Position numbers and translations under genes: made by a program | The notes under the pieces: model-generated | Databases searched by the model: none | What the model was told of the DNA's origin: nothing | What the model saw: only the letters and a program-made list of their open reading frames with translations | Shown: positions 1-64,000 of the stretch, piece by piece | Layout: each line of letters opens with the position of its first letter | How positions within the stretch are numbered: the stretch's first letter is position 1 | Assembly (NCBI GenBank): GCA_963725665.1 | Contig: CAVRZA010000011.1 | Location: forward strand, 384,001 to 448,000 | Direction: 5' to 3' | DNA length: 64,000 nt | Source of the DNA: an uncultured Actinomycetes bacterium | GTDB taxonomy: Bacteria > Actinomycetota > Thermoleophilia > UBA2241

Positions 1-110
1 CCTCCCACATTCCCCTACCGCTTGGGGCGACTCGTTTGCATCGCGGCAACGGGCCCCGCCATCACGACTTCGCGTGGAGGGGCGGCCGCCGGGCCACCCC
101 CTTGTAGAGG

Positions 111-140
111 ACGCGCGGGCCGCTGTGGCGGCCCGCGCGT
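111..140. terminator. GC hairpin downstream of the 169..765 gene
   Basis: Perfect 13-bp inverted repeat acgcgcgggccgc-tgtg-gcggcccgcgcgt, about 30 nt past the stop codon. Confidence 0.6.
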
Positions 141-168
141 CGTGTTCACTCTCGCCTCGGAAGACCGT

Positions 169-765
169 TCAGGCTCGGGCGAGCTCCTCGTCCTTGCCCT
201 GCACGAGGTAGTAGGCGGCGGCGACGGCCACGACAAAGAACGGCGTGGTCAGGATCGTCAACACGCCGGGGACGGCGGCGGCAATCACGAACCCCACGAT
301 GATGAGCGCCAAGTGCTCCCAGAAGCCGGCCTTCATGACCATGTCCTTGCTCGTGCTCATGGCCTCGCCCAGGCCCATGCGGCGGTCCACCATGAGCGGG
401 AACACGTAGATCCAGATGGTGGCCAGCAAAAAGCCGCCGACGATGGTCAGCGACGCCAGGCCGATGAGGATCACCAGCACGAGCGCGGCGGCGAAGTACG
501 ACCAGAAGCGCCCCAGGCCGGCGAAGATGTCGCCCACGTGCGCCGGCCGTCCGTCCCTGACGCGGCCGATCACCATGCCGTACAGGCCGGCGAACAGCGG
601 GCCGGCCAGGATGCCGACCGTCAGGATGCTGAGCACGCCGGCGATGAGCGCCCCGATGAGCAGCGGGGCGATGTCCTTGACGAACAATCCCCAGGCCCGC
701 TTGAAGGCCAGGCCGATGTCGAGGCTGCGACCGGCCTCTCCCTGCGTGGTCGTGATCGAGCTCAT
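169..765 (-). CDS. Integral membrane protein, multi-TM, unknown function
   Basis: Hydrophobic ORF (LLIGALIAGVLSILTVGILAGPL...); GAGGAGG RBS before ATG at 765. Confidence 0.8.
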   Translation of the reverse strand: MSSITTTQGEAGRSLDIGLAFKRAWGLFVKDIAPLLIGALIAGVLSILTVGILAGPLFAGLYGMVIGRVRDGRPAHVGDIFAGLGRFWSYFAAALVLVILIGLASLTIVGGFLLATIWIYVFPLMVDRRMGLGEAMSTSKDMVMKAGFWEHLALIIVGFVIAAAVPGVLTILTTPFFVVAVAAAYYLVQGKDEELARA

Positions 766-1113
766 GATGTCCTCCTCTTGCGAGAGTAATTGGCCTGTGT
801 ACAGCTTAGGGGAGGGCATGCCTCGGCGCGTCTTCCGCGCGGAGGAACTTACGGGTGTCCTGAGGGGGATTCATCGCCGGCGCCCAAAGCCTCCCCAGAG
901 GTAGCGAATGTGCGGACGCTACCTCGCGTGAGGGGGTACGAGAGAAGACGCGGGAGTGAGCCCTGCCGGAGGCGAGATGAGGCATCACAGGTCTTGATGA
1001 CGTGGACGGTGATGAGACCAGCGGCCTGTGCAGGCACATCCGCGAGCTCGCCGCCGAAGCGCCGACCCGCTTCACCGCCTGCTCTGGAGCACCTCAGGCC
1101 AGCGATGCCAGTG

Positions 1114-1749
1114 TCACCGACCGTAGGTCCAAAGGACCATGTCTATCCGTCGCGGTGTCCAAGAATCCGTGTCCAGCACCGCGTTCAGCGATCTCGCCTT
1201 GTTGCGCATGATCTGTGTGAGTACGACGCCGTCAGCGACGGTGAGACCCTCGGGACGCATCCGCTGAACCCCGGCGCGCTCAGGCAAAGACGGCACCTCA
1301 CACAGCGCCTTCACGACGAACTGGTCCACTGTTCCGAAAGCGTGAGGAAAGAGCAGTGACAGAAGTCCGGATCCGCCTGCTGGCCCGAGCCCACCAATCT
1401 CGCAAGCGGTAGCAAGTGCAGCGCTCACAGGGCCTTCGCTCACGCGGAAGATGCGATCACGAATCTCGAGGAGCGAGGAGGGACCAGTCCTTTCGACCTG
1501 CCGCTTGAGAGCCGCGGTGGTTGTCGCGTACCTGTTCGGGGCGGTGTACTTCCACTTGAAGTAGCCGTCCATGAGGAAGTCGAGCCAGCCGACTGCATCA
1601 AGCCTCTGCACCTCGGAGGCATCGAGAGTGTCCATCTCGCGTTCCAGAGCGAGATTGGCTGGCTTTACGAAGGCCCAGTACCGCTCGAGTGCACGATGCC
1701 ATTCCGCAGACTCGATGGACTCCCACAGCTCAGCAATTGGCGGAACCAC
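1114..1749 (-). CDS. Hypothetical protein, possible HhH-like DNA-binding or glycosylase fold
   Basis: 211-aa ORF with protein-like composition, motifs GGLGPAGGSGLL and WTPRRIDMVLW; codon usage looks less GC3-biased than neighbours. Confidence 0.7.
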   Translation of the reverse strand: MVPPIAELWESIESAEWHRALERYWAFVKPANLALEREMDTLDASEVQRLDAVGWLDFLMDGYFKWKYTAPNRYATTTAALKRQVERTGPSSLLEIRDRIFRVSEGPVSAALATACEIGGLGPAGGSGLLSLLFPHAFGTVDQFVVKALCEVPSLPERAGVQRMRPEGLTVADGVVLTQIMRNKARSLNAVLDTDSWTPRRIDMVLWTYGR

Positions 1750-1810
1750 TCACACCCCCCTTTCGTCCCGCCGACAGGATACCGGGTTCCGGGCGACGAG
1801 CGGGCGAACG

Positions 1811-2088
1811 TCAGCGCCGGCTGAAGGGAAGCGGGCTGGCGCGCCAGCCCAGCTTGCGCAGTTGAGCCGCTCGCAGGTCGTCAAGCACGAGGCGGCCGAG
1901 GAAGGCGTTCGGGTAGCCGTCGATGTCGTAGCCAACGCTCTCCACGGTGACGGCGCCCCCCTCGCCGAGGTCGAGGCCTTCACCTTCGCGCGGCAGGAGC
2001 GGCCAGTCGACCGCGCGAACGAAGCTCTCCAGGATGGTCGGGTCTCGTCGCGAACGACCCGCATGAAGGAGATGTTGAAGGCGGGCAT
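1811..2088 (-). pseudogene. Small hypothetical protein (~92 aa) split by a 1-nt frameshift
   Basis: MPAFNISFMRVVRDET joins PTILESFVRAVDWPLLPREGEG...RKLGWRASPLPFSRR if one base is added to the G run at 2040-2042. Confidence 0.55.
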
Positions 2089-2173
2089 GGCGGGTAGCGT
2101 ACACCGGTTCTCCCAATCCGCTGGCGGGCATACGGTAGAGGCGCCAACTACCGCCCAGCCGGAAGGAGCCACC

Positions 2174-2755
2174 GTGAAGAAGTCGCTCGGTCCCGAGACC
2201 CTGCTCTACCCCACCCCCGTCCTGGTGGTCGGCAGCTACGACGCCGAAGGTCGGGCGAACGCTATGACCGCTGCCTGGGGAGGCGTCGCCTGCTCGCGGC
2301 CGCCCTGCCTCTGCATCTCCTTGCGGGCGGCGACCGCCAGCCACGGGAACATCATGGCGCGCAAGGCATTCACGATCAGCCTGCCGAGTCGCGAACAGGC
2401 GGCCGCGGCCGACTACTTCGGCATCGTCTCGGGACGCAAGGTCGACAAGTTCGCGGCCACCGGCCTGACGGCCGCGGCCGCTGAGTTCGTCGATGCGCCG
2501 TACCTGGCTGAGTTCCCACTGAACATCGAGTGCGAGCTCACCGAAGTGCACGAGCTCGGCCTGCACACCCAGTTCATCGGCCTTATCAAGGACGTCAAGA
2601 TTGACGAGAGCTGCCTCGACGCAAAGGGGCGTCTCGACGTGCGCAAGCTCGATCCCATCGCCTTCGCCATCCCAAGCAGCTACTTCGCGCTGGGCGAGCT
2701 TCTCGGCCCGGCCTACTCCATGGGCAAGGTCTTCATCGCCGCCACGGATGGTTGA
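2174..2755 (+). CDS. Flavin reductase family protein (flavoredoxin-like)
   Basis: LYPTPVLVVGSY..NAMTAAWGG..PP, DKFAATGLT, PYLAEFPLNIEC motifs; AAGGAG RBS then GTG at 2174. Confidence 0.9.
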   Translation: MKKSLGPETLLYPTPVLVVGSYDAEGRANAMTAAWGGVACSRPPCLCISLRAATASHGNIMARKAFTISLPSREQAAAADYFGIVSGRKVDKFAATGLTAAAAEFVDAPYLAEFPLNIECELTEVHELGLHTQFIGLIKDVKIDESCLDAKGRLDVRKLDPIAFAIPSSYFALGELLGPAYSMGKVFIAATDG

Positions 2756-2885
2756 TCCCCGGGGCACGTTGCAGGAGACCAGGCGATCATGTGGGCCGGC
2801 TGCGGAAGGAGTCGACCGCCGGTCGCCGAGCCACAGAGGAGCCCCGGCCTTGGAACGCGGGGGCGCGACGTAGGAGGTCTGGAGA

Positions 2886-3275
2886 ATGATCGATACGAAA
2901 CCCATCGACGAGTGGCTCGCGCGCTACCGCGGGGCGTGGACAACGGACGATGCCGAGGAGATTGCCGCCCTCTTCAGTCCCACAGCCCGCTACTTCACCG
3001 CCCCCTATCGGGCCCCGTTGGAGGGCCCCGAGGCGGTGACCGCGTACTGGGTGACGCAGGAGGAGTCCGGCATTCCATGGACGTTCGATTACGAGGTGGT
3101 CGCCCGGCAGGGCCTGCAGCAGGCTGACCTCTACGTGGTGCGCGCCGTCACCCGGTACCCCGAAGGCACGAGAGGCGCGAGCGGCCCCGAGGTGTTCCAC
3201 AACCTCTGGCTGGTGACGCTGGCCGACGACGGACGAGCCAGCGAGTTCGTCGAGTACTTCATGCTCGCCGAGTAG
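2886..3275 (+). CDS. SnoaL-like / NTF2 family protein
   Basis: WLARYRGAWTTDDAEEIAALFSPTARY...NLWLVTLADDGRASEFVEYF; GGAG RBS. Confidence 0.85.
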   Translation: MIDTKPIDEWLARYRGAWTTDDAEEIAALFSPTARYFTAPYRAPLEGPEAVTAYWVTQEESGIPWTFDYEVVARQGLQQADLYVVRAVTRYPEGTRGASGPEVFHNLWLVTLADDGRASEFVEYFMLAE

Positions 3276-3463
3276 CGGACTGGCGCGCCCGAGGCATGGT
3301 CGTCACAGGTTCACGTATCGCGTCGCGCCCTCAACAATGGGGCGTTTGCAGCGTCTCCCGGAAGGCTGCCGACGCAGAGCCGACCGGACACTGCATGCCC
3401 ACGCCGGGATGAAACCGATCGAGGGGTCCGCCGTCGAAGACCGGGCGTCCCCTCCTCTACGAT

Positions 3464-3640
3464 GTGGATCACTTCCGCAAGGTCGCCGATGTCTACGAGA
3501 GGGCGTTCCGCAAGGGAAGTCCTCCTACTAGGGCCGTGGCGCATGAGTTCTCCACGTCACGCTCCGCAGCGGCGAAGTGGGTCGCGAAGTGGAAGGAGGG
3601 GAGGATCGGCCTCGCCCCATTGACATTCCTCTCTCCATAT
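3464..3640 (+). pseudogene. Possible remnant of an HTH-type DNA-binding protein
   Basis: DHFRKVADVYERAFRKGSPPTRAVAHEFSTSRSAAAKWVAK reads as a helix-turn-helix; no convincing start and a non-protein-like tail. Confidence 0.35.
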
Positions 3641-3917
3641 CAGGAAACCCACCGAAGGTGTGCCGAGCAGTGGTCGGCCGTGTGCGATTGTGCTGCACAG
3701 TCCAAGGTTCTGCGGAGCGTTTGTGCTGGGCTGTTCAGGCGTGTTGCGCCGTAGTGAGGCGTCTCGTCGGAAATGCGGCGGCAGCAAGCCACACAGGGGG
3801 GGCGCGCGCCTCTGTGCCGCGCCCTTCGGAGCCGCGTGAGGCGTGGGACGTTCCGCGGGGAGCGGGCGCACCGCCGGCCGGACGCGATCGGTCGACGGCC
3901 GGCCAGCGCAGCCCCTG

Positions 3918-4070
3918 TCAGCTCTCGCCGCCGGGCGCCGCCTGGAGCTTCTCCAGCACACGACCCGGGCTGAACGACGCCGGCTTCTGGCGCGGCGGGA
4001 ACTCCTTGAACTCCTTGATGGCCTCCGCCACCACCGCCTGTGCCACACCGGCCCGCACCAGGTGCCTGCG
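3918..4070 (-). pseudogene. 3' remnant of an arylsulfatase gene
   Basis: AQAVVAEAIKEFKEFPPRQKPASFSPGRVLEKLQ matches the recalled C-terminal FKEFPPRQKPASFS signature of bacterial arylsulfatases; the rest of the gene is absent. Confidence 0.55.
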
Positions 4071-4403
4071 GCGGTCGAGGCTCGGTTTGAGGCAGCCGTG
4101 GCACTGGCACAAGCTAAGAGGATGCGCTACTGTCTTCCTAGGGTACGCAGAACCATCAAGGCCATCGACGATCAGTCATACGGAGCTGTAGCCGTTGATG
4201 CGCATCTTGTACGTGCACCCCCGTTTGCCCGAGTTCCCCTCGGCTCGAGGCCGTACAGCAAGCGCCGCCTGCCCTCGTATCTTGCGTCGGCGGCCGTCTC
4301 GCCCGGCGATTGATGCCACGCTTCTCTCCATCGCACCAAGGCATGACCGGCACCGCTTGCCCACGGCGGCGCCGAGAACCGGCAGTGCAAGCACTCGGGG
4401 GAG

Positions 4404-4628
4404 GTGCCCTTGCACAACGCAACAGTGGTGTGCCAAGGCTGCGGCAAGGAGTTCTCGTACCAGACGATGTTCGTGGAGACGGTTGGCGTCGCCGTGTGTC
4501 CGTATTGCGGCGTCCGCGACGGCGCAGTGACCCCGCGTGACGAACCCACGTCTTCTCTCAACATGGAGGGGCAGGGCTTCAGCGGACTCTCCGGATCTGC
4601 TGGCTCGAGAATGGGTGCATCGACGTGA
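4404..4628 (+). CDS. Small zinc-ribbon protein (CxxC-x18-CxxC)
   Basis: CQGC...CPYC; GGGGAGG RBS (start may be TTG 4410); GTGA stop/start overlap with the next gene. Confidence 0.65.
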   Translation: MPLHNATVVCQGCGKEFSYQTMFVETVGVAVCPYCGVRDGAVTPRDEPTSSLNMEGQGFSGLSGSAGSRMGAST

Positions 4629-6160
4629 CCGAGGACGAAGCTGCGTTTGCCATCGATCGGACGACGATCGACGCCGTCGTCTTCGACATGGACGGGGTGG
4701 TCACCCGCACCGCAGCGGTGCACGCCGCCGCCTGGAGGCAGCTGTTCGACGATTTTCTGGAGAAGCGGGCTGCCGCCGCGGACTTGGAGTGGACTCCCTT
4801 CGATATCGATAGGGACTATCGCGTCTACGTCGACGGCAAGGCCCGATACGACGGCGTCCGCAGCTTCCTTGCCTCGCGCGACATCACGCTGCCGGAGGGC
4901 ACCCCAAGCGACCCACCAGATGTGGAGACGGTCTGCGGGCTCGGCAACCGCAAGAACGGCTACTTCATCGACGTGCTTGAACGCAACGGCGTTGAGCCCT
5001 TCGAGAGCACGGTTCGGCTGGTTCGTTGCCTGCAGCAACTCGGCATCGGCACCGCGATCATCTCGGCCAGCGAGAACGCTACAGCGGTCCTCGAAGCCGC
5101 GGGCGTAGGCACGCTGTTCCCGGTACAGGTCGACGGCCTGGTGGCTCGGAAGCTCGCTCTGCTGGGCAAGCCCGATCCGGCCGTCTTCTTGGAGGCTACG
5201 CGGCAGCTCGACTCCGTCCCGGAACGGGCGATCGTGGTGGAGGATGCGCTCGCTGGGGTCGAGGCGGGGCGACGCGGCGGTTTCGCGCACGTGATCGGCG
5301 TCGACCGCACGGGCTATTCCGATGCGTTGCGCGGATCGGGCGCGGACGTCGTCGTGCCGGACCTCGCCGACGTGACCACCGACCCCCCGACTCTGCCGTC
5401 CGCGCTCACGTGCGCCGCCGACATCGCGCGGCGCATCGGCAAGACGCCGCCGGCGGTCTTCTTGGACTATGATGGCACGCTCACCCCCATCGTCGCGCGG
5501 CCGGAGCTGGCGACGCTGTCCGAAGGGATGGCGGCGGTGCTGCGCGACCTGTCCGCCCGGTGCCCGGTGGCGATCCTCAGTGGTCGCGATCTGGCCGACC
5601 TGCAGCAGATGGTGACTCTCGACGGAATCGTCTACGCCGGCTCGCACGGGTTCGACGTCGACGCCCCCGAGCAGCTCGGCGGGCGGGTACGCCGCGGCGA
5701 GGACTTCGCGGACGTGCTCGCCGCCGCCCGCGCCCGCCTCAAGGACGCGGTCGCGCCCATCCCCAACGCCTGGGTCGAGGACAAGGCGTTCGCCGTGACC
5801 GTCCACTTCCGCCAGGTGTCGCCGGAGGATGTCCCCGCCGTCGAAGCCGCCTTCGCCGCCGTGGCCGACGCCTTCCCGGATTTGCGCCGCACGGGCGGCA
5901 AGAAGGTCCTCGAGCTGCGGCCGAACGTCGAGTGGGACAAGGGCCGTGCACTGCAGATGCTGCTCGAGCGCATCAACCGGAGCGGCCCCCACATCCCGCT
6001 GTTCGTCGGTGACGACGAGACCGATGAAGACGCCTTCCGCGCCGTTGCCGGCAGCGGCATCGGCATCCGCGTGGGCGACCCGCACGTCGCCAGCGCCGCG
6101 GAGTACTTCCTGGCCGACTCCGGCGAGGTGGCGACGTTCCTCGGGAGGCTGGCGACATGA
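4625..6160 (+). CDS. otsB: Beta-phosphoglucomutase-family HAD fused to trehalose-6-phosphate phosphatase
   Basis: N-terminal FDMDGVVT/GKPDP/VVEDALAGV; C-terminal FLDYDGTLTPI/GDDETDEDAF. Confidence 0.9.
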   Translation: MTEDEAAFAIDRTTIDAVVFDMDGVVTRTAAVHAAAWRQLFDDFLEKRAAAADLEWTPFDIDRDYRVYVDGKARYDGVRSFLASRDITLPEGTPSDPPDVETVCGLGNRKNGYFIDVLERNGVEPFESTVRLVRCLQQLGIGTAIISASENATAVLEAAGVGTLFPVQVDGLVARKLALLGKPDPAVFLEATRQLDSVPERAIVVEDALAGVEAGRRGGFAHVIGVDRTGYSDALRGSGADVVVPDLADVTTDPPTLPSALTCAADIARRIGKTPPAVFLDYDGTLTPIVARPELATLSEGMAAVLRDLSARCPVAILSGRDLADLQQMVTLDGIVYAGSHGFDVDAPEQLGGRVRRGEDFADVLAAARARLKDAVAPIPNAWVEDKAFAVTVHFRQVSPEDVPAVEAAFAAVADAFPDLRRTGGKKVLELRPNVEWDKGRALQMLLERINRSGPHIPLFVGDDETDEDAFRAVAGSGIGIRVGDPHVASAAEYFLADSGEVATFLGRLAT

Positions 6161-8721
6161 GGACGAGAATCCCACAGCGTGCTTGGCGACTCACCTACCA
6201 CGGGTTCGACCCGGAGGAAGAGGGGCTGCGCGAGGCGCTCTGTGCGCTCGGCAACGGGTACTTCGTCACTCGCGCCGCGGCGCCAGAAGCTTCCGCCGAC
6301 GAGGTCCACTACCCGGGCACCTACCTCGCCGGCTGCTACAACCGGCTGATCACCGAGGTGCGCGGCCGACCGGTCGAGAACGAGGATCTCGTCAACGTGC
6401 CCAACTGGTTGCCGCTGACGTTCCGGGTCGAGGACGGCGAGTGGTTCCATCTCTCGCAGGTCAAGGTGCGGCGCTACCGCCTCGACCTCGACATGCATAA
6501 GGGCATCCTCACGCGCTTCGTTGCGTTCCGGGACGACGCCGGCAGGCAGACCGAGGTCACCCAGCGGCGCCTCGTCCACATGGGCGACAAGAACGTGGCC
6601 GCGCTCGAGACGGTGATCGTGGCGCGCAACTGGTCTGGACGCATCACGATCCTCTCGGCCCTCGACGGCAGGGGCACCAACGCCGGCGTGCCGCGCTATC
6701 GCGAGCTCGACGGCAGACACCTGGTGCCGCTGAGCACAGAGCGTCAGGCCGACGACAGCATCTGCCTGGTGGCCGAGACCAGCCAGAGTCACGTGCGTAT
6801 CGCGGAGGCGGCGCGCGTGCACCTGCACAGTGGGGGAGCCCCGCGCGAGCTGCACGCGGAGCTCCAGGAACAGTCCGGGTATGTCGCCCTCCACATCCCG
6901 TGTGACCTCAAACAGGATGTGCCCCTCACCGTCGAGAAGACCGTCGCCCTCTTCTCATCCCGCGAGCGCGGGATCTCGGAGCCGTGTTACGCCGCGTGCC
7001 GTAAGCTCGAACGCACCGCCGGATTCACGGAGCTGATGGACACCCAGGCGATGGCCTGGGACCGCCTCTGGCGGCGCTGTGCCATCAGCTTCAACGACCA
7101 CGGTGAGCTCAACCGGACGCTGCACCTGCACATCTTCCACACCCTCCAGACCGTCTCTCCCAACAGCGTCGACCTCGACGCCGGGGTGGGGGCACGCGGC
7201 CTCCACGGCGAGGCGTACCGTGGCCACGTCTTCTGGGACGAGGCCTACATCTTCCCGTTCTTCAATCGCACATTCCCCGAGTCGACCCGGGAACTGCTGA
7301 TGTACCGCTATCGGCGTCTGCCCGAGGCCCGCCGGCTGGCCGACGAGACGAGCGTTGAGGGCGCGCTCTTCCCCTGGCAGAGCGGCAGCGATGGCCGTGA
7401 AGAGACGCAGGTGATCCACCTCAACCCGCAGTCCGGCCGCTGGCTGGCGGACGTCAGCCACCTGCAGCGGCACGTCAATGCAGCCATCGCTTACAACGTC
7501 TGGCAGTACTGGGAGTCCACGCGGGATGTCGAGTTCCTGTGTGCGTACGGTGCCGAGATGCTCCTCGAGATCTCGCGTTTGTTCGCGAGCCTCACCACCT
7601 ACAACGAGGCGCTCGACCGTTACGAGATCCGCGGCGTGATGGGCCCCGATGAGTACCAGACCGGCTATCCGTGGGCCGAGGAGCCGGGGCTCGACAACAA
7701 CGCGTACACCAACGTCATGGCGGTCTGGGTCCTGTCGCGGGCCCTCGACATCCTGCGGCTGCTGCCGGCGCCACGCCGCGACGAACTGGTCGCGACCCTC
7801 GAACTGACTCAGACTGAGTTCGCGCTGTGGGAACGCATCATGCGCAGGATGCTGGTCGTCTTCCACGACGGCGTCATCAGCCAGTTCGAGTACTACGACA
7901 AGCTCGAGGAGTTCGATTGGCACGGCTACACAGCGCGCTACGGCGACATCCAGCGCCTCGACCGGATCCTCGAGAAGGAGGGCGACACGGCCAACCGCTA
8001 CAGGGCGGGAAAGCAAGCGGACGTTCTCATGCTCTTCTACCTCTTCTCGATGGACCAGCTGGCGGAGCTGTTCGCGGGACTCGGCTACTCCCTCGACGAG
8101 GAGACCGTGGCGCGCACCATTCTCTACTATGCCGAGCGCACCTCGCACGGCTCGACGCTCAGCGGCATCGTGCACGCCTGGAGCCTGCGGCAGATGAATC
8201 CCGACCAGTCATGGACCTTCTTCAAGAACGCTTTGCACTCCGACCTGCTCGACATGCAGGGCGGCACCACGCGTGAGGGCATCCATCTCGGGACGATGGC
8301 GGGGACGGTGGACCTGGTCGAGCGCGCCTACGTCGGTCTCGAGATCCGCGACGACGTCCTCTGGTTCGACCCGGACCTGCCGACTGAGGTGGACACGCTG
8401 CGCTACGCGCTCCTCTTTCGCGGGCACTGGATCGACGTCGACGTGGACGGCGACCGGCTCTCGATCGGCCATCGGCGCTCGGCCGCCGGTGCCGTCGCCG
8501 TCGGCCTCGGTGGCAAGATCGAGCTGCTCGAGCCCGGTGCGAACGCGGTGACGACACTCGATCGGCGGCGCGGACAGGCCTCTGCGACTGGTGCCCGTCG
8601 CGAGGGCCCGCCGGACGGGCGAGGCACCCACCGGACGATCCGGCCGCTTGCGTCGGTAGGGCCCAGAGCCGGTCATCGGCCGACCACCGGCGCCCGCCTC
8701 GTGTCACCGCCTGGTCCCTAG
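6157..8721 (+). CDS. Glycoside hydrolase family 65 (trehalose/maltose phosphorylase-like)
   Basis: REALCALGNGY, ARGLHGEAYRGHVFWDE, GPDEY, KQAD, HGSTLS motifs; ATGA coupling to the upstream gene. Confidence 0.93.
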   Translation: MRTRIPQRAWRLTYHGFDPEEEGLREALCALGNGYFVTRAAAPEASADEVHYPGTYLAGCYNRLITEVRGRPVENEDLVNVPNWLPLTFRVEDGEWFHLSQVKVRRYRLDLDMHKGILTRFVAFRDDAGRQTEVTQRRLVHMGDKNVAALETVIVARNWSGRITILSALDGRGTNAGVPRYRELDGRHLVPLSTERQADDSICLVAETSQSHVRIAEAARVHLHSGGAPRELHAELQEQSGYVALHIPCDLKQDVPLTVEKTVALFSSRERGISEPCYAACRKLERTAGFTELMDTQAMAWDRLWRRCAISFNDHGELNRTLHLHIFHTLQTVSPNSVDLDAGVGARGLHGEAYRGHVFWDEAYIFPFFNRTFPESTRELLMYRYRRLPEARRLADETSVEGALFPWQSGSDGREETQVIHLNPQSGRWLADVSHLQRHVNAAIAYNVWQYWESTRDVEFLCAYGAEMLLEISRLFASLTTYNEALDRYEIRGVMGPDEYQTGYPWAEEPGLDNNAYTNVMAVWVLSRALDILRLLPAPRRDELVATLELTQTEFALWERIMRRMLVVFHDGVISQFEYYDKLEEFDWHGYTARYGDIQRLDRILEKEGDTANRYRAGKQADVLMLFYLFSMDQLAELFAGLGYSLDEETVARTILYYAERTSHGSTLSGIVHAWSLRQMNPDQSWTFFKNALHSDLLDMQGGTTREGIHLGTMAGTVDLVERAYVGLEIRDDVLWFDPDLPTEVDTLRYALLFRGHWIDVDVDGDRLSIGHRRSAAGAVAVGLGGKIELLEPGANAVTTLDRRRGQASATGARREGPPDGRGTHRTIRPLASVGPRAGHRPTTGARLVSPPGP

Positions 8722-8889
8722 ACAGACCACTCAGTCGGCCGCAATCGCGGCGTTGACACCGACTCGCACGCCCTCCCGGGTCCACCCCCATCATAGTGCG
8801 AGCGACGCCTTTCCACGCGAGTTCTGGCGGGGCGAAGGCGGCGAGGTCGGGACACAGCCAGGAGATCGACGCCAAGCGGGCCTCGGCGA

Positions 8890-8910
8890 CACAGGTCTTG
8901 ATGACCTGTG
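8890..8910. promoter_or_regulatory. Palindromic operator-like site CACAGGTC-N5-GACCTGTG
   Basis: Perfect 8-5-8 dyad in intergenic DNA; its first 16 nt recur exactly at 986-1001. Confidence 0.4.
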
Positions 8911-9045
8911 CCGAGCCGAAGTCTGAGTCCCATGTTGGCCTGCTGCTCGGCCAAGCGACGGTCAAGGATACAGTCGCGCCTCCCGATAGATGAGCTCAGG
9001 TTGGGCGCGCTGGAGGCGCGCCTCGCGAAGAGCGGGAGGTCCGTC

Positions 9046-9441
9046 ATGGACACACCGAGAGTGTGCCGGAGGGCCGCTGCGGGCTGGGCGCTGGCGATCG
9101 CAGTGGTCGCGGCGTTGCTGACGGTGGTGCTCGGCGGCTGCGGCGACTCGCTCGTGACGAGCCCGGCGACGCAGATCGACCAGGCGAAGAACGTCGCGGC
9201 CAAGGCCGAGATCCTCTCCGTCGAGACCGGCGTGCGCGCCTACCAGGCGATGAACGGGCGCTTGCCCGCCGATGCCTCCCAGGCGACACTCGGGACGTTC
9301 GTGAACCCCTGGCCCAAGAACCCGTGGACGGGTGGGCCCATGCAGCCGGGGACGGGCAAGGGCGACTACTCCTACGCGATGACCAACAGTGGCTTCAGCC
9401 TGACGGTGCACATCGACGGCGGGGACTACTCGCGGCCGTAG
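9046..9441 (+). CDS. Lipoprotein with a GspG/pilin-like globular domain
   Basis: Signal peptide with lipobox LGG-C; then AKAEILSVETGVRAYQAMNGRLP...WPKNPW...GDYSY, resembling pseudopilin heads; GGGAGG RBS. Confidence 0.7.
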   Translation: MDTPRVCRRAAAGWALAIAVVAALLTVVLGGCGDSLVTSPATQIDQAKNVAAKAEILSVETGVRAYQAMNGRLPADASQATLGTFVNPWPKNPWTGGPMQPGTGKGDYSYAMTNSGFSLTVHIDGGDYSRP

Positions 9442-9570
9442 CGCGCCGCCAGCGGACGACCTCCAGCGACCGCGCCCACCAGGCCGGGATGCTCCTAGCG
9501 TTCTCGCTGCGTTCGGCCTGTTGTACACTCGAGCGGCGTCGGTTGCGCTAAGCCACCGGCGAGGATCGAC

Positions 9571-10620
9571 ATGCCCGGCCGCCATTCCGCTCAGGACTTT
9601 CAGGCGCTCCACTCGTCAGCGGGGGCTGGGTTTGCCACGCCCCTGTCGTTGCGAGCGAGCGTTTCACCGCAGGATGACGTCCCCGACTGGCTGCTGGGGC
9701 GCGCTGAGGGGGCGCCGGCGCCGGCCGGCGCCGGCGCCCCCTCAGCGCGCCGCTCCTTTCTCGAGAAGACTCTGCACGCCCTGAGCGGCTTCGTCGCGCG
9801 CGGCTTCGCGACCGGCGACGTCGCCGGTCGCCCCGGCCTTCTGCAGCGCGTCGACCCACGCGTGAAGCTGGTCTCGCTGCTCGCGCTGGTCGTCGTGTCT
9901 GTGCTGGTCACGCACGTTGTGATCCTCGTGGCCATGCTGGCGCTGGCCGTTGCGCTGGCGCTGGCCTCGCGAGTCGGTCTGCGCCTCTTCGCGGCGCGGG
10001 CATGGCTGGTCGTGCCCGTGTTCACCGCGGTCGTGGCGCTCCCGGCGCTGACGAACTGGGTCACGCCGGGCGACGCGGTCGTGACGATCTGGAGCGGAGG
10101 CGCGCCGCACATCGGTCCTTGGCATCTGCCCTCGACCCTGGCCATCACGGCGCCCGGCCTGCTCGTGGCCACGCGTCTGGTGTTGCGCGTCGCGTGCGCG
10201 GTCTCGTTCGCGGTGCTTCTGACCCTCACGACGCGCTGGGACGAGCTGCTGCGCTCCCTGCGCGTGGTGGGCGTGCCGCGCATGTTCGTCGTCGTGCTCG
10301 GCATGTCCTACCGCTACGTGCACCTCCTCGTGAGGACGGCCCAGGAGATGATGGTGGCGCGTCGCAGCCGCACGGTCGGAAGGGCGAGCGCGGCCGAGAA
10401 CAGACGCTTCCTCGGCGCCGCCGTGGCGACCCTGTTCGGCAAGGCCCAGGCGACGAGCGAGCAGGTCTACGGCGCCATGGTCGCTCGCGGCTACCGTGGC
10501 GAGGTCTACACGCTCGACCGCTGGCGCCTGACCTGGATCGACCTCGCGTGGGGCATCGGCGTGGGCGCCGCGCTCGCCGCGCTGGTCGTCGCCGATCTCT
10601 CCCTGGCCGGGACCCTCTGA
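9571..10620 (+). CDS. cbiQ: Cobalt/nickel ECF transporter T component
   Basis: GLLQRVDPRVKL, MSYRYVHLL, ARRSR and AMVARGY motifs. Confidence 0.9.
   Translation: MPGRHSAQDFQALHSSAGAGFATPLSLRASVSPQDDVPDWLLGRAEGAPAPAGAGAPSARRSFLEKTLHALSGFVARGFATGDVAGRPGLLQRVDPRVKLVSLLALVVVSVLVTHVVILVAMLALAVALALASRVGLRLFAARAWLVVPVFTAVVALPALTNWVTPGDAVVTIWSGGAPHIGPWHLPSTLAITAPGLLVATRLVLRVACAVSFAVLLTLTTRWDELLRSLRVVGVPRMFVVVLGMSYRYVHLLVRTAQEMMVARRSRTVGRASAAENRRFLGAAVATLFGKAQATSEQVYGAMVARGYRGEVYTLDRWRLTWIDLAWGIGVGAALAALVVADLSLAGTL
9699..9750. repeat. Perfect 52-bp palindrome inside cbiQ
   Basis: gcgcgctgagggggcgccggcgccgg|ccggcgccggcgccccctcagcgcgc, no loop. Confidence 0.9.
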
Positions 10621-10623
10621 CCG

Positions 10624-11550
10624 ATGCTCGACGAGCGTGAAATCGCCGGCGTAGGCCGGTCTGCTGGGGAGGAGAGTGTCCCGGACGTGCCGCAGATCTT
10701 CCGGCTTTCGCGTGTCTCTTACGACTATGCGCCGGCCGTGCCGGCGCTACGCGACGTGACCCTCACCGTGTCCGAGAGCGAGCGCCTGGCGCTCCTGGGC
10801 GCCAACGGCAGCGGCAAGTCGACGCTGCTCGCGCTCCTCGCGGGGCTGATCGAGCCGGGCGGCGGTGAGCTCTTCGCCTTCGGCGAGCCGCTCACCGCCG
10901 CCCGGCTTCGCGACGATGCCTTCGCGCACGCCTTCCGGCGGCGCGTCGGCATCGTCTTCCAGAGCGCGGACGCGCAGCTCTTCAGCCCGACGGTGCGCGA
11001 CGAGGTCGCATTCGGCCCCCTCCACCTCCGCCTCGCCAACGACGAGATCGTGCGCCGCGTGGAGGACACGCTGCGCATGCTGGACCTCGACGACCTCGCC
11101 GAGCGCGCTCCCTACAACCTGAGCGGCGGCGAGAAGAAGAAGGTCGCGCTCGCCTCGGTCCTCGCGATCAACCCCGACGTGCTGATGCTCGACGAACCGA
11201 CCAGCGGGCTCGACCCGCGCACCGAGCAGTGGCTGCTCGAGCTGCTCGAGCGCCTCCATGCCGTAGGCAAGACGATCGTCATCGCCACGCACCAGATCGA
11301 CGTCCTGGAGCAGGTCGCCGACCGAGCCGTGGTCTTGGGCGAGGACCATGCGGTGGCCGCCACCGGTCCGGTCGCCGACGTGCTGGCCGACCGCGACCTG
11401 CTCCTGCGGGTCAATCTGATACACGAGCACGTCCACGTGCACGAAGGCGTGTCGCACACCCACGTCCACGCTCACGAGGGTCCCCACGAGCACGAGCACC
11501 CGGGCACGGCCTCCCTCGACTCCGGGCAGCGGCCCCTCGTGGACCGCTGA
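10624..11550 (+). CDS. cbiO: ECF transporter ATPase with a His-rich C-terminal tail
   Basis: GANGSGKS, LSGGEKK, LDEPT; tail HEHVHVHEGVSHTHVHAHEGPHEHEH. Confidence 0.9.
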   Translation: MLDEREIAGVGRSAGEESVPDVPQIFRLSRVSYDYAPAVPALRDVTLTVSESERLALLGANGSGKSTLLALLAGLIEPGGGELFAFGEPLTAARLRDDAFAHAFRRRVGIVFQSADAQLFSPTVRDEVAFGPLHLRLANDEIVRRVEDTLRMLDLDDLAERAPYNLSGGEKKKVALASVLAINPDVLMLDEPTSGLDPRTEQWLLELLERLHAVGKTIVIATHQIDVLEQVADRAVVLGEDHAVAATGPVADVLADRDLLLRVNLIHEHVHVHEGVSHTHVHAHEGPHEHEHPGTASLDSGQRPLVDR

Positions 11551-11591
11551 TACACTTGGCTCCCTCGCGGCAGGCGGGCAGCGTGCCGGCC

Positions 11592-11620
11592 TGTAACCTT
11601 GGCAGACAGCATGCCGTCTA
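11592..11620 (+). promoter_or_regulatory. ECF-type promoter, probably autoregulatory
   Basis: TGTAAC-N17-CGTCTA directly upstream of an ECF sigma gene; fits the AAC/CGT ECF consensus. Confidence 0.6.
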
Positions 11621-11676
11621 ATCTCTACAACCCGGACACACCGCCCGAGGGCTCTTACGATCTGAGCGGTTTCCAC

Positions 11677-12216
11677 GTGCCGCAAGAAGACGACGTCGTG
11701 AGGGCCATGAGCGGCGACAAAGAGGCGTTCGGTCGCCTCGTGGAGCGCTACCAGGGAATGGTCTACACGCTCGCCTACAACGCGCTGGGCACGCACGTCG
11801 ACGCTGAGGACGCCGCACAGGAGGTGTTCCTGCGCGCCTACCGCAAGCTGCCCGGCTTTCGCGGCGCCTCGGCGTTCTCGACGTGGCTCTTCAGGCTGGC
11901 CGTCAACGCCGTGGTCGACTACCAGCGCCGAGAGGGCCGGGCGCCGATACCGGCCGAGGTCCCCGAGCGCGCTAGCCTTCCCGACTCCGATGCCCTCGAG
12001 CGCGTCGGCTACGGTCAGCTTATGAGCGCGCTCGGCCAACTCCCGCCCAACTACCGTCTGCCCGTCGTCCTGCGCGACCTCTACGGTCTCGAGTACAAGG
12101 AGATCGCCCGCGTGCTCGACCGGCCCTTGGGCACGGTCAAGGCCTACGTGCATCGCGGCCGCAGCGCTCTGCGGCTGCGCCTGCAGGGCAGCGGCGTGCT
12201 CGGCGAGGAGGACTGA
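11677..12216 (+). CDS. ECF RNA polymerase sigma factor (start uncertain, 11611 or 11677)
   Basis: DAEDAAQEVFLRAYRKL, FSTWLFRLAVN, YKEIARVLDRPLGTVKAYVHRGR. Confidence 0.92.
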   Translation: MPQEDDVVRAMSGDKEAFGRLVERYQGMVYTLAYNALGTHVDAEDAAQEVFLRAYRKLPGFRGASAFSTWLFRLAVNAVVDYQRREGRAPIPAEVPERASLPDSDALERVGYGQLMSALGQLPPNYRLPVVLRDLYGLEYKEIARVLDRPLGTVKAYVHRGRSALRLRLQGSGVLGEED

Positions 12217-12608
12217 TGGACTGCGCTCGGTTCCGCGCGGCGATCCACGGCTACATCGACAGCGAGCTGAGCGACGCCGAGGTGGTCGCCTTTCAGAAGC
12301 ACCTGAGCTTCTGCGCCGGCTGTGCTCGCACCCTGCAGGAGCTGAGCGACGTGCGCTTGGCGCTGGCCGGGGCCGGAGGCGTCGAGATAGAGGCTCCGGC
12401 AGGCTTCGCCGAGCGCGTCATGGAGCGCGTCTCGAAGCTCCCCAGCGAGGCGTGGGAGGAGCTTCTGCCCGGCTGGCAGATCGGCGTGCGCGTGCCGCAG
12501 AGGTTCGCCGCGCCGCTGCGCGCCGCCATCTACTCGGGCATCGCTCTGGTCGGCTACTTCGCCTTCAGGGCGCAGTGGCAGCACGCGCGCCGGACCAAGG
12601 AAGTCTAG
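12216..12608 (+). CDS. Zinc-binding anti-sigma factor (zf-HC2) with TM helix
   Basis: HLSFCAGC (HxxxCxxC) and C-terminal hydrophobic helix; coupled to the sigma gene. Confidence 0.88.
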   Translation: MDCARFRAAIHGYIDSELSDAEVVAFQKHLSFCAGCARTLQELSDVRLALAGAGGVEIEAPAGFAERVMERVSKLPSEAWEELLPGWQIGVRVPQRFAAPLRAAIYSGIALVGYFAFRAQWQHARRTKEV

Positions 12609-12610
12609 GC

Positions 12611-13093
12611 GTGACCGCGGCGCCGATGAGCCTCGATCGCGCACAGATCGAGGCGATCATCCCCCATCGCGACCCCTTCCTGCTCCTCGACGAGGTGGTG
12701 GAGCTCGTGCCCGGCGAGCGCTGCCACGCGCGGCGCACGCTGCGCCGCGACGAGTTCTGGTTCGCCGGACACTTCCCGGCGAACCCGGTGATGCCCGGCG
12801 TCCTCATAGTCGAGGCGCTCGCGCAGGCCGGGGTTGTCACGACGCTGTCGCACCCGGCCAACGCCGGCAAGCTCGTGCTCTTCGCCGGCATCGACAAGGT
12901 GCGCTTCAAGCGCGTCGTCGCTCCGGGCGAGACGCTCGACCTGTACGTCGAGGTCACCACGGCGCGGTCGGTCGCCGGCAAGGCCAGCGTCGAGGCTCGC
13001 GTCGAGGGCGACCTGGCCTGTCGCGGCGAGCTCATGATGATGCTGGTCGATGCGCAGCAGGCGGCGCGGTCGGCGCGGGGTGAGGCGACGTGA
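12611..13093 (+). CDS. fabZ: 3-hydroxyacyl-ACP dehydratase
   Basis: IPHRDPFLLLD, GHFP..PVMPGVLIVEALAQ. Confidence 0.95.
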   Translation: MTAAPMSLDRAQIEAIIPHRDPFLLLDEVVELVPGERCHARRTLRRDEFWFAGHFPANPVMPGVLIVEALAQAGVVTTLSHPANAGKLVLFAGIDKVRFKRVVAPGETLDLYVEVTTARSVAGKASVEARVEGDLACRGELMMMLVDAQQAARSARGEAT

Positions 13094-14097
13094 ACGGTCG
13101 CGGGGTCATGAAGGGCGCCTACATCTCGGCGCTGGGCGTCCACGTGCCCGACGCGGTGATGACCAACGACGAGATCGCGCGCCTGCCGGGCATCGAGACC
13201 TCCGACCAGTGGATCACGACGCGCACCGGCATAAAGGAGCGCCGTATCGCCCGCGATGGGGAGTCCCCCTCCGACCTCGGGATCGCCGCCGCCAGGGCGT
13301 GTCTCGCCTCGCGCGACTTCGACCCCGCCGACGTCGATCTCGTCATCGGGTCGAGCCTGGTGCCCGACATGATCTTCCCCGCCACGGCTTCGGTGATCGC
13401 GGAGGGCATCGGCGCCGTGAACGCCGGCGCCTTCGACGTCCAGGCGGGCTGCGCCGGCTACATGTACGGGCTCGCGGCGGCGATCGGCTTCATCAGCGCC
13501 GGCCTGGCGCGCCACGTGCTCGTCGTCGGCGCCGAGACGCTGACCCGCGCCCTCGACTGGCAGGACCGCTCCTCCTGCATCCTTTTCGGCGACGGCGCCG
13601 GGGCGACCCTGGTGAGTGCGAGCGACAATGGGACGCGGTTCCACTTCGACCTCGGCAACGACGGCAGGGGGGCGCCCTTCCTCAACCTGCCCGCGGGCGG
13701 GACGCGGCTGCCGGCGAGCCACGAGACGGTCGACGCGCGCCAGCACTACCTGAAGATGGACGGGCCCGAGGTCTACAAGTTCGCCACGCGCAAGGTGGTC
13801 GAGTCGTGCGCCAACGTGCTGGCCAAGGCCGGTGTCGCGGTCGCCGACGTCGACCTGTTCGTGCCGCACCAGGCCAACCTGCGCATCATCGACTACGCCG
13901 CGCGCCGACTCGGTTTCCGCGAGGAGCAGGTCTTCTACAACCTCGATCGCTATGGCAACACCTCGTGCGCGTCGATCCCGCTCTGCCTCGCCGAAGCGAA
14001 GGAGTCGGGACGGCTGCAGAAGGGCGACACGGTGCTGCTCGTGGGGTTCGGCGCCGGTCTCACGTGGGGGACCTGCCTGACCACCTGGGAGCTGTAG
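13090..14097 (+). CDS. fabH: Beta-ketoacyl-ACP synthase III
   Basis: WITTRTGIKERR, AGCAG, FGDGAGA, HQAN, GNTS, GFGAGLTWG. Confidence 0.95.
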   Translation: MNGRGVMKGAYISALGVHVPDAVMTNDEIARLPGIETSDQWITTRTGIKERRIARDGESPSDLGIAAARACLASRDFDPADVDLVIGSSLVPDMIFPATASVIAEGIGAVNAGAFDVQAGCAGYMYGLAAAIGFISAGLARHVLVVGAETLTRALDWQDRSSCILFGDGAGATLVSASDNGTRFHFDLGNDGRGAPFLNLPAGGTRLPASHETVDARQHYLKMDGPEVYKFATRKVVESCANVLAKAGVAVADVDLFVPHQANLRIIDYAARRLGFREEQVFYNLDRYGNTSCASIPLCLAEAKESGRLQKGDTVLLVGFGAGLTWGTCLTTWEL

Positions 14098-14160
14098 GCA
14101 GCTGCTCGCCGCGCGGTGCCATTCCCCACTGAAGGTCCCCGAGTGAAGGTGTCTTCTGCT

Positions 14161-15102
14161 GTGAACAGACGCGCGCTTGTCTTCCCCGGTCAGGGGTCGC
14201 AGGCCGTCGGCATGGGGGCCGACGTCTGTCAGCGCTACCAGCTTGCGCGGGCGACGTTCGCCGAAGCGGGCGAGGTGCTCGGCTACGACCTCGCCCGCCT
14301 TTGCTTCGAGGGACCGGCGGAGCAGCTCGCGCGCACCGACATCACCCAGCCGGCGCTGCTCACGATGTCGGTTGCGCTTCTCCGCGTGCTCGACGACAAT
14401 GGCCTCTCCTACGGCGCGGCCCTGGGGCACAGCCTTGGCGAGTACACGGCGCTGGTGGCGACGGGGGCGCTGGCGTTCGGGGAGGCCCTCGAGCTAGTGC
14501 GCCTGCGCGGTGAGGCCATGCAGGCGGCTGCAGGTCGGCGTCCCGGCGCCATGGCGGCCGTCCTGGGCCTGGCCGACGAGGTCGTCGAAGGGCTTTGCGC
14601 GCGCGTCGGGCAGGTCTGGCCGGCGAACTTCAACGCGCCCGGCCAGATGGTGGTGAGTGGTACGGAGGAGGCGGTCGACGAGCTCGGACGGCGCGCCGGC
14701 GAAGCGGGCGCGCGCCGCGTGATCCGGCTCGCCGTGAGCGGGGCTTTTCACTCGCCGTTCATGGAGCCCGCGGTCGAGGCGCTCGACGGGCCGCTGCGGC
14801 GGGCAAGCTTCGAAGAGCCGCGGCCGGCGTTCTTCTCGACGTGCAGTGTGGCCTTCGAGAGCGGGGATCTCGCCGAGCTGCTGCTGCGCCAGATCGTCTC
14901 GCCCGTGCGCTTCGAGCAGGCGATCCGGCGTCTCGTCGACGAGGGCTGCGACGCCTTCCTCGAGGTGGGGCCGGGCAGCGTGCTGACGGGGCTGATAAAG
15001 CGCATCGACGCGAGCGTCGCGGCGCTCGCCTGCGGCGACGCCGCGACGCTCGCGTCGATGCGCGAGGCAGGCTGGACGACAAGGGGCGCGGAGGAGACCT
15101 AG
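14161..15102 (+). CDS. fabD: Malonyl-CoA:ACP transacylase
   Basis: FPGQGSQ, GHSLGEY, VSGAFHS. Confidence 0.95.
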   Translation: MNRRALVFPGQGSQAVGMGADVCQRYQLARATFAEAGEVLGYDLARLCFEGPAEQLARTDITQPALLTMSVALLRVLDDNGLSYGAALGHSLGEYTALVATGALAFGEALELVRLRGEAMQAAAGRRPGAMAAVLGLADEVVEGLCARVGQVWPANFNAPGQMVVSGTEEAVDELGRRAGEAGARRVIRLAVSGAFHSPFMEPAVEALDGPLRRASFEEPRPAFFSTCSVAFESGDLAELLLRQIVSPVRFEQAIRRLVDEGCDAFLEVGPGSVLTGLIKRIDASVAALACGDAATLASMREAGWTTRGAEET

Positions 15103-15858
15103 ATGAGCGTGTCGATCGACCTCAGCGGCAAGGTGGCGCTCGTGACCGGCGCCGGCCGCGGCATCGGGCGCGAGATCGCGCTCGCGCTGGCCGCGGCCGG
15201 CGCCGACGTGGCCGTCAACGACGTCGCCAGCGAGGACTCGTGCCTGTCGCTCGTGAGCGAGATCGAGGCCCTCGGGCCGCGCGGCCTCTGCGTGATGGGC
15301 GACGTGGGCGATGAGGACGCGGTCAACCTCTCGATCGAGCGCATCGAGAAGGAGCTCGGTCGCCTCGACATCGTGGTCAACAACGCCGGCATCACGCGCG
15401 ACAATGTCATCATGCGCATCGACCCCGCCGACTTCGACGCCGTGCTGCACACCCATCTGCGCGGGACGTTCCTCGTCTGCCGGGCCGCGTCGCGGCGCAT
15501 GCTGCGGCGCCGCGAGGGCGTGATCATCAATATCTCGAGCGTCGTCGCCCGGCGGGGCAACGCCGGACAGACCAACTACGCGGCCGCCAAAGCGGGCATC
15601 ATCGGCCTGACCAAGTCGCTGGCCAAGGAGCTCGGCCCGCGCTCGATCCGCGTGAACGCGATCGCGCCCGGCTACATCGACACGCCCATGACACAGGCCC
15701 TCCCCGACGACGCCCGCAAGGCCATCGTCGACGCGACCCCCCTGGGTACGATGGGCACGCCGCGCGACGTCGCCGACGCGGTCGTCCTTCTCGCCTCCCC
15801 TATGGCGCGATACATTACAGGGTGCGTGCTACCGGTCGACGGCGGCCTGGGCATCTAG
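15103..15858 (+). CDS. fabG: 3-oxoacyl-ACP reductase
   Basis: TGAGRGIG, NNAGITRD, GNAGQTNYAAAK. Confidence 0.95.
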   Translation: MSVSIDLSGKVALVTGAGRGIGREIALALAAAGADVAVNDVASEDSCLSLVSEIEALGPRGLCVMGDVGDEDAVNLSIERIEKELGRLDIVVNNAGITRDNVIMRIDPADFDAVLHTHLRGTFLVCRAASRRMLRRREGVIINISSVVARRGNAGQTNYAAAKAGIIGLTKSLAKELGPRSIRVNAIAPGYIDTPMTQALPDDARKAIVDATPLGTMGTPRDVADAVVLLASPMARYITGCVLPVDGGLGI

Positions 15859-15878
15859 CGCGGGCAGGAAAGGACCTG

Positions 15879-17129
15879 ATGGAGGACAAAGCAAGGCGGG
15901 TCGTCGTGACGGGTATCGGCCTGGTCACCCCCCTTGCCTGCAACACCGAGGAGACGTGGCTGCGGCTCGTCGCCGGCGAGTCGGGGATGGCCGAGATCAC
16001 CCAGTTTGACCACTCGGGCCACCTCGTGCACTTCGCCGCCGAGGTGAAGGGCTTCGACGCCGTCGACTACATGGACAAGCGCGTGGCGCGGCGCATGGAT
16101 CCCTTCGCCCACTACGCCGTCGCGGCGGCGCGCATGGCGCACGAGGACTCGGGGCTCGACGTCTCGCGTGAACCGGAGCGCGTCGGCGCCATCGTCGCCA
16201 CCGGCATCGGCGGCCTCAAGACCTTCGAGGCGCAGCTCGACGACTTGCGCAGCAACAACAAGGCATGGGACCGCATCAACCCGCTCTTCATCCCCATGAT
16301 GATCCCCAACATGGGCGCCGCCCAGGTCTCCCTCGAGCTGGGGACAAAGGGCCCGTTGAGCACCGTCTCCACGGCCTGCGCCGCGAGCACGATGGCCGTC
16401 GGCGACGCCTTCGAGCTCATCCGCCGCGGCGAGGCCGACGCCATCTTCGCCGGCGGCAGCGAGGCGGCGATAACGCCTGTCGGCATCGCCGCCTTCGCGG
16501 CCATGCGCGCCCTCTCGCGCCGCAACGACGCCCCCGAGGAGGCGTCGCGCCCGTTCGACGCCGGCCGCGACGGCTTCGTGATGGGCGAGGGCGGAGGTAT
16601 GCTCGTGCTCGAGGAGCTCGGACACGCTTTGGCTCGAGATGCGCGTATCTACGCGGAGATGGTCGGCTACGGCATGAGCTCCGACTCCTACCACATGACG
16701 GCGCCCGACGAGTCGGGCGAGCCGCAGGCGCGCGCCGTCCGCGACGCGCTCGACGAGGCCGGTGTCAGGCCCGACGAGGTCGACTACATCAACGCCCACG
16801 GTACTGCGACTGACAGCGGCGACATCGCTGAGACGAAGGTCATCAAGCTGGCGCTGGGCGACCACGCCTACGAGGTGGCCATCTCGTCGACCAAGTCGAT
16901 GGTCGGTCACTGCCTCGGCGGCGCCGGAGCCATCGAGGCCGCCTTCACGGTCCTCACGATCTCGCGCGGTGTCATTCCGCCCACGATCAACCTGACGACG
17001 CCCGACCCGCTTTGCGACCTCGACTACGTGCCGCTCACGGCACGCGAGGCCAATGTGGACGTGGCGATGTCGAACTCGTTCGGCTTCGGCGGCCACAACG
17101 CGACGCTGGTCTTCCGCCGCTTCGCGTGA
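15879..17129 (+). CDS. fabF: Beta-ketoacyl-ACP synthase II
   Basis: RRVVVTGIG, TACA, NAHGT, KSMVGHCLG, SNSFGFGGHN. Confidence 0.95.
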   Translation: MEDKARRVVVTGIGLVTPLACNTEETWLRLVAGESGMAEITQFDHSGHLVHFAAEVKGFDAVDYMDKRVARRMDPFAHYAVAAARMAHEDSGLDVSREPERVGAIVATGIGGLKTFEAQLDDLRSNNKAWDRINPLFIPMMIPNMGAAQVSLELGTKGPLSTVSTACAASTMAVGDAFELIRRGEADAIFAGGSEAAITPVGIAAFAAMRALSRRNDAPEEASRPFDAGRDGFVMGEGGGMLVLEELGHALARDARIYAEMVGYGMSSDSYHMTAPDESGEPQARAVRDALDEAGVRPDEVDYINAHGTATDSGDIAETKVIKLALGDHAYEVAISSTKSMVGHCLGGAGAIEAAFTVLTISRGVIPPTINLTTPDPLCDLDYVPLTAREANVDVAMSNSFGFGGHNATLVFRRFA

Positions 17130-18130
17130 TGGCCGTCAAGGTTGAGATCGCTCGCCGCGGCGGCGGGCGCGACATGCGGTGGGAGTGTCCCGCCTGTGGT
17201 GCCGATAGCGACCCGGCCGCCGTGAAGACCAACCTCATGGTGTGCCCGTCGTGTGGCTTCCACCTGCGCATCGGGGTGCGCGAGCGCTTGGCGCAGCTCA
17301 CAGACCCAGGTACGTTCGTCGAGCGGTGGGCGACGCTGCGCACGCTCGACCCGTTGGAGTTCGTCGACCTCGAGACCTACCCGGAGCGCGTGCGCGAGGC
17401 GCAGGCGAGGAGCGGCCTCGCGGAGGCGATCGTCGCCGGGACGGCGACGATCGACGGCGTCCCCACCGTGCTCACCGTGCTCGACTTCAACTTCATGGGC
17501 GGGAGCATGGGGAGCGTCGTGGGTGAGAAGCTGTGGCGAGCCGCCGAGGCGGCGGCGACCATGGGCCTGCCCCTGGTGTCGGTCTGTGCCTCCGGCGGCG
17601 CGCGCATGCAGGAGGGCATCCTCTCGCTCATGCAGATGGCCAAGACGACCTGCGCGGTCGACCTCCTGAACGAGGCCGGCGTGCCGTTCGTGGCCGTGCT
17701 CGCCGACCCCTGCACCGGCGGCGTGCTGGCCAGCTTCGCCACACTGGCCGACATCTGCATCGCCGAGCCGGGCGCCCGCCTGTATTTCTCGGGCCCCCGG
17801 GTCATCGCCGAGACGACGAAGGAGGAGCTGCCGCCGGGGTTCGCCTCGGCCGAACGCAACCTCGAGCTCGGACACCTCGACGCGGTCGTGCCGCGCCGTG
17901 AGCTGCGCGACAAGATAGCCGCGTACCTCCGACTGCTGCAAGGAGGTGAGGGGGATGGAAGAGGGACCTCCGCGGGACGACCGCGAGGCCGCCGCACGCG
18001 AAAGCTGGCTCAGGCAACGGTTGGCGGAGCTAAGGCACTTGCCGACATTACCAGGCGTGCACTTGACGGAGGAGATCGACAGGCTGCAGGCGAGGCTGAA
18101 GAGACTGCAGCACGAGAGCCGTCGTCATGA
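17129..18130 (+). CDS. accD: Acetyl-CoA carboxylase carboxyltransferase beta subunit
   Basis: CPAC..CPSC zinc finger, FMGGSMGSVVGEK, SGGARMQEG; C-terminal tail overlaps accA. Confidence 0.92.
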   Translation: MAVKVEIARRGGGRDMRWECPACGADSDPAAVKTNLMVCPSCGFHLRIGVRERLAQLTDPGTFVERWATLRTLDPLEFVDLETYPERVREAQARSGLAEAIVAGTATIDGVPTVLTVLDFNFMGGSMGSVVGEKLWRAAEAAATMGLPLVSVCASGGARMQEGILSLMQMAKTTCAVDLLNEAGVPFVAVLADPCTGGVLASFATLADICIAEPGARLYFSGPRVIAETTKEELPPGFASAERNLELGHLDAVVPRRELRDKIAAYLRLLQGGEGDGRGTSAGRPRGRRTRKLAQATVGGAKALADITRRALDGGDRQAAGEAEETAAREPSS

Positions 18131-18980
18131 CACCTGGGTCACCTATCAGATCGTCAAGCACAAGGACCGGCCCCGCACGCGCGACTACATCGACGCCTTC
18201 ATCGAGGGCTTCGAGGAGCTGAAGGGCGACCGCCTGCGCGCCGACGACCCGGCCATGGTGGGCGGCGTGGGCTGGTTCGACGGCCGCTCGGTAGTGGTCG
18301 TCGGTCATCAGAAGGGCCGCACCCTCAACGAGCAGACCGAGCGCAACTTCGGCATGGCCAAGCCCGAGGGTTATCGCAAGGCGCAGCGTCTCTTCGCCCT
18401 CGCCGAGAGTCATCGCCTGGCCATCCTCACCTTCGTCGACACGCCGGGCGCGTACCCGGGCGTGGCGGCCGAGGAGGGCGGCCAGGGGCGCGCCATCGCG
18501 GAGAGCATGCTGGCGATGGCGCGCCTGACCGTGCCGGTCGTCTGCACCATCATCGGCGAGGGCGGGTCGGGCGGCGCCCTCGCCCTCGCCGTCGGCGACC
18601 GCGTGCTGATGCAGGAGAACGCGACCTACTCGGTCATCTCGCCCGAGGGCTGTGCCGCGATCCTCTGGCGCGACGCCTCCTTCGCCCCGCAGGCGGCCGA
18701 AGCGCTCAAGCCGACGGCGTCACAGCTCCTCTCGCTCGGTGTGATCGACGCGGTGATCGAGGAGCCGCGTGGAGGCGCTCACACGAGCCGCGAGACGGCG
18801 GCTCGCAACGTGCGCCAGGCCGTGGTCGCGGCGTTGCACGAGCTCGACGATGTCCCGCCCGACGAGCGTCGTCGCCAGCGTCGGGAGCGCTTCCGGCGCA
18901 TGGGCGTGTGGCGCGAAGACCCGCTCGCCTACACGATCCCGGTGCCGGCTGAGCCCGGCGGTGGCCCGCCGATGACGTAG
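17955..18980 (+). CDS. accA: Acetyl-CoA carboxylase carboxyltransferase alpha subunit
   Basis: NFGMAKPEGYRKA, DTPGAYPG, GEGGSGGALA, YSVISPEGCAAILW; AGGAGGTG RBS. Confidence 0.93.
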   Translation: MEEGPPRDDREAAARESWLRQRLAELRHLPTLPGVHLTEEIDRLQARLKRLQHESRRHDTWVTYQIVKHKDRPRTRDYIDAFIEGFEELKGDRLRADDPAMVGGVGWFDGRSVVVVGHQKGRTLNEQTERNFGMAKPEGYRKAQRLFALAESHRLAILTFVDTPGAYPGVAAEEGGQGRAIAESMLAMARLTVPVVCTIIGEGGSGGALALAVGDRVLMQENATYSVISPEGCAAILWRDASFAPQAAEALKPTASQLLSLGVIDAVIEEPRGGAHTSRETAARNVRQAVVAALHELDDVPPDERRRQRRERFRRMGVWREDPLAYTIPVPAEPGGGPPMT

Positions 18981-19010
18981 ACGGCCCCCCTCGGCTCGTC
19001 GCGTCTCCGG

Positions 19011-19654
19011 CTACAAACGCTCGAGGGCAGCTTTCAGGCGCGCGTTGACGAGAGGGGGCAGAGTCAGCAGGTCCATGGAGCCGTGCAGCCAGAAACAGGC
19101 CGCGCCGGAGTTGACCACGATGGTGCTCCCACTATCGTCGCTGGGGGCCACCGACGCGGCGATCGTCAGGCCGCCCGGTACGGTGGGGTCGGCGGCGTAG
19201 ACGCGCGTGGCGAACTCCGGCACGCTGAGCTGCAGCAGTGTGAAACCGGGCGGGAAGCCCTCGCCCAGTCGTTGACCGCTCGTCTCACCCAGGACTTCGA
19301 CACCCTCCGCCGCGAGAGCTTCCTTCAGTCGGCGGAGGGCGCCAGAGGGGGGTCGAGAGTCTGCCTGACCGTGCGGAAGGAGGCGCTCTCCCTATGGCGA
19401 GCCCGCCCCTCGAGGTCTGCCGCGTGCCCGTAAGTCTTGTCCAGGTACTCGACGACGCGCGCCGAGTCGGCGACGACGAGGTCGCCATCCGTGATGATCG
19501 GCACCTTCGCCTGGCCGGAAAGCTCGATGACCTTGGTGCGCGCGGGCCTGCTGGCCGGCACGTTGACGGTCTCGTAAGCGAGCCCAAGCTCGGTCAGTGC
19601 CTCGCGCACGCGATGGCAGTACGGGCACCACTCGACCTGGTAGAGCGTTATCAT
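19011..19654 (-). pseudogene. Glutaredoxin/GST-N domain fused to a DUF302-like domain, with a 1-nt frameshift
   Basis: MITLYQVEWCPYC...; adding one base to the G6 run at 19347-19352 continues into ALRRLKEALAAEGVEVLGE...KAALERL. Confidence 0.7.
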
Positions 19655-19745
19655 CCTCACCTCACAGGGATGCCGTGTGGCCGGTCCTTGCCCGCGACGG
19701 GAGCAATCCCGGGGTCTCGAGATCGTTGTCGGCGAGCGGTGACGA

Positions 19746-20288
19746 CTAGGCGAGGTCGTCCGCCACAGTGTAGCGCAAAGGGAGGCTGCGGGCGCTCCCC
19801 GTCTCGACGTCGTACACCGTGAGCTGCGTGAGCGGCGGGGCATAGAGGTGCACGGTGACGAGGCGATCGCGGGACGTGTTGGCGAGCTGATGGATCTCGG
19901 GGCGGTCGACCGACGTGTGGTCCGTCGTTGCGAGCCGCTCCTCAGAGGCGATGGCCAGCCCCCCTCCTGCGACCTTCTCGAACAGGCGTGAAGTGAGCTC
20001 CCCGTGGTGGACGCGGATGAAGTTGAGCGAGCCGGCGTGGTCGTGGACGGTCGTCATGTGACCGGGCTCCCAGCACAGCACCAGCAGCTCGAACTGAGGT
20101 GTGCGACAGACGAAGTTCCTCGCGTAGGCCTCTCGACTGAAAGCGATGTTGCGCTCGATGAGCGCGGGGTCCAGCCGTAGCCGGCCGGTCAGCCCCACGA
20201 ACTGGTCGTGTGCCATGTCGGCCATCCTCGCCTGAGCCATGGCAAGCAGGTACTCGTCGAGCGACAGGCTTGCAGTGGGGGAGGACAT
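19746..20288 (-). CDS. Cysteine dioxygenase family cupin
   Basis: YARN, ELLVLCWEPGHMTTVHDHAGS, IHQLAN, TVHLYAPP. Confidence 0.88.
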   Translation of the reverse strand: MSSPTASLSLDEYLLAMAQARMADMAHDQFVGLTGRLRLDPALIERNIAFSREAYARNFVCRTPQFELLVLCWEPGHMTTVHDHAGSLNFIRVHHGELTSRLFEKVAGGGLAIASEERLATTDHTSVDRPEIHQLANTSRDRLVTVHLYAPPLTQLTVYDVETGSARSLPLRYTVADDLA

Positions 20289-20449
20289 TGTCGGACGATA
20301 CCCAATGCGCCGTCGCCGGGCAACGCGGGCCCACCGACGCTTGCGGGCGATCGGCGCGGACACCGGCCGGTCGTGGCGAGCGCGAGTGGGTGCGGCACGA
20401 GTCCGGCGAGCCGTGTTGAGTAGACAGCGAAGGTAGGCAGGAGGAAGCC

Positions 20450-20884
20450 ATGGCGCGTCACGTGCCCTCGAGGTTCATCGAGAAGGTCCGCCGCGTGCGG
20501 GAGATCGTCGATGCCGCGCGGTCGTCGAGCGACGGCGCCCCCTTCGACGTCTCACTCGAGGTCGTGCCGGGGGTGCGCGTCATCCGCGGGCACGCACGCG
20601 GCCAGGAGCTGGCGTTCTCGCTGTGGACCTACCCCACCGACATCGCGGAGCTCTGCGGCGACGGGGCCGTCCCCGCGGCGGCGGCGGCGCTGGTCGTGCA
20701 CCGTGACGATGCTCGCCGCCTGCAGACGGACGGCGTGTTCGTCGATCTCTCGCAGCTTGTGCGATCGGAGTCCTACCCGGGCTACTACTACGCTCTCTTC
20801 GACTACGCGAGCCCTCTCCAGCTACGACGCACCATGACACGCCTCGTGCCGGCGTTCACGCCGCACGACAGCGTGCCCGCGTAG
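20450..20884 (+). CDS. Hypothetical protein
   Basis: AGGAGG RBS and host-like codon usage; no family recognised. Confidence 0.7.
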   Translation: MARHVPSRFIEKVRRVREIVDAARSSSDGAPFDVSLEVVPGVRVIRGHARGQELAFSLWTYPTDIAELCGDGAVPAAAAALVVHRDDARRLQTDGVFVDLSQLVRSESYPGYYYALFDYASPLQLRRTMTRLVPAFTPHDSVPA

Positions 20885-21106
20885 CCTCGTCTGTCGGACC
20901 GCGCGGTGCCTGTGCCGGTGCACCCCGCCTGCGGAAGCTCGTGAGCATGCACGAGGGGAGCGACGGACCGCCGTCGCGGCGCACGCCACAACGGTTCACG
21001 CCGCCGCTACCCTGCTGGTAGTATGCGGCTCTACCAGAAGTCGAACCGCACGGCTTGTCGGCGGAGGACGCCGCAGCAGACGTGCGGGAAAGGGGTTTGA
21101 GGATCC

Positions 21107-21652
21107 ATGGCAGAAGGGTTCATGCAGACGCCGCCACAGCCGGAGAAGCTTGGCGCGATGACGGAGGAGAACCTCAAGGCAGCCTTCGCCGGTGAGAGCC
21201 AGGCGTCGCAGAAGTACCTCGCTTTCGCCGCCAAGTCCGATGCCGACGGCAAGCCCAACACGGCGCGGCTGTTCCGCGCCGCCGCGTTCGCCGAGAGCAC
21301 CCACGCGCGCAACCATCTCAGTGCGCTGGGCGGCATCGGCGACGCCCTGGCCAACCTCGACGCGGCCTGGGGCGGAGAGAACTTCGAGATCACCGAGATG
21401 TACCCGGCGTATCGCGAGGTCGCCAAGATGCAGGCGAACGAGCAGGCCGTGACCTCTATCCGCTATGCCGCGACCGCCGAGCAGGACCACCGCGCGCTCT
21501 ACAATCAGGCGAAGGAGAAGGTGACCGCCGGCGGCGACCTCGACGCGACGCCGCTCCGCGTCTGCCCGGTCTGCGGGCACACGGTGCAGGGCGACGCGCC
21601 CGACGAGTGTCCGGTCTGCGGCACCGACGGCCGGTTCTTCAAGGAGTTCTGA
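21107..21652 (+). CDS. rbr: Rubrerythrin family protein
   Basis: ENLKAAFAGESQA, ExxH motifs, C-terminal CPVCG...CPVCG rubredoxin domain. Confidence 0.93.
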   Translation: MAEGFMQTPPQPEKLGAMTEENLKAAFAGESQASQKYLAFAAKSDADGKPNTARLFRAAAFAESTHARNHLSALGGIGDALANLDAAWGGENFEITEMYPAYREVAKMQANEQAVTSIRYAATAEQDHRALYNQAKEKVTAGGDLDATPLRVCPVCGHTVQGDAPDECPVCGTDGRFFKEF

Positions 21653-21691
21653 GAGCCCGAAACACGCACGCGGCGGCCGCCCGCCGCACCT

Positions 21692-21740
21692 GCCGGGCAG
21701 CAGCCCGGGCGTCCCTCGGACGCCCGGGCTGCTGCCCGGC
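21692..21740. terminator. Long GC hairpin after rubrerythrin
   Basis: Perfect 23-bp inverted repeat with a 3-nt loop. Confidence 0.65.
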
Positions 21741-21821
21741 CCCGTTGCCGGTAGAATCCTCCCGAAGGCTGCCGCCGTGCGGGCCCGCCGCCGGCGGGAG
21801 GTCCTGGAGGAGGTTGCGAGC

Positions 21822-22286
21822 GTGGGATACATCTTCGGTGTGGGCCGTGAGGCCCCCCTCTTCAGCCTGAGCGCGCACGACGGCAGCGTCGTGTCCCTCT
21901 CTCACTACCGCGGCGACTGGTATCCCGTCATCGTCTTCTTTCGTCCCGAGGCCGCCGGCATCGATGACTACCTGCGCGCCCTCAACGCCGCCGCCGGGAG
22001 CTTGTGGGGCGTCCGCGGCCAGGTGATGGCGATCGCCGTGGCCTCCGAGGAGGAGCTGCGGCAGCTCGCCGGCCGGGTGGGAACCATCGCGATACCGCTG
22101 CTCGCCGACGCCGACGGGGCCGTCGCGCGGCTCTACGGCGCCTGGGACAAGGACCAGGGAGACTGCACCCCGCTGGCCTACATCGCCGACAGGGCCCACA
22201 AGATCGTCTGGGCCGAGAACGGCGACGCCGCGCTGCCGCCGTCGGTATCGGAGCTCGAGAACGCCTTCAGGGGCTTCGTGAAGTAG
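21822..22286 (+). CDS. AhpC/TSA redoxin-fold protein lacking the peroxidatic Cys
   Basis: APLFSLSAHDGSVVSLSHYRG, PLLADADGAVARLYG; no PxxxTxxC motif; GGAGGAGG RBS. Confidence 0.8.
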   Translation: MGYIFGVGREAPLFSLSAHDGSVVSLSHYRGDWYPVIVFFRPEAAGIDDYLRALNAAAGSLWGVRGQVMAIAVASEEELRQLAGRVGTIAIPLLADADGAVARLYGAWDKDQGDCTPLAYIADRAHKIVWAENGDAALPPSVSELENAFRGFVK

Positions 22287-22514
22287 GAGGCAGGGGGATC
22301 CTCGCCCGGGCCTCCCGTGCTGCCGGACACCGTCCGTATCGGGCCGGTCGCCCTACTCCCCCCGAGAAGACCGCGGTTAGAGCCCCTCTCGAGCGGGGAT
22401 ACTGGCTGTCCCGTGCCTTCAGGACGCCCGGTCGGCGAGACCGACCTACGCTTTGGCTCGAAGGCAGGGGGTATATAAGCTCTGTTGCCAGCGTCTCAAC
22501 AGGAGTTCGATGTC

Positions 22515-22883
22515 ATGATCGTCGGGCAGACACTGTTCAGCGTCCGCAAGAGGACCGAGCACCGCGCCGAGAAGGCGCTGCAGGAACTCGATGGGATGTT
22601 CGAACAAGCCGCCGGGCACGTCGACCATCGCATCCTGCGCTCGTTCGGCATGTCGCCTCTCGCCAGCGCCCTCAGGGACGAGGCGGGCGAGGCGACGTTG
22701 GGCGACGTCCACTTCGTCGTACAGTCGGAGTGGGAGTCGCTCGAGTCTCACGACGCCTTCTATCGCAGCGAGGCCCTGCAACGGGTCTATGCAGTGCTCT
22801 CTTCGATTCTCACCAGCGGACCGTATGAAGTGCTGTACGACAGCGTGACGTGGCGCCGGGAGCCGACCGGCGTGGGGGTCTGA
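22515..22883 (+). CDS. Antibiotic biosynthesis monooxygenase (ABM)-like protein
   Basis: FVVQSEWESLESHDAF motif; AGGAG RBS. Confidence 0.7.
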   Translation: MIVGQTLFSVRKRTEHRAEKALQELDGMFEQAAGHVDHRILRSFGMSPLASALRDEAGEATLGDVHFVVQSEWESLESHDAFYRSEALQRVYAVLSSILTSGPYEVLYDSVTWRREPTGVGV

Positions 22884-22935
22884 CGGCCCCGGCGTGCGGC
22901 TGAAGAGCAAGCGGCACCCTGGTGGTGTGAACATC

Positions 22936-22970
22936 TGTGGGCGGGCCGCCCGAGGGGCGGCCCGCCCACA
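22936..22970. terminator. Bidirectional terminator-like hairpin between convergent genes
   Basis: Perfect 16-bp inverted repeat tgtgggcgggccgccc-gag-gggcggcccgcccaca. Confidence 0.7.
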
Positions 22971-22983
22971 ACTCTTGTGCGGC

Positions 22984-23018
22984 GCATGGCGGCGCGGCAC
23001 GCGCGCCGGTTCAGATGC
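22984..23018 (-). promoter_or_regulatory. Candidate bacterial SECIS element
   Basis: On the minus strand, 11 nt after the UGA at 23020-23022: CGGCGCG-CGUGC-CGCGCCG, with an outer GCAU/AUGC pairing. Confidence 0.5.
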
Positions 23019-23232
23019 CTCAGCCGCCGCCGAACCCGACGCGCACCTCATCGCGTTCGTCAACGAGGACCGGCACCACCTGCTGGCCGCCCGTGAGCTC
23101 GGCGACCCTCTCGCGTGCCCCCGGCGTCGTGTAGACGTCGATCTCGTCATAGTCGACCCCCCGGCTCCGCAGATCCTCCTTCGCCGCGGCGCAGTAGGGG
23201 CAGCCCGGCTTCGTGTAGATCGTGACCGTCAT
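23011..23232 (-). CDS. Uxx-star family glutaredoxin-like selenoprotein
   Basis: YTKPGCPYC...VGFGGG-TGA-GGC-ATC-TGA, i.e. U-G-I-stop; ATGA-coupled to cadA. Confidence 0.8.
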
Positions 23233-26030
23233 GAGGTTCCTTCGTCCGATCGCTGTTCGCCGCCCGCCGGCGCGGAGCCGCGTTGCAGGCGCATGCCGTT
23301 GCCGATCACGAGCAGCGATGTGCCCATGTCGGCGAAGACGGCCATCCAGAGGGTGACCAGCCCCAGCGGCGCCAGGACGAGGAACACCGCCTTGATGGCG
23401 ATGGACAGGGCGATGTTCTCACGCACCACGTGGACGGTGCGCCGCGAGAGGGCGAGCATCGCCGGCAGCGCCTCGAGGTCGTCTCCCATGAGGGCGATGT
23501 CGGCGGTGTCGAGCGCCGCGTCGGTGCCGGCTGCGCCCATGGCGATGCCTACGGTCGCGGCGGCGAGCGCGGGGGCGTCGTTGACCCCGTCGCCGACCAT
23601 GCCCACGGCGCCGTAGCGCGCCGCGAGCTCGTACACGGCGTCGACCTTGTCCTCGGGCAGCAGTCCGGCGCGCACCTCGTCGACGCCGGCCTGCTGCCCG
23701 ATCGCCCGCGCCGTCGCTTCGTTGTCGCCGGTGAGCATGACGATGCGCTGCACGCCCTGCTCGCGCAGGGCGCGCAGCGCATCGCGCGCCTCGGGGCGGA
23801 CGGCGTCGGCCACGGCGATGAGACCCAGCGCCCGCCGCGGCGTGCCCACGATCACGGCGGTCTTGCCTTCGCCTCGCAGACGTTCCATCTCCGCCCTCAG
23901 GCGAGGCTCGGCCACGGTCGCAGCGTCGGCGCCCGACCAGAGCTCAGGCACCCCCACGAGGTAGGTCTCGCCGCCGATCTCGGCGCGCACACCCTTGCCG
24001 ACGACGGCACGGAAGGCCTGAGCCCGCGGCAGTTGGGCGTGGACGCGGTGCTCGACGTCGTTGTCGAGGTGAGTGTGTTCAACGTGCTCGTCCGCGCAAC
24101 CGCACCCTTGCCCCGAGCAGTCGCAGGGGTCGTCGTGGACCGCGTGGTCGTGGACCGCGTGGCCATCCGCCCGCTGGCCGTCGCGCCCCTCGGCGGCTGC
24201 GACGATGGCGCGCCCAAGGGCGTGCTCGCTCGGGCGCTCGCACGCCGCGGCGAGCTCGAGCAGGGCGTCGGACGCGACGCTGTCGAGCGACACGACGTCG
24301 GTCAACTGGGGCGTGCCCGTCGTCAGGGTGCCGGTCTTGTCGAAGGCGATGACCCGCAGCTTGTGCGCCTGTTCCAGGTAGACGCCGCCCTTCACGAGGA
24401 CGCCGCGCCGGGTGGCGGCGGCCAGGGCGGAGACGACGCTCACGGGTGTCGAGATCACGAGGGCGCAGGGACACGAGATGATGAGCAGGGCGAGACCGCG
24501 GTAGAGCCAGGTGGAGAACGGAGCTCCAAGCAGCGGCGGCACGATGACGACGGCCGCCGCGGCGGCGATCACCAGCGGCGTGTACTTGGCGGCGAAACGG
24601 TCGACGGTGCTCTCGAGGGGCGCACGCGTCGCCTGCGCCTCCTCGACGAGGTGGATGATCTTGGCGATGGTGTTGGTCTCGGCGGTGCTCGTCGCCCGGA
24701 TGTGCAGCGAGCCCCCGGCGACGATGGAGCCGGCGAAGACCTGGTCGCCGGGCTGCCGCGCCAGCGGCAGCGACTCGCCGGTGATGGCCGCCTGGTCGAC
24801 GGCTGCCGAACCCTCGACCACGACGCCGTCGACGGCGACACGCTCGCCGGGGCGAAGCACGAGCACGTCTCCTACCGCGATCTCGGCGGCGGCGGCACGG
24901 CGCTCCTGCCCGTCACGCAGCACCGTGCACTCCTCGGGCGCCAGCTCGACGAGGGAGCGGATGGCGCTCCGCGTGCGCTCCATGGAGGCCGCCTGCAGTG
25001 CGTTGCCGAGGGCGAACAGGAACACGACGAGACCTGCCTCGGACCACTGGCCGATGGCCGCCGCGCCGAGGGCTGCGATGGTCATGAGGACGTTCATGTC
25101 GACCTGGCGTGCGCGCAGCGAGTAGAAGGCTGCTCGTGCCATGTAGGCGCCGCCGGCCACCATGGCGGCGGCGAAGAGGAACGGGACGAGTGCCGGCGCC
25201 AGCGCCTCGGCGGCGAACCCGGCGATCACGAGCACGCCGGAGGCGAGCGTCGTGATCGCGCGGCGGTCGGAGAGCCAGAAGCGGCGCTGGCGCCGGCGCT
25301 CGTCCGAGAGGCGGTAGCCGAGCTCGCCTGCGGCCGCACGCAGCGACGCCTCGGACACGCGCGCCGGCGAGTAGGTGACGGTGAGGCGCGCGAGGGCGAA
25401 GTCGACGCGCGCCGCGGACACCCCGCCGAGGCGGCCCAGACGGCTCTCGAGCTTGGCGGCGCAGTCGGCGCAGTCCATCCCTGCGACGGCGAAGGTCTGC
25501 GTGCGTTCCTTGGCCCGCTCGGCCTCGAGCGTACCGTAGCCGAGCTGGTCGATGCGCCGCAGCACGGCGTCGTAGTCCACGGCGTCAGGATCGAAGGTGA
25601 CGTTGAGCGTCGAGGCGCCGAAGCTCGCCTCGGCGTCGATCACGCCCGGCATCGTGCGCAAGGCGCCCTCGAGCTTGAGGGCACAGTCGGCGCAGTCGAG
25701 CCCCGTCACGTGTGCGAGCCGGCGCTCGACATCGGCCGCAGACTGCGGCAGGGCGAGGCTGAAGTCGAGCTCGCCGTGCTCGTGCACGCCGTCGGGGCAG
25801 TGCACCGGGCAGTGCGCGCGCGAGGCGACACGCCGAGCCTGGCGCACGAGGTCGTCGTAGGAGACCACCGCCGGGTCGAAGCCGACCTGCAGGCGACCGC
25901 GCGTGAGGTCGGACGAGACGCCCTGGATGCCCGGCACGCCGCCGAGCGCCTGCGAAAGCTCGAGGACGCACGCCTCGCACTCGGCCCCGCGTGGGAGCAG
26001 CACCGGCAGGTCGAGCTGCTTCGTCGTCAT
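23229..26030 (-). CDS. cadA: P1B heavy-metal (Zn/Cd/Pb) exporting ATPase with three N-terminal metal-binding domains
   Basis: CEAC, 2x DCADC, TGES, SCPC, DKTGT, GDGVNDAP, WMAVFADMG. Confidence 0.93.
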   Translation of the reverse strand: MTTKQLDLPVLLPRGAECEACVLELSQALGGVPGIQGVSSDLTRGRLQVGFDPAVVSYDDLVRQARRVASRAHCPVHCPDGVHEHGELDFSLALPQSAADVERRLAHVTGLDCADCALKLEGALRTMPGVIDAEASFGASTLNVTFDPDAVDYDAVLRRIDQLGYGTLEAERAKERTQTFAVAGMDCADCAAKLESRLGRLGGVSAARVDFALARLTVTYSPARVSEASLRAAAGELGYRLSDERRRQRRFWLSDRRAITTLASGVLVIAGFAAEALAPALVPFLFAAAMVAGGAYMARAAFYSLRARQVDMNVLMTIAALGAAAIGQWSEAGLVVFLFALGNALQAASMERTRSAIRSLVELAPEECTVLRDGQERRAAAAEIAVGDVLVLRPGERVAVDGVVVEGSAAVDQAAITGESLPLARQPGDQVFAGSIVAGGSLHIRATSTAETNTIAKIIHLVEEAQATRAPLESTVDRFAAKYTPLVIAAAAAVVIVPPLLGAPFSTWLYRGLALLIISCPCALVISTPVSVVSALAAATRRGVLVKGGVYLEQAHKLRVIAFDKTGTLTTGTPQLTDVVSLDSVASDALLELAAACERPSEHALGRAIVAAAEGRDGQRADGHAVHDHAVHDDPCDCSGQGCGCADEHVEHTHLDNDVEHRVHAQLPRAQAFRAVVGKGVRAEIGGETYLVGVPELWSGADAATVAEPRLRAEMERLRGEGKTAVIVGTPRRALGLIAVADAVRPEARDALRALREQGVQRIVMLTGDNEATARAIGQQAGVDEVRAGLLPEDKVDAVYELAARYGAVGMVGDGVNDAPALAAATVGIAMGAAGTDAALDTADIALMGDDLEALPAMLALSRRTVHVVRENIALSIAIKAVFLVLAPLGLVTLWMAVFADMGTSLLVIGNGMRLQRGSAPAGGEQRSDEGTS

Positions 26031-26527
26031 CGTCCGGCCTCGCGGCTCGCGCTCCCCCGGTCGACGAGGGTCGCCGGCCCACGGCCGTCCCCGTAGCCGA
26101 CGGCGTGTGTGACGTGCTCGCGGGTGAGGTCGAGGAGCAGGCTGATGTGCTCGTCGTCGGGGGCGTAGTAGACCATTTTGCCCTGGCGGCGCGGTCGCAC
26201 GAGTCCGCGCGCGCGCAGCACACGCAGATGGTGGGAGACGTTCGACTCGCTCATGCCCAGGGCCGAGGCGAGGTCACACACGCAGATCTCGCCGGCGGCG
26301 AGGAGGGCGTAGACGAGCCGGCAGCGGCTCGGGTCGCCGAGAACCTTGAACACGTCGGCGACCCGTTGCGCCTCGGTGTAGGCGATCAGACTCTCTTGGA
26401 CGGCGGCGACAGTGCGGGGATGGACCACGGTGATGTCGCAGCGGTCGATCCCGCCCCTGAGGTCCGCCGGCGCCAGGTGCGAACCTCCGTTCTCGGCAGC
26501 GGGTCCGGCAGCCGTCTTCGCGCCCAT
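26027..26527 (-). CDS. ArsR/SmtB (CadC-like) metal-sensing repressor
   Basis: FKVLGDPSR, EICVCDLA, SHHLRVLR, DDEHI..L..EH; GGAGGAG RBS. Confidence 0.92.
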   Translation of the reverse strand: MGAKTAAGPAAENGGSHLAPADLRGGIDRCDITVVHPRTVAAVQESLIAYTEAQRVADVFKVLGDPSRCRLVYALLAAGEICVCDLASALGMSESNVSHHLRVLRARGLVRPRRQGKMVYYAPDDEHISLLLDLTREHVTHAVGYGDGRGPATLVDRGSASREAGR

Positions 26528-26544
26528 CCCTGCTCCTCCCTGAA

Positions 26545-26566
26545 CATATGAACAGACGTTCATATG
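26545..26566. promoter_or_regulatory. SmtB/CzrA/CadC-type operator
   Basis: Perfect dyad CATATGAAC-AGAC-GTTCATATG just upstream of the repressor gene. Confidence 0.85.
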
Positions 26567-26743
26567 ATAGCCGGCGGCGTCGGCTTCAGCAACATCTGGC
26601 CGTTGCCGGTCTGCGGGCTCGGAGCCGGCACCGGAGAAGGCTGCTGCCGCGTCGACCTGGCTTCCGCCCGCGCAGCGTCGAGCTCTCCGGATATCGCGCC
26701 CGATCCGGCGGCATCGAGGCGAGCGGCGGGAATCGGGTAGAGT

Positions 26744-28075
26744 GTGGCTGTGACGAACGAGGCTCGTAGGAGGACCGGTGAGGCGGCGCCGCCGGCCGGC
26801 GCGGGGCGAGGCGTGACCTCGCCCCACGCCGGCCGCCGGCCCTTCATCCGGGACCTCTTCTCGCGCGAGCTGCTGCGCTACCTGGGCCCCGGCTTCGTCG
26901 TGACCATCGGCTTCATCGACCCCGGCAACTGGGCGACGAACATCGCCGGCGGCAGTCAGTTCGGCTATCAGCTCCTCTGGGTCATCTCCGCCAGCACGCT
27001 GATGCTGATCTTCCTGCAGCACATGGCGGCGCGGCTGGGCATCGTCACGGGGAGCTCGCTGGCGGTCAACATCCGCCGCCACTTCTCGCGCCCCGTCGTC
27101 TGGCTCCTGGGCGGCACGATCGCGCCTGCTCTTGTGGCCACAAGCTTGGCCGAGATCCTCGGCGGCGCGCTCGGGTTCCAGATCCTGTTCGGCATACCGT
27201 TGTGGATCGGCGCCCCGCTCACGCTCGGGATCGTCGTGCTCACGATCCTCGGGCAACGCTATGAGAGCCTCGAGCGCCTGATCATGGCGTTCCTCGCCTT
27301 CATCGCCGGTGCGTACGTCATCGAGCTCTTCATCGTCAAGCCCGACATGGCGGCAGCGGCCCCGCACTGGGTCATCCCCAGCGTCTCCCTGTCGAGCATC
27401 GTCGTCGCCATGGGGATGCTGGGGGCGATCGTCATGCCGCACAACATCTACCTGCACTCTGACACGATCCAGTCGCGGGAGTGGGACGTGGGAGGGGCCG
27501 ACCAAGCGACCCTGATGCGCTTCGAGCTGATCGACACGACGCTCGCCATGGGCATGGGGTGGCTGGTCAACTCCTCGATGATCCTGGTCGCGGCGGCCGT
27601 CTTCTTCGCCAACGGCGTGACGGTCACCAGCATCACGCAGGCCTCGCAGACTCTGGAGCCGCTTGCCGGCTCCGCGGCGCGGCTCCTGTTCGGCCTTGCC
27701 CTGCTCGTCGCCGGCATCTCCTCGTCGATCACCTCGTCGCTGGCCTCGACCAACGTGGTCACCGGCTACCTGGGCAAGCCCGAGGACCCCCACAGCCGCG
27801 CGTACCGGCTCGGTCTCATCGCGATGGCCATACCGGCTGTGGTGCTGATCGACATCGGCCTGGACGCTTACCGAGCGCTGATCATCAGCCAGGTCGTGCT
27901 GAGCGTGCAGCTCCCGTTCACGATCGTCCCACTCCTTGTGCTCTCGAGGCGGGCATCGGTGATGCGTGACATGCGCATCGGCACGGGCACCATGGTCCTG
28001 GGAACGATGATCGCGGCCATCATCATCGGGCTAAACGTGTACCTTCTGTACGGGACCTTCTTCGGAGGCGGTTAA
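26744..28075 (+). CDS. mntH: Nramp divalent metal transporter
   Basis: GPGFVVTIGFIDPGNWAT, GAIVMPHNIYLHS, SQVVLSVQLPF. Confidence 0.93.
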   Translation: MAVTNEARRRTGEAAPPAGAGRGVTSPHAGRRPFIRDLFSRELLRYLGPGFVVTIGFIDPGNWATNIAGGSQFGYQLLWVISASTLMLIFLQHMAARLGIVTGSSLAVNIRRHFSRPVVWLLGGTIAPALVATSLAEILGGALGFQILFGIPLWIGAPLTLGIVVLTILGQRYESLERLIMAFLAFIAGAYVIELFIVKPDMAAAAPHWVIPSVSLSSIVVAMGMLGAIVMPHNIYLHSDTIQSREWDVGGADQATLMRFELIDTTLAMGMGWLVNSSMILVAAAVFFANGVTVTSITQASQTLEPLAGSAARLLFGLALLVAGISSSITSSLASTNVVTGYLGKPEDPHSRAYRLGLIAMAIPAVVLIDIGLDAYRALIISQVVLSVQLPFTIVPLLVLSRRASVMRDMRIGTGTMVLGTMIAAIIIGLNVYLLYGTFFGGG

Positions 28076-28077
28076 CG

Positions 28078-28518
28078 ATGGCTCTCTACCGGCGCATCCT
28101 CGTCCCGCTCGACGGCACCGACGTCGACCATGCCATCCTCGCCCACGTGGCCGAGCTGGCGCGCCTCTGCGGCGCCGAAGTGATCCTGTTGCGCGTGGCG
28201 CACTTCCACACGCGCGACACCATGGTCCACGAGGTCGAGGACGCCGGCGTGCAGCTCGAGCACACCGCCGGCGAGCTGGCGGAGCGCGGGATACAGGTGC
28301 GCACCGTAGTCGGGCGCGGTGAGCCGGTGGACGTGATCATCGAGCAGGCGGTGGAGCTCGACGTCGACCTGATTGCCATGGCGACGCACGGGCACGGCCG
28401 GCTGCCGCGCATGGTCTACGGCAGCGTCGCCGAGAAGGTGCGCCGCAGGACCGATGTACCCCTCTTGCTCGTGAAGGCGATCCTACACGGGGAGAGTCCG
28501 GCGGCCGCGGCGGGCTGA
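28078..28518 (+). CDS. Universal stress protein
   Basis: YRRILVPLDG, DLIAMATHG, GSVAEKV...PLLLV. Confidence 0.92.
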   Translation: MALYRRILVPLDGTDVDHAILAHVAELARLCGAEVILLRVAHFHTRDTMVHEVEDAGVQLEHTAGELAERGIQVRTVVGRGEPVDVIIEQAVELDVDLIAMATHGHGRLPRMVYGSVAEKVRRRTDVPLLLVKAILHGESPAAAAG

Positions 28519-28526
28519 ACCGACGG

Positions 28527-28570
28527 GCTGGGCGGGGCGGCGGGCCGTACGGCCCGCCGCCCCGCCCAGC
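28527..28570. terminator. Terminator-like 44-bp palindrome after usp
   Basis: 21-bp perfect arms followed by TTCTT. Confidence 0.75.
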
Positions 28571-28642
28571 TTCTTCCTGGTTTGCGAGCACGCGACAGTG
28601 TCTTTGTGTACAATGCCGCGTCAATCGCCATGGGGGTGAGGA

Positions 28643-30028
28643 TTGCGCCGATTCTGGTCGCGCTGGTACGGCAAACTCGTCGTGATCGGCCTTGTGGCCG
28701 TCATCGTGCTGGTGGTCGCTGCGTTCGCCGCCGCACAGTACACCGAGGACGATGGCTTCTGCGGCACCGCCTGTCACGAGATGAACCCGTATTTCGCCAC
28801 GTGGCAGCAGTCGCAGCACAGCGACGTCAACTGTGTGCGCTGTCACATCCAGCCTGGGACGATCCAGCTCATCAAGGCGAAGACGTCGGCCCTACGCGAG
28901 GTCTGGGTCCACTTCACCGGCCAGGTCAAGGCGCCCATCGCCGTGACGAGGCACATTCCGAACTCGACCTGCCTCTCCTGTCACGCGCCCGGCAAGGGCG
29001 TCGACCCGATCAAGCTCCCCGGCGTCTCCACGGTCGCCTTCTCCCATCGCGCGCACGCCGCGGTGAGCAACTGCATCGACTGCCATTCGCAGGTCGTGCA
29101 CCGCTCGGTGCCGGGCAAGCCCTTCGTCGACCCGAAGACCATGGCGTTCTGCCTGCGCTGCCACGACGACAAGCAGGCGAAAGGGACCTGCGAGCTCTGC
29201 CACACCGCCCCGCACGCCGCCCGTGGGCGCTGCATCGACTGCCATCAGCTCGGCTCGTGGAAGTCGACGTTCAAGCATCCGGTAGCGCTCGGCAAGCCGC
29301 ACCGCGCCTTGATCTGCGAGAAGTGCCACACGCAGGCGCAAGGCACGACGATGGGCTTCCCGGCGGGCTGCGTGAGCTGTCACGGCAACCATCATCACGA
29401 CGCCAAGGCGACGCTCTGCGCCAAGTGCCACGTGCCGAGCTACTTCGTGCCCTCGACGTTCAAGCATCCCAAGACCGGCTGTCAGCGCTGCCACACCTCG
29501 CCTCACCCCGACCGCGGGGCGTGCCTGCGCTGTCACACGCAGCACTCGTGGGCGTCACACTTCCAGCACCCGTTCCCGCTGGCGGGACCCCACTCCTCCT
29601 TCGCCTGCGAGCGCTGCCACACCAACGGCATCAACGCGCCGGGCCGCGACTGCACCGGCTGCCACAAGCCGCCGCATCCCGTCTACGGTTCGTGTCTCAC
29701 CTGCCACAGCATGTCGTCGTGGGCCTCTCACTTCGCGCACCCGATAGCCCTCGGGGCCCACTCATCGTTCGCCTGCTCGCGCTGCCACGTGAACGGCATC
29801 AACTCGGCGCCCATCGGCTGTTCGAGCTGCCACGGCTCGAAGCACGGCGGCCTGACCAATTGCGTCCAGTGTCACACCATGTCGTACTTCGTCCCCTCGA
29901 CGTTCCACCACCCGGCGGCCGGAGAGCACAGCGCCGGATCGTTCGCCTGCACGGCGTGTCACCCCGGCGGCAACTTCGGGCGCGTCTACTGCTCCTGCCA
30001 CGGAGGCAAGCCGCCTTCAGGGGACTGA
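28643..30028 (+). CDS. Membrane-anchored multiheme cytochrome c, NapC/NirT-like head, ~20 heme motifs
   Basis: N-terminal TM helix; 18 CxxCH plus CGTACH and terminal CSCH. Confidence 0.92.
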   Translation: MRRFWSRWYGKLVVIGLVAVIVLVVAAFAAAQYTEDDGFCGTACHEMNPYFATWQQSQHSDVNCVRCHIQPGTIQLIKAKTSALREVWVHFTGQVKAPIAVTRHIPNSTCLSCHAPGKGVDPIKLPGVSTVAFSHRAHAAVSNCIDCHSQVVHRSVPGKPFVDPKTMAFCLRCHDDKQAKGTCELCHTAPHAARGRCIDCHQLGSWKSTFKHPVALGKPHRALICEKCHTQAQGTTMGFPAGCVSCHGNHHHDAKATLCAKCHVPSYFVPSTFKHPKTGCQRCHTSPHPDRGACLRCHTQHSWASHFQHPFPLAGPHSSFACERCHTNGINAPGRDCTGCHKPPHPVYGSCLTCHSMSSWASHFAHPIALGAHSSFACSRCHVNGINSAPIGCSSCHGSKHGGLTNCVQCHTMSYFVPSTFHHPAAGEHSAGSFACTACHPGGNFGRVYCSCHGGKPPSGD

Positions 30029-30195
30029 CCGTGTTCATGAGGCCGTCGTTGCGCGGGTGACGGCGCTCGTGCCGCGGTTCCCAAGCGCCCCGGGCCTGGG
30101 CTAGACTCCATCGGCGGTCGCCACAAACGCAAAGCGGGTGACGCAGGACGCCCCTGCGTCGGGGCCGCTCGCGGCAGCCGCCGAAAGGAGCTCAG

Positions 30196-31155
30196 GTGGC
30201 AAGGAGGGGCAGGGGGTTCTGGGGGACCAGGCGGAGCAAGCTGCTCATGGGTGCCCTGATCGTCGTCGCGGTCCTCATCGGCAGTTCGTTCGTCGCCGCC
30301 AGGTTCACCGAGAGCAACAGGTTCTGCGGCACAGACTGTCACGAGATGTGGCCCTACCGCGACACGTGGCGAGCCTCCACACATCACACCGTCGACTGCG
30401 TCCAGTGCCACATCCCGCCCGGGCCGGTCAACTTCGCGCTCACCAAGCTCTACGCGTCGCGCGAGCTCTGGGTGCATTTCACGGGGCAGGTCAAGGCGCC
30501 CATCCTGGTCACGCGCCACATCCCGAACTCGGCGTGCGAGCGGTCGGGCTGTCACACGAGCAGTCAGATCGCGCCGCCGGTGAAGTTGGGCACAGCCGCG
30601 CCCGTGACGTTCAAGCACGGCAGCGCCGGGCACGCCAAGAGCAAGTGCGTCGACTGCCACGCCGCGGTCGTCCACGCGGGCGCGCCCGGCGTCGTGAACG
30701 TGCCGCCCAACTCGATGGGCTCCTGCTTCAAGTGTCACACCGACGGGCCGAAGAACTGCGCCTACTGCCACCAGCCGCCGCACGCCGACCGGGGTCCCTG
30801 CCAGAACTGCCACAGTCTCGGCGCGTGGACCGGCGGCAAGAACTTCGCGCATCCGCAGCCTCTCGTCGGCACCCACGCCCAGATCGCCTGCGAGCAGTGC
30901 CACACCAAGGGCGTCTCGGTGCCTCCCGATGGCTGCATCAACTGTCACGGCGACCAGCACAACGGCCTCAAGAACTGCATCCAGTGCCACGTGCTCAAGG
31001 GGTGGATCCCGAGCACGTTCAACCACCCACAGGAGGGGCCGCACGTGCCGGCGGGAGAGGAGCCGCTGCAGTGCGGCGCCTGTCACCAGCAGGGCTTCGG
31101 CCAGCCGGCCGGCTGCCCCTGCCACGGCGGCAACCCGCCGACGGGGGGCGGATGA
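30196..31155 (+). CDS. Paralogous membrane-anchored multiheme cytochrome c, ~12 heme motifs
   Basis: TM helix; 9 CxxCH plus CGTDCH, CERSGCH and CPCH; shares WVHFTGQVKAPIxVTRHIPNS with the upstream paralog; AAAGGAG RBS. Confidence 0.92.
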   Translation: MARRGRGFWGTRRSKLLMGALIVVAVLIGSSFVAARFTESNRFCGTDCHEMWPYRDTWRASTHHTVDCVQCHIPPGPVNFALTKLYASRELWVHFTGQVKAPILVTRHIPNSACERSGCHTSSQIAPPVKLGTAAPVTFKHGSAGHAKSKCVDCHAAVVHAGAPGVVNVPPNSMGSCFKCHTDGPKNCAYCHQPPHADRGPCQNCHSLGAWTGGKNFAHPQPLVGTHAQIACEQCHTKGVSVPPDGCINCHGDQHNGLKNCIQCHVLKGWIPSTFNHPQEGPHVPAGEEPLQCGACHQQGFGQPAGCPCHGGNPPTGGG

Positions 31156-31187
31156 TCGTCGTCGTCCTGCCTTGACGGTCGCTGTGC

Positions 31188-31227
31188 GGGGGTGGGGGCG
31201 CCGCGTTGGCGCGGCGCCCCCACCCCC
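31188..31227. terminator. Hairpin after the second cytochrome
   Basis: Perfect 18-bp inverted repeat, 4-nt loop. Confidence 0.7.
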
Positions 31228-31245
31228 ACGGATATACTCGTGCTC

Positions 31246-31932
31246 GTGCACCGGCTCGCCCTCTTCGACATCGACTGCACGCTGATCGACGCCCATGGCG
31301 CCGGCGGGCGTGCCATCTTGGGCGCCATCGCGGAGACCTACGGAGTGAGCGGGTCCCTCGAGGGTTACACGTTCCACGGACGGACCGATCCCGGCATCGT
31401 CGCCGATCTGGCCACGCGCTGGGGTGCGTCGGCAGACGCGGTGCGGGCGGGCCTCGATGCGTGCCTGGCGGCTTACATCCGTCTGCTCGAGGACGAGATG
31501 ACAGCGGGTACGATCGAGGTCCTGGCGGGTGTGCGGGAGCTCGTCACGGCGCTCGTTGAGGATGAGCGCGTGCTCCTGGGGCTGCTCACCGGCAACATAC
31601 AGGCCGGCGCGGCGCTCAAGCTGGCGCCGACCGGCCTCGCGGGCCTCTTCGCGGTCGGGGCCTACGGATCCGATTCCCCCGACCGGCCCGAGCTCCCGGC
31701 CTTCGCCGTCGAACGGGCCCGAGCGCTCACGGGACACCGCTATCGGGGCAAGGAGATCGTCATCATCGGCGACACGCCGTCGGACATCCTGTGCGGCGTC
31801 GACCATGAGGTCAAAGCCATCGGCGTGGCCACCGGGCGGCACAGCGTCGCCGAGCTCGAGGCTCACCATCCGGACTTCGTCTTCCGCGACCTCAGCGACT
31901 GGCGCGCTGTCTACGCGGCGATCCTCACCTGA
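31246..31932 (+). CDS. HAD-family hydrolase (phosphoglycolate phosphatase-like)
   Basis: LFDIDCTL, LLTGN, IIGDTPSDI; TATACT 7 nt before GTG suggests a leaderless start. Confidence 0.85.
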   Translation: MHRLALFDIDCTLIDAHGAGGRAILGAIAETYGVSGSLEGYTFHGRTDPGIVADLATRWGASADAVRAGLDACLAAYIRLLEDEMTAGTIEVLAGVRELVTALVEDERVLLGLLTGNIQAGAALKLAPTGLAGLFAVGAYGSDSPDRPELPAFAVERARALTGHRYRGKEIVIIGDTPSDILCGVDHEVKAIGVATGRHSVAELEAHHPDFVFRDLSDWRAVYAAILT

Positions 31933-32081
31933 GCGGCAGGCGGCCGCCGAGCTGATCCTCGCCGGAGGTGGGCGCCCGCCCACGGTAGCCGAGGCGGAAG
32001 CGGGGTGAGCGTCGCCGCCGGCCTCGGTGGGAACCCTGCGACTACAGGTATACCATTGGACTCCATCCCCAGGGAGGCGAC

Positions 32082-34355
32082 GTGGAAAGCCCGGATGGGT
32101 CTCATACGCGGGTGGGTGAGCAGCAGCCGGCCGCCGGCGCCGAAACGGTGGTCGCGCCGTCCCCCGACGCCGACGCCCAGCCGGAGATGGAGACAGTCCC
32201 GAGCGCGGAGGCCGCCAGCGCGGTCGGCGACGAAGCGGGCGAACGAGCCGGCGCCGACCTGCGCGACCCCGCGCTCTTCCTCAACCGGGAGCTGAGTCTC
32301 CTCAAGTTCCAGGCGCGCGTCCTCGACGAAGCGCGCGACCGGCGTAACCCGCTTCTCGAGCGTCTCAAGTTCCTCGGCATAGTGGGCTCCAACCTGGGCG
32401 AGTTCTTCATGGTCCGCATCGCCGGTCTCAAGCAGCAGGTGCGCGCCGGCGTGACCGAGCCCTCCGGCGATGGCCGGACGCCGGCCGAGACCTTGGCGGA
32501 GGCCCGTGAGGGAGCATTCGAGCTCATGAGGCAGGCTCGGGAGGTGTACGCCGATTTGCTGCCTCAGCTCAGCGACGCCGGCATCCACATCGTCGACTAC
32601 GATCGGCTCGACGACGCAGCGCGGCAGGCGGCCGACGAGTACTTCAAAACCGTCGTCTTCCCCGTGCTCACGCCGCTGGCCTTTGATCCCGGCCGTCCCT
32701 TCCCGCATATCTCGAACCTCAGCCTGAGCCTCGCCATCCTGCTGCGCAGTCCCGAGGGTGAGGAGCTGTTCGCTCGGGTCAAGATCCCCAAGGCGCTGCC
32801 CCGGCTCGTCCCTCTCTGCCCGCCGGGAGCGGGGCAGGCGTGCGACTTCTCAGCGCCCGAGCTGCACCTGCTCTGGCTCGAGCAGCTCGTGGCCGCTCAC
32901 CTCGACACGCTCTTCCCGGGCATGGAGATCATCACCGCCCATCCCTTCAGGATCACGCGCGACGCCGAGATGCAGATCCAGGAACTGGAGGCCGACGACC
33001 TGCTGGAGACTATCGAGGAGGGCGTGCGCCGGCGGCGGTTCGGCTCGGTCGTGCGTGTCAGCGTCGACACGACGATGCCCGAGCGGCTGAAGGGGATCCT
33101 CGTGGAGAACCTCCGCTTCGATCCCCGCGACATGATCACCCTCGAGCCGCCGCTGGGGATGAGCGGCTTCTGGGACATCTACGGCCAGATCGATCGGCCG
33201 GACCTCAAGGACCCGGCGTTCGTGCCGGCGCTCCCGGCCGCGCTGCGGGAGGAGGAAGAGCGCGACATCTTCTCCCTGATCCGGGAGCGCGACATGCTGG
33301 TCCACCATCCCTACGACTCGTTCCAGCCGGTCGTCAACTTCTTCCAGCAGGCCGCGCGTGACCCGGACGTCCTGGCCATCAAGACGACCCTGTATCGCGT
33401 CGGGCGCCGTTCGCCCGTGGTGCAGGCGCTCCTTGAGGCCGCCGCCAACGGCAAGGAGGTGGCCGTCCTGCTCGAGCTCAAGGCGCGCTTCGACGAGGAG
33501 AGTAACATCGAGTGGGCAAGGGCCCTCGAGGCCGAAGGCGTGCATGTGGTCTACGGCCTGTTGGGGCTCAAGACGCACTCGAAGATCGCCCTCGTGGTGC
33601 GCCGAGAGGGCGCGGGGATCCGGCGCTACCTCCACCTCGCCACGGGCAACTACAACGCCGTCACGGCGCAGCAGTACACTGACCTGGGGATGTTCACCTG
33701 CGACCTCGAGATGGGGGCCGACGGCTCCCAGGTCTTCAACTACCTGACCGGCTACGGATCGAGTGGCCAGTACCGCAAGTTCCTGGTCGCGCCGGTGAAC
33801 CTGCGCCGCGACTTCGAGACGCTGGTGCGGCGCGAGATCGAGCACCAGAAGGCGGGTCGCGGGGGACACCTGATCTTCAAGATGAACGCCCTCGTCGACC
33901 GGCCGATGATCCGCCTGCTCTACGAGGCGTCGCGGGCCGGTGTGCAGGTCGATCTGCTCGTGCGCGGCATCTGCTGCCTGCGACCGGGCGTACCGGGCGT
34001 GAGCGACAACATCCGCGAGATCAGCATCTTGGGCCGCTTCCTCGAGCACAGCCGCATCTACTACTTCCGCAACGGCGGCGACCCGACGATCCTGCTGGGC
34101 AGCGCCGACCTCATGCCGCGTAACCTCAACCGGCGTGTAGAGATCCTTTTCCCCGTTCAGGACGCGGGCATCAAGGCTCGTCTGCGCGAGGAGATCCTGG
34201 CCACGTACCTAGCGGACACGGGCAAAGCGCGCCTCATGTTCCCCGACGGGACCTACCAGCGGGTGATGCCCGCCGAGGGCGGCGAGCCCCTCGAGAGCCA
34301 GACGGCGCTCATCGCCGTGGCGGCGGCGCCACCCGAGGCGCCCACAGTCAGCTGA
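32082..34355 (+). CDS. ppk1: Polyphosphate kinase 1
   Basis: NRELSLLKFQARVL, PFPHISN, HHPYDSF, LKARFDEESN, KTHSK, GRFLEHSR, GSADLMPRNL. Confidence 0.96.
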   Translation: MESPDGSHTRVGEQQPAAGAETVVAPSPDADAQPEMETVPSAEAASAVGDEAGERAGADLRDPALFLNRELSLLKFQARVLDEARDRRNPLLERLKFLGIVGSNLGEFFMVRIAGLKQQVRAGVTEPSGDGRTPAETLAEAREGAFELMRQAREVYADLLPQLSDAGIHIVDYDRLDDAARQAADEYFKTVVFPVLTPLAFDPGRPFPHISNLSLSLAILLRSPEGEELFARVKIPKALPRLVPLCPPGAGQACDFSAPELHLLWLEQLVAAHLDTLFPGMEIITAHPFRITRDAEMQIQELEADDLLETIEEGVRRRRFGSVVRVSVDTTMPERLKGILVENLRFDPRDMITLEPPLGMSGFWDIYGQIDRPDLKDPAFVPALPAALREEEERDIFSLIRERDMLVHHPYDSFQPVVNFFQQAARDPDVLAIKTTLYRVGRRSPVVQALLEAAANGKEVAVLLELKARFDEESNIEWARALEAEGVHVVYGLLGLKTHSKIALVVRREGAGIRRYLHLATGNYNAVTAQQYTDLGMFTCDLEMGADGSQVFNYLTGYGSSGQYRKFLVAPVNLRRDFETLVRREIEHQKAGRGGHLIFKMNALVDRPMIRLLYEASRAGVQVDLLVRGICCLRPGVPGVSDNIREISILGRFLEHSRIYYFRNGGDPTILLGSADLMPRNLNRRVEILFPVQDAGIKARLREEILATYLADTGKARLMFPDGTYQRVMPAEGGEPLESQTALIAVAAAPPEAPTVS

Positions 34356-34370
34356 CCACGAGGGGGAGGA

Positions 34371-34877
34371 GTGCGCCTACTCTTTCTACGCCACGGCCAG
34401 GCCGAGCCGCGCGAGACGTGGACCGGGGCCGATGAGGGCCGTCCCTTGACGGCCGAGGGACGGTTGGCGATGGCGCGCGAGGCCACCACGATCGCGCGCC
34501 TCGGGCTTGCTCCTGACGCGATCCTCACGAGTCCCTTGATCAGGGCTCACGAGACGGCACAGATCGTCGCTGAGGGCCTCGGCATGGCGGATCGCCTGCG
34601 CCGCGATGTGCGCCTGGCGCCGGGCTTCGGCCCGGCGCAGATGGAAGCGATCCTCGACGAGCACCGGGAGGCGAGAACACTCATGCTGGTCGGTCATGAG
34701 CCCGACTTCAGCCTGATCATCGGTAGCCTCGTGGGAGGGGCGGCGGTGGTGTGCAAGAAGGGTGGCCTCGCGCGTGTCGACGTCGATCCCGAGTCTGGCG
34801 CGGCCGAGCTGGTCTGGCTCCTGCCGCCGAAGGTGCTGACCGTCTCGACGAGCAAGGGGGCGAGTGTTGGAGATTGA
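34371..34877 (+). CDS. sixA: Phosphohistidine phosphatase
   Basis: LRHGQA, RPLT, SPLIRA.ETA, VGHEP. Confidence 0.9.
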   Translation: MRLLFLRHGQAEPRETWTGADEGRPLTAEGRLAMAREATTIARLGLAPDAILTSPLIRAHETAQIVAEGLGMADRLRRDVRLAPGFGPAQMEAILDEHREARTLMLVGHEPDFSLIIGSLVGGAAVVCKKGGLARVDVDPESGAAELVWLLPPKVLTVSTSKGASVGD

Positions 34878-37071
34878 GGCCAAGTTCCGCGTGCCCGATG
34901 ACGAGACGTTCGAGCGGCTCGAAGAGACGGTCGAGCTGGGCAGCTTCGCGGTGAGCCCCGGGCGCCTCGTCGACCTCGACGACCGTTACCTCGACACGGA
35001 TGACTACCGTGTGCTCTCGGCGGGCTACTTCTGCCGCCGCCGCGAGTCGCAGGACGGCATCGTGATGACCTTCAAAGGCTTGAGCGACGGTGACGGCGCG
35101 GTGCACCGGCGTGAGGAGGTCAGCGTCGAGCTCGAAGTCGACGGGCCGCCTCCGAGCTGGCCCGACGGGCCGGCACGCGAGCTGGCTCTGCGGCTGGCGG
35201 GGGACCGGCCGCTCGAGACGCTCTTCGGGCTGCGTCAGCAGCGTCTCGAGCGGGCGGTCGCCCGCGGTGGCCGCACGGTGGCCGAGCTAGCCCTCGACAG
35301 AGTGACGATCGACACGCAAAGAGGGAGCCGGAGCTTCCTCGAGTCCGAGATCGAGCTGCGCCCTGGGGGTACGGAGCGCGACCTCGACGAGCTCATCGCG
35401 GTCGTGCGGGCGCGCTGGGGTCTCGAACCTGTCGCCCAGTCGAAGTTCGCCCGCGGCCTGGCGCTGGCAACGGGCGTGCCTTTGGATCGCACGGAGGATT
35501 GGCAGCGCGAGCTGCGGCGCCTGCGTGTGCAGCGGTGGGTGCGGCGGACGCGTTACGAGACGGGCGCGAGTACCGGGTACGTGACCGGTCCCGCGGCATC
35601 TGAGGGCAGTGGGGGACCGGCCAGCCGCCCGGCACCGCAGGAGCCCGAGTCGCACCTGGTCGAGTCCGCCGAGCGCGGCGAGCAACGCGCCGTGCCGCAG
35701 GTGTCCGTGTTGGCTGCGGTGGATCGGAGAGGCGCCGGTGGGGCCGAGAGCGAAACGTCTGAGGCCGAGGAACCGGAGGCGGCAGTTGCAGAGCCCGAGG
35801 AACCGCAGCCGGAAGCACCCGAGCCGGAAACGCCCGAGCCGACGACACCAGGGGCCGAGGAACCGGAGGCGGAGGTCGTAGAGTCCGAGGAACCGGAGGC
35901 GGAAGTCGCAGAGCCCGAGGAACCGGAGGCAGCGGAACCGGAGGCGCGTGAGCCCGAAGAGGCCGTAACGGAGGCGGAGGCGGAGGAACCGGAAGTCGCT
36001 GAAGCCGAAGCCGCCGCGGCTGGAGAGCCTGAGGAGGCCGAACACAAAGATGCCGCCCTCGAGGGCGACGCCGCGGAGGCGAAGAAGAAGGAGCGCGCGC
36101 GGCCGGGCATCGTGTCCGACGACACGATGGACGAGGCCGCGCGCAAGACGCTCCTCTTCCACTACGAGCGCATGCTGAAGCACGAGCCGGGCACCCGCGA
36201 GGGGGATGACGCCGAAGAGCTGCACGACATGCGTGTCGCCACGCGTCGCATGAGGGCGGCGCTGCGCGTCTTCGACGGCTATGTCGATCGCGCCACGATC
36301 AAGCCCTACCTCAAGGCGCTGCGGCGCACCGGCCGCACCCTGGGGACGGTGCGTGACCTCGACGTCTTCTACGAGAAGACGCAGCGCTACCTGCAGAGCT
36401 TGCCCGAGGGACACCAAGACGATCTCGAACCCCTGCTCGTCGCCTGGCGCGCGCGGCGCGACGAGGCGCGCGCCGTGATGATCGACTACCTCGACTCGGC
36501 GGCGTTCGCGCGCTTCACGCGCCGCTTCGGCGAGTTCCTCGACAGGCCCGGCGCCGGCGCCGTGGCGCCGTTCACCGCCGACGGCGGGCCGCTGCCGCGG
36601 CACGTTCGCGACGCGCTGCCGGTCGTTCTCTTCGAACGCCTGGCAGCCGTGCGGGCTTTCGACGAGTGGGTCGGTGGGCAGGACGTGCCGCTGACGCGCT
36701 ATCATCGCCTGCGCATCGCCTCGAAGGGGCTGCGCTACACGCTGGAGTTCTTCGAAGAGGTCCTCGGGGCCGGCGCCAATCCGCTGATCGAGCACGTGAA
36801 GACGCTGCAGGATCACTTGGGCGATCTACAGGATGCCGTGGTCGGCTGCGGCGTCGCCGGCGCCTTCCTCACCTGGGGCACCTGGCAGGCGCCGGGGGCC
36901 AAGTGCCGGGGGCCCGCTCACCCCGTGCTCAACGCTCCCGGGGTAGCGACCTACCTGGCGCATCGCCAGCAGGAGATCGCCACCCTGATCGAGACCTTCC
37001 CGCCCGTGTGGGAGAGGGTGGGTGGGCCGGAGTTCGCCCGCGGCGTCGCGGGACTGGTGGCCGGCCTGTAG
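34864..37071 (+). CDS. CYTH + CHAD domain protein with a long acidic linker
   Basis: EIEAKF, DRYLDT, ESEIEL (CYTH); LHDMRVATRRMRAAL, RDLDV, HRLRIASKGLRY, LQDHLGDLQD (CHAD). Confidence 0.9.
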   Translation: MLEIEAKFRVPDDETFERLEETVELGSFAVSPGRLVDLDDRYLDTDDYRVLSAGYFCRRRESQDGIVMTFKGLSDGDGAVHRREEVSVELEVDGPPPSWPDGPARELALRLAGDRPLETLFGLRQQRLERAVARGGRTVAELALDRVTIDTQRGSRSFLESEIELRPGGTERDLDELIAVVRARWGLEPVAQSKFARGLALATGVPLDRTEDWQRELRRLRVQRWVRRTRYETGASTGYVTGPAASEGSGGPASRPAPQEPESHLVESAERGEQRAVPQVSVLAAVDRRGAGGAESETSEAEEPEAAVAEPEEPQPEAPEPETPEPTTPGAEEPEAEVVESEEPEAEVAEPEEPEAAEPEAREPEEAVTEAEAEEPEVAEAEAAAAGEPEEAEHKDAALEGDAAEAKKKERARPGIVSDDTMDEAARKTLLFHYERMLKHEPGTREGDDAEELHDMRVATRRMRAALRVFDGYVDRATIKPYLKALRRTGRTLGTVRDLDVFYEKTQRYLQSLPEGHQDDLEPLLVAWRARRDEARAVMIDYLDSAAFARFTRRFGEFLDRPGAGAVAPFTADGGPLPRHVRDALPVVLFERLAAVRAFDEWVGGQDVPLTRYHRLRIASKGLRYTLEFFEEVLGAGANPLIEHVKTLQDHLGDLQDAVVGCGVAGAFLTWGTWQAPGAKCRGPAHPVLNAPGVATYLAHRQQEIATLIETFPPVWERVGGPEFARGVAGLVAGL
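35761..36042 (+). repeat. Imperfect coding tandem repeats (GAGGAACCGGAGGC core; EEPEA, ~30-bp period)
   Basis: Repeated xEEPEAEVxE units in the CYTH-CHAD linker. Confidence 0.8.
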
Positions 37072-37095
37072 GCCAGCCGCACCCCCGCTGGCCCG

Positions 37096-38751
37096 TCAGC
37101 GCGCCGGACCCGACGCCGGCGGCGTGTCGGTCCGGCGCGTCTCGACGGCCAGGCTGCGCCCGAGCGCCTTCTCCACTGCCTCCTGGCGCGTTTGGATCCC
37201 CCACAGCTCCAGGTGACAATCGCCCGCGGTCGTGAGCTCGAGCACGGCCGTCGCGGCATCGATGCGCCCGAAGCGCGCGTTGCGCACGCACCCAGTGTGA
37301 CTGCGGTCGAGGCGTTCCGCCAGGCGCAGCAGGAGCGCGAGCATGCGCGTGGCGCGACGGTCCCCCGCGTCGAGCTCGGCCAGCTCCGGGTTGCGCGAGC
37401 CGGGCAGCGCCTTGCGGTGGAAGCGCGTGACGGCCGCGAGCAACTCGATCTCCTCCTGGTCGAAGCCCAGCAGATCGGCGTTGCGCACGAGGTAGGCGGT
37501 GTGCAGGTGGTGGTCGCGGTACGAGAGGAAGGTGCCGACGTCGTGCAGCAAGGCGGCGTAGCCGAGGAGCTCGCGCTCGCGCTCTCCCAGGTCGTGCAGG
37601 CCGGTCTCGTGGCCGCTGTCGAAGAGCGCGAGCGCGAGCTCCCTCACGTGCCGGGCGTGGGGCTCGTCGAACTTGCAGCGGCGGCCGAGCTGCACCACGC
37701 TGCGCTCGCGCACGTCGAGACCGCGCACGAGTCCGCGGTGTCGGCTGCGGCGCAGGTAGTCCATGAGCATGCCCTCGCGCACCCCGCAGTCGGCGAGGGC
37801 TACGATCTCGGGCAGGTCGAGCTCGGTCATGAGCGTCTCGAGGACGGCGGCGCCGGCGACGATGATGTCGGCGCGCTCGGGGTTGATGCCCGGCACCGAG
37901 CGACGCTCCTCGGCCGTCATGGCGCGCAGCGTCTTGGCCACCTTCCTGAGATCGCCGCGCGCAAGCGGCTGGTCGTGGGCAGGCGTCTCGTCGTGCAGCG
38001 TCTTGGCGGCGATGGCGGCCAGGTTGCGCATCGATCCCGACGTGCCGAAGGCGGCGTCGATGCGGAAGCGTTTGAGCTCGTGCACGACGTGCGCCGAGGC
38101 GAGACGCACGTGGCGCTGAACGGCCTCGTACTGGCGAGCGCTGACGCGATCCGCCCCTTGTCCCGGCACCTCCTCCTCGGTGACGCGGAGCGCGCCGAGG
38201 CGCAGCGACTCGAGATAGAAGTGCCGCCGGCGGTCGCCGATGGCGACCTCGGTGCTGCCGCCGCCGATGTCGACGACGAGCACCGTGCGGTCTCCGACGT
38301 GCACCCTGCCGAGCAGGCCGAGGTAGATCAGCCGCGCCTCCTCGCGTCCCGAGATCACGCGCACCTCGAGGCCGGCTTCGTCGCGCAGGCGATCGAGAAG
38401 CTCCGCCCGGTTCGCCGCCTCCCTGGTCGCCGACGTGGCCACGGCGACGATCTCAGAGGCGCCGTGTGAGCGCGCGAGGTCGGCGAAGCTACGGCAGACG
38501 AGCGTCGCCCTTTCGATAGCCTCGGGGACGAGACGCCCGCCACCGAACTCCCGCTCTCCGAGACGTACCGACTCTCGCTGCACGGAGATCACCGAGTAGG
38601 AATGGTTGGGACGGATCTCGACGAGCATCAGCCGCACGGAGTTGGTGCCGATGTCGACGAAGCCCACGACCTGGTCGCGTTCGGCGAGCGGCGCTGCCAC
38701 GGCTGGGGTGGTTCGTGACGAAGGCACGATGGAGATGATACCTCTAGCCAT
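37096..38751 (-). CDS. ppx: Exopolyphosphatase Ppx/GppA with HD-like C-terminal domain
   Basis: DIGTNSVRL, ATSATREA, DIGGGSTE, LLHDVG. Confidence 0.93.
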   Translation of the reverse strand: MARGIISIVPSSRTTPAVAAPLAERDQVVGFVDIGTNSVRLMLVEIRPNHSYSVISVQRESVRLGEREFGGGRLVPEAIERATLVCRSFADLARSHGASEIVAVATSATREAANRAELLDRLRDEAGLEVRVISGREEARLIYLGLLGRVHVGDRTVLVVDIGGGSTEVAIGDRRRHFYLESLRLGALRVTEEEVPGQGADRVSARQYEAVQRHVRLASAHVVHELKRFRIDAAFGTSGSMRNLAAIAAKTLHDETPAHDQPLARGDLRKVAKTLRAMTAEERRSVPGINPERADIIVAGAAVLETLMTELDLPEIVALADCGVREGMLMDYLRRSRHRGLVRGLDVRERSVVQLGRRCKFDEPHARHVRELALALFDSGHETGLHDLGERERELLGYAALLHDVGTFLSYRDHHLHTAYLVRNADLLGFDQEEIELLAAVTRFHRKALPGSRNPELAELDAGDRRATRMLALLLRLAERLDRSHTGCVRNARFGRIDAATAVLELTTAGDCHLELWGIQTRQEAVEKALGRSLAVETRRTDTPPASGPAR

Positions 38752-38818
38752 GGTCCGTGAGCCGCCTATCGAGTAATCTGAGTGGCTGTGCGCAGCGCGC
38801 GGCTGGGGAGGAGGACTG

Positions 38819-39664
38819 TTGCCACGAGACGAGCGTCAACGTGACGAGAAGACGGACAAGGACGGGACGAGCGGCGAGCCCAAGGCCAAGCTCGACCGTG
38901 CGACCTACGAGAAGGCGCTCGGCAAGCTGCACTTCGAGCTCGTGAAGCTGCAGGAGTGGATCAAGCACGAGGGCCTCAAGGTCGTGGTGCTCTTCGAGGG
39001 ACGCGACGCCGCCGGCAAGGGCGGCACCATCAAACGCATCACCGAGCCCCTCAATCCACGCGTCGTGCGCGTGGTCGCGCTGCCGGCGCCGACCGAGCGG
39101 CAGAAGACGCAGTGGTACTTCCAGCGCTACGTGGAGGAGCTGCCGGCCGCCGGCGAGATGGTCCTCCTCGACCGCAGCTGGTACAACCGCGCCGGCGTCG
39201 AGCGTGTGCTCGGCTTCACCAGCGAGGAGGAGGTACAGGAGTTCTTCCGCACCTGCCCTGAGTTCGAGCGCATGCTGATCCGTTCGGGGACCATCCTCAT
39301 CAAGTACTGGTTCAGCGTCAGCGACGAGGAGCAGGAGCGCCGCTTCCAGGAGCGCATCAACGACCCTCTCAAGCGCTGGAAGTTCAGCGAGATGGACGTC
39401 GAGTCGCGTGACCACTGGGAGGAGTACTCGCGCGCCAAGGACGAGATGTTCGCCTTCACCGACACGAAGTGGTCGCCGTGGTACGTCGTCGAGGGTGACG
39501 ACAAGCGGCGTGCGCGCCTGAACTGCATCAGTCACCTGCTCAGCATGATCCCCTACGAAGACGTGCTGCCGAAGCCGTTCAAGCTGGCGGTGCGCAAGCC
39601 GCCGAGCAAAGGCTACGTCCGTCCGCCGATGAGCGAGCAGACGTTTGTGCCGCAAGTCTTCTAG
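38819..39664 (+). CDS. ppk2: Polyphosphate kinase 2
   Basis: FEGRDAAGKGGTIKRI, DRSWYNRAGVERV, ARLNCI. Confidence 0.95.
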   Translation: MPRDERQRDEKTDKDGTSGEPKAKLDRATYEKALGKLHFELVKLQEWIKHEGLKVVVLFEGRDAAGKGGTIKRITEPLNPRVVRVVALPAPTERQKTQWYFQRYVEELPAAGEMVLLDRSWYNRAGVERVLGFTSEEEVQEFFRTCPEFERMLIRSGTILIKYWFSVSDEEQERRFQERINDPLKRWKFSEMDVESRDHWEEYSRAKDEMFAFTDTKWSPWYVVEGDDKRRARLNCISHLLSMIPYEDVLPKPFKLAVRKPPSKGYVRPPMSEQTFVPQVF

Positions 39665-39784
39665 CTGAGTGCGTCTGCGGCCCCGTGACGGCCTTGTTCT
39701 CTGCCGCCAGCGCTAACGTTTTAGCCCGGGTCCCCTAACGTGGTAAGATACCGCTCCCCTGAGGGAGTGGGAGGAACGTAGTCT

Positions 39785-40489
39785 GTGAACCTCGCCTTGC
39801 GCGAACACCCTGCGGCCGGCCTCGTGATGAACATGGCCGCGAACCTCGAGCGAGCTGCGTCGCTGCTTCCCGAAATGATGACCGGTGACGACGGGGCCTG
39901 CGGCTACGAGATCCTGGAGCGTGAGCGTGTCGGTGACGAGCTCATTCGGGATCTTCTCACATACCTCGAATCCGGCTCGCTCGCCACCGACGCGCTCGCG
40001 CGCGACGACGTGCGAGAGCTGGCCGGTGTGCTCGAGGATACGCTCGACGCCGTGGCGGCGGCGGCCGAAGGTGTGCGCCTCTACCGCCTTGACGATCCCG
40101 TGACCGAGATGCGCGAGCTGGTGCAGGGGGTGGCGCACGGAACAACTCTGCTGAGGCGGGCCGTTGCGTCCACGGAATCGTGTGGCGGTATACGCCGCTG
40201 CTGGCTCGAGCTCGCCCGGCTCGAGGACGATGGCGAGACGCTGGCTGCGACGCTGCGGGTCATGCTGCGCGACGAAGGAACTGCCGCTGCTGGGCGCTGG
40301 CGCGACATCGTCGACCTGACCGAAGAGGCTCTTCACGGCTGCCAGCACGCGGGTGCCATCCTGGTCGCTGCCGATGCTGCAGCCCGCCTAGCTCGCCTCA
40401 GTCCTCAGAGTCAGCACCGGACTCCCTGCTCGTGGTCGCGCTCGTGCCACGGGCGGGCGACGGTTGGCTCCCCGCGGCGCACACATTAA
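39785..40489 (+). CDS. DUF47/PhoU-like helical phosphate-transport regulator (divergent)
   Basis: LERERVGDEL, REDxxxL-like RDDVRELAGVLEDTLD, LEDDGE; located inside the Pho island. Confidence 0.6.
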   Translation: MNLALREHPAAGLVMNMAANLERAASLLPEMMTGDDGACGYEILERERVGDELIRDLLTYLESGSLATDALARDDVRELAGVLEDTLDAVAAAAEGVRLYRLDDPVTEMRELVQGVAHGTTLLRRAVASTESCGGIRRCWLELARLEDDGETLAATLRVMLRDEGTAAAGRWRDIVDLTEEALHGCQHAGAILVAADAAARLARLSPQSQHRTPCSWSRSCHGRATVGSPRRTH

Positions 40490-40517
40490 TGAGACACTAA
40501 CAATCGATGGCTATAGT
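40486..40517 (+). promoter_or_regulatory. PHO-box-like promoter of phoBR
   Basis: TTAAT(40486) and CTAAC(40497) at 11-bp spacing, then N10 and TATAGT. Confidence 0.65.
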
Positions 40518-40558
40518 GCCGCCCGCGGTCCTCCTCGACTTCTGACGCGGAGAGTGTG

Positions 40559-41257
<699 letters not shown>

Positions 41258-41261
<4 letters not shown>

Positions 41262-43060
41262 GGGCCATGCGACGCCCCCGTCTGCTCTGGAAGCTCTACG
41301 CGAGCTACCTCCTCATTGTCCTGGTGTGCATCGGAGCGGTCGGCTTCTTCGTCGCACGCTCGGCGCACTCGTTCTACATCTCTCACGTACAACGGGAGCT
41401 AGAGTCCCGCGCCCGCCTCGTCGAGGAGCAGGTCGCGCCGATCGTGGGGACGGACACCCCGGCCAGTCTCGAGGGTCTCGTGCAGCGACTCGGCGACGCG
41501 TCGGGAACGCGCATCACCATCATCTCGGCCGGGCCGTGGGCCGGCTCGTTGGGGACGGTGATGGCCGACTCCGAAGTCGCGCCCAGCACCATGGAGAACC
41601 ACCGCGACCGGCCTGAGGTCCAGAGGGCGCTTGGAGGAGGTGTCGGCCAGTCGATCCGCCACAGCAAGACGCTGGGGGTGGACATGATGTACGTGGCCGT
41701 CCCTCTGCTCGTGAACGGGCAGACCTACGCCGTAGTACGCACGGCCGTGCCCCTGACCGCCGTAGACCACGCCCTCTCCGCGCTGAATCAGCGTATCGCG
41801 CTCGCCGCGCTGCTCGCTGCCCTGGTGGCCGCCGGATTGGGGCTGTACCTTTCCCGACGACTCGTGGGGGACCTGGAACTCGTGAGAAAGGGTGCGGATC
41901 GGCTGGCGCACGGCGACCTGGGGCACACTGTTCCGGCCCCGAACACACGCGAGATCGGTGGTCTCGCCGACAGCCTCAACGCGATGGCGCGCGAGCTCGA
42001 CGAGCAGATCATCACGATCACCCACCAGAGGAATGAGCTGCAGGCCGTGCTGTCGAGCATGAGTGAGGGCGTCCTTGCCTTCGATTCGGAGCAGCGGGTC
42101 ATCAGTCTCAACGACGAGGCAGCGCGCCTGCTCGACGTCGACCCCGGCGAGGCGCGCCAGCGAACGATCCAGGAGGTCGTGCGCAATCCGGCTCTGCAGC
42201 GGTTCGTCGGCGACGCCCTGGCGGGGGGCGAGCCGGTTGAGGCCGACCTCGTCCTGCACACAAATCGTCTGGATCGACACATCCAGGCGCACGGAGCGGT
42301 GCTGCGCGACGCCGACGGCGTCGGCATCGGAGCCGTCGTAGTGCTGAACGACGTTACTCATTTGCGCCGACTGGAGCAAATACGGCGCGAGTTCGTGGCC
42401 AATGTGTCGCACGAGATCAGGACGCCGGTGACCTCGATCAAGGGGTTCACGGAGACGCTGCTCGACGGGGCGGATGACGACGCGGACGACCGGCACCGAT
42501 TCTTGACTATCATCTCCGGCCAGGCGGATCGTCTGGCTGCCCTGGTCGACGATCTCCTGAGCCTATCCCGGCTCGAGCGGGAAGCCGAGGAGCCGACGCT
42601 GGCGGTCGAGTTCGGCGACCTGTGCGCCCCGCTCCAGGTCGCCGTCGATGTCTGCGGTGTAAAGGCCGCCGACAAAGACATCACCCTCGCGCTCAAGTGC
42701 CCCGGGGCCGTCAAGGCGCGCTTCAATCCGCCCCTCATCGAACGCGCAGTCGTCAACCTGATCGACAACGCCGTGAAGTACAGCGAGCGCGGCGGCACCG
42801 TCGAGGTACAGGGCCTGGCGCGTAATGGCGAGGTGGTCATCAGAGTGCGAGACCAAGGCTGTGGCATCGCGGCCGAGCATCTTCCTCGGCTATTCGAGCG
42901 CTTCTATCGCGTCGACAAGGCGCGCAGCCGCGACATGGGCGGTACTGGTCTCGGTCTCGCTATCGTGAAGCATGTCGCCCAGGTCCACGACGGCTGGGTG
43001 ACGGTGCAGAGCGCGCCCGGACGCGGCAGCACCTTCGAGATCCACCTCCCCGCAAGCTAG
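41258..43060 (+). CDS. phoR: Phosphate regulon sensor kinase (HAMP-PAS-HisKA-HATPase)
   Basis: FVANVSHEIRTP, NLIDNAVKY, FERFYRVDKARSR, GGTGLGLAIVKH. Confidence 0.93.
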
Positions 43061-43231
43061 TCCTCACCGTTCCTTCTTCGGACAATCTCTCGCGACCATC
43101 CACCACGTCGGTATCCACATCGGTGCCGAGTTCATGATCCAGCCGCGCATACCGGAGACGCGTCGTGCGCGTGGCCCGCTCAACCCCGACTACTACGGCG
43201 CGGTCCGGCTTTGGATGTATCTCGCTTCTGG

Positions 43232-43274
43232 CTAACAGGAACCTAACGGTCCGCTAACACGGTATGGGTAGTTT
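43232..43274 (+). promoter_or_regulatory. PHO-box-like promoter of pstS
   Basis: CTAAC at 43232, 43243 and 43254 (11-bp period), then N10 and TAGTTT. Confidence 0.8.
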
Positions 43275-43320
43275 CCTTCCCGGGTTGGAGCGGACCGAAC
43301 GGACCAAGGAAAGGATCCAC

Positions 43321-44442
43321 ATGAGACATGTCACGAGAAGAAGACCGGGGATAGCCGCCGCCCTTGTGGCGGGCCTGCTTGTTCTGGCCGTCGGACTGGC
43401 GGCGTGCGGGAGCAGCTCGAGCCCCGCCACCTCGTCGACCACCGGGAGCGCGCTGCCCTCGATGACGGCAGACACCATCGTCGGAGCGGGTGCGACCTTC
43501 CCGTTCCCGATCTACTCGAAATGGGGCAGCGACTACCAGGCGGCCCAGGGCATCAAGCTCAACTACCAGGCCATCGGATCGGGCGGCGGCATCTCGGCCA
43601 TCGAAGCCAAAACGGTCGACTTCGGCGCCAGCGACGCGCCCCTCAGCGCGTCGGACCTCGACACCAACGGTCTCGCGCAGTGGCCTCAGATCATCGGCGG
43701 CGACGTTCCCTCCATCAACGTGAGCGGCGTCCCTGCCGGCACGCTCAAGCTTACCGGTGAGGTCCTGGCCAACATCTTCCTGGGCCAGATCAAGACCTGG
43801 AACGACCCGGCGATCGCGAGCCTGAACCCCGGCGTCACCCTCCCCAGCGAACCCATCGTGACGGTCCACCGCTCCGACGGTTCGGGCACGACGTGGATCT
43901 TCACCAACTATCTGTCGGCGGTCTCTCCGACCTGGAAGTCGCAGGTGGGCGCCGACAAGGAGGTCAACTGGCCGACCGGCCTGGCCGGCAAGGGGAATTC
44001 GGGCGTCGCGGCCATCGTGCAGAAGACCGAGGGTGCGATCGGATACAACGAGTACGCCTACGTTCTGCAGAACAACATGAACTACGCCTTGGTGCAGAAC
44101 AAGGATGGCAAGTTCGTCTCTCCCTCGGTCGAGACCTTCGCGGCTGCGGCGGTCAACGCCGACTGGAAGGCGGCGGCGCCTTCGTTCGACATCGCTCTCG
44201 TGAACGAGCCCGGGGCCAACACGTGGCCGATCACCGGAGCCTCCTTCATCCTCATGCAGAAGGATCAATCCGACGCCACGCGCGCCAAGACGGCCCTGAG
44301 CTTCTTCGACTGGGCCTTCAAGAACGGCGCCGACTCGGCAAAGAGCCTCGACTACGTGCCGATCCCAGAGAAGGTCTACACACTGATCGAGCAGACCTGG
44401 ACGGAGCAGATCATGTCCGCGGGTACCCCGGTCTGGCCCTGA
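43321..44442 (+). CDS. pstS: Phosphate-binding lipoprotein
   Basis: Lipobox LAAC; GAGATFP, IGSGGG, DFGASD, HRSDGSGTT. Confidence 0.96.
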   Translation: MRHVTRRRPGIAAALVAGLLVLAVGLAACGSSSSPATSSTTGSALPSMTADTIVGAGATFPFPIYSKWGSDYQAAQGIKLNYQAIGSGGGISAIEAKTVDFGASDAPLSASDLDTNGLAQWPQIIGGDVPSINVSGVPAGTLKLTGEVLANIFLGQIKTWNDPAIASLNPGVTLPSEPIVTVHRSDGSGTTWIFTNYLSAVSPTWKSQVGADKEVNWPTGLAGKGNSGVAAIVQKTEGAIGYNEYAYVLQNNMNYALVQNKDGKFVSPSVETFAAAAVNADWKAAAPSFDIALVNEPGANTWPITGASFILMQKDQSDATRAKTALSFFDWAFKNGADSAKSLDYVPIPEKVYTLIEQTWTEQIMSAGTPVWP

Positions 44443-44526
44443 TCGATCGGGCTGATTGGGCCGCCTTCGCAAGGGGCAGAAAGCGGCTCACATGGGGTGA
44501 AACGGCTCACATGGTAGGGAGATGAC

Positions 44527-45513
44527 GTGAGCACAGTCGAAGCAGACACACGGGCCGGGGGCGCCGCGCTGCGCGCGGCGCCCCACCGCCTGCGCAGGTG
44601 GTTCGATCCCGCGTTCCACTGGGTGACGTTTGCCTGCGCCGCGCTCATCGTGGCTCTGGTCGCGGCCACCCTGCTGCTCCTCTTCAAGAACGCCTTGCCC
44701 TCGATCCGAGAGTTCGGCTTGTCGTTCCTCACCTCTGCAGTCTGGGACCCCAGCTCGGAGCAGCTCGGCGTCTTCACCGCCATCTGGGGTACGCTGCTGA
44801 GCACGGCCATCGCGCTCATCATCGCCGTGCCGCTGGCTCTCTGCATCGCGCTGCTGCTGGTAGAGCTGGTCCATCCCGTCCCGGCGCGGATCGTGGGGAC
44901 GGCCATCGAGATGCTGGCGGCGATCCCCAGCATCATCTACGGCATGTGGGGCTTCTTCGTCCTCGGACCGTTCATGGCTCTGCACGTGGAGCCCTGGATC
45001 AGCAGCAAGCTGGGGTTCATCCCTCTGTTCGCCAACGGTGGTGCTTCCGGCGGCTGGGACGTGTTCACAGGAGGCGTCATCCTCGCGCTCATGATCCTGC
45101 CCTTCATCACCGCGGTGTCACGCGACGTGCTGGAGATGGTGCCCGGCATCCTCAAGGAGGCCGGCTACGGCATGGGCTCGACGACGTGGGAGGTCACGCG
45201 CAAGGTGAGCCTGCGCTACGGCAGCGCCGGCATCGTCGGGGCGATCATCCTGGGGCTGGGGCGCGCCATCGGCGAGACCATGGCGGTCGCCTTCGTCATC
45301 GGCAGCTCGATGAACTTCAGCTGGTCGCTGTTCAACCCCGGCTACACGATCTCCTCGCTCATCGCCAACACCTTCGCGGAGTCGACGACGAAGCTCAACA
45401 TCGCGGGTCTGATCGAGGCCGGGCTGGTATTGCTCGTGATGACGCTCGTCGTTCAGGTGTTGGCACAAGTCTGGCTCAAGAGGGTGCGGGCGACGACGGG
45501 AGGCCGGGCATGA
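44527..45513 (+). CDS. pstC: Phosphate ABC permease
   Basis: LAAIPSIIYGMWG, LGRAIGETMAV. Confidence 0.95.
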   Translation: MSTVEADTRAGGAALRAAPHRLRRWFDPAFHWVTFACAALIVALVAATLLLLFKNALPSIREFGLSFLTSAVWDPSSEQLGVFTAIWGTLLSTAIALIIAVPLALCIALLLVELVHPVPARIVGTAIEMLAAIPSIIYGMWGFFVLGPFMALHVEPWISSKLGFIPLFANGGASGGWDVFTGGVILALMILPFITAVSRDVLEMVPGILKEAGYGMGSTTWEVTRKVSLRYGSAGIVGAIILGLGRAIGETMAVAFVIGSSMNFSWSLFNPGYTISSLIANTFAESTTKLNIAGLIEAGLVLLVMTLVVQVLAQVWLKRVRATTGGRA

Positions 45514-46400
45514 GTGGTGAGGCCATCGTGGCACGCAAGCCGCTCACTCCCCGCGGTCAGACCGGCAGGCGCGTCGCCAACCTCATCATCAAGATCTTCG
45601 CCTGGGTGGCGGCGCTCATCGGCATCGCCGTCATGGCGTTCATCATCTACTACGTCGTGGTCAAGGGTGCGGCGACCATGTTCCGCTGGGGGTTCTTCAC
45701 GGAGCTGCCGCCGCCCCCTGGGGAAGGCACGGGCGGGCTGGGCAACGCGATCGTCGGCACCCTGATCCTCGTGGTGCTGGCGTCGCTGATCGGCATCCCG
45801 GTCGGGTTCCTCGCCGGCGTGTACCTGGCCGAGTTCGGGCGCACCAGCCCGATCGCCACGACCATCCGCACGGTGGCCAACATGATGGTCGGCATGCCGT
45901 CCATCATCGTCGGTGTGTTCGCCTACACGGCGCTCGTCTTGACGGTCGGACACTACTCGGTATGGGCCGGCGCATTCGCTCTGGCGGTCATCATGATCCC
46001 CGTGATGGCGCGCACCTCGGAGGACATCATGAACCTCGTCCCCAACGAGATGCGCGAGTCGGGGCTGGCGCTGGGCGCGGCGCGCTACAGGGTGACGCTC
46101 GGCGTCGTGGTCAAGGCGGCCAGGAACGGGCTTGTCACGGCGGGCCTGCTGGCAGTGGTGCGCGTGAGCGGAGAGACCGCACCGCTGCTCTTCACGGTGC
46201 TGAACAGCCAGTTCTGGCCCGACCTGAAGAACCTCAGCCAGCCTACTGCCAATCTGACGGTGAGCATTTACAACTTCGCGCTGAGCCCCTACCAGGACTG
46301 GATCGATCTGGCGTGGGGAGGAGCCCTTCTCATCATCATCGTCGTCCTCGGTATGAACATCACGACGCGCCTCCTGTTCAGCAGGCGCAAGGACTGGTAG
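45510..46400 (+). CDS. pstA: Phosphate ABC permease
   Basis: GGLGNAIVGT, PSIIVG, RVSGETAPLLFT; ATG 45510 overlaps the pstC stop. Confidence 0.95.
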   Translation: MSGEAIVARKPLTPRGQTGRRVANLIIKIFAWVAALIGIAVMAFIIYYVVVKGAATMFRWGFFTELPPPPGEGTGGLGNAIVGTLILVVLASLIGIPVGFLAGVYLAEFGRTSPIATTIRTVANMMVGMPSIIVGVFAYTALVLTVGHYSVWAGAFALAVIMIPVMARTSEDIMNLVPNEMRESGLALGAARYRVTLGVVVKAARNGLVTAGLLAVVRVSGETAPLLFTVLNSQFWPDLKNLSQPTANLTVSIYNFALSPYQDWIDLAWGGALLIIIVVLGMNITTRLLFSRRKDW

Positions 46401-46406
46401 GAAGGC

Positions 46407-47276
46407 GTGAACGACATGAAGATAGACACGGACACGCCGCGAGTGGACGCGCAGAGCATCGCCCCGCCGCGTCTCGAGGTGTCGAGCCTCACGCGGACGG
46501 AGGAGACGAAGGCCTCGGAGCGGGCGGTGAAGGTGTCGGCGAGACACCTGGACTTCTTCTACGGCAAGAACCAGGCGCTCTACGACAACACGCTCGACGT
46601 CTACGAGAACCAGATCACGGCCATCATCGGTCCCTCCGGTTGCGGCAAGTCGACGCACATCCGCACCTACAACCGCATCTACGAGCTCTATCGCGACCAG
46701 CGGGCCACCGGTGAGGTGATCCTGGACGGGGAGAACATCCTCGCCCCGTCCACTGACCTGCTCAGCCTGCGCAAGCGCGTGGGCATGATCTTCCAGAAGC
46801 CGAGCCCCTTCCCTATGACCGTCTTCGACAACATCGCCTACGGCCTTCGTCAGCACTACAAGATGGGCCGCGGCGAGCTGCACGATCGCGTCGAGGACGC
46901 GCTGCGGCGCTCGGCGCTGTGGGAGGAGGTCAAGGACAAGCTGCACGAGCCGGGGTCCGCCCTGTCGGGTGGTCAGCAGCAGCGGCTGTGCATCGCTCGA
47001 GCTGTCGCCGCCGAACCCGAGATCCTGCTGATGGACGAGCCCTGCTCGGCCATCGATCCCGTGGCGACGGCGAAGATCGAGGAGCTCATGCTCGCTCTCA
47101 AGGAGAACTACACGATCGTGATCGTGACGCACAACATGCAGCAGGCCGCGCGCGTCTCCGACTTCACGGCGTTCTTCTTCCAGGGTGCGATCGTGGAGTA
47201 CGGGGAGACGAGGCAGGTCTTCGAGAACCCGGCGCAGAAGCGGACCGAAGAGTACATCACCGGCCGCTTCGGATGA
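46407..47276 (+). CDS. pstB: Phosphate ABC ATPase
   Basis: [29 protein letters not shown]. Confidence 0.96.
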
Positions 47277-47298
47277 TCTTCAGGAAGGATTGAGAGCC

Positions 47299-48021
47299 AT
47301 GACCAGCCACCTCGAGCGCGAGATCGAGCGCCTGAAGAGGAAGATCCTTGCTTTGAGCGCGGTCGTCGAGGACAGCCTGCGCCAAGCCTTTGTGGCTCTC
47401 GAGCGCCGTGACGCGGCCCTGTGCATGCGTGTGATCGAAGGCGACGTAGAGGTCGACGAGATAGAGGTCGACATCGAGGAGGACTGCCTCAAGATCCTGG
47501 CGCTCTATCAGCCCGTGGCGCGGGATCTGCGCTTCATCGTCGCCGTCATCAAGATCAACCACCGTCTCGAGCGTCTGGCCGACCTGGCTGTGAGCGTGAC
47601 GAAGCGGACCTTGGCGCTCATCGAACACCCCTCCGTCCAGGTTCCGCCCGACTTCTTCGAGATGGCCGAGAAGTCGCGTGCCATGATCGCGCGCGCCCTC
47701 GATTCGCTCGTCAAGAGCGACACCACGCTGGCGAAGCTCGTCCTGGTCGCCGACGACGAGGTGGACAGCATGTACGTGAAGGTCCAGGAGGAGCTCAAGG
47801 ACGCCATCCGCCTGCGGCCGCAGGATCTGGATGCGCTCGTCGAGGTGTTCGCCGTGGCCCGCTACCTGGAGCGCATCGGCGATCACGCGACGAACATCGC
47901 CGAAGACGTGATCTACATGAACGAGGGCGAGATCGCCCGTCACAAGGCCGGCGTCTTCGAGTTCGACCGCGCGCCCGAGCCCAGCCCGACCGGGCGCGCG
48001 GCACGAGGAGAGACCGCCTAG
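47299..48021 (+). CDS. phoU: Phosphate signalling protein
   Basis: QPVARDLRFI, LERLAD, LERIGDHATNIAE. Confidence 0.95.
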   Translation: MTSHLEREIERLKRKILALSAVVEDSLRQAFVALERRDAALCMRVIEGDVEVDEIEVDIEEDCLKILALYQPVARDLRFIVAVIKINHRLERLADLAVSVTKRTLALIEHPSVQVPPDFFEMAEKSRAMIARALDSLVKSDTTLAKLVLVADDEVDSMYVKVQEELKDAIRLRPQDLDALVEVFAVARYLERIGDHATNIAEDVIYMNEGEIARHKAGVFEFDRAPEPSPTGRAARGETA

Positions 48022-48240
48022 CCGAAGTTCACGAGTTCACCCCTGGGGGACGCCCCTCCCCCGGCGGCCTTCAGCCCCGAAGGCTGCCCCCCCACTGCCC
48101 GGGTCCCCTACCAGCCCGGGCAGTGCCCTGCATAGGGATGTCTGCGGCACGGGGGGACCGATGGGCTTGCGGCGGTAGCGCGAACGACGCCAGGCCGAGA
48201 CCTCTGCTCGAGTGCGGCCCCTTCACCTGCGTCTGGGCGC

Positions 48241-48294
48241 CTCACACTATCCTAACGTCCGGCTTATGGTGGGCTAACGTCGGCTGGCAAAACT
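48241..48294 (+). promoter_or_regulatory. PHO-box-like promoter of two unknown genes
   Basis: CTCAC/CTAAC/CTTAT/CTAAC at 48241, 48252, 48263 and 48274, then N10 and AAAACT. Confidence 0.65.
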
Positions 48295-48335
48295 CCTTGC
48301 GGAAAAGAGCGTAAGAGGTCTCGCTGGAGGTCGCT

Positions 48336-48612
48336 ATGATCACCCGTCGGATGCGTCGACGGCGCCGGCTGCTCGACACCTACGTGCGCGTTGAACTCGA
48401 GGACCCGGGAAGGTCGTTCGACGATCAGGCCCGCCGCTCGCAACAGGAGTCGCTGCGCCCCCGGCTGGAGGCCGGCGCTCTGGACCCCGGCGACGCTGAG
48501 GAGGCTCGAGAAAGGCGATCGGCGTGATCGACGGCACAGCGTCCCTGCGCTGACGAAGACCTCCAGCAGGGCTCGCAAACCTCTCCTGAAGACCGCGCTC
48601 ACCTTCCGCTGA
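48336..48612 (+). CDS. Small Arg-rich hypothetical protein (63 aa to 48527, or ~91 aa if the C5 run at 48458-48462 has one extra base)
   Basis: GGAGG RBS; MITRRMRRRRRLLDTYVRVELED; a second frame carries on to just before the next gene. Confidence 0.5.
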
Positions 48613-48627
48613 CAAAGGCGAGCGAGG

Positions 48628-48963
48628 ATGCTTCCCGAAGTGATTGGCGAGACTGGGGAGCCGATGACGGTGATCGATCTGCTGCACGAGCGCGCGGCAC
48701 GGGAAGCGCCCCGATACCTCGAGACTTTCGAGCACCAGGAGTCGCTCACGGCCGAGTTCGTCTTCTCCGGCGAGAGTCTGTCCCACGCCGTCGCCTTGGA
48801 GCTACGCCGCGAGATACGTCGCCGGGGGTTGGCCTACTCGGTGACGCGCCGCGGCAGGTGCGTCTTTCTCACCAACCACGCCCTCTGGGGCGATGTCGAG
48901 GACGAGCTCGCCCTGCTGCTCGACGGCCTCCTCAAACGCACGCGTTCCGTTGGCGAGACCTGA
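48628..48963 (+). CDS. Hypothetical protein (start 48628 or 48664)
   Basis: Protein-like ORF with host codon usage; no family recognised. Confidence 0.7.
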   Translation: MLPEVIGETGEPMTVIDLLHERAAREAPRYLETFEHQESLTAEFVFSGESLSHAVALELRREIRRRGLAYSVTRRGRCVFLTNHALWGDVEDELALLLDGLLKRTRSVGET

Positions 48964-48981
48964 CGGCCACCGCCGAGTCCA

Positions 48982-49443
48982 TCAGGCGGTCTGCGAGGCG
49001 CCCTCCGCGGGCGCGGGTTGCCGCGCCCGCTGCGCGAGCCACTCGCACAGGCGCTGCTCGACAGCGTCGCGCACGTCGCGGAAGGCGGCGAGCCGCTCCT
49101 CCTCGGTGCCCTGCACTGCGGACGGGTCGGGAAGAGACCAGTGTAGGCGCGTGCCCACCCCGGGAAAGATCGGGCACTCCTTCTCGGCACGGTCACAGAC
49201 GGTGATCAGGACGCCGAAGTGCTGCCTGCCCAGGTACTCGTGCAGGCCCTTGGAGCGTTGGCCGCTGATGTCGATGCCGCGCTCCTTCATGACCGCGATC
49301 GTGAGCGGGTTGATGCCTCGCGGTTCGAGGCCGGCACTGTAGGCCTCGTACTCATCGCCGGCGAAGGTGCGCAGGAAGGCCTCGGCCATCTGACTGCGTG
49401 CTGAGTTGCCGGTGCAGAGAAAGAGCACCCTGGTCTTGCCCAC
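48982..49443 (-). CDS. arsC: Thioredoxin-type (LMW-PTP fold) arsenate reductase
   Basis: VLFLCTGNSARSQMAE, ITVCD...CP.FPG, DP, FRDVRD; AAGGAGG RBS. Confidence 0.93.
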   Translation of the reverse strand: MGKTRVLFLCTGNSARSQMAEAFLRTFAGDEYEAYSAGLEPRGINPLTIAVMKERGIDISGQRSKGLHEYLGRQHFGVLITVCDRAEKECPIFPGVGTRLHWSLPDPSAVQGTEEERLAAFRDVRDAVEQRLCEWLAQRARQPAPAEGASQTA

Positions 49444-49476
49444 ATCAACCTCCTTTGGCCACAACGATGCCCTGGC

Positions 49477-49508
49477 ACCATACCCGCCTCGTGTTAGGAA
49501 TCGGTTAC
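49477..49508 (-). promoter_or_regulatory. PHO-box-like promoter of arsC
   Basis: Minus strand GTAAC-N6-CTAAC-N10-TATGGT. Confidence 0.65.
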
Positions 49509-49690
49509 GGTGCTGCCGGGGCGATGGAGGCCACTCCAGTCGGGCAACAAAGGAAGTCACGGCTGGCCGTGCCGGAAGAGTGGCGAGACTGGGCGCGGCG
49601 GTCCTCGCGGGAGAGAAAGCACGGTGTCCGGCGACGGCACGGTTCGGCTTGGCGCTACGCCCGGCGGTGGGCGGAACGGGGAGTTGGGAT

Positions 49691-51544
49691 TCAGCCGACG
49701 GTCACGACGACCGCGGGGCTCGCCGCCGTCAGCAGCCCCGTCGTCGCCGGGATGCGCACGCGCAGGCTTACGTTTCCGCTCGTCGTGGGCGCGGTCCAGG
49801 TGAAGGAGTAGCTGCTCGTGGCGTCGAGCTTGACGCTGGCCACGTCGCTCCACTTGTCAGCGCTCTTCGTCTGCAGGTGGACGGCCGTCCCGGCGAGGGC
49901 CGGCTTGACCTTGCCGGTGAAGGTGACCGTGCCACCGCCGGCGACGGACGTCGCCGACGCGGAGAGCGTGAGCACCGGCTTGACCGAGATGGTCGTCTCA
50001 GGCGTACGAGCCCCGTCGCTGCCGTAGCTGACGTAGTAGCGCGTCGTGAGCGGCGGCTTGGCGATCCGTGTGTAGGCGGAGTAACCGGCCGTGCCCGCCG
50101 GCAGGCTGGTGGTGCCGCGCGTCGTCGCCAGGGTCTGCGTGTGCCAGGCGCCGGAGCGGTAGAAGTGCAGCGTGACCGTCGCGCCGCTGGCGAGCGCCGG
50201 GTAGGTCCTCCCCGAGAGGGTGGCGGTGGCACCGAACGCAACCACCTTGTGCGTGCTCTGCGAGGGCGAGATTGACATGCTGCGGAAGTAGATCCAGGTG
50301 TCGCGCAATCCCAGGTTCGCGCGCAGCGTCGCACCGGAGATGGGGTGGATGCCGGCGCTGCCGACCACGTAGGCGTTGATGACCCGCGGGGAGGTCCCTC
50401 TCTTCGTCACATAGATCGTCTTGAGAAGGCCGTCGACGCCGCTCGGGTTGGCCGCCGAGTACGTGCCCAGCTTGGATCGGACCGAGCTGGCGCTCATCGT
50501 GACGGGGTCCCAGATGTGGTACGGGCTGGCGCCGTCGTAGGGGTCGGTGACGCCCTTGAGGTAGGGGACGGGGGCGGCGCTGCCCCAGACTTTCTCGATG
50601 TTCTCGGTGTGCCCGCCCGAGGTGGAGAAGTAGTAGGCGACGATCGGCTTGCCGCCGTAGGTGGCGACGACTCCCGCCGTGTCCTTGACCGCCTTGGTCG
50701 TGCTCGGCTCTTCGCCGTGGCCGGCATCGAGGCCGCCGTAGTACTGGCTCGCCGTCGTGCAGTACACGTCGAAGGCGCCCGTCTTGCGCGTGGCGAGCGC
50801 GTAGGAGCGAGCGGCGACGGCCTGGCAGCGCAACGCGGTGGCCGGCCACGAGGCGGGGGACTCGAACGGCACCACACCGTAGAGGTAGCTCTCGAGCGGC
50901 AGGACGTTCACGACCATCAGCCCGGCGGTGAGGTGGACGACTCGTAGCTGTCCGCGGTAGTGCACCCCGGCGGAGCCGTTCTGGTTGGCGTTCACCAGCT
51001 TGAGGTACGACGCGCCCGGCTTGAAGACGACGGGGGTCGCGAAGCGATACGTCGCGGAGCCGGCCACGACCTTGTAGGGGTTGGTGCCGCCGACCCAGGT
51101 GACCTTGGCGACGACGCCGCCGGCGATCGTCTTGGACGTCGAGCCGCTGGTCGCCTTGAAGGCCGTCGTCGCGGTGGCGCTCACCGCGCTCAGACCGGCG
51201 TTCAGCATCACCCTGATAGGCGGGTTGCCCGCGTTGCCGAAGCCGATGCCGGTGTAGTAGTGCTGCAGGATCTGCTTGTAGGTGAGGTCGCTGTGCGTCG
51301 CGTAGCCGTAGGCGCCGTACTGGCTCATGCCGATGCCGTGGCCCCAACCGCGGCCCTTGATGGTGAAGTTGACGGCGCTTGCGGCGCGCGCGGCCGGCGC
51401 GAGCCAGGCGAGCAGCAACAGCATGGCGACGAGGGTGGCGAGCGCGAGCCGCGCGCGCCGCTCACCGGCGCACACTAGCCAAGCGCGCTGCCACGCGGAC
51501 GCGGTTCTCTCTCCAAGGGGTTGTCTGCGGCGGGTGGCATACAT
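49691..51544 (-). CDS. SpoIID/LytB domain protein with C-terminal Ig-like domains
   Basis: GRGWGHGIGMSQYGA, LESYLYGVVPFE, QAVAARSYA, YFSTSGGHTE; signal peptide. Confidence 0.9.
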   Translation of the reverse strand: MYATRRRQPLGERTASAWQRAWLVCAGERRARLALATLVAMLLLLAWLAPAARAASAVNFTIKGRGWGHGIGMSQYGAYGYATHSDLTYKQILQHYYTGIGFGNAGNPPIRVMLNAGLSAVSATATTAFKATSGSTSKTIAGGVVAKVTWVGGTNPYKVVAGSATYRFATPVVFKPGASYLKLVNANQNGSAGVHYRGQLRVVHLTAGLMVVNVLPLESYLYGVVPFESPASWPATALRCQAVAARSYALATRKTGAFDVYCTTASQYYGGLDAGHGEEPSTTKAVKDTAGVVATYGGKPIVAYYFSTSGGHTENIEKVWGSAAPVPYLKGVTDPYDGASPYHIWDPVTMSASSVRSKLGTYSAANPSGVDGLLKTIYVTKRGTSPRVINAYVVGSAGIHPISGATLRANLGLRDTWIYFRSMSISPSQSTHKVVAFGATATLSGRTYPALASGATVTLHFYRSGAWHTQTLATTRGTTSLPAGTAGYSAYTRIAKPPLTTRYYVSYGSDGARTPETTISVKPVLTLSASATSVAGGGTVTFTGKVKPALAGTAVHLQTKSADKWSDVASVKLDATSSYSFTWTAPTTSGNVSLRVRIPATTGLLTAASPAVVVTVG

Positions 51545-51810
51545 CGTGCCGGCCTCACCTCATCGTCGCGGGCTCGTTTCTTACCCGAGGATACGGATCG
51601 CTGGTCGAGGGGGCAACCTGGGTCCCCTCGGGTCCGCCGTTCCCCGACACCGCCCTTCTCTTCTTCTGCTATCGGCAGCGTCCTCTTTTTCATAAACGTC
51701 GCCGGAGGCCGATCCTTGACCGCGCTCAAGGGATCTCACGCGGCGTCCGATAGCGAGAGAGACGGCGCAGATACTGCCCGACGGCATCGATTGGCTGCGC
51801 CCGAACGGCG

Positions 51811-53016
51811 ATGAAGGCCTTCACCAGGACACTGCACCTGTCGGCGGCGGTCACTCTCGTGACCGCGCTCGCGGCGCTGGCCGCGCCGGTCGCCCGAGCC
51901 CAGACCTACCCCGACGTCCCCAAGGGCATGTGGGCGCGGGCCGCCATCGACTGGGCGACCGACCAGGGACCGGCCGGCAACAAGCTCCTCGACGACTACG
52001 ACGGCGTCGCCTTCAAGCCGGATCGGGCGATCACGAGGGCGCAGCTGGCGCGCGCCCTCGTGATCGCCTCCGGGCACGCGAGCGACGCTCTCACCGAACC
52101 CAAAGTCCTGGCGGACACGCCGCCCCAGCACCCCTACTACATCGACGTCGAGTTGGCCGTGAGACTCCATCTCCTCGGCACCTACCGCGACGGGTTCCGC
52201 CCCGATGTCCCGGCAACGACGACGCAGGTGAACAAGGCGATCGTCAGGATGCTGCGCCAGCGCAATGCGGGCCTCGACTGGACTATGCTGGCGGCCCTCT
52301 CGCCCGCGAACTGGGAGCCCAACCCGGGCTGGAAGACCGGAGCCCCGACGACCCTGCCCTTCGAAGTAGCGGCGCACTTCTTGAACCTGCGCTACAACCA
52401 TCCTTCGGGCACCGACGCCCAGGAGATCTCGCCCCTCGAGCCGATAGGCCGCGACGAGGTCGCCTATAGCCTCTACCAAGCGTCCCATCTGAGCTCGTGG
52501 CAGCTCAGCTCGCTCTCGTGGTACGACGCCGTCGTCCTGCCCAAGCTCACGACGAGGCAGAAGCAGATCGTCTCGTTCGCGCTCAAGTACGTCGGCTACC
52601 CGTACGTCTGGGCCGGCGAGTATCCGACGAAGAGCTCGCCGTACGGCGCGCAGGCCCACGGGGGCTTCGACTGCTCGGGCTTCGTGTGGTGGGTGATGAA
52701 GATCAGCATGCACTACCCGATCCCCGACTCGCAGCGCACCGCGGCCGCCATGGCGGCCGCCGCCAAACCGCGCATCACGCGCAGCCACCTCGTGCCCGGC
52801 GACATCATCTACTTCGGCCCCAACGGACCCAAGTCGACGGCGGCGTCGGTCTATCACGCGGCGGTCTACCTGGGCCGAGGCTGGTTCATCCACTCGAGCG
52901 GCTACGCGGCGAACGGCGTCAACCTTGCCTCCCTCAACTGGTCGGGCTGGAGCTGGCAGAGCGACTTCGCCTGGGGACGGCGCGTCCTGAAGAAGGGCGA
53001 GTTCATAGCCCCCTGA
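51811..53016 (+). CDS. Secreted SLH-like + NlpC/P60 peptidoglycan endopeptidase
   Basis: YPDVP..WA..AI, FKPDRAITRAQ (SLH-like); GYPYVWAG, GFDCSGF, PGDIIYF, H..VYLG..FIHSS. Confidence 0.88.
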   Translation: MKAFTRTLHLSAAVTLVTALAALAAPVARAQTYPDVPKGMWARAAIDWATDQGPAGNKLLDDYDGVAFKPDRAITRAQLARALVIASGHASDALTEPKVLADTPPQHPYYIDVELAVRLHLLGTYRDGFRPDVPATTTQVNKAIVRMLRQRNAGLDWTMLAALSPANWEPNPGWKTGAPTTLPFEVAAHFLNLRYNHPSGTDAQEISPLEPIGRDEVAYSLYQASHLSSWQLSSLSWYDAVVLPKLTTRQKQIVSFALKYVGYPYVWAGEYPTKSSPYGAQAHGGFDCSGFVWWVMKISMHYPIPDSQRTAAAMAAAAKPRITRSHLVPGDIIYFGPNGPKSTAASVYHAAVYLGRGWFIHSSGYAANGVNLASLNWSGWSWQSDFAWGRRVLKKGEFIAP

Positions 53017-53092
53017 GACCGGCCCGTCGCGGCCGGTGCGCTGGGCCCCGGATGCACGCCGCGAGCGAACTGGGATACAATCAGTCCGCATC

Positions 53093-54703
53093 ATGAGACG
53101 TAGTACGTACGCACTTCTCCTCGCCACGCTGACGATCGGCGCCGTCTTCGGCTTCGTCGCTCAGGCTCGCTCCGCGGACCCCGTCTCCGACCCCACCCCT
53201 CCGGTGGGCAAGGTCTCTTTGCCGGCCGCGGTGAACACTTCCGAGGTCACCGTCACGCTCGATCTCGGCGACCCCGAGTCGGGTCTCGTCGCCGTCAGGG
53301 TGAGCAACGACGGTGCGACCTTCGGGGAGTGGACCACTCCGCCGAGCCCAGCGGCCGGCGGCACCGCGAGCGTCATGCCGTGGGTCCTCAGCGACGGCGA
53401 CGGGCCCAAGACCGTGACCGTCGAGGCGCGCAACGACGGCGGCGCGGTGTCGAGCTTCACGGCGACCACCGTTCTCGACACCGCGCCGCCGCTCGTCACG
53501 GGCAGCGAACCGCCGAGCGGCGCGGCGCTCGCGACGCCGCCCACCCTGATCGTGGTGCACTACTCCGAGCCGCTGGCCACATCGCCGCTGCCGACGGCTG
53601 TGATGCCCGGCGGGCCCCTCTTCACGGTCACGGTGAGCGGCGCCGACGTGAAGCTCAAGCCGCGCAAGGCCATCGTGCCCGGAGCCGCCTACCAGTTGAC
53701 GCTCGACGGTGCGCGCGACCTGGCGGGCAACGCGGCGGCGCCGGCGCAGGTCGACTTCACGGTCGACCAGGGGGCGACGACGCTCACGGCGTCCGCCTCA
53801 CCGACGACGGTCGTGTACGGCAAGCTGACGATCATCAAAGGCAGGCTCAGCAGGGCCGGCGCGCCCGTCGTGCTCTACCGCCAGAAGGCGGGCGAGACGA
53901 CCTTCACGCGCATCGCCGGCAAGACGAGCTCGGCGACCGGCGCCTTCACCTTCCGGCGCACGCCGGTCGCCGCCACGACCTACCGCCTCGAGTACGCGGG
54001 CGACGAGCACTGGCTCCCGGCGGCGACTGAGGTGACGGTGAGGGTGAGGCCAAAGATCACGCTGAGGGCTACACCGCAGGAGTTCTTTCTCGGCAGGCGC
54101 ACCGTCCTGAGAGGCGTCGTCGCGCCCGCTCACCCCGGCGCCACGGTGGTCGTGCAGCGCCCTGTGGGGGGAACGTGGACGGACTGGCGTACGCTCACGC
54201 TGGACGACTCGTCGGCGTTCTCGACGAGCTTCAAGCCGAAACGCTGGGGCTTGCGCTACTTCCGCGTGCGCATCGCTGCCGACGCCGACCACGCGGCCGG
54301 CCTCAGCCCCAGGCTGCGGGTGGTCGTCGACAACCCGAACCCGCACCACATCTCGATGCTCTTCAAGCACTTCATCGTGATCGACATCAGCGAATGTCAC
54401 CTCTACTACTACGAGACGGGACGAGTGCTGCGGCGCATCGACGTGGTGATCGGCAAGCCGTCGACGCCGACGCCCAGGGGCCAGTGGGCCGTCTACACGA
54501 AGTCGGCGCACCCGGGCGGGCCGTTCGGGGCCTACGTGATGTTCTACTACCGCGGCTACGGCATCCACGGCACCAACGAACCTTGGCTCCTGTCGCTCTG
54601 GCCGCGGTACTACTCGCACGGCTGCTGCCGCATGTCGAACGCCAACATCACCTGGCTCTGGCCGCAGTGTCCCATCGGGACGCCGGTGCGCAACGTCTAC
54701 TAG
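53093..54703 (+). CDS. L,D-transpeptidase (YkuD) with multiple Ig-like domains
   Basis: PTPRG, GIHGT...SHGCCRM; signal peptide. Confidence 0.88.
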   Translation: MRRSTYALLLATLTIGAVFGFVAQARSADPVSDPTPPVGKVSLPAAVNTSEVTVTLDLGDPESGLVAVRVSNDGATFGEWTTPPSPAAGGTASVMPWVLSDGDGPKTVTVEARNDGGAVSSFTATTVLDTAPPLVTGSEPPSGAALATPPTLIVVHYSEPLATSPLPTAVMPGGPLFTVTVSGADVKLKPRKAIVPGAAYQLTLDGARDLAGNAAAPAQVDFTVDQGATTLTASASPTTVVYGKLTIIKGRLSRAGAPVVLYRQKAGETTFTRIAGKTSSATGAFTFRRTPVAATTYRLEYAGDEHWLPAATEVTVRVRPKITLRATPQEFFLGRRTVLRGVVAPAHPGATVVVQRPVGGTWTDWRTLTLDDSSAFSTSFKPKRWGLRYFRVRIAADADHAAGLSPRLRVVVDNPNPHHISMLFKHFIVIDISECHLYYYETGRVLRRIDVVIGKPSTPTPRGQWAVYTKSAHPGGPFGAYVMFYYRGYGIHGTNEPWLLSLWPRYYSHGCCRMSNANITWLWPQCPIGTPVRNVY

Positions 54704-54715
54704 GTCCAGCCGCCC

Positions 54716-55717
54716 TCAGGCGAGCCCGCGGTACTGCGCCGCGTAGTACTGCCTCCACTCGCCGGACTTGATCTTGCCCCACCACCATTCGTTCTCCGCG
54801 TACCACCGCACGGTGGCCGCAAGACCCTCGTCGAACGGGATGCGCGGTGTCCAGCCCAGACCGCGGAGACGCGAGCAGTCGAGCGCGTAACGTCGGTCGT
54901 GCCCCGGTCTGTCGTTCACGAAGCGGATCAGGTCATCGCCCTTGCTCAGGAGCCGTAGCACCTGCCGGATAAGAGTGAGGTTGGTGCGCTCGTTGCCGCC
55001 CCCGACGTTGTAGATCGTACCCTCGTGGCCTCGCCGCAGGATCAGGTCGATGGCGCGGCAGTTATCGTCGACGTGGATCCAATCGCGTGTCTGCAGGCCG
55101 TCCCCGTACACCGGCAGGAGCTGGTCTGCGAGGGCGTTGGTGACGAAGAGCGGGATCAGCTTCTCGGGGTACTGGTTGGGGCCATAGTTGTTGGAACTGC
55201 GCGTGATGAGGACGGGTAGACCGAAGGTGGTCGCGGCGGCCAAAACGAGCATGTCGGCGCCCGCCTTGCTGGCCGAGTAGGGGCTCGAGGGCTTCAGGGG
55301 GTCTGCTTCGCTGAAGGCGCCCTCGTCGATCGACCCGTAGACCTCGTCGGTGGACACCTGTAGGTACCGCGCCACCCCGTGCCGGCGAGCCGCCTCGAGG
55401 AGCACGTGCGTGCCGAGCACGTCGGTGCGGATGAAGTCCTGCGGACCTGTGATCGAGCGATCGACATGGGTCTCGGCGGCGAAGTTCACGACCGCGTCGG
55501 CGCCGCGGACGACGGCGTCGACGACCTCGGGGTCGCAGATGTCGCCCTTGACGAATGTGTAGCGCGCCTCGCCCTCGACGTCGCGCAGGTTGTCGAGGTT
55601 GCCGGCGTAGGTGAGCTTGTCGAGGTTGACCACCTCGTCGTCGGGGTGCTCGCGCAGGAGGAGGCGGATGAAGTGCGAGCCGATGAAGCCCGCGCCGCCG
55701 GTGACCGTGATCTTCAC
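54716..55717 (-). CDS. rfbB: dTDP-glucose 4,6-dehydratase
   Basis: VTGGAGFIGS, DKLTYAGN, STDEVYG, PYSASKA, DRPGHDRRY. Confidence 0.96.
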   Translation of the reverse strand: MKITVTGGAGFIGSHFIRLLLREHPDDEVVNLDKLTYAGNLDNLRDVEGEARYTFVKGDICDPEVVDAVVRGADAVVNFAAETHVDRSITGPQDFIRTDVLGTHVLLEAARRHGVARYLQVSTDEVYGSIDEGAFSEADPLKPSSPYSASKAGADMLVLAAATTFGLPVLITRSSNNYGPNQYPEKLIPLFVTNALADQLLPVYGDGLQTRDWIHVDDNCRAIDLILRRGHEGTIYNVGGGNERTNLTLIRQVLRLLSKGDDLIRFVNDRPGHDRRYALDCSRLRGLGWTPRIPFDEGLAATVRWYAENEWWWGKIKSGEWRQYYAAQYRGLA

Positions 55718-55790
55718 GTCCCCCTCCCCTTTCTCAGGCGCCAAGCGGACGGACGCGCGCGGGCATCGTCGCGGTCCGCGCGGCCCGCCT

Positions 55791-56651
55791 TCACGGCAGC
55801 TCGGCGAGCAGTTCGTCCATGACCGCGCGCACGCCCTCAAGCCAGTGCGGCAGGGAGGGCACGTCGCGCTCGCTGCGCAGAGCCGAGTAGGCGGGCCGCG
55901 CCGCGGCGCGGCCCGCCTCACTCGTCGTGATCGGCACCACCGTAACGTCGAGGCCGGCCAGCTCGACGACCTCGCGCGCGAGGTCGCACCACGTGCACTC
56001 GCCGGCACCGGCCATGTGGACGATGCCGGGGTCGAGGCCGTGCCAGAAGGCCTGCTGCACGGCCTCAGCGAGGTGGCCGGCGTAGGTCGGCGAGCCCACC
56101 TGGTCATCGACGACCCGCAGCGGCTCCGATGAGCCCGTCTTCGCGCGCCGGCGGGCCTCGCTCAAGATCGTCGTGACGAAGTTGCGGCCGGTGGCCGAGA
56201 AGAGCCACGCCGTGCGCACGACCGTGCCGCGCACCCAGGCGAGCGCCTCACGCTCGCCGGCGAGCTTGGTGCGCCCGTAGGCGTTCACTGGATCGGGCTC
56301 GTCGTGTTCGACGTACGGTGAGTCCTTCGTGCCGTCGAAGACGTAGTCGGTCGAGAAGTAGACCACGTGCGCCTTGGTGCCGCGCACGGCCTCGATCACG
56401 TTGCGGGTCCCGAGCGAGTTGACCGCGAAGGCCGTCTCTTCGTCGGCCTCCGCACCGTCGACGTCCGTGTAGCCAGCCGTGTGCAACACGACGTCGGGGG
56501 CGAAGCCGCGCACGGCGGTGGCGACGCCGCGCGCGTCGCGGATGTCGAGCGCCGCCTCGCGGGCGATGAAGACATCGCCCGCGAGGCGGCGCTCGAACTC
56601 CGTCGCCAGCTGGCCGCCACCGCCGGTCACGAACCAGCGCGTGAGGCTCAC
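55791..56651 (-). CDS. rfbD: dTDP-4-dehydrorhamnose reductase
   Basis: TGGGGQL, STDYVFDG, YGRTKLAGE, DQVGSPT. Confidence 0.94.
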   Translation of the reverse strand: MSLTRWFVTGGGGQLATEFERRLAGDVFIAREAALDIRDARGVATAVRGFAPDVVLHTAGYTDVDGAEADEETAFAVNSLGTRNVIEAVRGTKAHVVYFSTDYVFDGTKDSPYVEHDEPDPVNAYGRTKLAGEREALAWVRGTVVRTAWLFSATGRNFVTTILSEARRRAKTGSSEPLRVVDDQVGSPTYAGHLAEAVQQAFWHGLDPGIVHMAGAGECTWCDLAREVVELAGLDVTVVPITTSEAGRAAARPAYSALRSERDVPSLPHWLEGVRAVMDELLAELP

Positions 56652-56697
56652 GCGGCGCGCCCTGTGCTCGGCGGCGCGAATGTCTGCCCCGACGCGC

Positions 56698-57153
56698 TCA
56701 GCGGAACTTCACCCCCCAGTCGTAGGGGATCTGCGGCGTGTCGGGCGGCAGCTCCTCCTGATCGGGCTGCTCGTAGTGATAGACCTCGGTCGGCGCGTTG
56801 ACGATGAACGCTTCCTCCGTGCCGACACACTTCCAGCCATGGTAGACGCCGGGCGGCACGCGCACGAGCAGCGGCCGCTGCTCGCCCAGGAAGTGCTCCT
56901 CGAGAGCGCCGTTGCTGGGCGAGCCCTCACGGGCGTCGTAGAGCACGAGCTTGATCATGCCGCTGACGCAGACGATGTTGTCCCACTGCACGCGGTGCAG
57001 GTGCCAGCCCTTCACGACACCGGGGTACGTGGTGGTCATGTAGAGCTGGCCGAACTTGATGAAGAGCTCGTCGTCGGAGCGCAGGCACTCCATCAGACGA
57101 CCCCGCTCGTCGGGAATCACCCGCAACTGCTTGGTCATCACGCCCTCGATCAC
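56698..57153 (-). CDS. rfbC: dTDP-4-dehydrorhamnose 3,5-epimerase family
   Basis: DERGRLME, PGVVKGWHLH, PPGVYHG. Confidence 0.9.
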   Translation of the reverse strand: MIEGVMTKQLRVIPDERGRLMECLRSDDELFIKFGQLYMTTTYPGVVKGWHLHRVQWDNIVCVSGMIKLVLYDAREGSPSNGALEEHFLGEQRPLLVRVPPGVYHGWKCVGTEEAFIVNAPTEVYHYEQPDQEELPPDTPQIPYDWGVKFR

Positions 57154-57220
57154 CCGCCTGCCTCCTCGTCACCTGGGATCGCGCGGGACCTCGGGGCCGC
57201 TTTCGATCTCCCGGTGGGCG

Positions 57221-58285
57221 TCACAGGACGCCGATCTGACTCGACTCGCCGACCATGAAACGGTAGGCGACCGGCCGCGCATCGGAGCGGCCGATGGTGC
57301 AGTTCTTGCCGATCAGGCTGTCGGCTATCCGTGCGTTCAGGCGCGCGATGTGGCTGCCGGCGAGGACAATGGAGTGCTCGATCTCGGCGCCCTCGATGAC
57401 GACTCCGCAATCGATGGCCGTGTAGGGTCCGATGAAGGTGTCCGCGATGACGCAGTCGGCGCCGATGACGGCCGGCCCGCGCACGGTGCAGCGCTCGAGG
57501 CGCGTCCGCTCGGCGATGACCACCTGGCCCTCCAGCTGCGTGTCGATGAGCTCGCCCCTGACGTCGCTCTCGATGGTGCTCAGGATGAGTCGGTTCGCCT
57601 CGAGGATGTCCTCGAGCTTGCCGGTGTCCTTCCACCAGCCGCTGACGATGTGCGACTCCACGCGCAGGCCGCGATCGACCATGTCCTGGATGGCGTCGGT
57701 GATCTCGAGCTCCCCGCGGCTCGAGGGTCTGATCGCCTTCGCGCTGGCGAAGATCGCGCTGGTGAACAGGTACACCCCCACCAGCGCGAGGTCGCTGCGC
57801 GGCTGCGCCGGCTTCTCGGCCAGCCGCGTGACGACGCCCTCGGGGCTGAGCTCCGCGACGCCGTAGGACTGCGGGTCGTCGACCTTCTGCAGGAGGATGA
57901 GCGCGTCGGGTCGGCTCTCGGCGAAACGCTCGACGAAGCGGACGATGCCCTCCTTGAGCAGGTTGTCGCCGAGGTACATGACGAAGGGCTCGTCGCCCAG
58001 GAAGTCCTCGGCGATGAGGAGGGCGTGGGCCAGGCCCAGGGGCGCCTCCTGGGGGATGTAGGTGACCTGCAGCCCCCAGCGGCTGCCGTCGCCCACGGCG
58101 GCCTCGATCTCGGCGCGCGTGTCTCCGACGACGACGCCGACCTCGCGGATGCCGGCGTCGCGCATCGCCTCGAGGCCGTAGAAGAGGACCGGCTTGTTGG
58201 CCACGGGGACGAGCTGCTTGGCGGACGTGTGGGTGATGGGGCGCAGGCGCGTCCCCGCCCCGCCGCTCAGGATGAGACCCTTCAC
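57221..58285 (-). CDS. rfbA: Glucose-1-phosphate thymidylyltransferase, long form
   Basis: GGAGTRLRPIT..KQL, YLGDN, RGELEITD, GWWKDTG. Confidence 0.95.
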   Translation of the reverse strand: MKGLILSGGAGTRLRPITHTSAKQLVPVANKPVLFYGLEAMRDAGIREVGVVVGDTRAEIEAAVGDGSRWGLQVTYIPQEAPLGLAHALLIAEDFLGDEPFVMYLGDNLLKEGIVRFVERFAESRPDALILLQKVDDPQSYGVAELSPEGVVTRLAEKPAQPRSDLALVGVYLFTSAIFASAKAIRPSSRGELEITDAIQDMVDRGLRVESHIVSGWWKDTGKLEDILEANRLILSTIESDVRGELIDTQLEGQVVIAERTRLERCTVRGPAVIGADCVIADTFIGPYTAIDCGVVIEGAEIEHSIVLAGSHIARLNARIADSLIGKNCTIGRSDARPVAYRFMVGESSQIGVL

Positions 58286-58336
58286 GCCAGCCCCCCTATC
58301 TCAGCGGTCGCGGGTAACGGAGAGAGGCCTCGCGGC

Positions 58337-58612
58337 CTAGATGGACTCGTAGTCGTCGAGCTCCTCGTCGCTCTCGGTGGAGATCAGATCGAGGACGTTC
58401 TCCGCGTCGACTGCCTTGCCCATGAACACGACGCTCGGCCCGGCGTAGACGGTCACCTTGTCGCCCGGCTTGAACACGACGGGGGCGCCGGCTCTCCTGA
58501 CGTTGGTCAGGGTGGAATGGTCGAGATCGCGCACGACCTCGCAGGAGTCGATCTCGAACGGCTCGTCGTCGTCGATCTGCAGACGGGGCTCTCTGTCCTT
58601 CTCGATGAGCAC
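58337..58612 (-). CDS. Small acidic hypothetical protein
   Basis: Host-like codons; TGcTATAAT 9 nt upstream of GTG. Confidence 0.7.
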   Translation of the reverse strand: MLIEKDREPRLQIDDDEPFEIDSCEVVRDLDHSTLTNVRRAGAPVVFKPGDKVTVYAGPSVVFMGKAVDAENVLDLISTESDEELDDYESI

Positions 58613-58852
58613 GATGGCGGGATTATAGCAGTCGCACCGTTCGCGCCCTGTTCCGGTGATGCGGTCGGGGAGTGCGGGTCGTCAAAGGGACGGAGTCATG
58701 AGTCGTCGCGTGTGCGCGAAGATGGACTCCAAACCCTCGATAGGTATCATTGAGGGCCAAGGCGGGGTCGAGCGCGCCGGGGACGGCGCCCGCTGGAGCT
58801 GGCGGTCCGTCCGCGCTCCTCCCGTTGCCGCAGGGACGACAGGAAAGGGGGT

Positions 58853-60736
58853 ATGGGGATCATGCGGAGTCTGCTTCGTCCGCACGAGGGCCGCCGACGT
58901 TGGGCACTGCTGCTCGTGGTGCCGCTTCTGCTCACGGCGGGTCTGCTCTGGGGTCTGACCAGCGCTCTCGCCGAGAGCGCCAGCCCGTCACCGGCGGCTG
59001 GCAAGGTCGTGCTGCACGTCGGCATCGCCAGCAGCAAGTTCGACACCCTCAATCCATTCACCGGCTACGCGACGCCGTCCTACGAGGTCTGGCACCTCAA
59101 CTACGACATGCTCTACGGTTACTCGGCGAAGGACCTCGCGCCGGTCCCCGAGCTGGCTGCCGAGATGCCGCAGGTCTCGCCCGACGGCAAGACGGTCACG
59201 GTCAAGTTGCGCTCCGGTGTGAAATGGCAGGACGGCGTGCCCTTCACGGCCAAGGACGTGGCCTTCACCTACAACTACGTCATCGACAACCACCTGGGCT
59301 ACGTGAGCGGCTACACGCTGCTCATCAAGAGCGTCGAGGCGCTCGACGACACGACGGTGGTCTTCCACCTGAGCAAGCCGAAGGCCAACTTCGAGCGCAT
59401 GTGGGTCGTCATCCTGCCCGAGCACATCTGGAGCAAGGTACCGCCCAAGGCGGCCGCGAACACGTTCGCCAACAAGCCGCCCATCATCGGCACGGGGCCC
59501 TTCGAGACCGTGCGTACCGAGGGCGGCCTGCAGACCGTCGTCATGGACGCCAACCCGGACTACTGGCGCGGTCGCCCGAAGATCGACGAGATCGTCTTCA
59601 ACGTCTACGAGAATCCCGACAACATGGTCGCCGACCTGCGCTCCGGCGCCATCGACGTCGCCTACGGTGTGCCACCGGCGCAGATGCCCGGCCTCAAGTC
59701 CGACTCGAACGTGGCGGCGATCGCATACGTCACCAGGACGTTCAACTACCTGGGCATGAACTGCTACGCGAAGCCCACGTCGTTGGGCAACCCAGTACTT
59801 CGCGATCCGCGGTTCCGGCAGGCGCTCAACTGGGCCGTCGACAAGCAGCGCCTCATCCAAACGGCGGAGATGGGGTTCGCCGTGCCTGGCGACACCGTGG
59901 TCGTCGGGGCGAAGTATGGGAGCATCGACTACCACTACACCGTGCCGAACGACCAGAAGTTCACGTTCGACCTCAATAAGGCGAAGGCGGCCCTCGACGC
60001 GGCCGGCTACACCGACACCAACGGCGACGGCATACGCGACTACAAGGGCAAGGACATCGAGCTGCGCCTCTGGGCGCGCAATCAGTCGGACTACAGCCAG
60101 AAGGTAGGCCGGCTGCTGACGGGCTGGCTCGAGAGCATCGGTCTCAAGATCGACTTCTCCGTCATGGACGAGGGGGTGATCAACGACCGCCTCTACAACA
60201 CGACGAAGTCCGGCGCCTACGCGCCCGACTACGACGTGTACATCTGGGACTGGTTCGGCTACGCGGACCCCGGTGACACGCTGGTCTCGTGGACTACCCA
60301 GCAGATCTACAACGGCTGGAACGACGCCTGCTGGTCGAACCCGCAGTACGACACGCTGTTCGACCAGCAGCAGTCGATGGTCGACCTGCAGACCGGCGCC
60401 TTCGACAACGTCCCCAGGCGCGACGTGGTCTGGCAGATGCAGGACATCTTCTACAAGGACAGCCCCTACATCGTCCTCGACTACCCGCAGACCCTCGAGG
60501 CCTACAACACCTCCAAGTGGGAGGGCTGGGTGCGGCCTAGCAACGAGGGCGTCGTCATGCTCAACGACAACATCGACACCTACCTCTCCGTCCATCCCAA
60601 GACCGCCGCGGCAACGACGGGAGGCGGCAGCAACACTGCCGCCATCGTGGGCGGCGTCATCGCCGCCGCCGTAGTCGTCGGTGTGATTGTTTGGCTGGTG
60701 CGTCGCCGTCGCGGGCCGAGGGCTGAAGAGGTGTGA
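58853..60736 (+). CDS. Family-5 (peptide/nickel) ABC substrate-binding protein with a C-terminal TM anchor
   Basis: PELA, KWQDGVPFTAKDV, IGTGPF, FRQAL..AVD; C-terminal hydrophobic helix followed by RRRR. Confidence 0.92.
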   Translation: MGIMRSLLRPHEGRRRWALLLVVPLLLTAGLLWGLTSALAESASPSPAAGKVVLHVGIASSKFDTLNPFTGYATPSYEVWHLNYDMLYGYSAKDLAPVPELAAEMPQVSPDGKTVTVKLRSGVKWQDGVPFTAKDVAFTYNYVIDNHLGYVSGYTLLIKSVEALDDTTVVFHLSKPKANFERMWVVILPEHIWSKVPPKAAANTFANKPPIIGTGPFETVRTEGGLQTVVMDANPDYWRGRPKIDEIVFNVYENPDNMVADLRSGAIDVAYGVPPAQMPGLKSDSNVAAIAYVTRTFNYLGMNCYAKPTSLGNPVLRDPRFRQALNWAVDKQRLIQTAEMGFAVPGDTVVVGAKYGSIDYHYTVPNDQKFTFDLNKAKAALDAAGYTDTNGDGIRDYKGKDIELRLWARNQSDYSQKVGRLLTGWLESIGLKIDFSVMDEGVINDRLYNTTKSGAYAPDYDVYIWDWFGYADPGDTLVSWTTQQIYNGWNDACWSNPQYDTLFDQQQSMVDLQTGAFDNVPRRDVVWQMQDIFYKDSPYIVLDYPQTLEAYNTSKWEGWVRPSNEGVVMLNDNIDTYLSVHPKTAAATTGGGSNTAAIVGGVIAAAVVVGVIVWLVRRRRGPRAEEV

Positions 60737-60787
60737 GCCTCCGCACGCAGCGGATTCCAGCGCCCTCGAGGTCTGGGGAAGGGGCGT

Positions 60788-60837
60788 GAACGAGCGGGGC
60801 GGCGGCCCTTCCTGAAGGGCCGCCGCCCCGCTCGTTC
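60788..60837. terminator. Bidirectional terminator-like hairpin
   Basis: Perfect 24-bp inverted repeat between convergent genes. Confidence 0.8.
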
Positions 60838-60857
60838 GTCTCTCGCGCTACGCTAGG

Positions 60858-61367
60858 TCAGGCGAGCCCTGCCGCGAATGAGAGGTAGGGGCGCCAGGAG
60901 TCGTGGACGTCGTCGACCTGCAGCAGGATGAAGCCGAACGGCCCCGGCGTGCGCGGCGCGCGCCGAAGAGTCATGTTGGCGGCGTGAGGCAGCCGGTCGC
61001 CTTTGCGCAGGTTGCAGGGCGCGCATGAGGTGACGACGTTCTCCCAACTGTCGTCGCCGCCTTTGGAGCGCGGGACCACGTGGTCGACCGTGAGGTGCTT
61101 GTCGCTGCCGCAGTACTGGCAGCGGTAGCGGTCGCGGGCGAAGACGGCGCGACGCGAGATGCGCTTGCTGGCCGCCCGCGGCACGTGCACGTAGTGACGC
61201 AGTCGGATGACGTGCGGGACGGCGTAGGTGCAGCGCTCGGAGCGGTAGTGGGTGCCGGAGCGCTCGAGGGTCTCCGCCTTGTCCTTGAGCAAGAGGACGA
61301 GGGCGCGCCTGGCCGAACACACGTTGAGCGGCTCATAGGTGGTGTTCAGCACCAAGACCTTCGACAT
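60858..61367 (-). CDS. HNH endonuclease (McrA/HNH_5-like)
   Basis: VLVLNTTYEPL, RDRYRCQYCG, TVDHVVPRSKGG, WENVVTSCAPCN. Confidence 0.92.
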   Translation of the reverse strand: MSKVLVLNTTYEPLNVCSARRALVLLLKDKAETLERSGTHYRSERCTYAVPHVIRLRHYVHVPRAASKRISRRAVFARDRYRCQYCGSDKHLTVDHVVPRSKGGDDSWENVVTSCAPCNLRKGDRLPHAANMTLRRAPRTPGPFGFILLQVDDVHDSWRPYLSFAAGLA

Positions 61368-61536
61368 CGCCACGAAATGATACCATCCGCGGCGCGATCG
61401 GCCTTGGGGGAGGGCGGGCGCGTCGGCGTGCCGGAGACGTTGGCGGCCCGGCGGGCGTCGCCCCTGTGAGCGCGGCGATGGCCCGGACCGGCGTGGGTCG
61501 TGTGAGCGCGGCGAAGGCGAGGGATACACTAGCCCC

Positions 61537-62904
61537 GTGCGCCCGAACCTCTTCGACACTCCCGACGAGCGGCGCGCGGCCGAGGCGCCGCTCGCGGCGC
61601 GCATGCGGCCGCGCGTCCTGTCCGAGTTCGTGGGACAGGAGGGCATCGTGGGAGCCGGCAGCGTGCTTCGCGCCGCCATCGAGCGCGGGGAGCTCTTCTC
61701 GATGCTCTTCTGGGGCCCGCCGGGGACGGGCAAGACGACCCTCGCGCGGGTGATCGCGGCCGAGACCGACGCGCGTTTCTCGCAGCTCTCGGCGGTGAGC
61801 GCCGGCACGGCCGACGTGCGCGCTGCCATCCAGGCCGCGCGCGAGGCGCGCGGCCTCTCGGGGCAGCGCAGCATCCTCTTCATCGATGAGATCCACCGCT
61901 TCAACAAGGCGCAGCAGGACGCCGTGCTGCCCGCGGTGGAAGACGGCGACGTCTACCTCATCGGGGCGACCACGGAGAACCCCTACTTCGAGGTCAACTC
62001 CGCCCTGCTCTCGCGCTGCCAGCTCTACCGCTTCGAGCCCCTGGGGCCGGAGGAGGTCGAGCTGCTCGTGCGCCGGGCGCTCGAAGAGCCCGAGCGTGGC
62101 CTCGGCGGCCTGCCGCTGAGCGTCGGCGACGAAGAGGTCGCCTTCCTCGTCGAGGTGGCGCACGGTGACGCGCGCGTGGCGCTCAACGCCCTCGAGGCCG
62201 CCGCGCGCGCCCGCGGCGCGGCGCGCGGCGGTCCCGTCGTCGTCCTCACGCTCGACGACCTGCGCGACGCCGCCCAGAAGAGCCCGGTGACCTACGACCG
62301 CGAGGACGCCCACTACGACACCATCTCGGCCTTCATCAAGTCGATGCGTGGCAGCGACCCCGACGCCGTGGAGTACTACCTCGCCTCGATGCTCGCCGGG
62401 GGCGAGGATCCCAAGTTCATCGCGCGCCGCATCATCATCTTCGCCAGCGAGGACGTCGGAAACGCCGATCCCCGGGCCCTCGAGGTTGCCGTGGCGGCGG
62501 CGCGGGCCGTGGAGTTCGTCGGCATGCCCGAGTGTCGCATCAACCTGAGCCAAGCGGCCTTGTACATGGCGCTGGCGCCCAAGAGCAACGCCGCCTACAC
62601 GGCGATCGACGCGGCGCTCGCCGACGTGCGCCGCGAGGGCAACGAGCCGCCGCCCATCGATCTGCGCGATGCTAACTACCCCGGTTCGAAGAAGCTCGGC
62701 CACGGCGCGGGCTACAAATACCCGCACTCGTTCGGCGGCTGGGTGCAGCAGCAGTACCTGCCCGACAAAGCCGCCGGGCGGCGCTACTTCGCTCCTCGAG
62801 CCGGGCGCGAGATGGAGATGGCTCGCCGGCTCGAGGAGCTCAAGCGCCGCCTCCAGCCAGGCTCAGAGGCTAAAGCGGAGCCGCCCGACAGCCGAGACAA
62901 GTAG
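61537..62904 (+). CDS. rarA: Replication-associated recombination protein A
   Basis: PLAARMRP, GPPGTGKTT, DEIHRFNKAQQD, GATTENP, SAFIKSMRGSD. Confidence 0.96.
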   Translation: MRPNLFDTPDERRAAEAPLAARMRPRVLSEFVGQEGIVGAGSVLRAAIERGELFSMLFWGPPGTGKTTLARVIAAETDARFSQLSAVSAGTADVRAAIQAAREARGLSGQRSILFIDEIHRFNKAQQDAVLPAVEDGDVYLIGATTENPYFEVNSALLSRCQLYRFEPLGPEEVELLVRRALEEPERGLGGLPLSVGDEEVAFLVEVAHGDARVALNALEAAARARGAARGGPVVVLTLDDLRDAAQKSPVTYDREDAHYDTISAFIKSMRGSDPDAVEYYLASMLAGGEDPKFIARRIIIFASEDVGNADPRALEVAVAAARAVEFVGMPECRINLSQAALYMALAPKSNAAYTAIDAALADVRREGNEPPPIDLRDANYPGSKKLGHGAGYKYPHSFGGWVQQQYLPDKAAGRRYFAPRAGREMEMARRLEELKRRLQPGSEAKAEPPDSRDK

Positions 62905-62909
62905 CCGGG

Positions 62910-63308
62910 ATGGGCAGCATGGTCGCTATCTGGCTGGCGTTCTTCGCCGCTGCCGCGGTGGCGCTCTGCGTCGTGTGGTGGCTGGCTGGGCGTGCCAAGC
63001 GCAAGCTCGACGCAGACAGCAAGAACGATCGCCGCCACCTTATCTCCGACCTCGACGTGCCGCCGGCGATCGCCAGCCGGCTGGCCGAGTTCACTCCGGA
63101 GCCGATCTTCCTCAAGCAGGGCGACGACGGCGTGCGCGTGCAGCTCGAGAACAAGCCGTTCATCCCGCTCCACTTCCTGACCGACCAGGGCACCGCCGGC
63201 GCGATGCGCCAGGTCGCGCTTGCCGTCAGCCAGCGGTTCGGACCGCGCTGGGCATGCCTGGTGACCGCGCGTCCCGACGGCAAGGTGACCATTCGCCGCC
63301 TGACCTAG
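62910..63308 (+). CDS. Hypothetical protein with an N-terminal TM helix
   Basis: Hydrophobic N-terminus; starts 5 nt after the rarA stop. Confidence 0.75.
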   Translation: MGSMVAIWLAFFAAAAVALCVVWWLAGRAKRKLDADSKNDRRHLISDLDVPPAIASRLAEFTPEPIFLKQGDDGVRVQLENKPFIPLHFLTDQGTAGAMRQVALAVSQRFGPRWACLVTARPDGKVTIRRLT

Positions 63309-63479
63309 CCGCCTCGCCCGATTGCGGCCGCCTCACCTGAGAGGGCAAGTCCTTCCCGTCTCGTATACAGGACTGTACACGGCTCAAGAATCCTGTAGAT
63401 TCTGTCGAAGAACACGAGGCTGGCCGGGCCGACGTCTGGCGACATGTGAGAAGCGCTGGGGAGCGCTCAAGGAGGCACG

Positions 63480-64000
63480 ATGAGACGGCTACTGAGATTC
63501 CTGTTCGGTGCTGCGCTGGGGGCGTCCGTCGCCATGCTCGCGACACCCAAGACCGGCCGCGAGCTGCGCGAGCAGCTCCTCGGCCCCGAAGCGCGCAAGC
63601 TGATGCCGGCGCGGCTGGCCGAGCTCATCGCGCCGCCCGAGGCGGGGCCCGCGTGGCCTGAGGAGCGCGTCGGCGAGGGCTACGAAGAACGTGTCTACGT
63701 CGCGCCTGTGGTCACGCCCGCTCCTCCCATCGAGGAGCCTGAGCTGGCCGCGTGGAGTGGAGATGCCGCGGAGACGGCGGTCGAGGAGGCGCCCGTCGAG
63801 GTCGTCGAGGCCGAGGGGCCGGCCGTCTTCGAAGAGGATCTGCGTGCGCGTATGGACGAGACCAAGGCGGCCATCGTCAGCGAGATCGACCGGCCGTTCG
63901 AGGCCGCACCGGGTGCGGTGGCGGCGGGGGTCGTAGCCGAAGAGGCCGTCGCCGAGGCCGAGGTCGCCGACGAGGTCGCCGAGGAGGCCGTCGCCGAGGC
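63480..64000 (+). CDS. YtxH-domain protein with an acidic tail (partial, runs off the window)
   Basis: AAGGAGG RBS; MRRLLRFLFGAALGASVAMLATPKTGRELREQL. Confidence 0.8.
   Translation, partial: MRRLLRFLFGAALGASVAMLATPKTGRELREQLLGPEARKLMPARLAELIAPPEAGPAWPEERVGEGYEERVYVAPVVTPAPPIEEPELAAWSGDAAETAVEEAPVEVVEAEGPAVFEEDLRARMDETKAAIVSEIDRPFEAAPGAVAAGVVAEEAVAEAEVADEVAEEAVAE

Follow-up and report, generated by a model that had tools for sequence, protein, structure and literature searches.

What do two neighboring genes, each of which joins a quinol-dehydrogenase-type head to a long series of heme-type motifs, do for the uncultured soil actinobacterium that carries them? Proteins of the NapC/NirT/NrfH group hold four hemes (five in TorC) and act with a separate catalytic partner. 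The two proteins described here, A and B, depart from this usual form, with 20 and 12 heme-type motifs, respectively, and no linked partner in the window (the whole 64-kb stretch of DNA that was analyzed). To our knowledge, respiratory electron transit through a wall without an outer membrane is known in very few cases, chiefly Thermincola and a flavin-based route, and we are aware of hardly any work on wall electron transfer in soil and wetland Actinomycetota.

Two intact genes encode membrane-anchored cytochromes

Both genes lie on the forward strand of the window and are intact open reading frames.

28643..30028, + strand: gene A, 461 aa, TTG start, membrane-anchored cytochrome with 20 heme-type motifs
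30196..31155, + strand: gene B, 319 aa, GTG start, membrane-anchored cytochrome with 12 heme-type motifs
28609..28614, + strand: possible −10 element TACAAT, 29 nt upstream of the gene A start, read by eye and not called by the promoter scan
28676..28738, + strand: single transmembrane helix of A, residues 12-32, from hydropathy and flanking charges (helix 8-35 in the AF2 model)

The start of gene A is shared with a homologue (P0002, 85% identical), and the GC3 of the gene is 0.90; an AGGAG at 30186-30190 lies 5 nt upstream of the gene B start. A six-frame scan of the 3.73-Mb genome returned 16 stop-to-stop frames, 80 aa or longer, that contain at least three CXXCH motifs, A and B among them, and the heme-motif density of both proteins is far above chance. 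A search of sequencing runs returned no RNA run with the locus; its 20 runs were all DNA contigs, with shares of at most 0.14. Rfam at gathering scores gave no match in the window, hence no riboswitch was detected upstream of mntH or of the cytochrome genes. We considered and rejected a recent tandem duplication as the origin of the pair: A and B are only 48% identical and fall in two separate clades, each with 100% local support in a tree of 110 rows, so that they represent two old paralogous clades.

Each protein has one hydrophobic segment, with the best 19-residue Kyte-Doolittle window starting at residue 12 in A and at residue 16 in B, in agreement with the one N-terminal transmembrane helix that the preliminary description had assigned to both. 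In A and B alike, four lysine or arginine residues and no aspartate or glutamate precede this segment, and acidic residues follow it. These flanking charges point to an N-in, C-out topology, which implies that the heme domain would lie outside the cytoplasmic membrane. In AF2 models built without hemes, mean pLDDT was 56.8 for A and 64.5 for B, the latter with a helix at residues 12-38 near a pLDDT of 90. The confidence of both models is too low to read off any wire length or shape, and an extended geometry is therefore suggested by homology to GSU1996 only.

Both proteins begin with a NapC/NirT/NrfH-type head

28670..29107, + strand: four-heme NapC/NirT/NrfH-type head of A, residues 10-155, from PF03264 and a Foldseek match to NrfH
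30241..30678, + strand: NapC/NirT/NrfH-type head of B including the transmembrane helix, residues 16-161, from PF03264 and a phmmer match to NrfH

Against a cut-off of 24.1 bits, PF03264 matched A with 59.5 bits (E = 4.7e-16; profile positions 9-171 of 174) and B with 56.2 bits (E = 4.7e-15; positions 11-170 of 174). When the B head was compared with PDB sequences, NrfH was the sole match (phmmer, 2j7a_C, E = 3.6e-8), and Foldseek returned NrfH as the only fold match for the AF2 models of both proteins (A to 2vr0_F, E = 2e-4, TM-score 0.60 by target length). The head proposed earlier for both proteins is thus supported at the level of family and fold. At the level of equivalogs, all scores fell under their cut-offs: for NrfH (TIGR03153), 55.7 bits for A and 51 for B, both far under 134.2; for NapC (TIGR02161), 29.6 and 27.8 under 310.6; and for TorC (TIGR02162), 29.5 and 22.8 under 478.2.

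Met49 of NrfH aligns with an invariant methionine of the family and Asp89 with an invariant glutamate; an invariant lysine is offset by one residue after NrfH Lys82 in the HMMER alignment. The Lys...Glu pair already noticed after the first heme site, K80/E86 in A and K84/E90 in B, is invariant in three family alignments.

The first and last heme-type motifs are atypical

28760..28783, + strand: heme-1 site of A, CGTACHEM, residues 40-47, CX3CH spacing with an NrfH-type Met
30325..30348, + strand: heme-1 site of B, CGTDCHEM, residues 44-51, CX3CH plus Met
29990..30001, + strand: terminal site of A, CSCH, residues 450-453 (C450-S-C452-H453), invariant CXCH
31114..31125, + strand: terminal site of B, CPCH, residues 307-310, invariant CXCH

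Protein A carries 18 CXXCH motifs, one CX3CH and one CXCH; protein B carries nine CXXCH, one CX3CH, one CX4CH (CERSGCH) and one CXCH. The totals of 20 and 12 given in the preliminary description hold when these atypical sites are counted, and drop to 18 and 9 if only plain CXXCH is admitted. The first site, described there as C..CHEM, has to be corrected to C...CHEM (CX3CH-E-M) in both proteins. Its residues C40, C44, H45, E46 and M47 in A are all invariant in the family alignments, and the corresponding region of B aligns to NrfH C43-M49 with a one-residue insertion. Across the family, CX3CHxM is found in 167 of 203 sequences and CX2CHxM in 10.

At the other end of the chain, relatives have CXXCH at the position of the terminal CXCH. 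A Rieske box II has the form CPCHG and is paired with a box I, CxHxGC. We examined a Rieske [2Fe-2S] reading of the C-terminal CPCHGG and rejected it: there is no C.H..C, nor any C.H, anywhere in A or B, and the relatives place CXXCH at that position. We found no literature description of CXCH as a heme c attachment site in a search that covered a minority of subscription journals. If heme is truly attached at CXCH, Ccm in these bacteria would handle a spacing shorter than CXXCH, and the conserved CXCH and CX3CH sites give direct predictions on heme attachment chemistry.

The extra histidines reported earlier between the motifs are present. In protein B, 11 histidines outside the motifs are invariant or nearly so, which would supply one for each heme except heme 1.

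The head continues into a c7-type chain

29108..30025, + strand: 16-heme extension of A, residues 156-461, from motif spacing, PF14522 and a profile match to 3ov0_A

The extension of A consists of three-heme modules (hemes 5-7, 8-10, 13-15 and 16-18) and two-heme units (hemes 11-12 and 19-20), with motif gaps that recur at about 23/10/9. Each three-heme module has three conserved non-motif histidines and no conserved methionine. PF14522 (c7) matched A in four stretches with 51.7 bits, against a cut-off of 24.8, and scored slightly below this cut-off on B (23.6 bits). Searched against the PDB, a profile of the family found its best match in the 12-heme GSU1996 (3ov0_A; E = 1.3e-18), again in four stretches, and also matched c7 cytochromes. 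TIGR04257 stayed below its cut-off (27.1 versus 40).

Relatives vary in length by three-heme steps

Heme totals in the tree rows (n = 110) were 12 (51 rows), 17 (27), 20 (10), 23 (11) and 26 (1), the 12-heme form being the commonest. Within the long clade these totals have changed repeatedly and climb by three from 17 to 26; NapC-headed relatives as long as 713 and 737 aa were also found. The cytochrome family occurs in 41 of 301 sampled Thermoleophilia genomes, all within two of 12 families, and this patchy occurrence suggests an accessory trait. CcmF is also carried by 18 of the 19 cytochrome-bearing genomes of the host's family. A preprint, in its accessible part, reports proteins of the extracellular electron transfer type in 8 of 19 Thermoleophilia MAGs. 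We found no description of this Thermoleophilia family of NapC-headed cytochromes in the literature searched, which covered a minority of subscription journals.

The family offers a compact, testable candidate in which one gene combines a recognizable quinol head with a wire whose length comes in natural steps, and the series of 12, 17, 20, 23 and 26 motifs could serve to measure electron transfer against chain length.

The genome encodes further multiheme cytochromes

The genome is 97.5% complete. Maturation and menaquinone genes, which the preliminary description had proposed as a check, are there in part: CcmABCF genes adjoin hemA, and the genome also has an MqnA/D-family (futalosine-type) menaquinone gene and UbiA/UbiD-type genes; ResB was searched for and gave no match. 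Four further genes encode PF03264-headed cytochromes, and a 519-aa protein has 21 CXXCH motifs. An 871-aa nine-heme protein matches 6i5b_A (E = 1.7e-18), an entry named together with OcwA in the accessible part of PMC6703420, and is hence OcwA-like. Partial matches, to Cytochrom_C552 or of the MtrC-like kind, occur in eight- and nine-heme proteins. A search for Omp85 in this genome gave no match. Since one preprint, as far as its text is accessible, describes Thermoleophilia as gram-negative by staining, the envelope type here is taken from the genes only. Together, the extra NapC-headed genes, the OcwA-like protein, the Ccm and menaquinone genes and the lack of an Omp85 match make a relay through other cytochromes likelier than a self-sufficient conduit.

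The gene neighborhood reflects shared gene order

28527..28570, + strand: terminator-like hairpin, 20-bp and G+C-rich, then TTCTTCC, right after the usp stop, found by consensus scan only

No NrfA, molybdopterin enzyme or porin is encoded in the 64-kb window, as the preliminary description had stated for the genes nearby. Nor is any reductase conserved beside the short or the long form across 71 loci, and long-form relatives have no conserved respiratory neighbor. Conserved downstream neighbors were considered as CcdA/ResB/ResC and rejected, Pfam assigning them as a response regulator, a histidine kinase and PstS/PstC.

The adjacent mntH and metal-efflux genes had earlier been taken as compatible with extracellular electron transfer. 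This context does not serve as evidence, and the link to mntH is one of shared gene order only. In 16 of 28 usable same-family loci, mntH-usp runs directly into a HAD gene with no cytochrome, and mntH-usp-HAD is the conserved backbone. The gap from MntH to usp is 2-4 nt in 17 of 18 cases, versus 15-163 nt from usp to the cytochrome. The hairpin downstream of usp resembles a terminator that would set gene A and gene B apart from mntH-usp. MntH lies at most four genes from the cytochrome in 23 of the 71 loci and is present in 18 of the 19 cytochrome-bearing genomes of the host's family, a co-occurrence to be expected when related genomes have the location in common. In other clades, the neighbors of the cytochrome are Ccm and purine genes, or two-component systems.

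A proposed role and its alternatives

We propose that A and B are probably anchored cytochromes that link the quinone pool, through an NrfH-type head and a c7-type chain, to electron carriers or acceptors outside the membrane. Hemes 1-4 would form the NrfH/NapC-type head, with the N-terminal helix as its anchor. On the model of NrfH and CymA, heme 1 of this head, with Met as ligand and the conserved lysine and glutamate close by, would be the site of electron exchange with menaquinol in the membrane. Electrons could then pass along bis-His hemes in c7-type three-heme modules, eight more in B and 16 in A, over a reach of roughly 8 nm and 16 nm, respectively, if the chain is linear as in GSU1996. 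The likely recipients would be other wall or surface cytochromes, with the OcwA-like nine-heme protein as one example; A or B would be less likely to reach the cell surface alone.

The preliminary description went further and took each protein alone for a full quinol-to-surface conduit across the wall, with humic substances, Fe or Mn oxides, or a partner cell as the electron acceptor. We regard this as unlikely. It would fit a window without a partner gene and a genome in which no Omp85 was found, as well as a family whose members differ in length by three hemes at a time, to a maximum of 26 motifs, and the 713- and 737-aa relatives. Gram-positive walls, however, are usually 20 nm or more, and a reach beyond the head of about 8 nm in B and 16 nm in A, at the roughly 1 nm per heme of GSU1996, argues against a lone conduit; further multiheme proteins that are secreted or anchored, the OcwA-like one included, are encoded in the genome, and no heme total is as frequent in the family as 12 (51 of 110 rows). 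Equally doubtful is a generalization to the whole family as self-sufficient quinol-to-exterior wires, with reach set by gain and loss of three-heme modules, both lengths, short and long, frequently in one genome, and the terminal CXCH heme as exit port. It is improbable, too, that A and B work in the opposite direction, passing electrons from outside donors such as Fe(II), reduced humic substances or a partner cell to menaquinone: the same architecture would work both ways, and homologues of CymA and CbcL are found among Fe(III) reducers as well as Fe(II) oxidizers according to the accessible part of PMC6295460, but sequence sets no direction.

We give a low probability to a capacitor role, in which the heme chains would buffer quinone-pool electrons when acceptors are scarce. 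Such a role is described for GSU1996, the closest solved relative of the extension (PMC10138318, accessible part); unlike this soluble periplasmic protein, however, A and B have their chains joined to a head with a quinol site, and storage and conduction are compatible with each other. There is likewise only a slim chance that A and B act as a CymA-like hub feeding catalytic reductases that are anchored in the membrane or wall, use nitrogen, sulfur or organic acceptors and have their genes at other loci. The usual role of a NapC/NirT protein is to serve a catalytic partner, and the eight- and nine-heme proteins with partial Cytochrom_C552 or MtrC-like matches might be such partners, but no reductase is conserved beside either form in the 71 loci, and an adjacent enzyme could be reached without a 16-heme extension. 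Barely credible, finally, is an assimilatory reductase that reduces extracellular Mn(III/IV) or Fe(III) and supplies Mn2+ or Fe2+ to the NRAMP transporter MntH. The 12-heme form does lie directly downstream of mntH-usp, and MntH is frequent near the cytochrome (23 of 71 loci) and in its genomes (18 of 19); against this stand the 16 of 28 loci in which mntH-usp proceeds to HAD with the cytochrome absent, the wider usp-cytochrome gaps with the hairpin after usp, and the placement of the cytochrome in other clades by Ccm/purine genes or two-component systems.

Comparison with known systems

The idea of a quinol-to-surface conduit is less new than the preliminary description assumed, as ImdcA and a predicted ten-heme NapC/NirT protein of Geoglobus are already in print. 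ImdcA of Thermincola (Tfer_0070 / TherJR_1117) is a membrane-bound ten-heme cytochrome of Gram-positive electron export, proposed to oxidize menaquinol and to pass electrons to further cytochromes including OcwA (PMC7911101). It shares with A and B the character of a membrane-bound multiheme cytochrome, with ten hemes as against 20 and 12; the likeness is functional and by description only, and the accessible part of that article makes no mention of a NapC/NirT relation. The Thermincola pathway has OcwA, and the present genome encodes the OcwA-like nine-heme protein. GAH_01256 of Geoglobus ahangari, an organism without an outer membrane, is a predicted ten-heme quinol dehydrogenase of the NapC/NirT family (PMC8280799, accessible part). 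Like A and B, it is of NapC/NirT type with more than four hemes; it is archaeal and uncharacterized, and the two are likened by description.

ImcH and CbcL of Geobacter sulfurreducens resemble A and B as quinol-linked inner-membrane multiheme cytochromes of variable heme number, with 6-10 hemes among ImcH homologues and 3-23 among those of CbcL in the accessible part of PMC6295460. ImcH has three transmembrane helices and seven hemes, and CbcL a b-type six-helix domain, whereas A and B have one helix each, 20 and 12 motifs, and no b-type domain.

The closest counterpart of the head is NrfH of Desulfovibrio vulgaris (PDB 2j7a, 2vr0), which likewise combines a single N-terminal helix with a four-heme head and has a methionine two residues past the heme-1 motif histidine. 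The position of its Asp89 is glutamate in A and B, with a lysine nearby, and heme 1 is attached through CXXCH in NrfH and lies at CX3CH in A and B. NrfH stops at four hemes and has NrfA as its docking partner, whereas A and B have 16 and eight further hemes and no linked partner.

The closest counterpart of the chain is GSU1996 of Geobacter sulfurreducens (PDB 3ov0), a 12-heme "nanowire" of four c7-type three-heme domains, which has repeated modules in common with A and B. According to the accessible part of PMC10138318, each of its domains has one His-Met heme, the protein works as a capacitor, and a title cited there calls it a 12-nm protein. GSU1996 is soluble and periplasmic, whereas the modules of A and B lack a conserved methionine and are fused to a membrane quinol head.

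An NrfH-type head joined to a heme chain

A and B, the two neighbouring multiheme cytochrome genes, are placed as follows.

28643-30028, plus strand: A, 461 aa
30196-31155, plus strand: B, 319 aa

Third-position G+C is 0.90 in A and 0.92 in B, as in real genes of this 68% G+C genome. A carries 18 CXXCH motifs, a first site reading CGTACH followed by E-M (CX3CH), and a last site reading CSCH (CXCH); B carries nine CXXCH motifs, a first CGTDCH-E-M, one CX4CH (CERSGCH) and a last CPCH. The totals of 20 and 12 motifs in the preliminary description hold with these atypical sites counted, but not as canonical CXXCH alone, and the first site, read there as C..CHEM, has three rather than two residues between its cysteines in both proteins. 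This density is not due to chance: scanning the entire 3.73 Mb genome in six frames gave 16 frames that are 80 aa or longer and contain at least three CXXCH motifs. Each protein has a single hydrophobic segment near its N-terminus, in agreement with the one transmembrane helix first described, preceded by four Lys/Arg and followed by acidic residues; this charge pattern suggests that the heme domain should lie outside the membrane. The Ccm system attaches heme on that side.

The NapC/NrfH-type assignment of the N-terminal head (membrane helix and hemes 1-4) is borne out by PF03264 (NapC/NirT), which covers residues 10-155 of A and 16-161 of B at 59.5 and 56.2 bits (cut-off 24.1). Among solved proteins, the sole sequence match of B is the menaquinol dehydrogenase NrfH (2j7a_C, E 3.6e-8), and the predicted models of both proteins match only NrfH chains by fold (B, E 3.6e-3, TM 0.54-0.57 by target length; A, E 2e-4, TM 0.60). 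In the HMMER alignment, NrfH Met49 falls on an invariant Met after the first motif and Asp89 on an invariant Glu, while an invariant Lys lies one residue past Lys82; the first motif of the A/B type is longer than that of NrfH by one inserted residue. Since A and B score well under the NCBIfam cut-offs for NrfH, NapC and TorC proper, they are NapC/NirT-family relatives and not orthologues of any named member. Several long-form homologues (P0003, P0013, P0015, P0018, P0043) have a 40-80-aa Ala/Pro/Ser/Gly-rich insert between hemes 3 and 4 of the head, which A and B lack.

Behind the head, motif spacing recurs as about 23, 10 and 9 residues, and the extra His residues noticed between motifs prove to be conserved, a pair within the long gap of each module and a single one within its last gap. 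This layout reads as the pattern of three-heme c7-type domains, and the family profile matches 12-heme GSU1996 (3ov0_A, E 1.3e-18, four stretches), six-heme fragments of GSU1996 and c7 cytochromes. In B the head is followed by two three-heme modules and, at the end, a two-heme unit; A has these parts and, in addition, one two-heme unit and two further three-heme modules. Eleven non-motif His residues are invariant or nearly so in B, which would be exactly enough for bis-His ligation of 11 hemes besides a Met-ligated heme 1, a match that is weak evidence for heme binding at the CXCH site. AlphaFold2 models built without hemes are of low confidence (pLDDT 64.5 for B, 56.8 for A), so no wire geometry is drawn from them. 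PMC10138318 presents GSU1996 as a linear heme wire and cites its structure paper, titled 'an extended 12 nm protein'; by this yardstick the extension would measure about 8 nm in B and 16 nm in A.

Conserved atypical sites

The sites were counted in 203 family sequences, of which 83 are gene calls from loci and 120 the database hits. At the C-terminal end, the strict pattern finds CXCH in 161, and about nine more have CSCH followed by a longer tail. Another 16 have canonical CXXCH at this position (...SCLKCH..., ...SCTPCH... and ...TCIKCH... among them), a count that leaves out a pattern hit in a truncated protein (L010). The presence of CXXCH at the same position in relatives suggests that CXCH derives from a normal heme site and still works as one, and the occurrence of both states among distant Coriobacteriia and Eubacteriales relatives indicates that terminal spacing apparently switched more than once. 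The head site is CX3CHxM in 167 of the 203 and CX2CHxM in 10. The literature searched, coverage of which was incomplete, yielded no account of heme c being attached through CXCH. Rieske box II likewise reads CPCHG; a Rieske reading of the CPCHG tail was rejected, no C.H pattern fit for box I occurring anywhere in A or B. A 239-aa nine-heme cytochrome elsewhere in the source genome (G000 C2:235480-236271; L082:1478-2197, minus strand) ends ...CYGCH...CIHCHAGGKGGGD, a tail like that of A and B but with canonical CXXCH spacing.

Two old length classes

A word-indexed search returned 959 proteins at E ≤ 0.001, among which the few named homologues are called NapC/NirT family cytochrome c. In the best 120 of these 959, the CX3CHxM first site and C-terminal C[SPT]CHGG tail are near-universal, and motif totals fall at 12, 17, 20, 23 and 26. 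A FastTree phylogeny of 110 rows (the 120 best hits minus 11 without a head motif in the first 90 residues, plus B) separates into two clades, both at 100% local support. The long clade (52 rows) includes A and has totals of 17, 20, 23 and 26; in the short clade (58 rows), to which B belongs, most totals are 12 and a single subclade ranges over 14-21. These separate clades, together with 48% identity between A and B, mark the two as old paralogues and reject a recent tandem duplication. The 17-heme label changes at least eight times within the long clade, indicating that modules are readily gained and lost. An exhaustive profile search gave 335 representative clusters at E ≤ 1e-30, including NapC-headed proteins of 713 and 737 aa. 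The extension module appears to be a widespread building block; four secreted metagenomic giants of 1,175-2,321 aa among those clusters (P0121, P0124, P0125, P0128) repeat it 15-30 times.

Within Thermoleophilia, the family is present (E ≤ 1e-30) in 41 of 301 sampled genomes, which fall in two of twelve families (20 of 55 in each), and is absent from all 190 sampled genomes of the other ten. In the family to which the window itself belongs, 61 genomes were sampled: the cytochrome is present in 19, CcmF in 46 and MntH in 40. CcmF occurs in 18 of the 19 cytochrome-bearing genomes, about nine of which hold short and long forms together, in tandem or in separate places.

Gene neighbourhood

The genes upstream of A and B encode a P-type metal ATPase, an ArsR regulator and the NRAMP protein MntH; mntH lies tight against usp, which encodes a universal stress protein. 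Downstream of the pair comes a HAD hydrolase gene, which opens a dense phosphate/polyphosphate block.

31192-47276: phosphate/polyphosphate block, HAD hydrolase first
32082-34355: PPK1
Between PPK1 and CYTH-CHAD: SixA-like histidine phosphatase
34864-37071: CYTH-CHAD protein with a long acidic Glu/Pro/Ala-rich insert
37096-38751, minus strand: Ppx/GppA
38819-39664: PPK2
40665-43060: PhoP/PhoR-like pair
43264-44442: PstS
After PstS: PstC-like permease
46407-47276: ABC ATPase

The 933-aa P-type ATPase (23229-26030, minus strand), which adjoins the ArsR gene, has heavy-metal-associated domains and a His/Cys/Asp-rich insert (...HAVHDHAVHDDPCDCSGQGCGC...) within its hydrolase domain. An NlpC/P60 peptidase with an S-layer-homology domain (51811-53016) is a hint that the wall is of Gram-positive type and carries secondary cell-wall polymers. 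The 64-kb window holds no NrfA, molybdopterin enzyme or porin, as had been noted for the immediate surroundings.

In 77 related loci from public MAGs, whose genes were called by a crude third-position-G+C script that missed or mis-called some (e.g. in L026 and L034), the 12-heme form often stands in the order mntH-usp-cytochrome-HAD. Among the 71 loci with a family gene called, which include the window region, MntH lies within four genes of the cytochrome in 23, Usp in 22 and HAD in 22. The metal context was originally offered as compatible with electron export; this support falls away, as usp is followed directly by HAD, without a cytochrome, in 16 of 30 same-family mntH loci. The cytochrome follows usp in 12, and two are cut by contig ends. 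One of the 12 is a 144-aa remnant (L115, G026:C1:179132-179491), an open frame holding the head alone and by appearance a decaying copy. The MntH-to-usp gap is 2-4 nt in 17 of 18 cases and the usp-to-cytochrome gap 15-163 nt; a 20-bp G+C-rich hairpin with a T-rich tail lies 3' of usp in the window. In other clades the cytochrome adjoins CcmABCEF and purine genes, or a two-component system and selenocysteine genes, and long-form relatives have no conserved respiratory neighbour in the loci compared. The proximity of mntH and cytochrome is shared gene order, not coupling.

Other cytochromes in the genome

The source genome (G000) holds four PF03264-headed genes beyond A and B, all in one cluster on contig C2, and a large secreted cytochrome on contig C1.

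C2, 34952-49395 (L078): multiheme cytochrome cluster
C1, 225739-228369 (L079:1237-3852), minus strand: 871-aa nine-heme cytochrome

The C2 cluster includes two genes for 7-heme proteins, with a cytochrome b561-like gene after each of them, as well as an NrfD-like gene, an 8-heme protein and a 519-aa protein with 21 CXXCH; part of it is duplicated, and one NapC-headed copy (C2:39359-40328) is split between two frames. UbiD- and UbiA-type genes lie in or beside it, and a nearby MqnA/D-family gene points to futalosine-route synthesis of menaquinone. CcmA, B, C and F adjoin hemA. Heme maturation and menaquinone genes, which the preliminary description proposed to look for, are both represented; neither ResB nor Omp85 was found in this 97.5% complete genome.

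The 871-aa protein matches 6i5b_A (E 1.7e-18) and has an extra C-terminal ~250 aa without a Pfam match; 6i5b is named with OcwA, the Thermincola surface terminal reductase (PMC6703420). Two more cytochromes have TIG or Ig-like C-terminal regions. This inventory resembles the Thermincola multi-protein relay of ImdcA, PdcA, CwcA and OcwA, as described in PMC7911101.

A proposed membrane-anchored link from menaquinol

The best-supported reading is that A and B are a membrane-anchored link from menaquinol to more distant acceptors, each functional step of which we infer. The NrfH-type head would feed a bis-His heme chain of modular length, and the chain would probably hand electrons to other wall or surface cytochromes in this organism. 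That a single polypeptide of A or B reaches the surface alone, as initially proposed, is possible; the estimated extension lengths and the many other cytochromes in the genome both count against it and make it the less likely arrangement. As for what a membrane-anchored link would do, outward or inward flow, electron storage and delivery to catalytic reductases look alike at the sequence level.

New here is a large, coherent, uncharacterised actinobacterial family with 12 to 26 motifs, in two old length classes that often occur together in one genome, with apparent chain growth by three-heme modules and, as putative heme attachments, an atypical CX3CH-x-M at heme 1 and an atypical CXCH at the C-terminus, both conserved. 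Extra hemes on a NapC/NirT-type head are known or predicted in TorC, in ten-heme GAH_01256 (PMC8280799) and in ImcH (PMC6295460), and by its description A and B may be likened to ImdcA, a membrane-bound multiheme cytochrome proposed as a quinol oxidase in Gram-positive electron export (PMC7911101).
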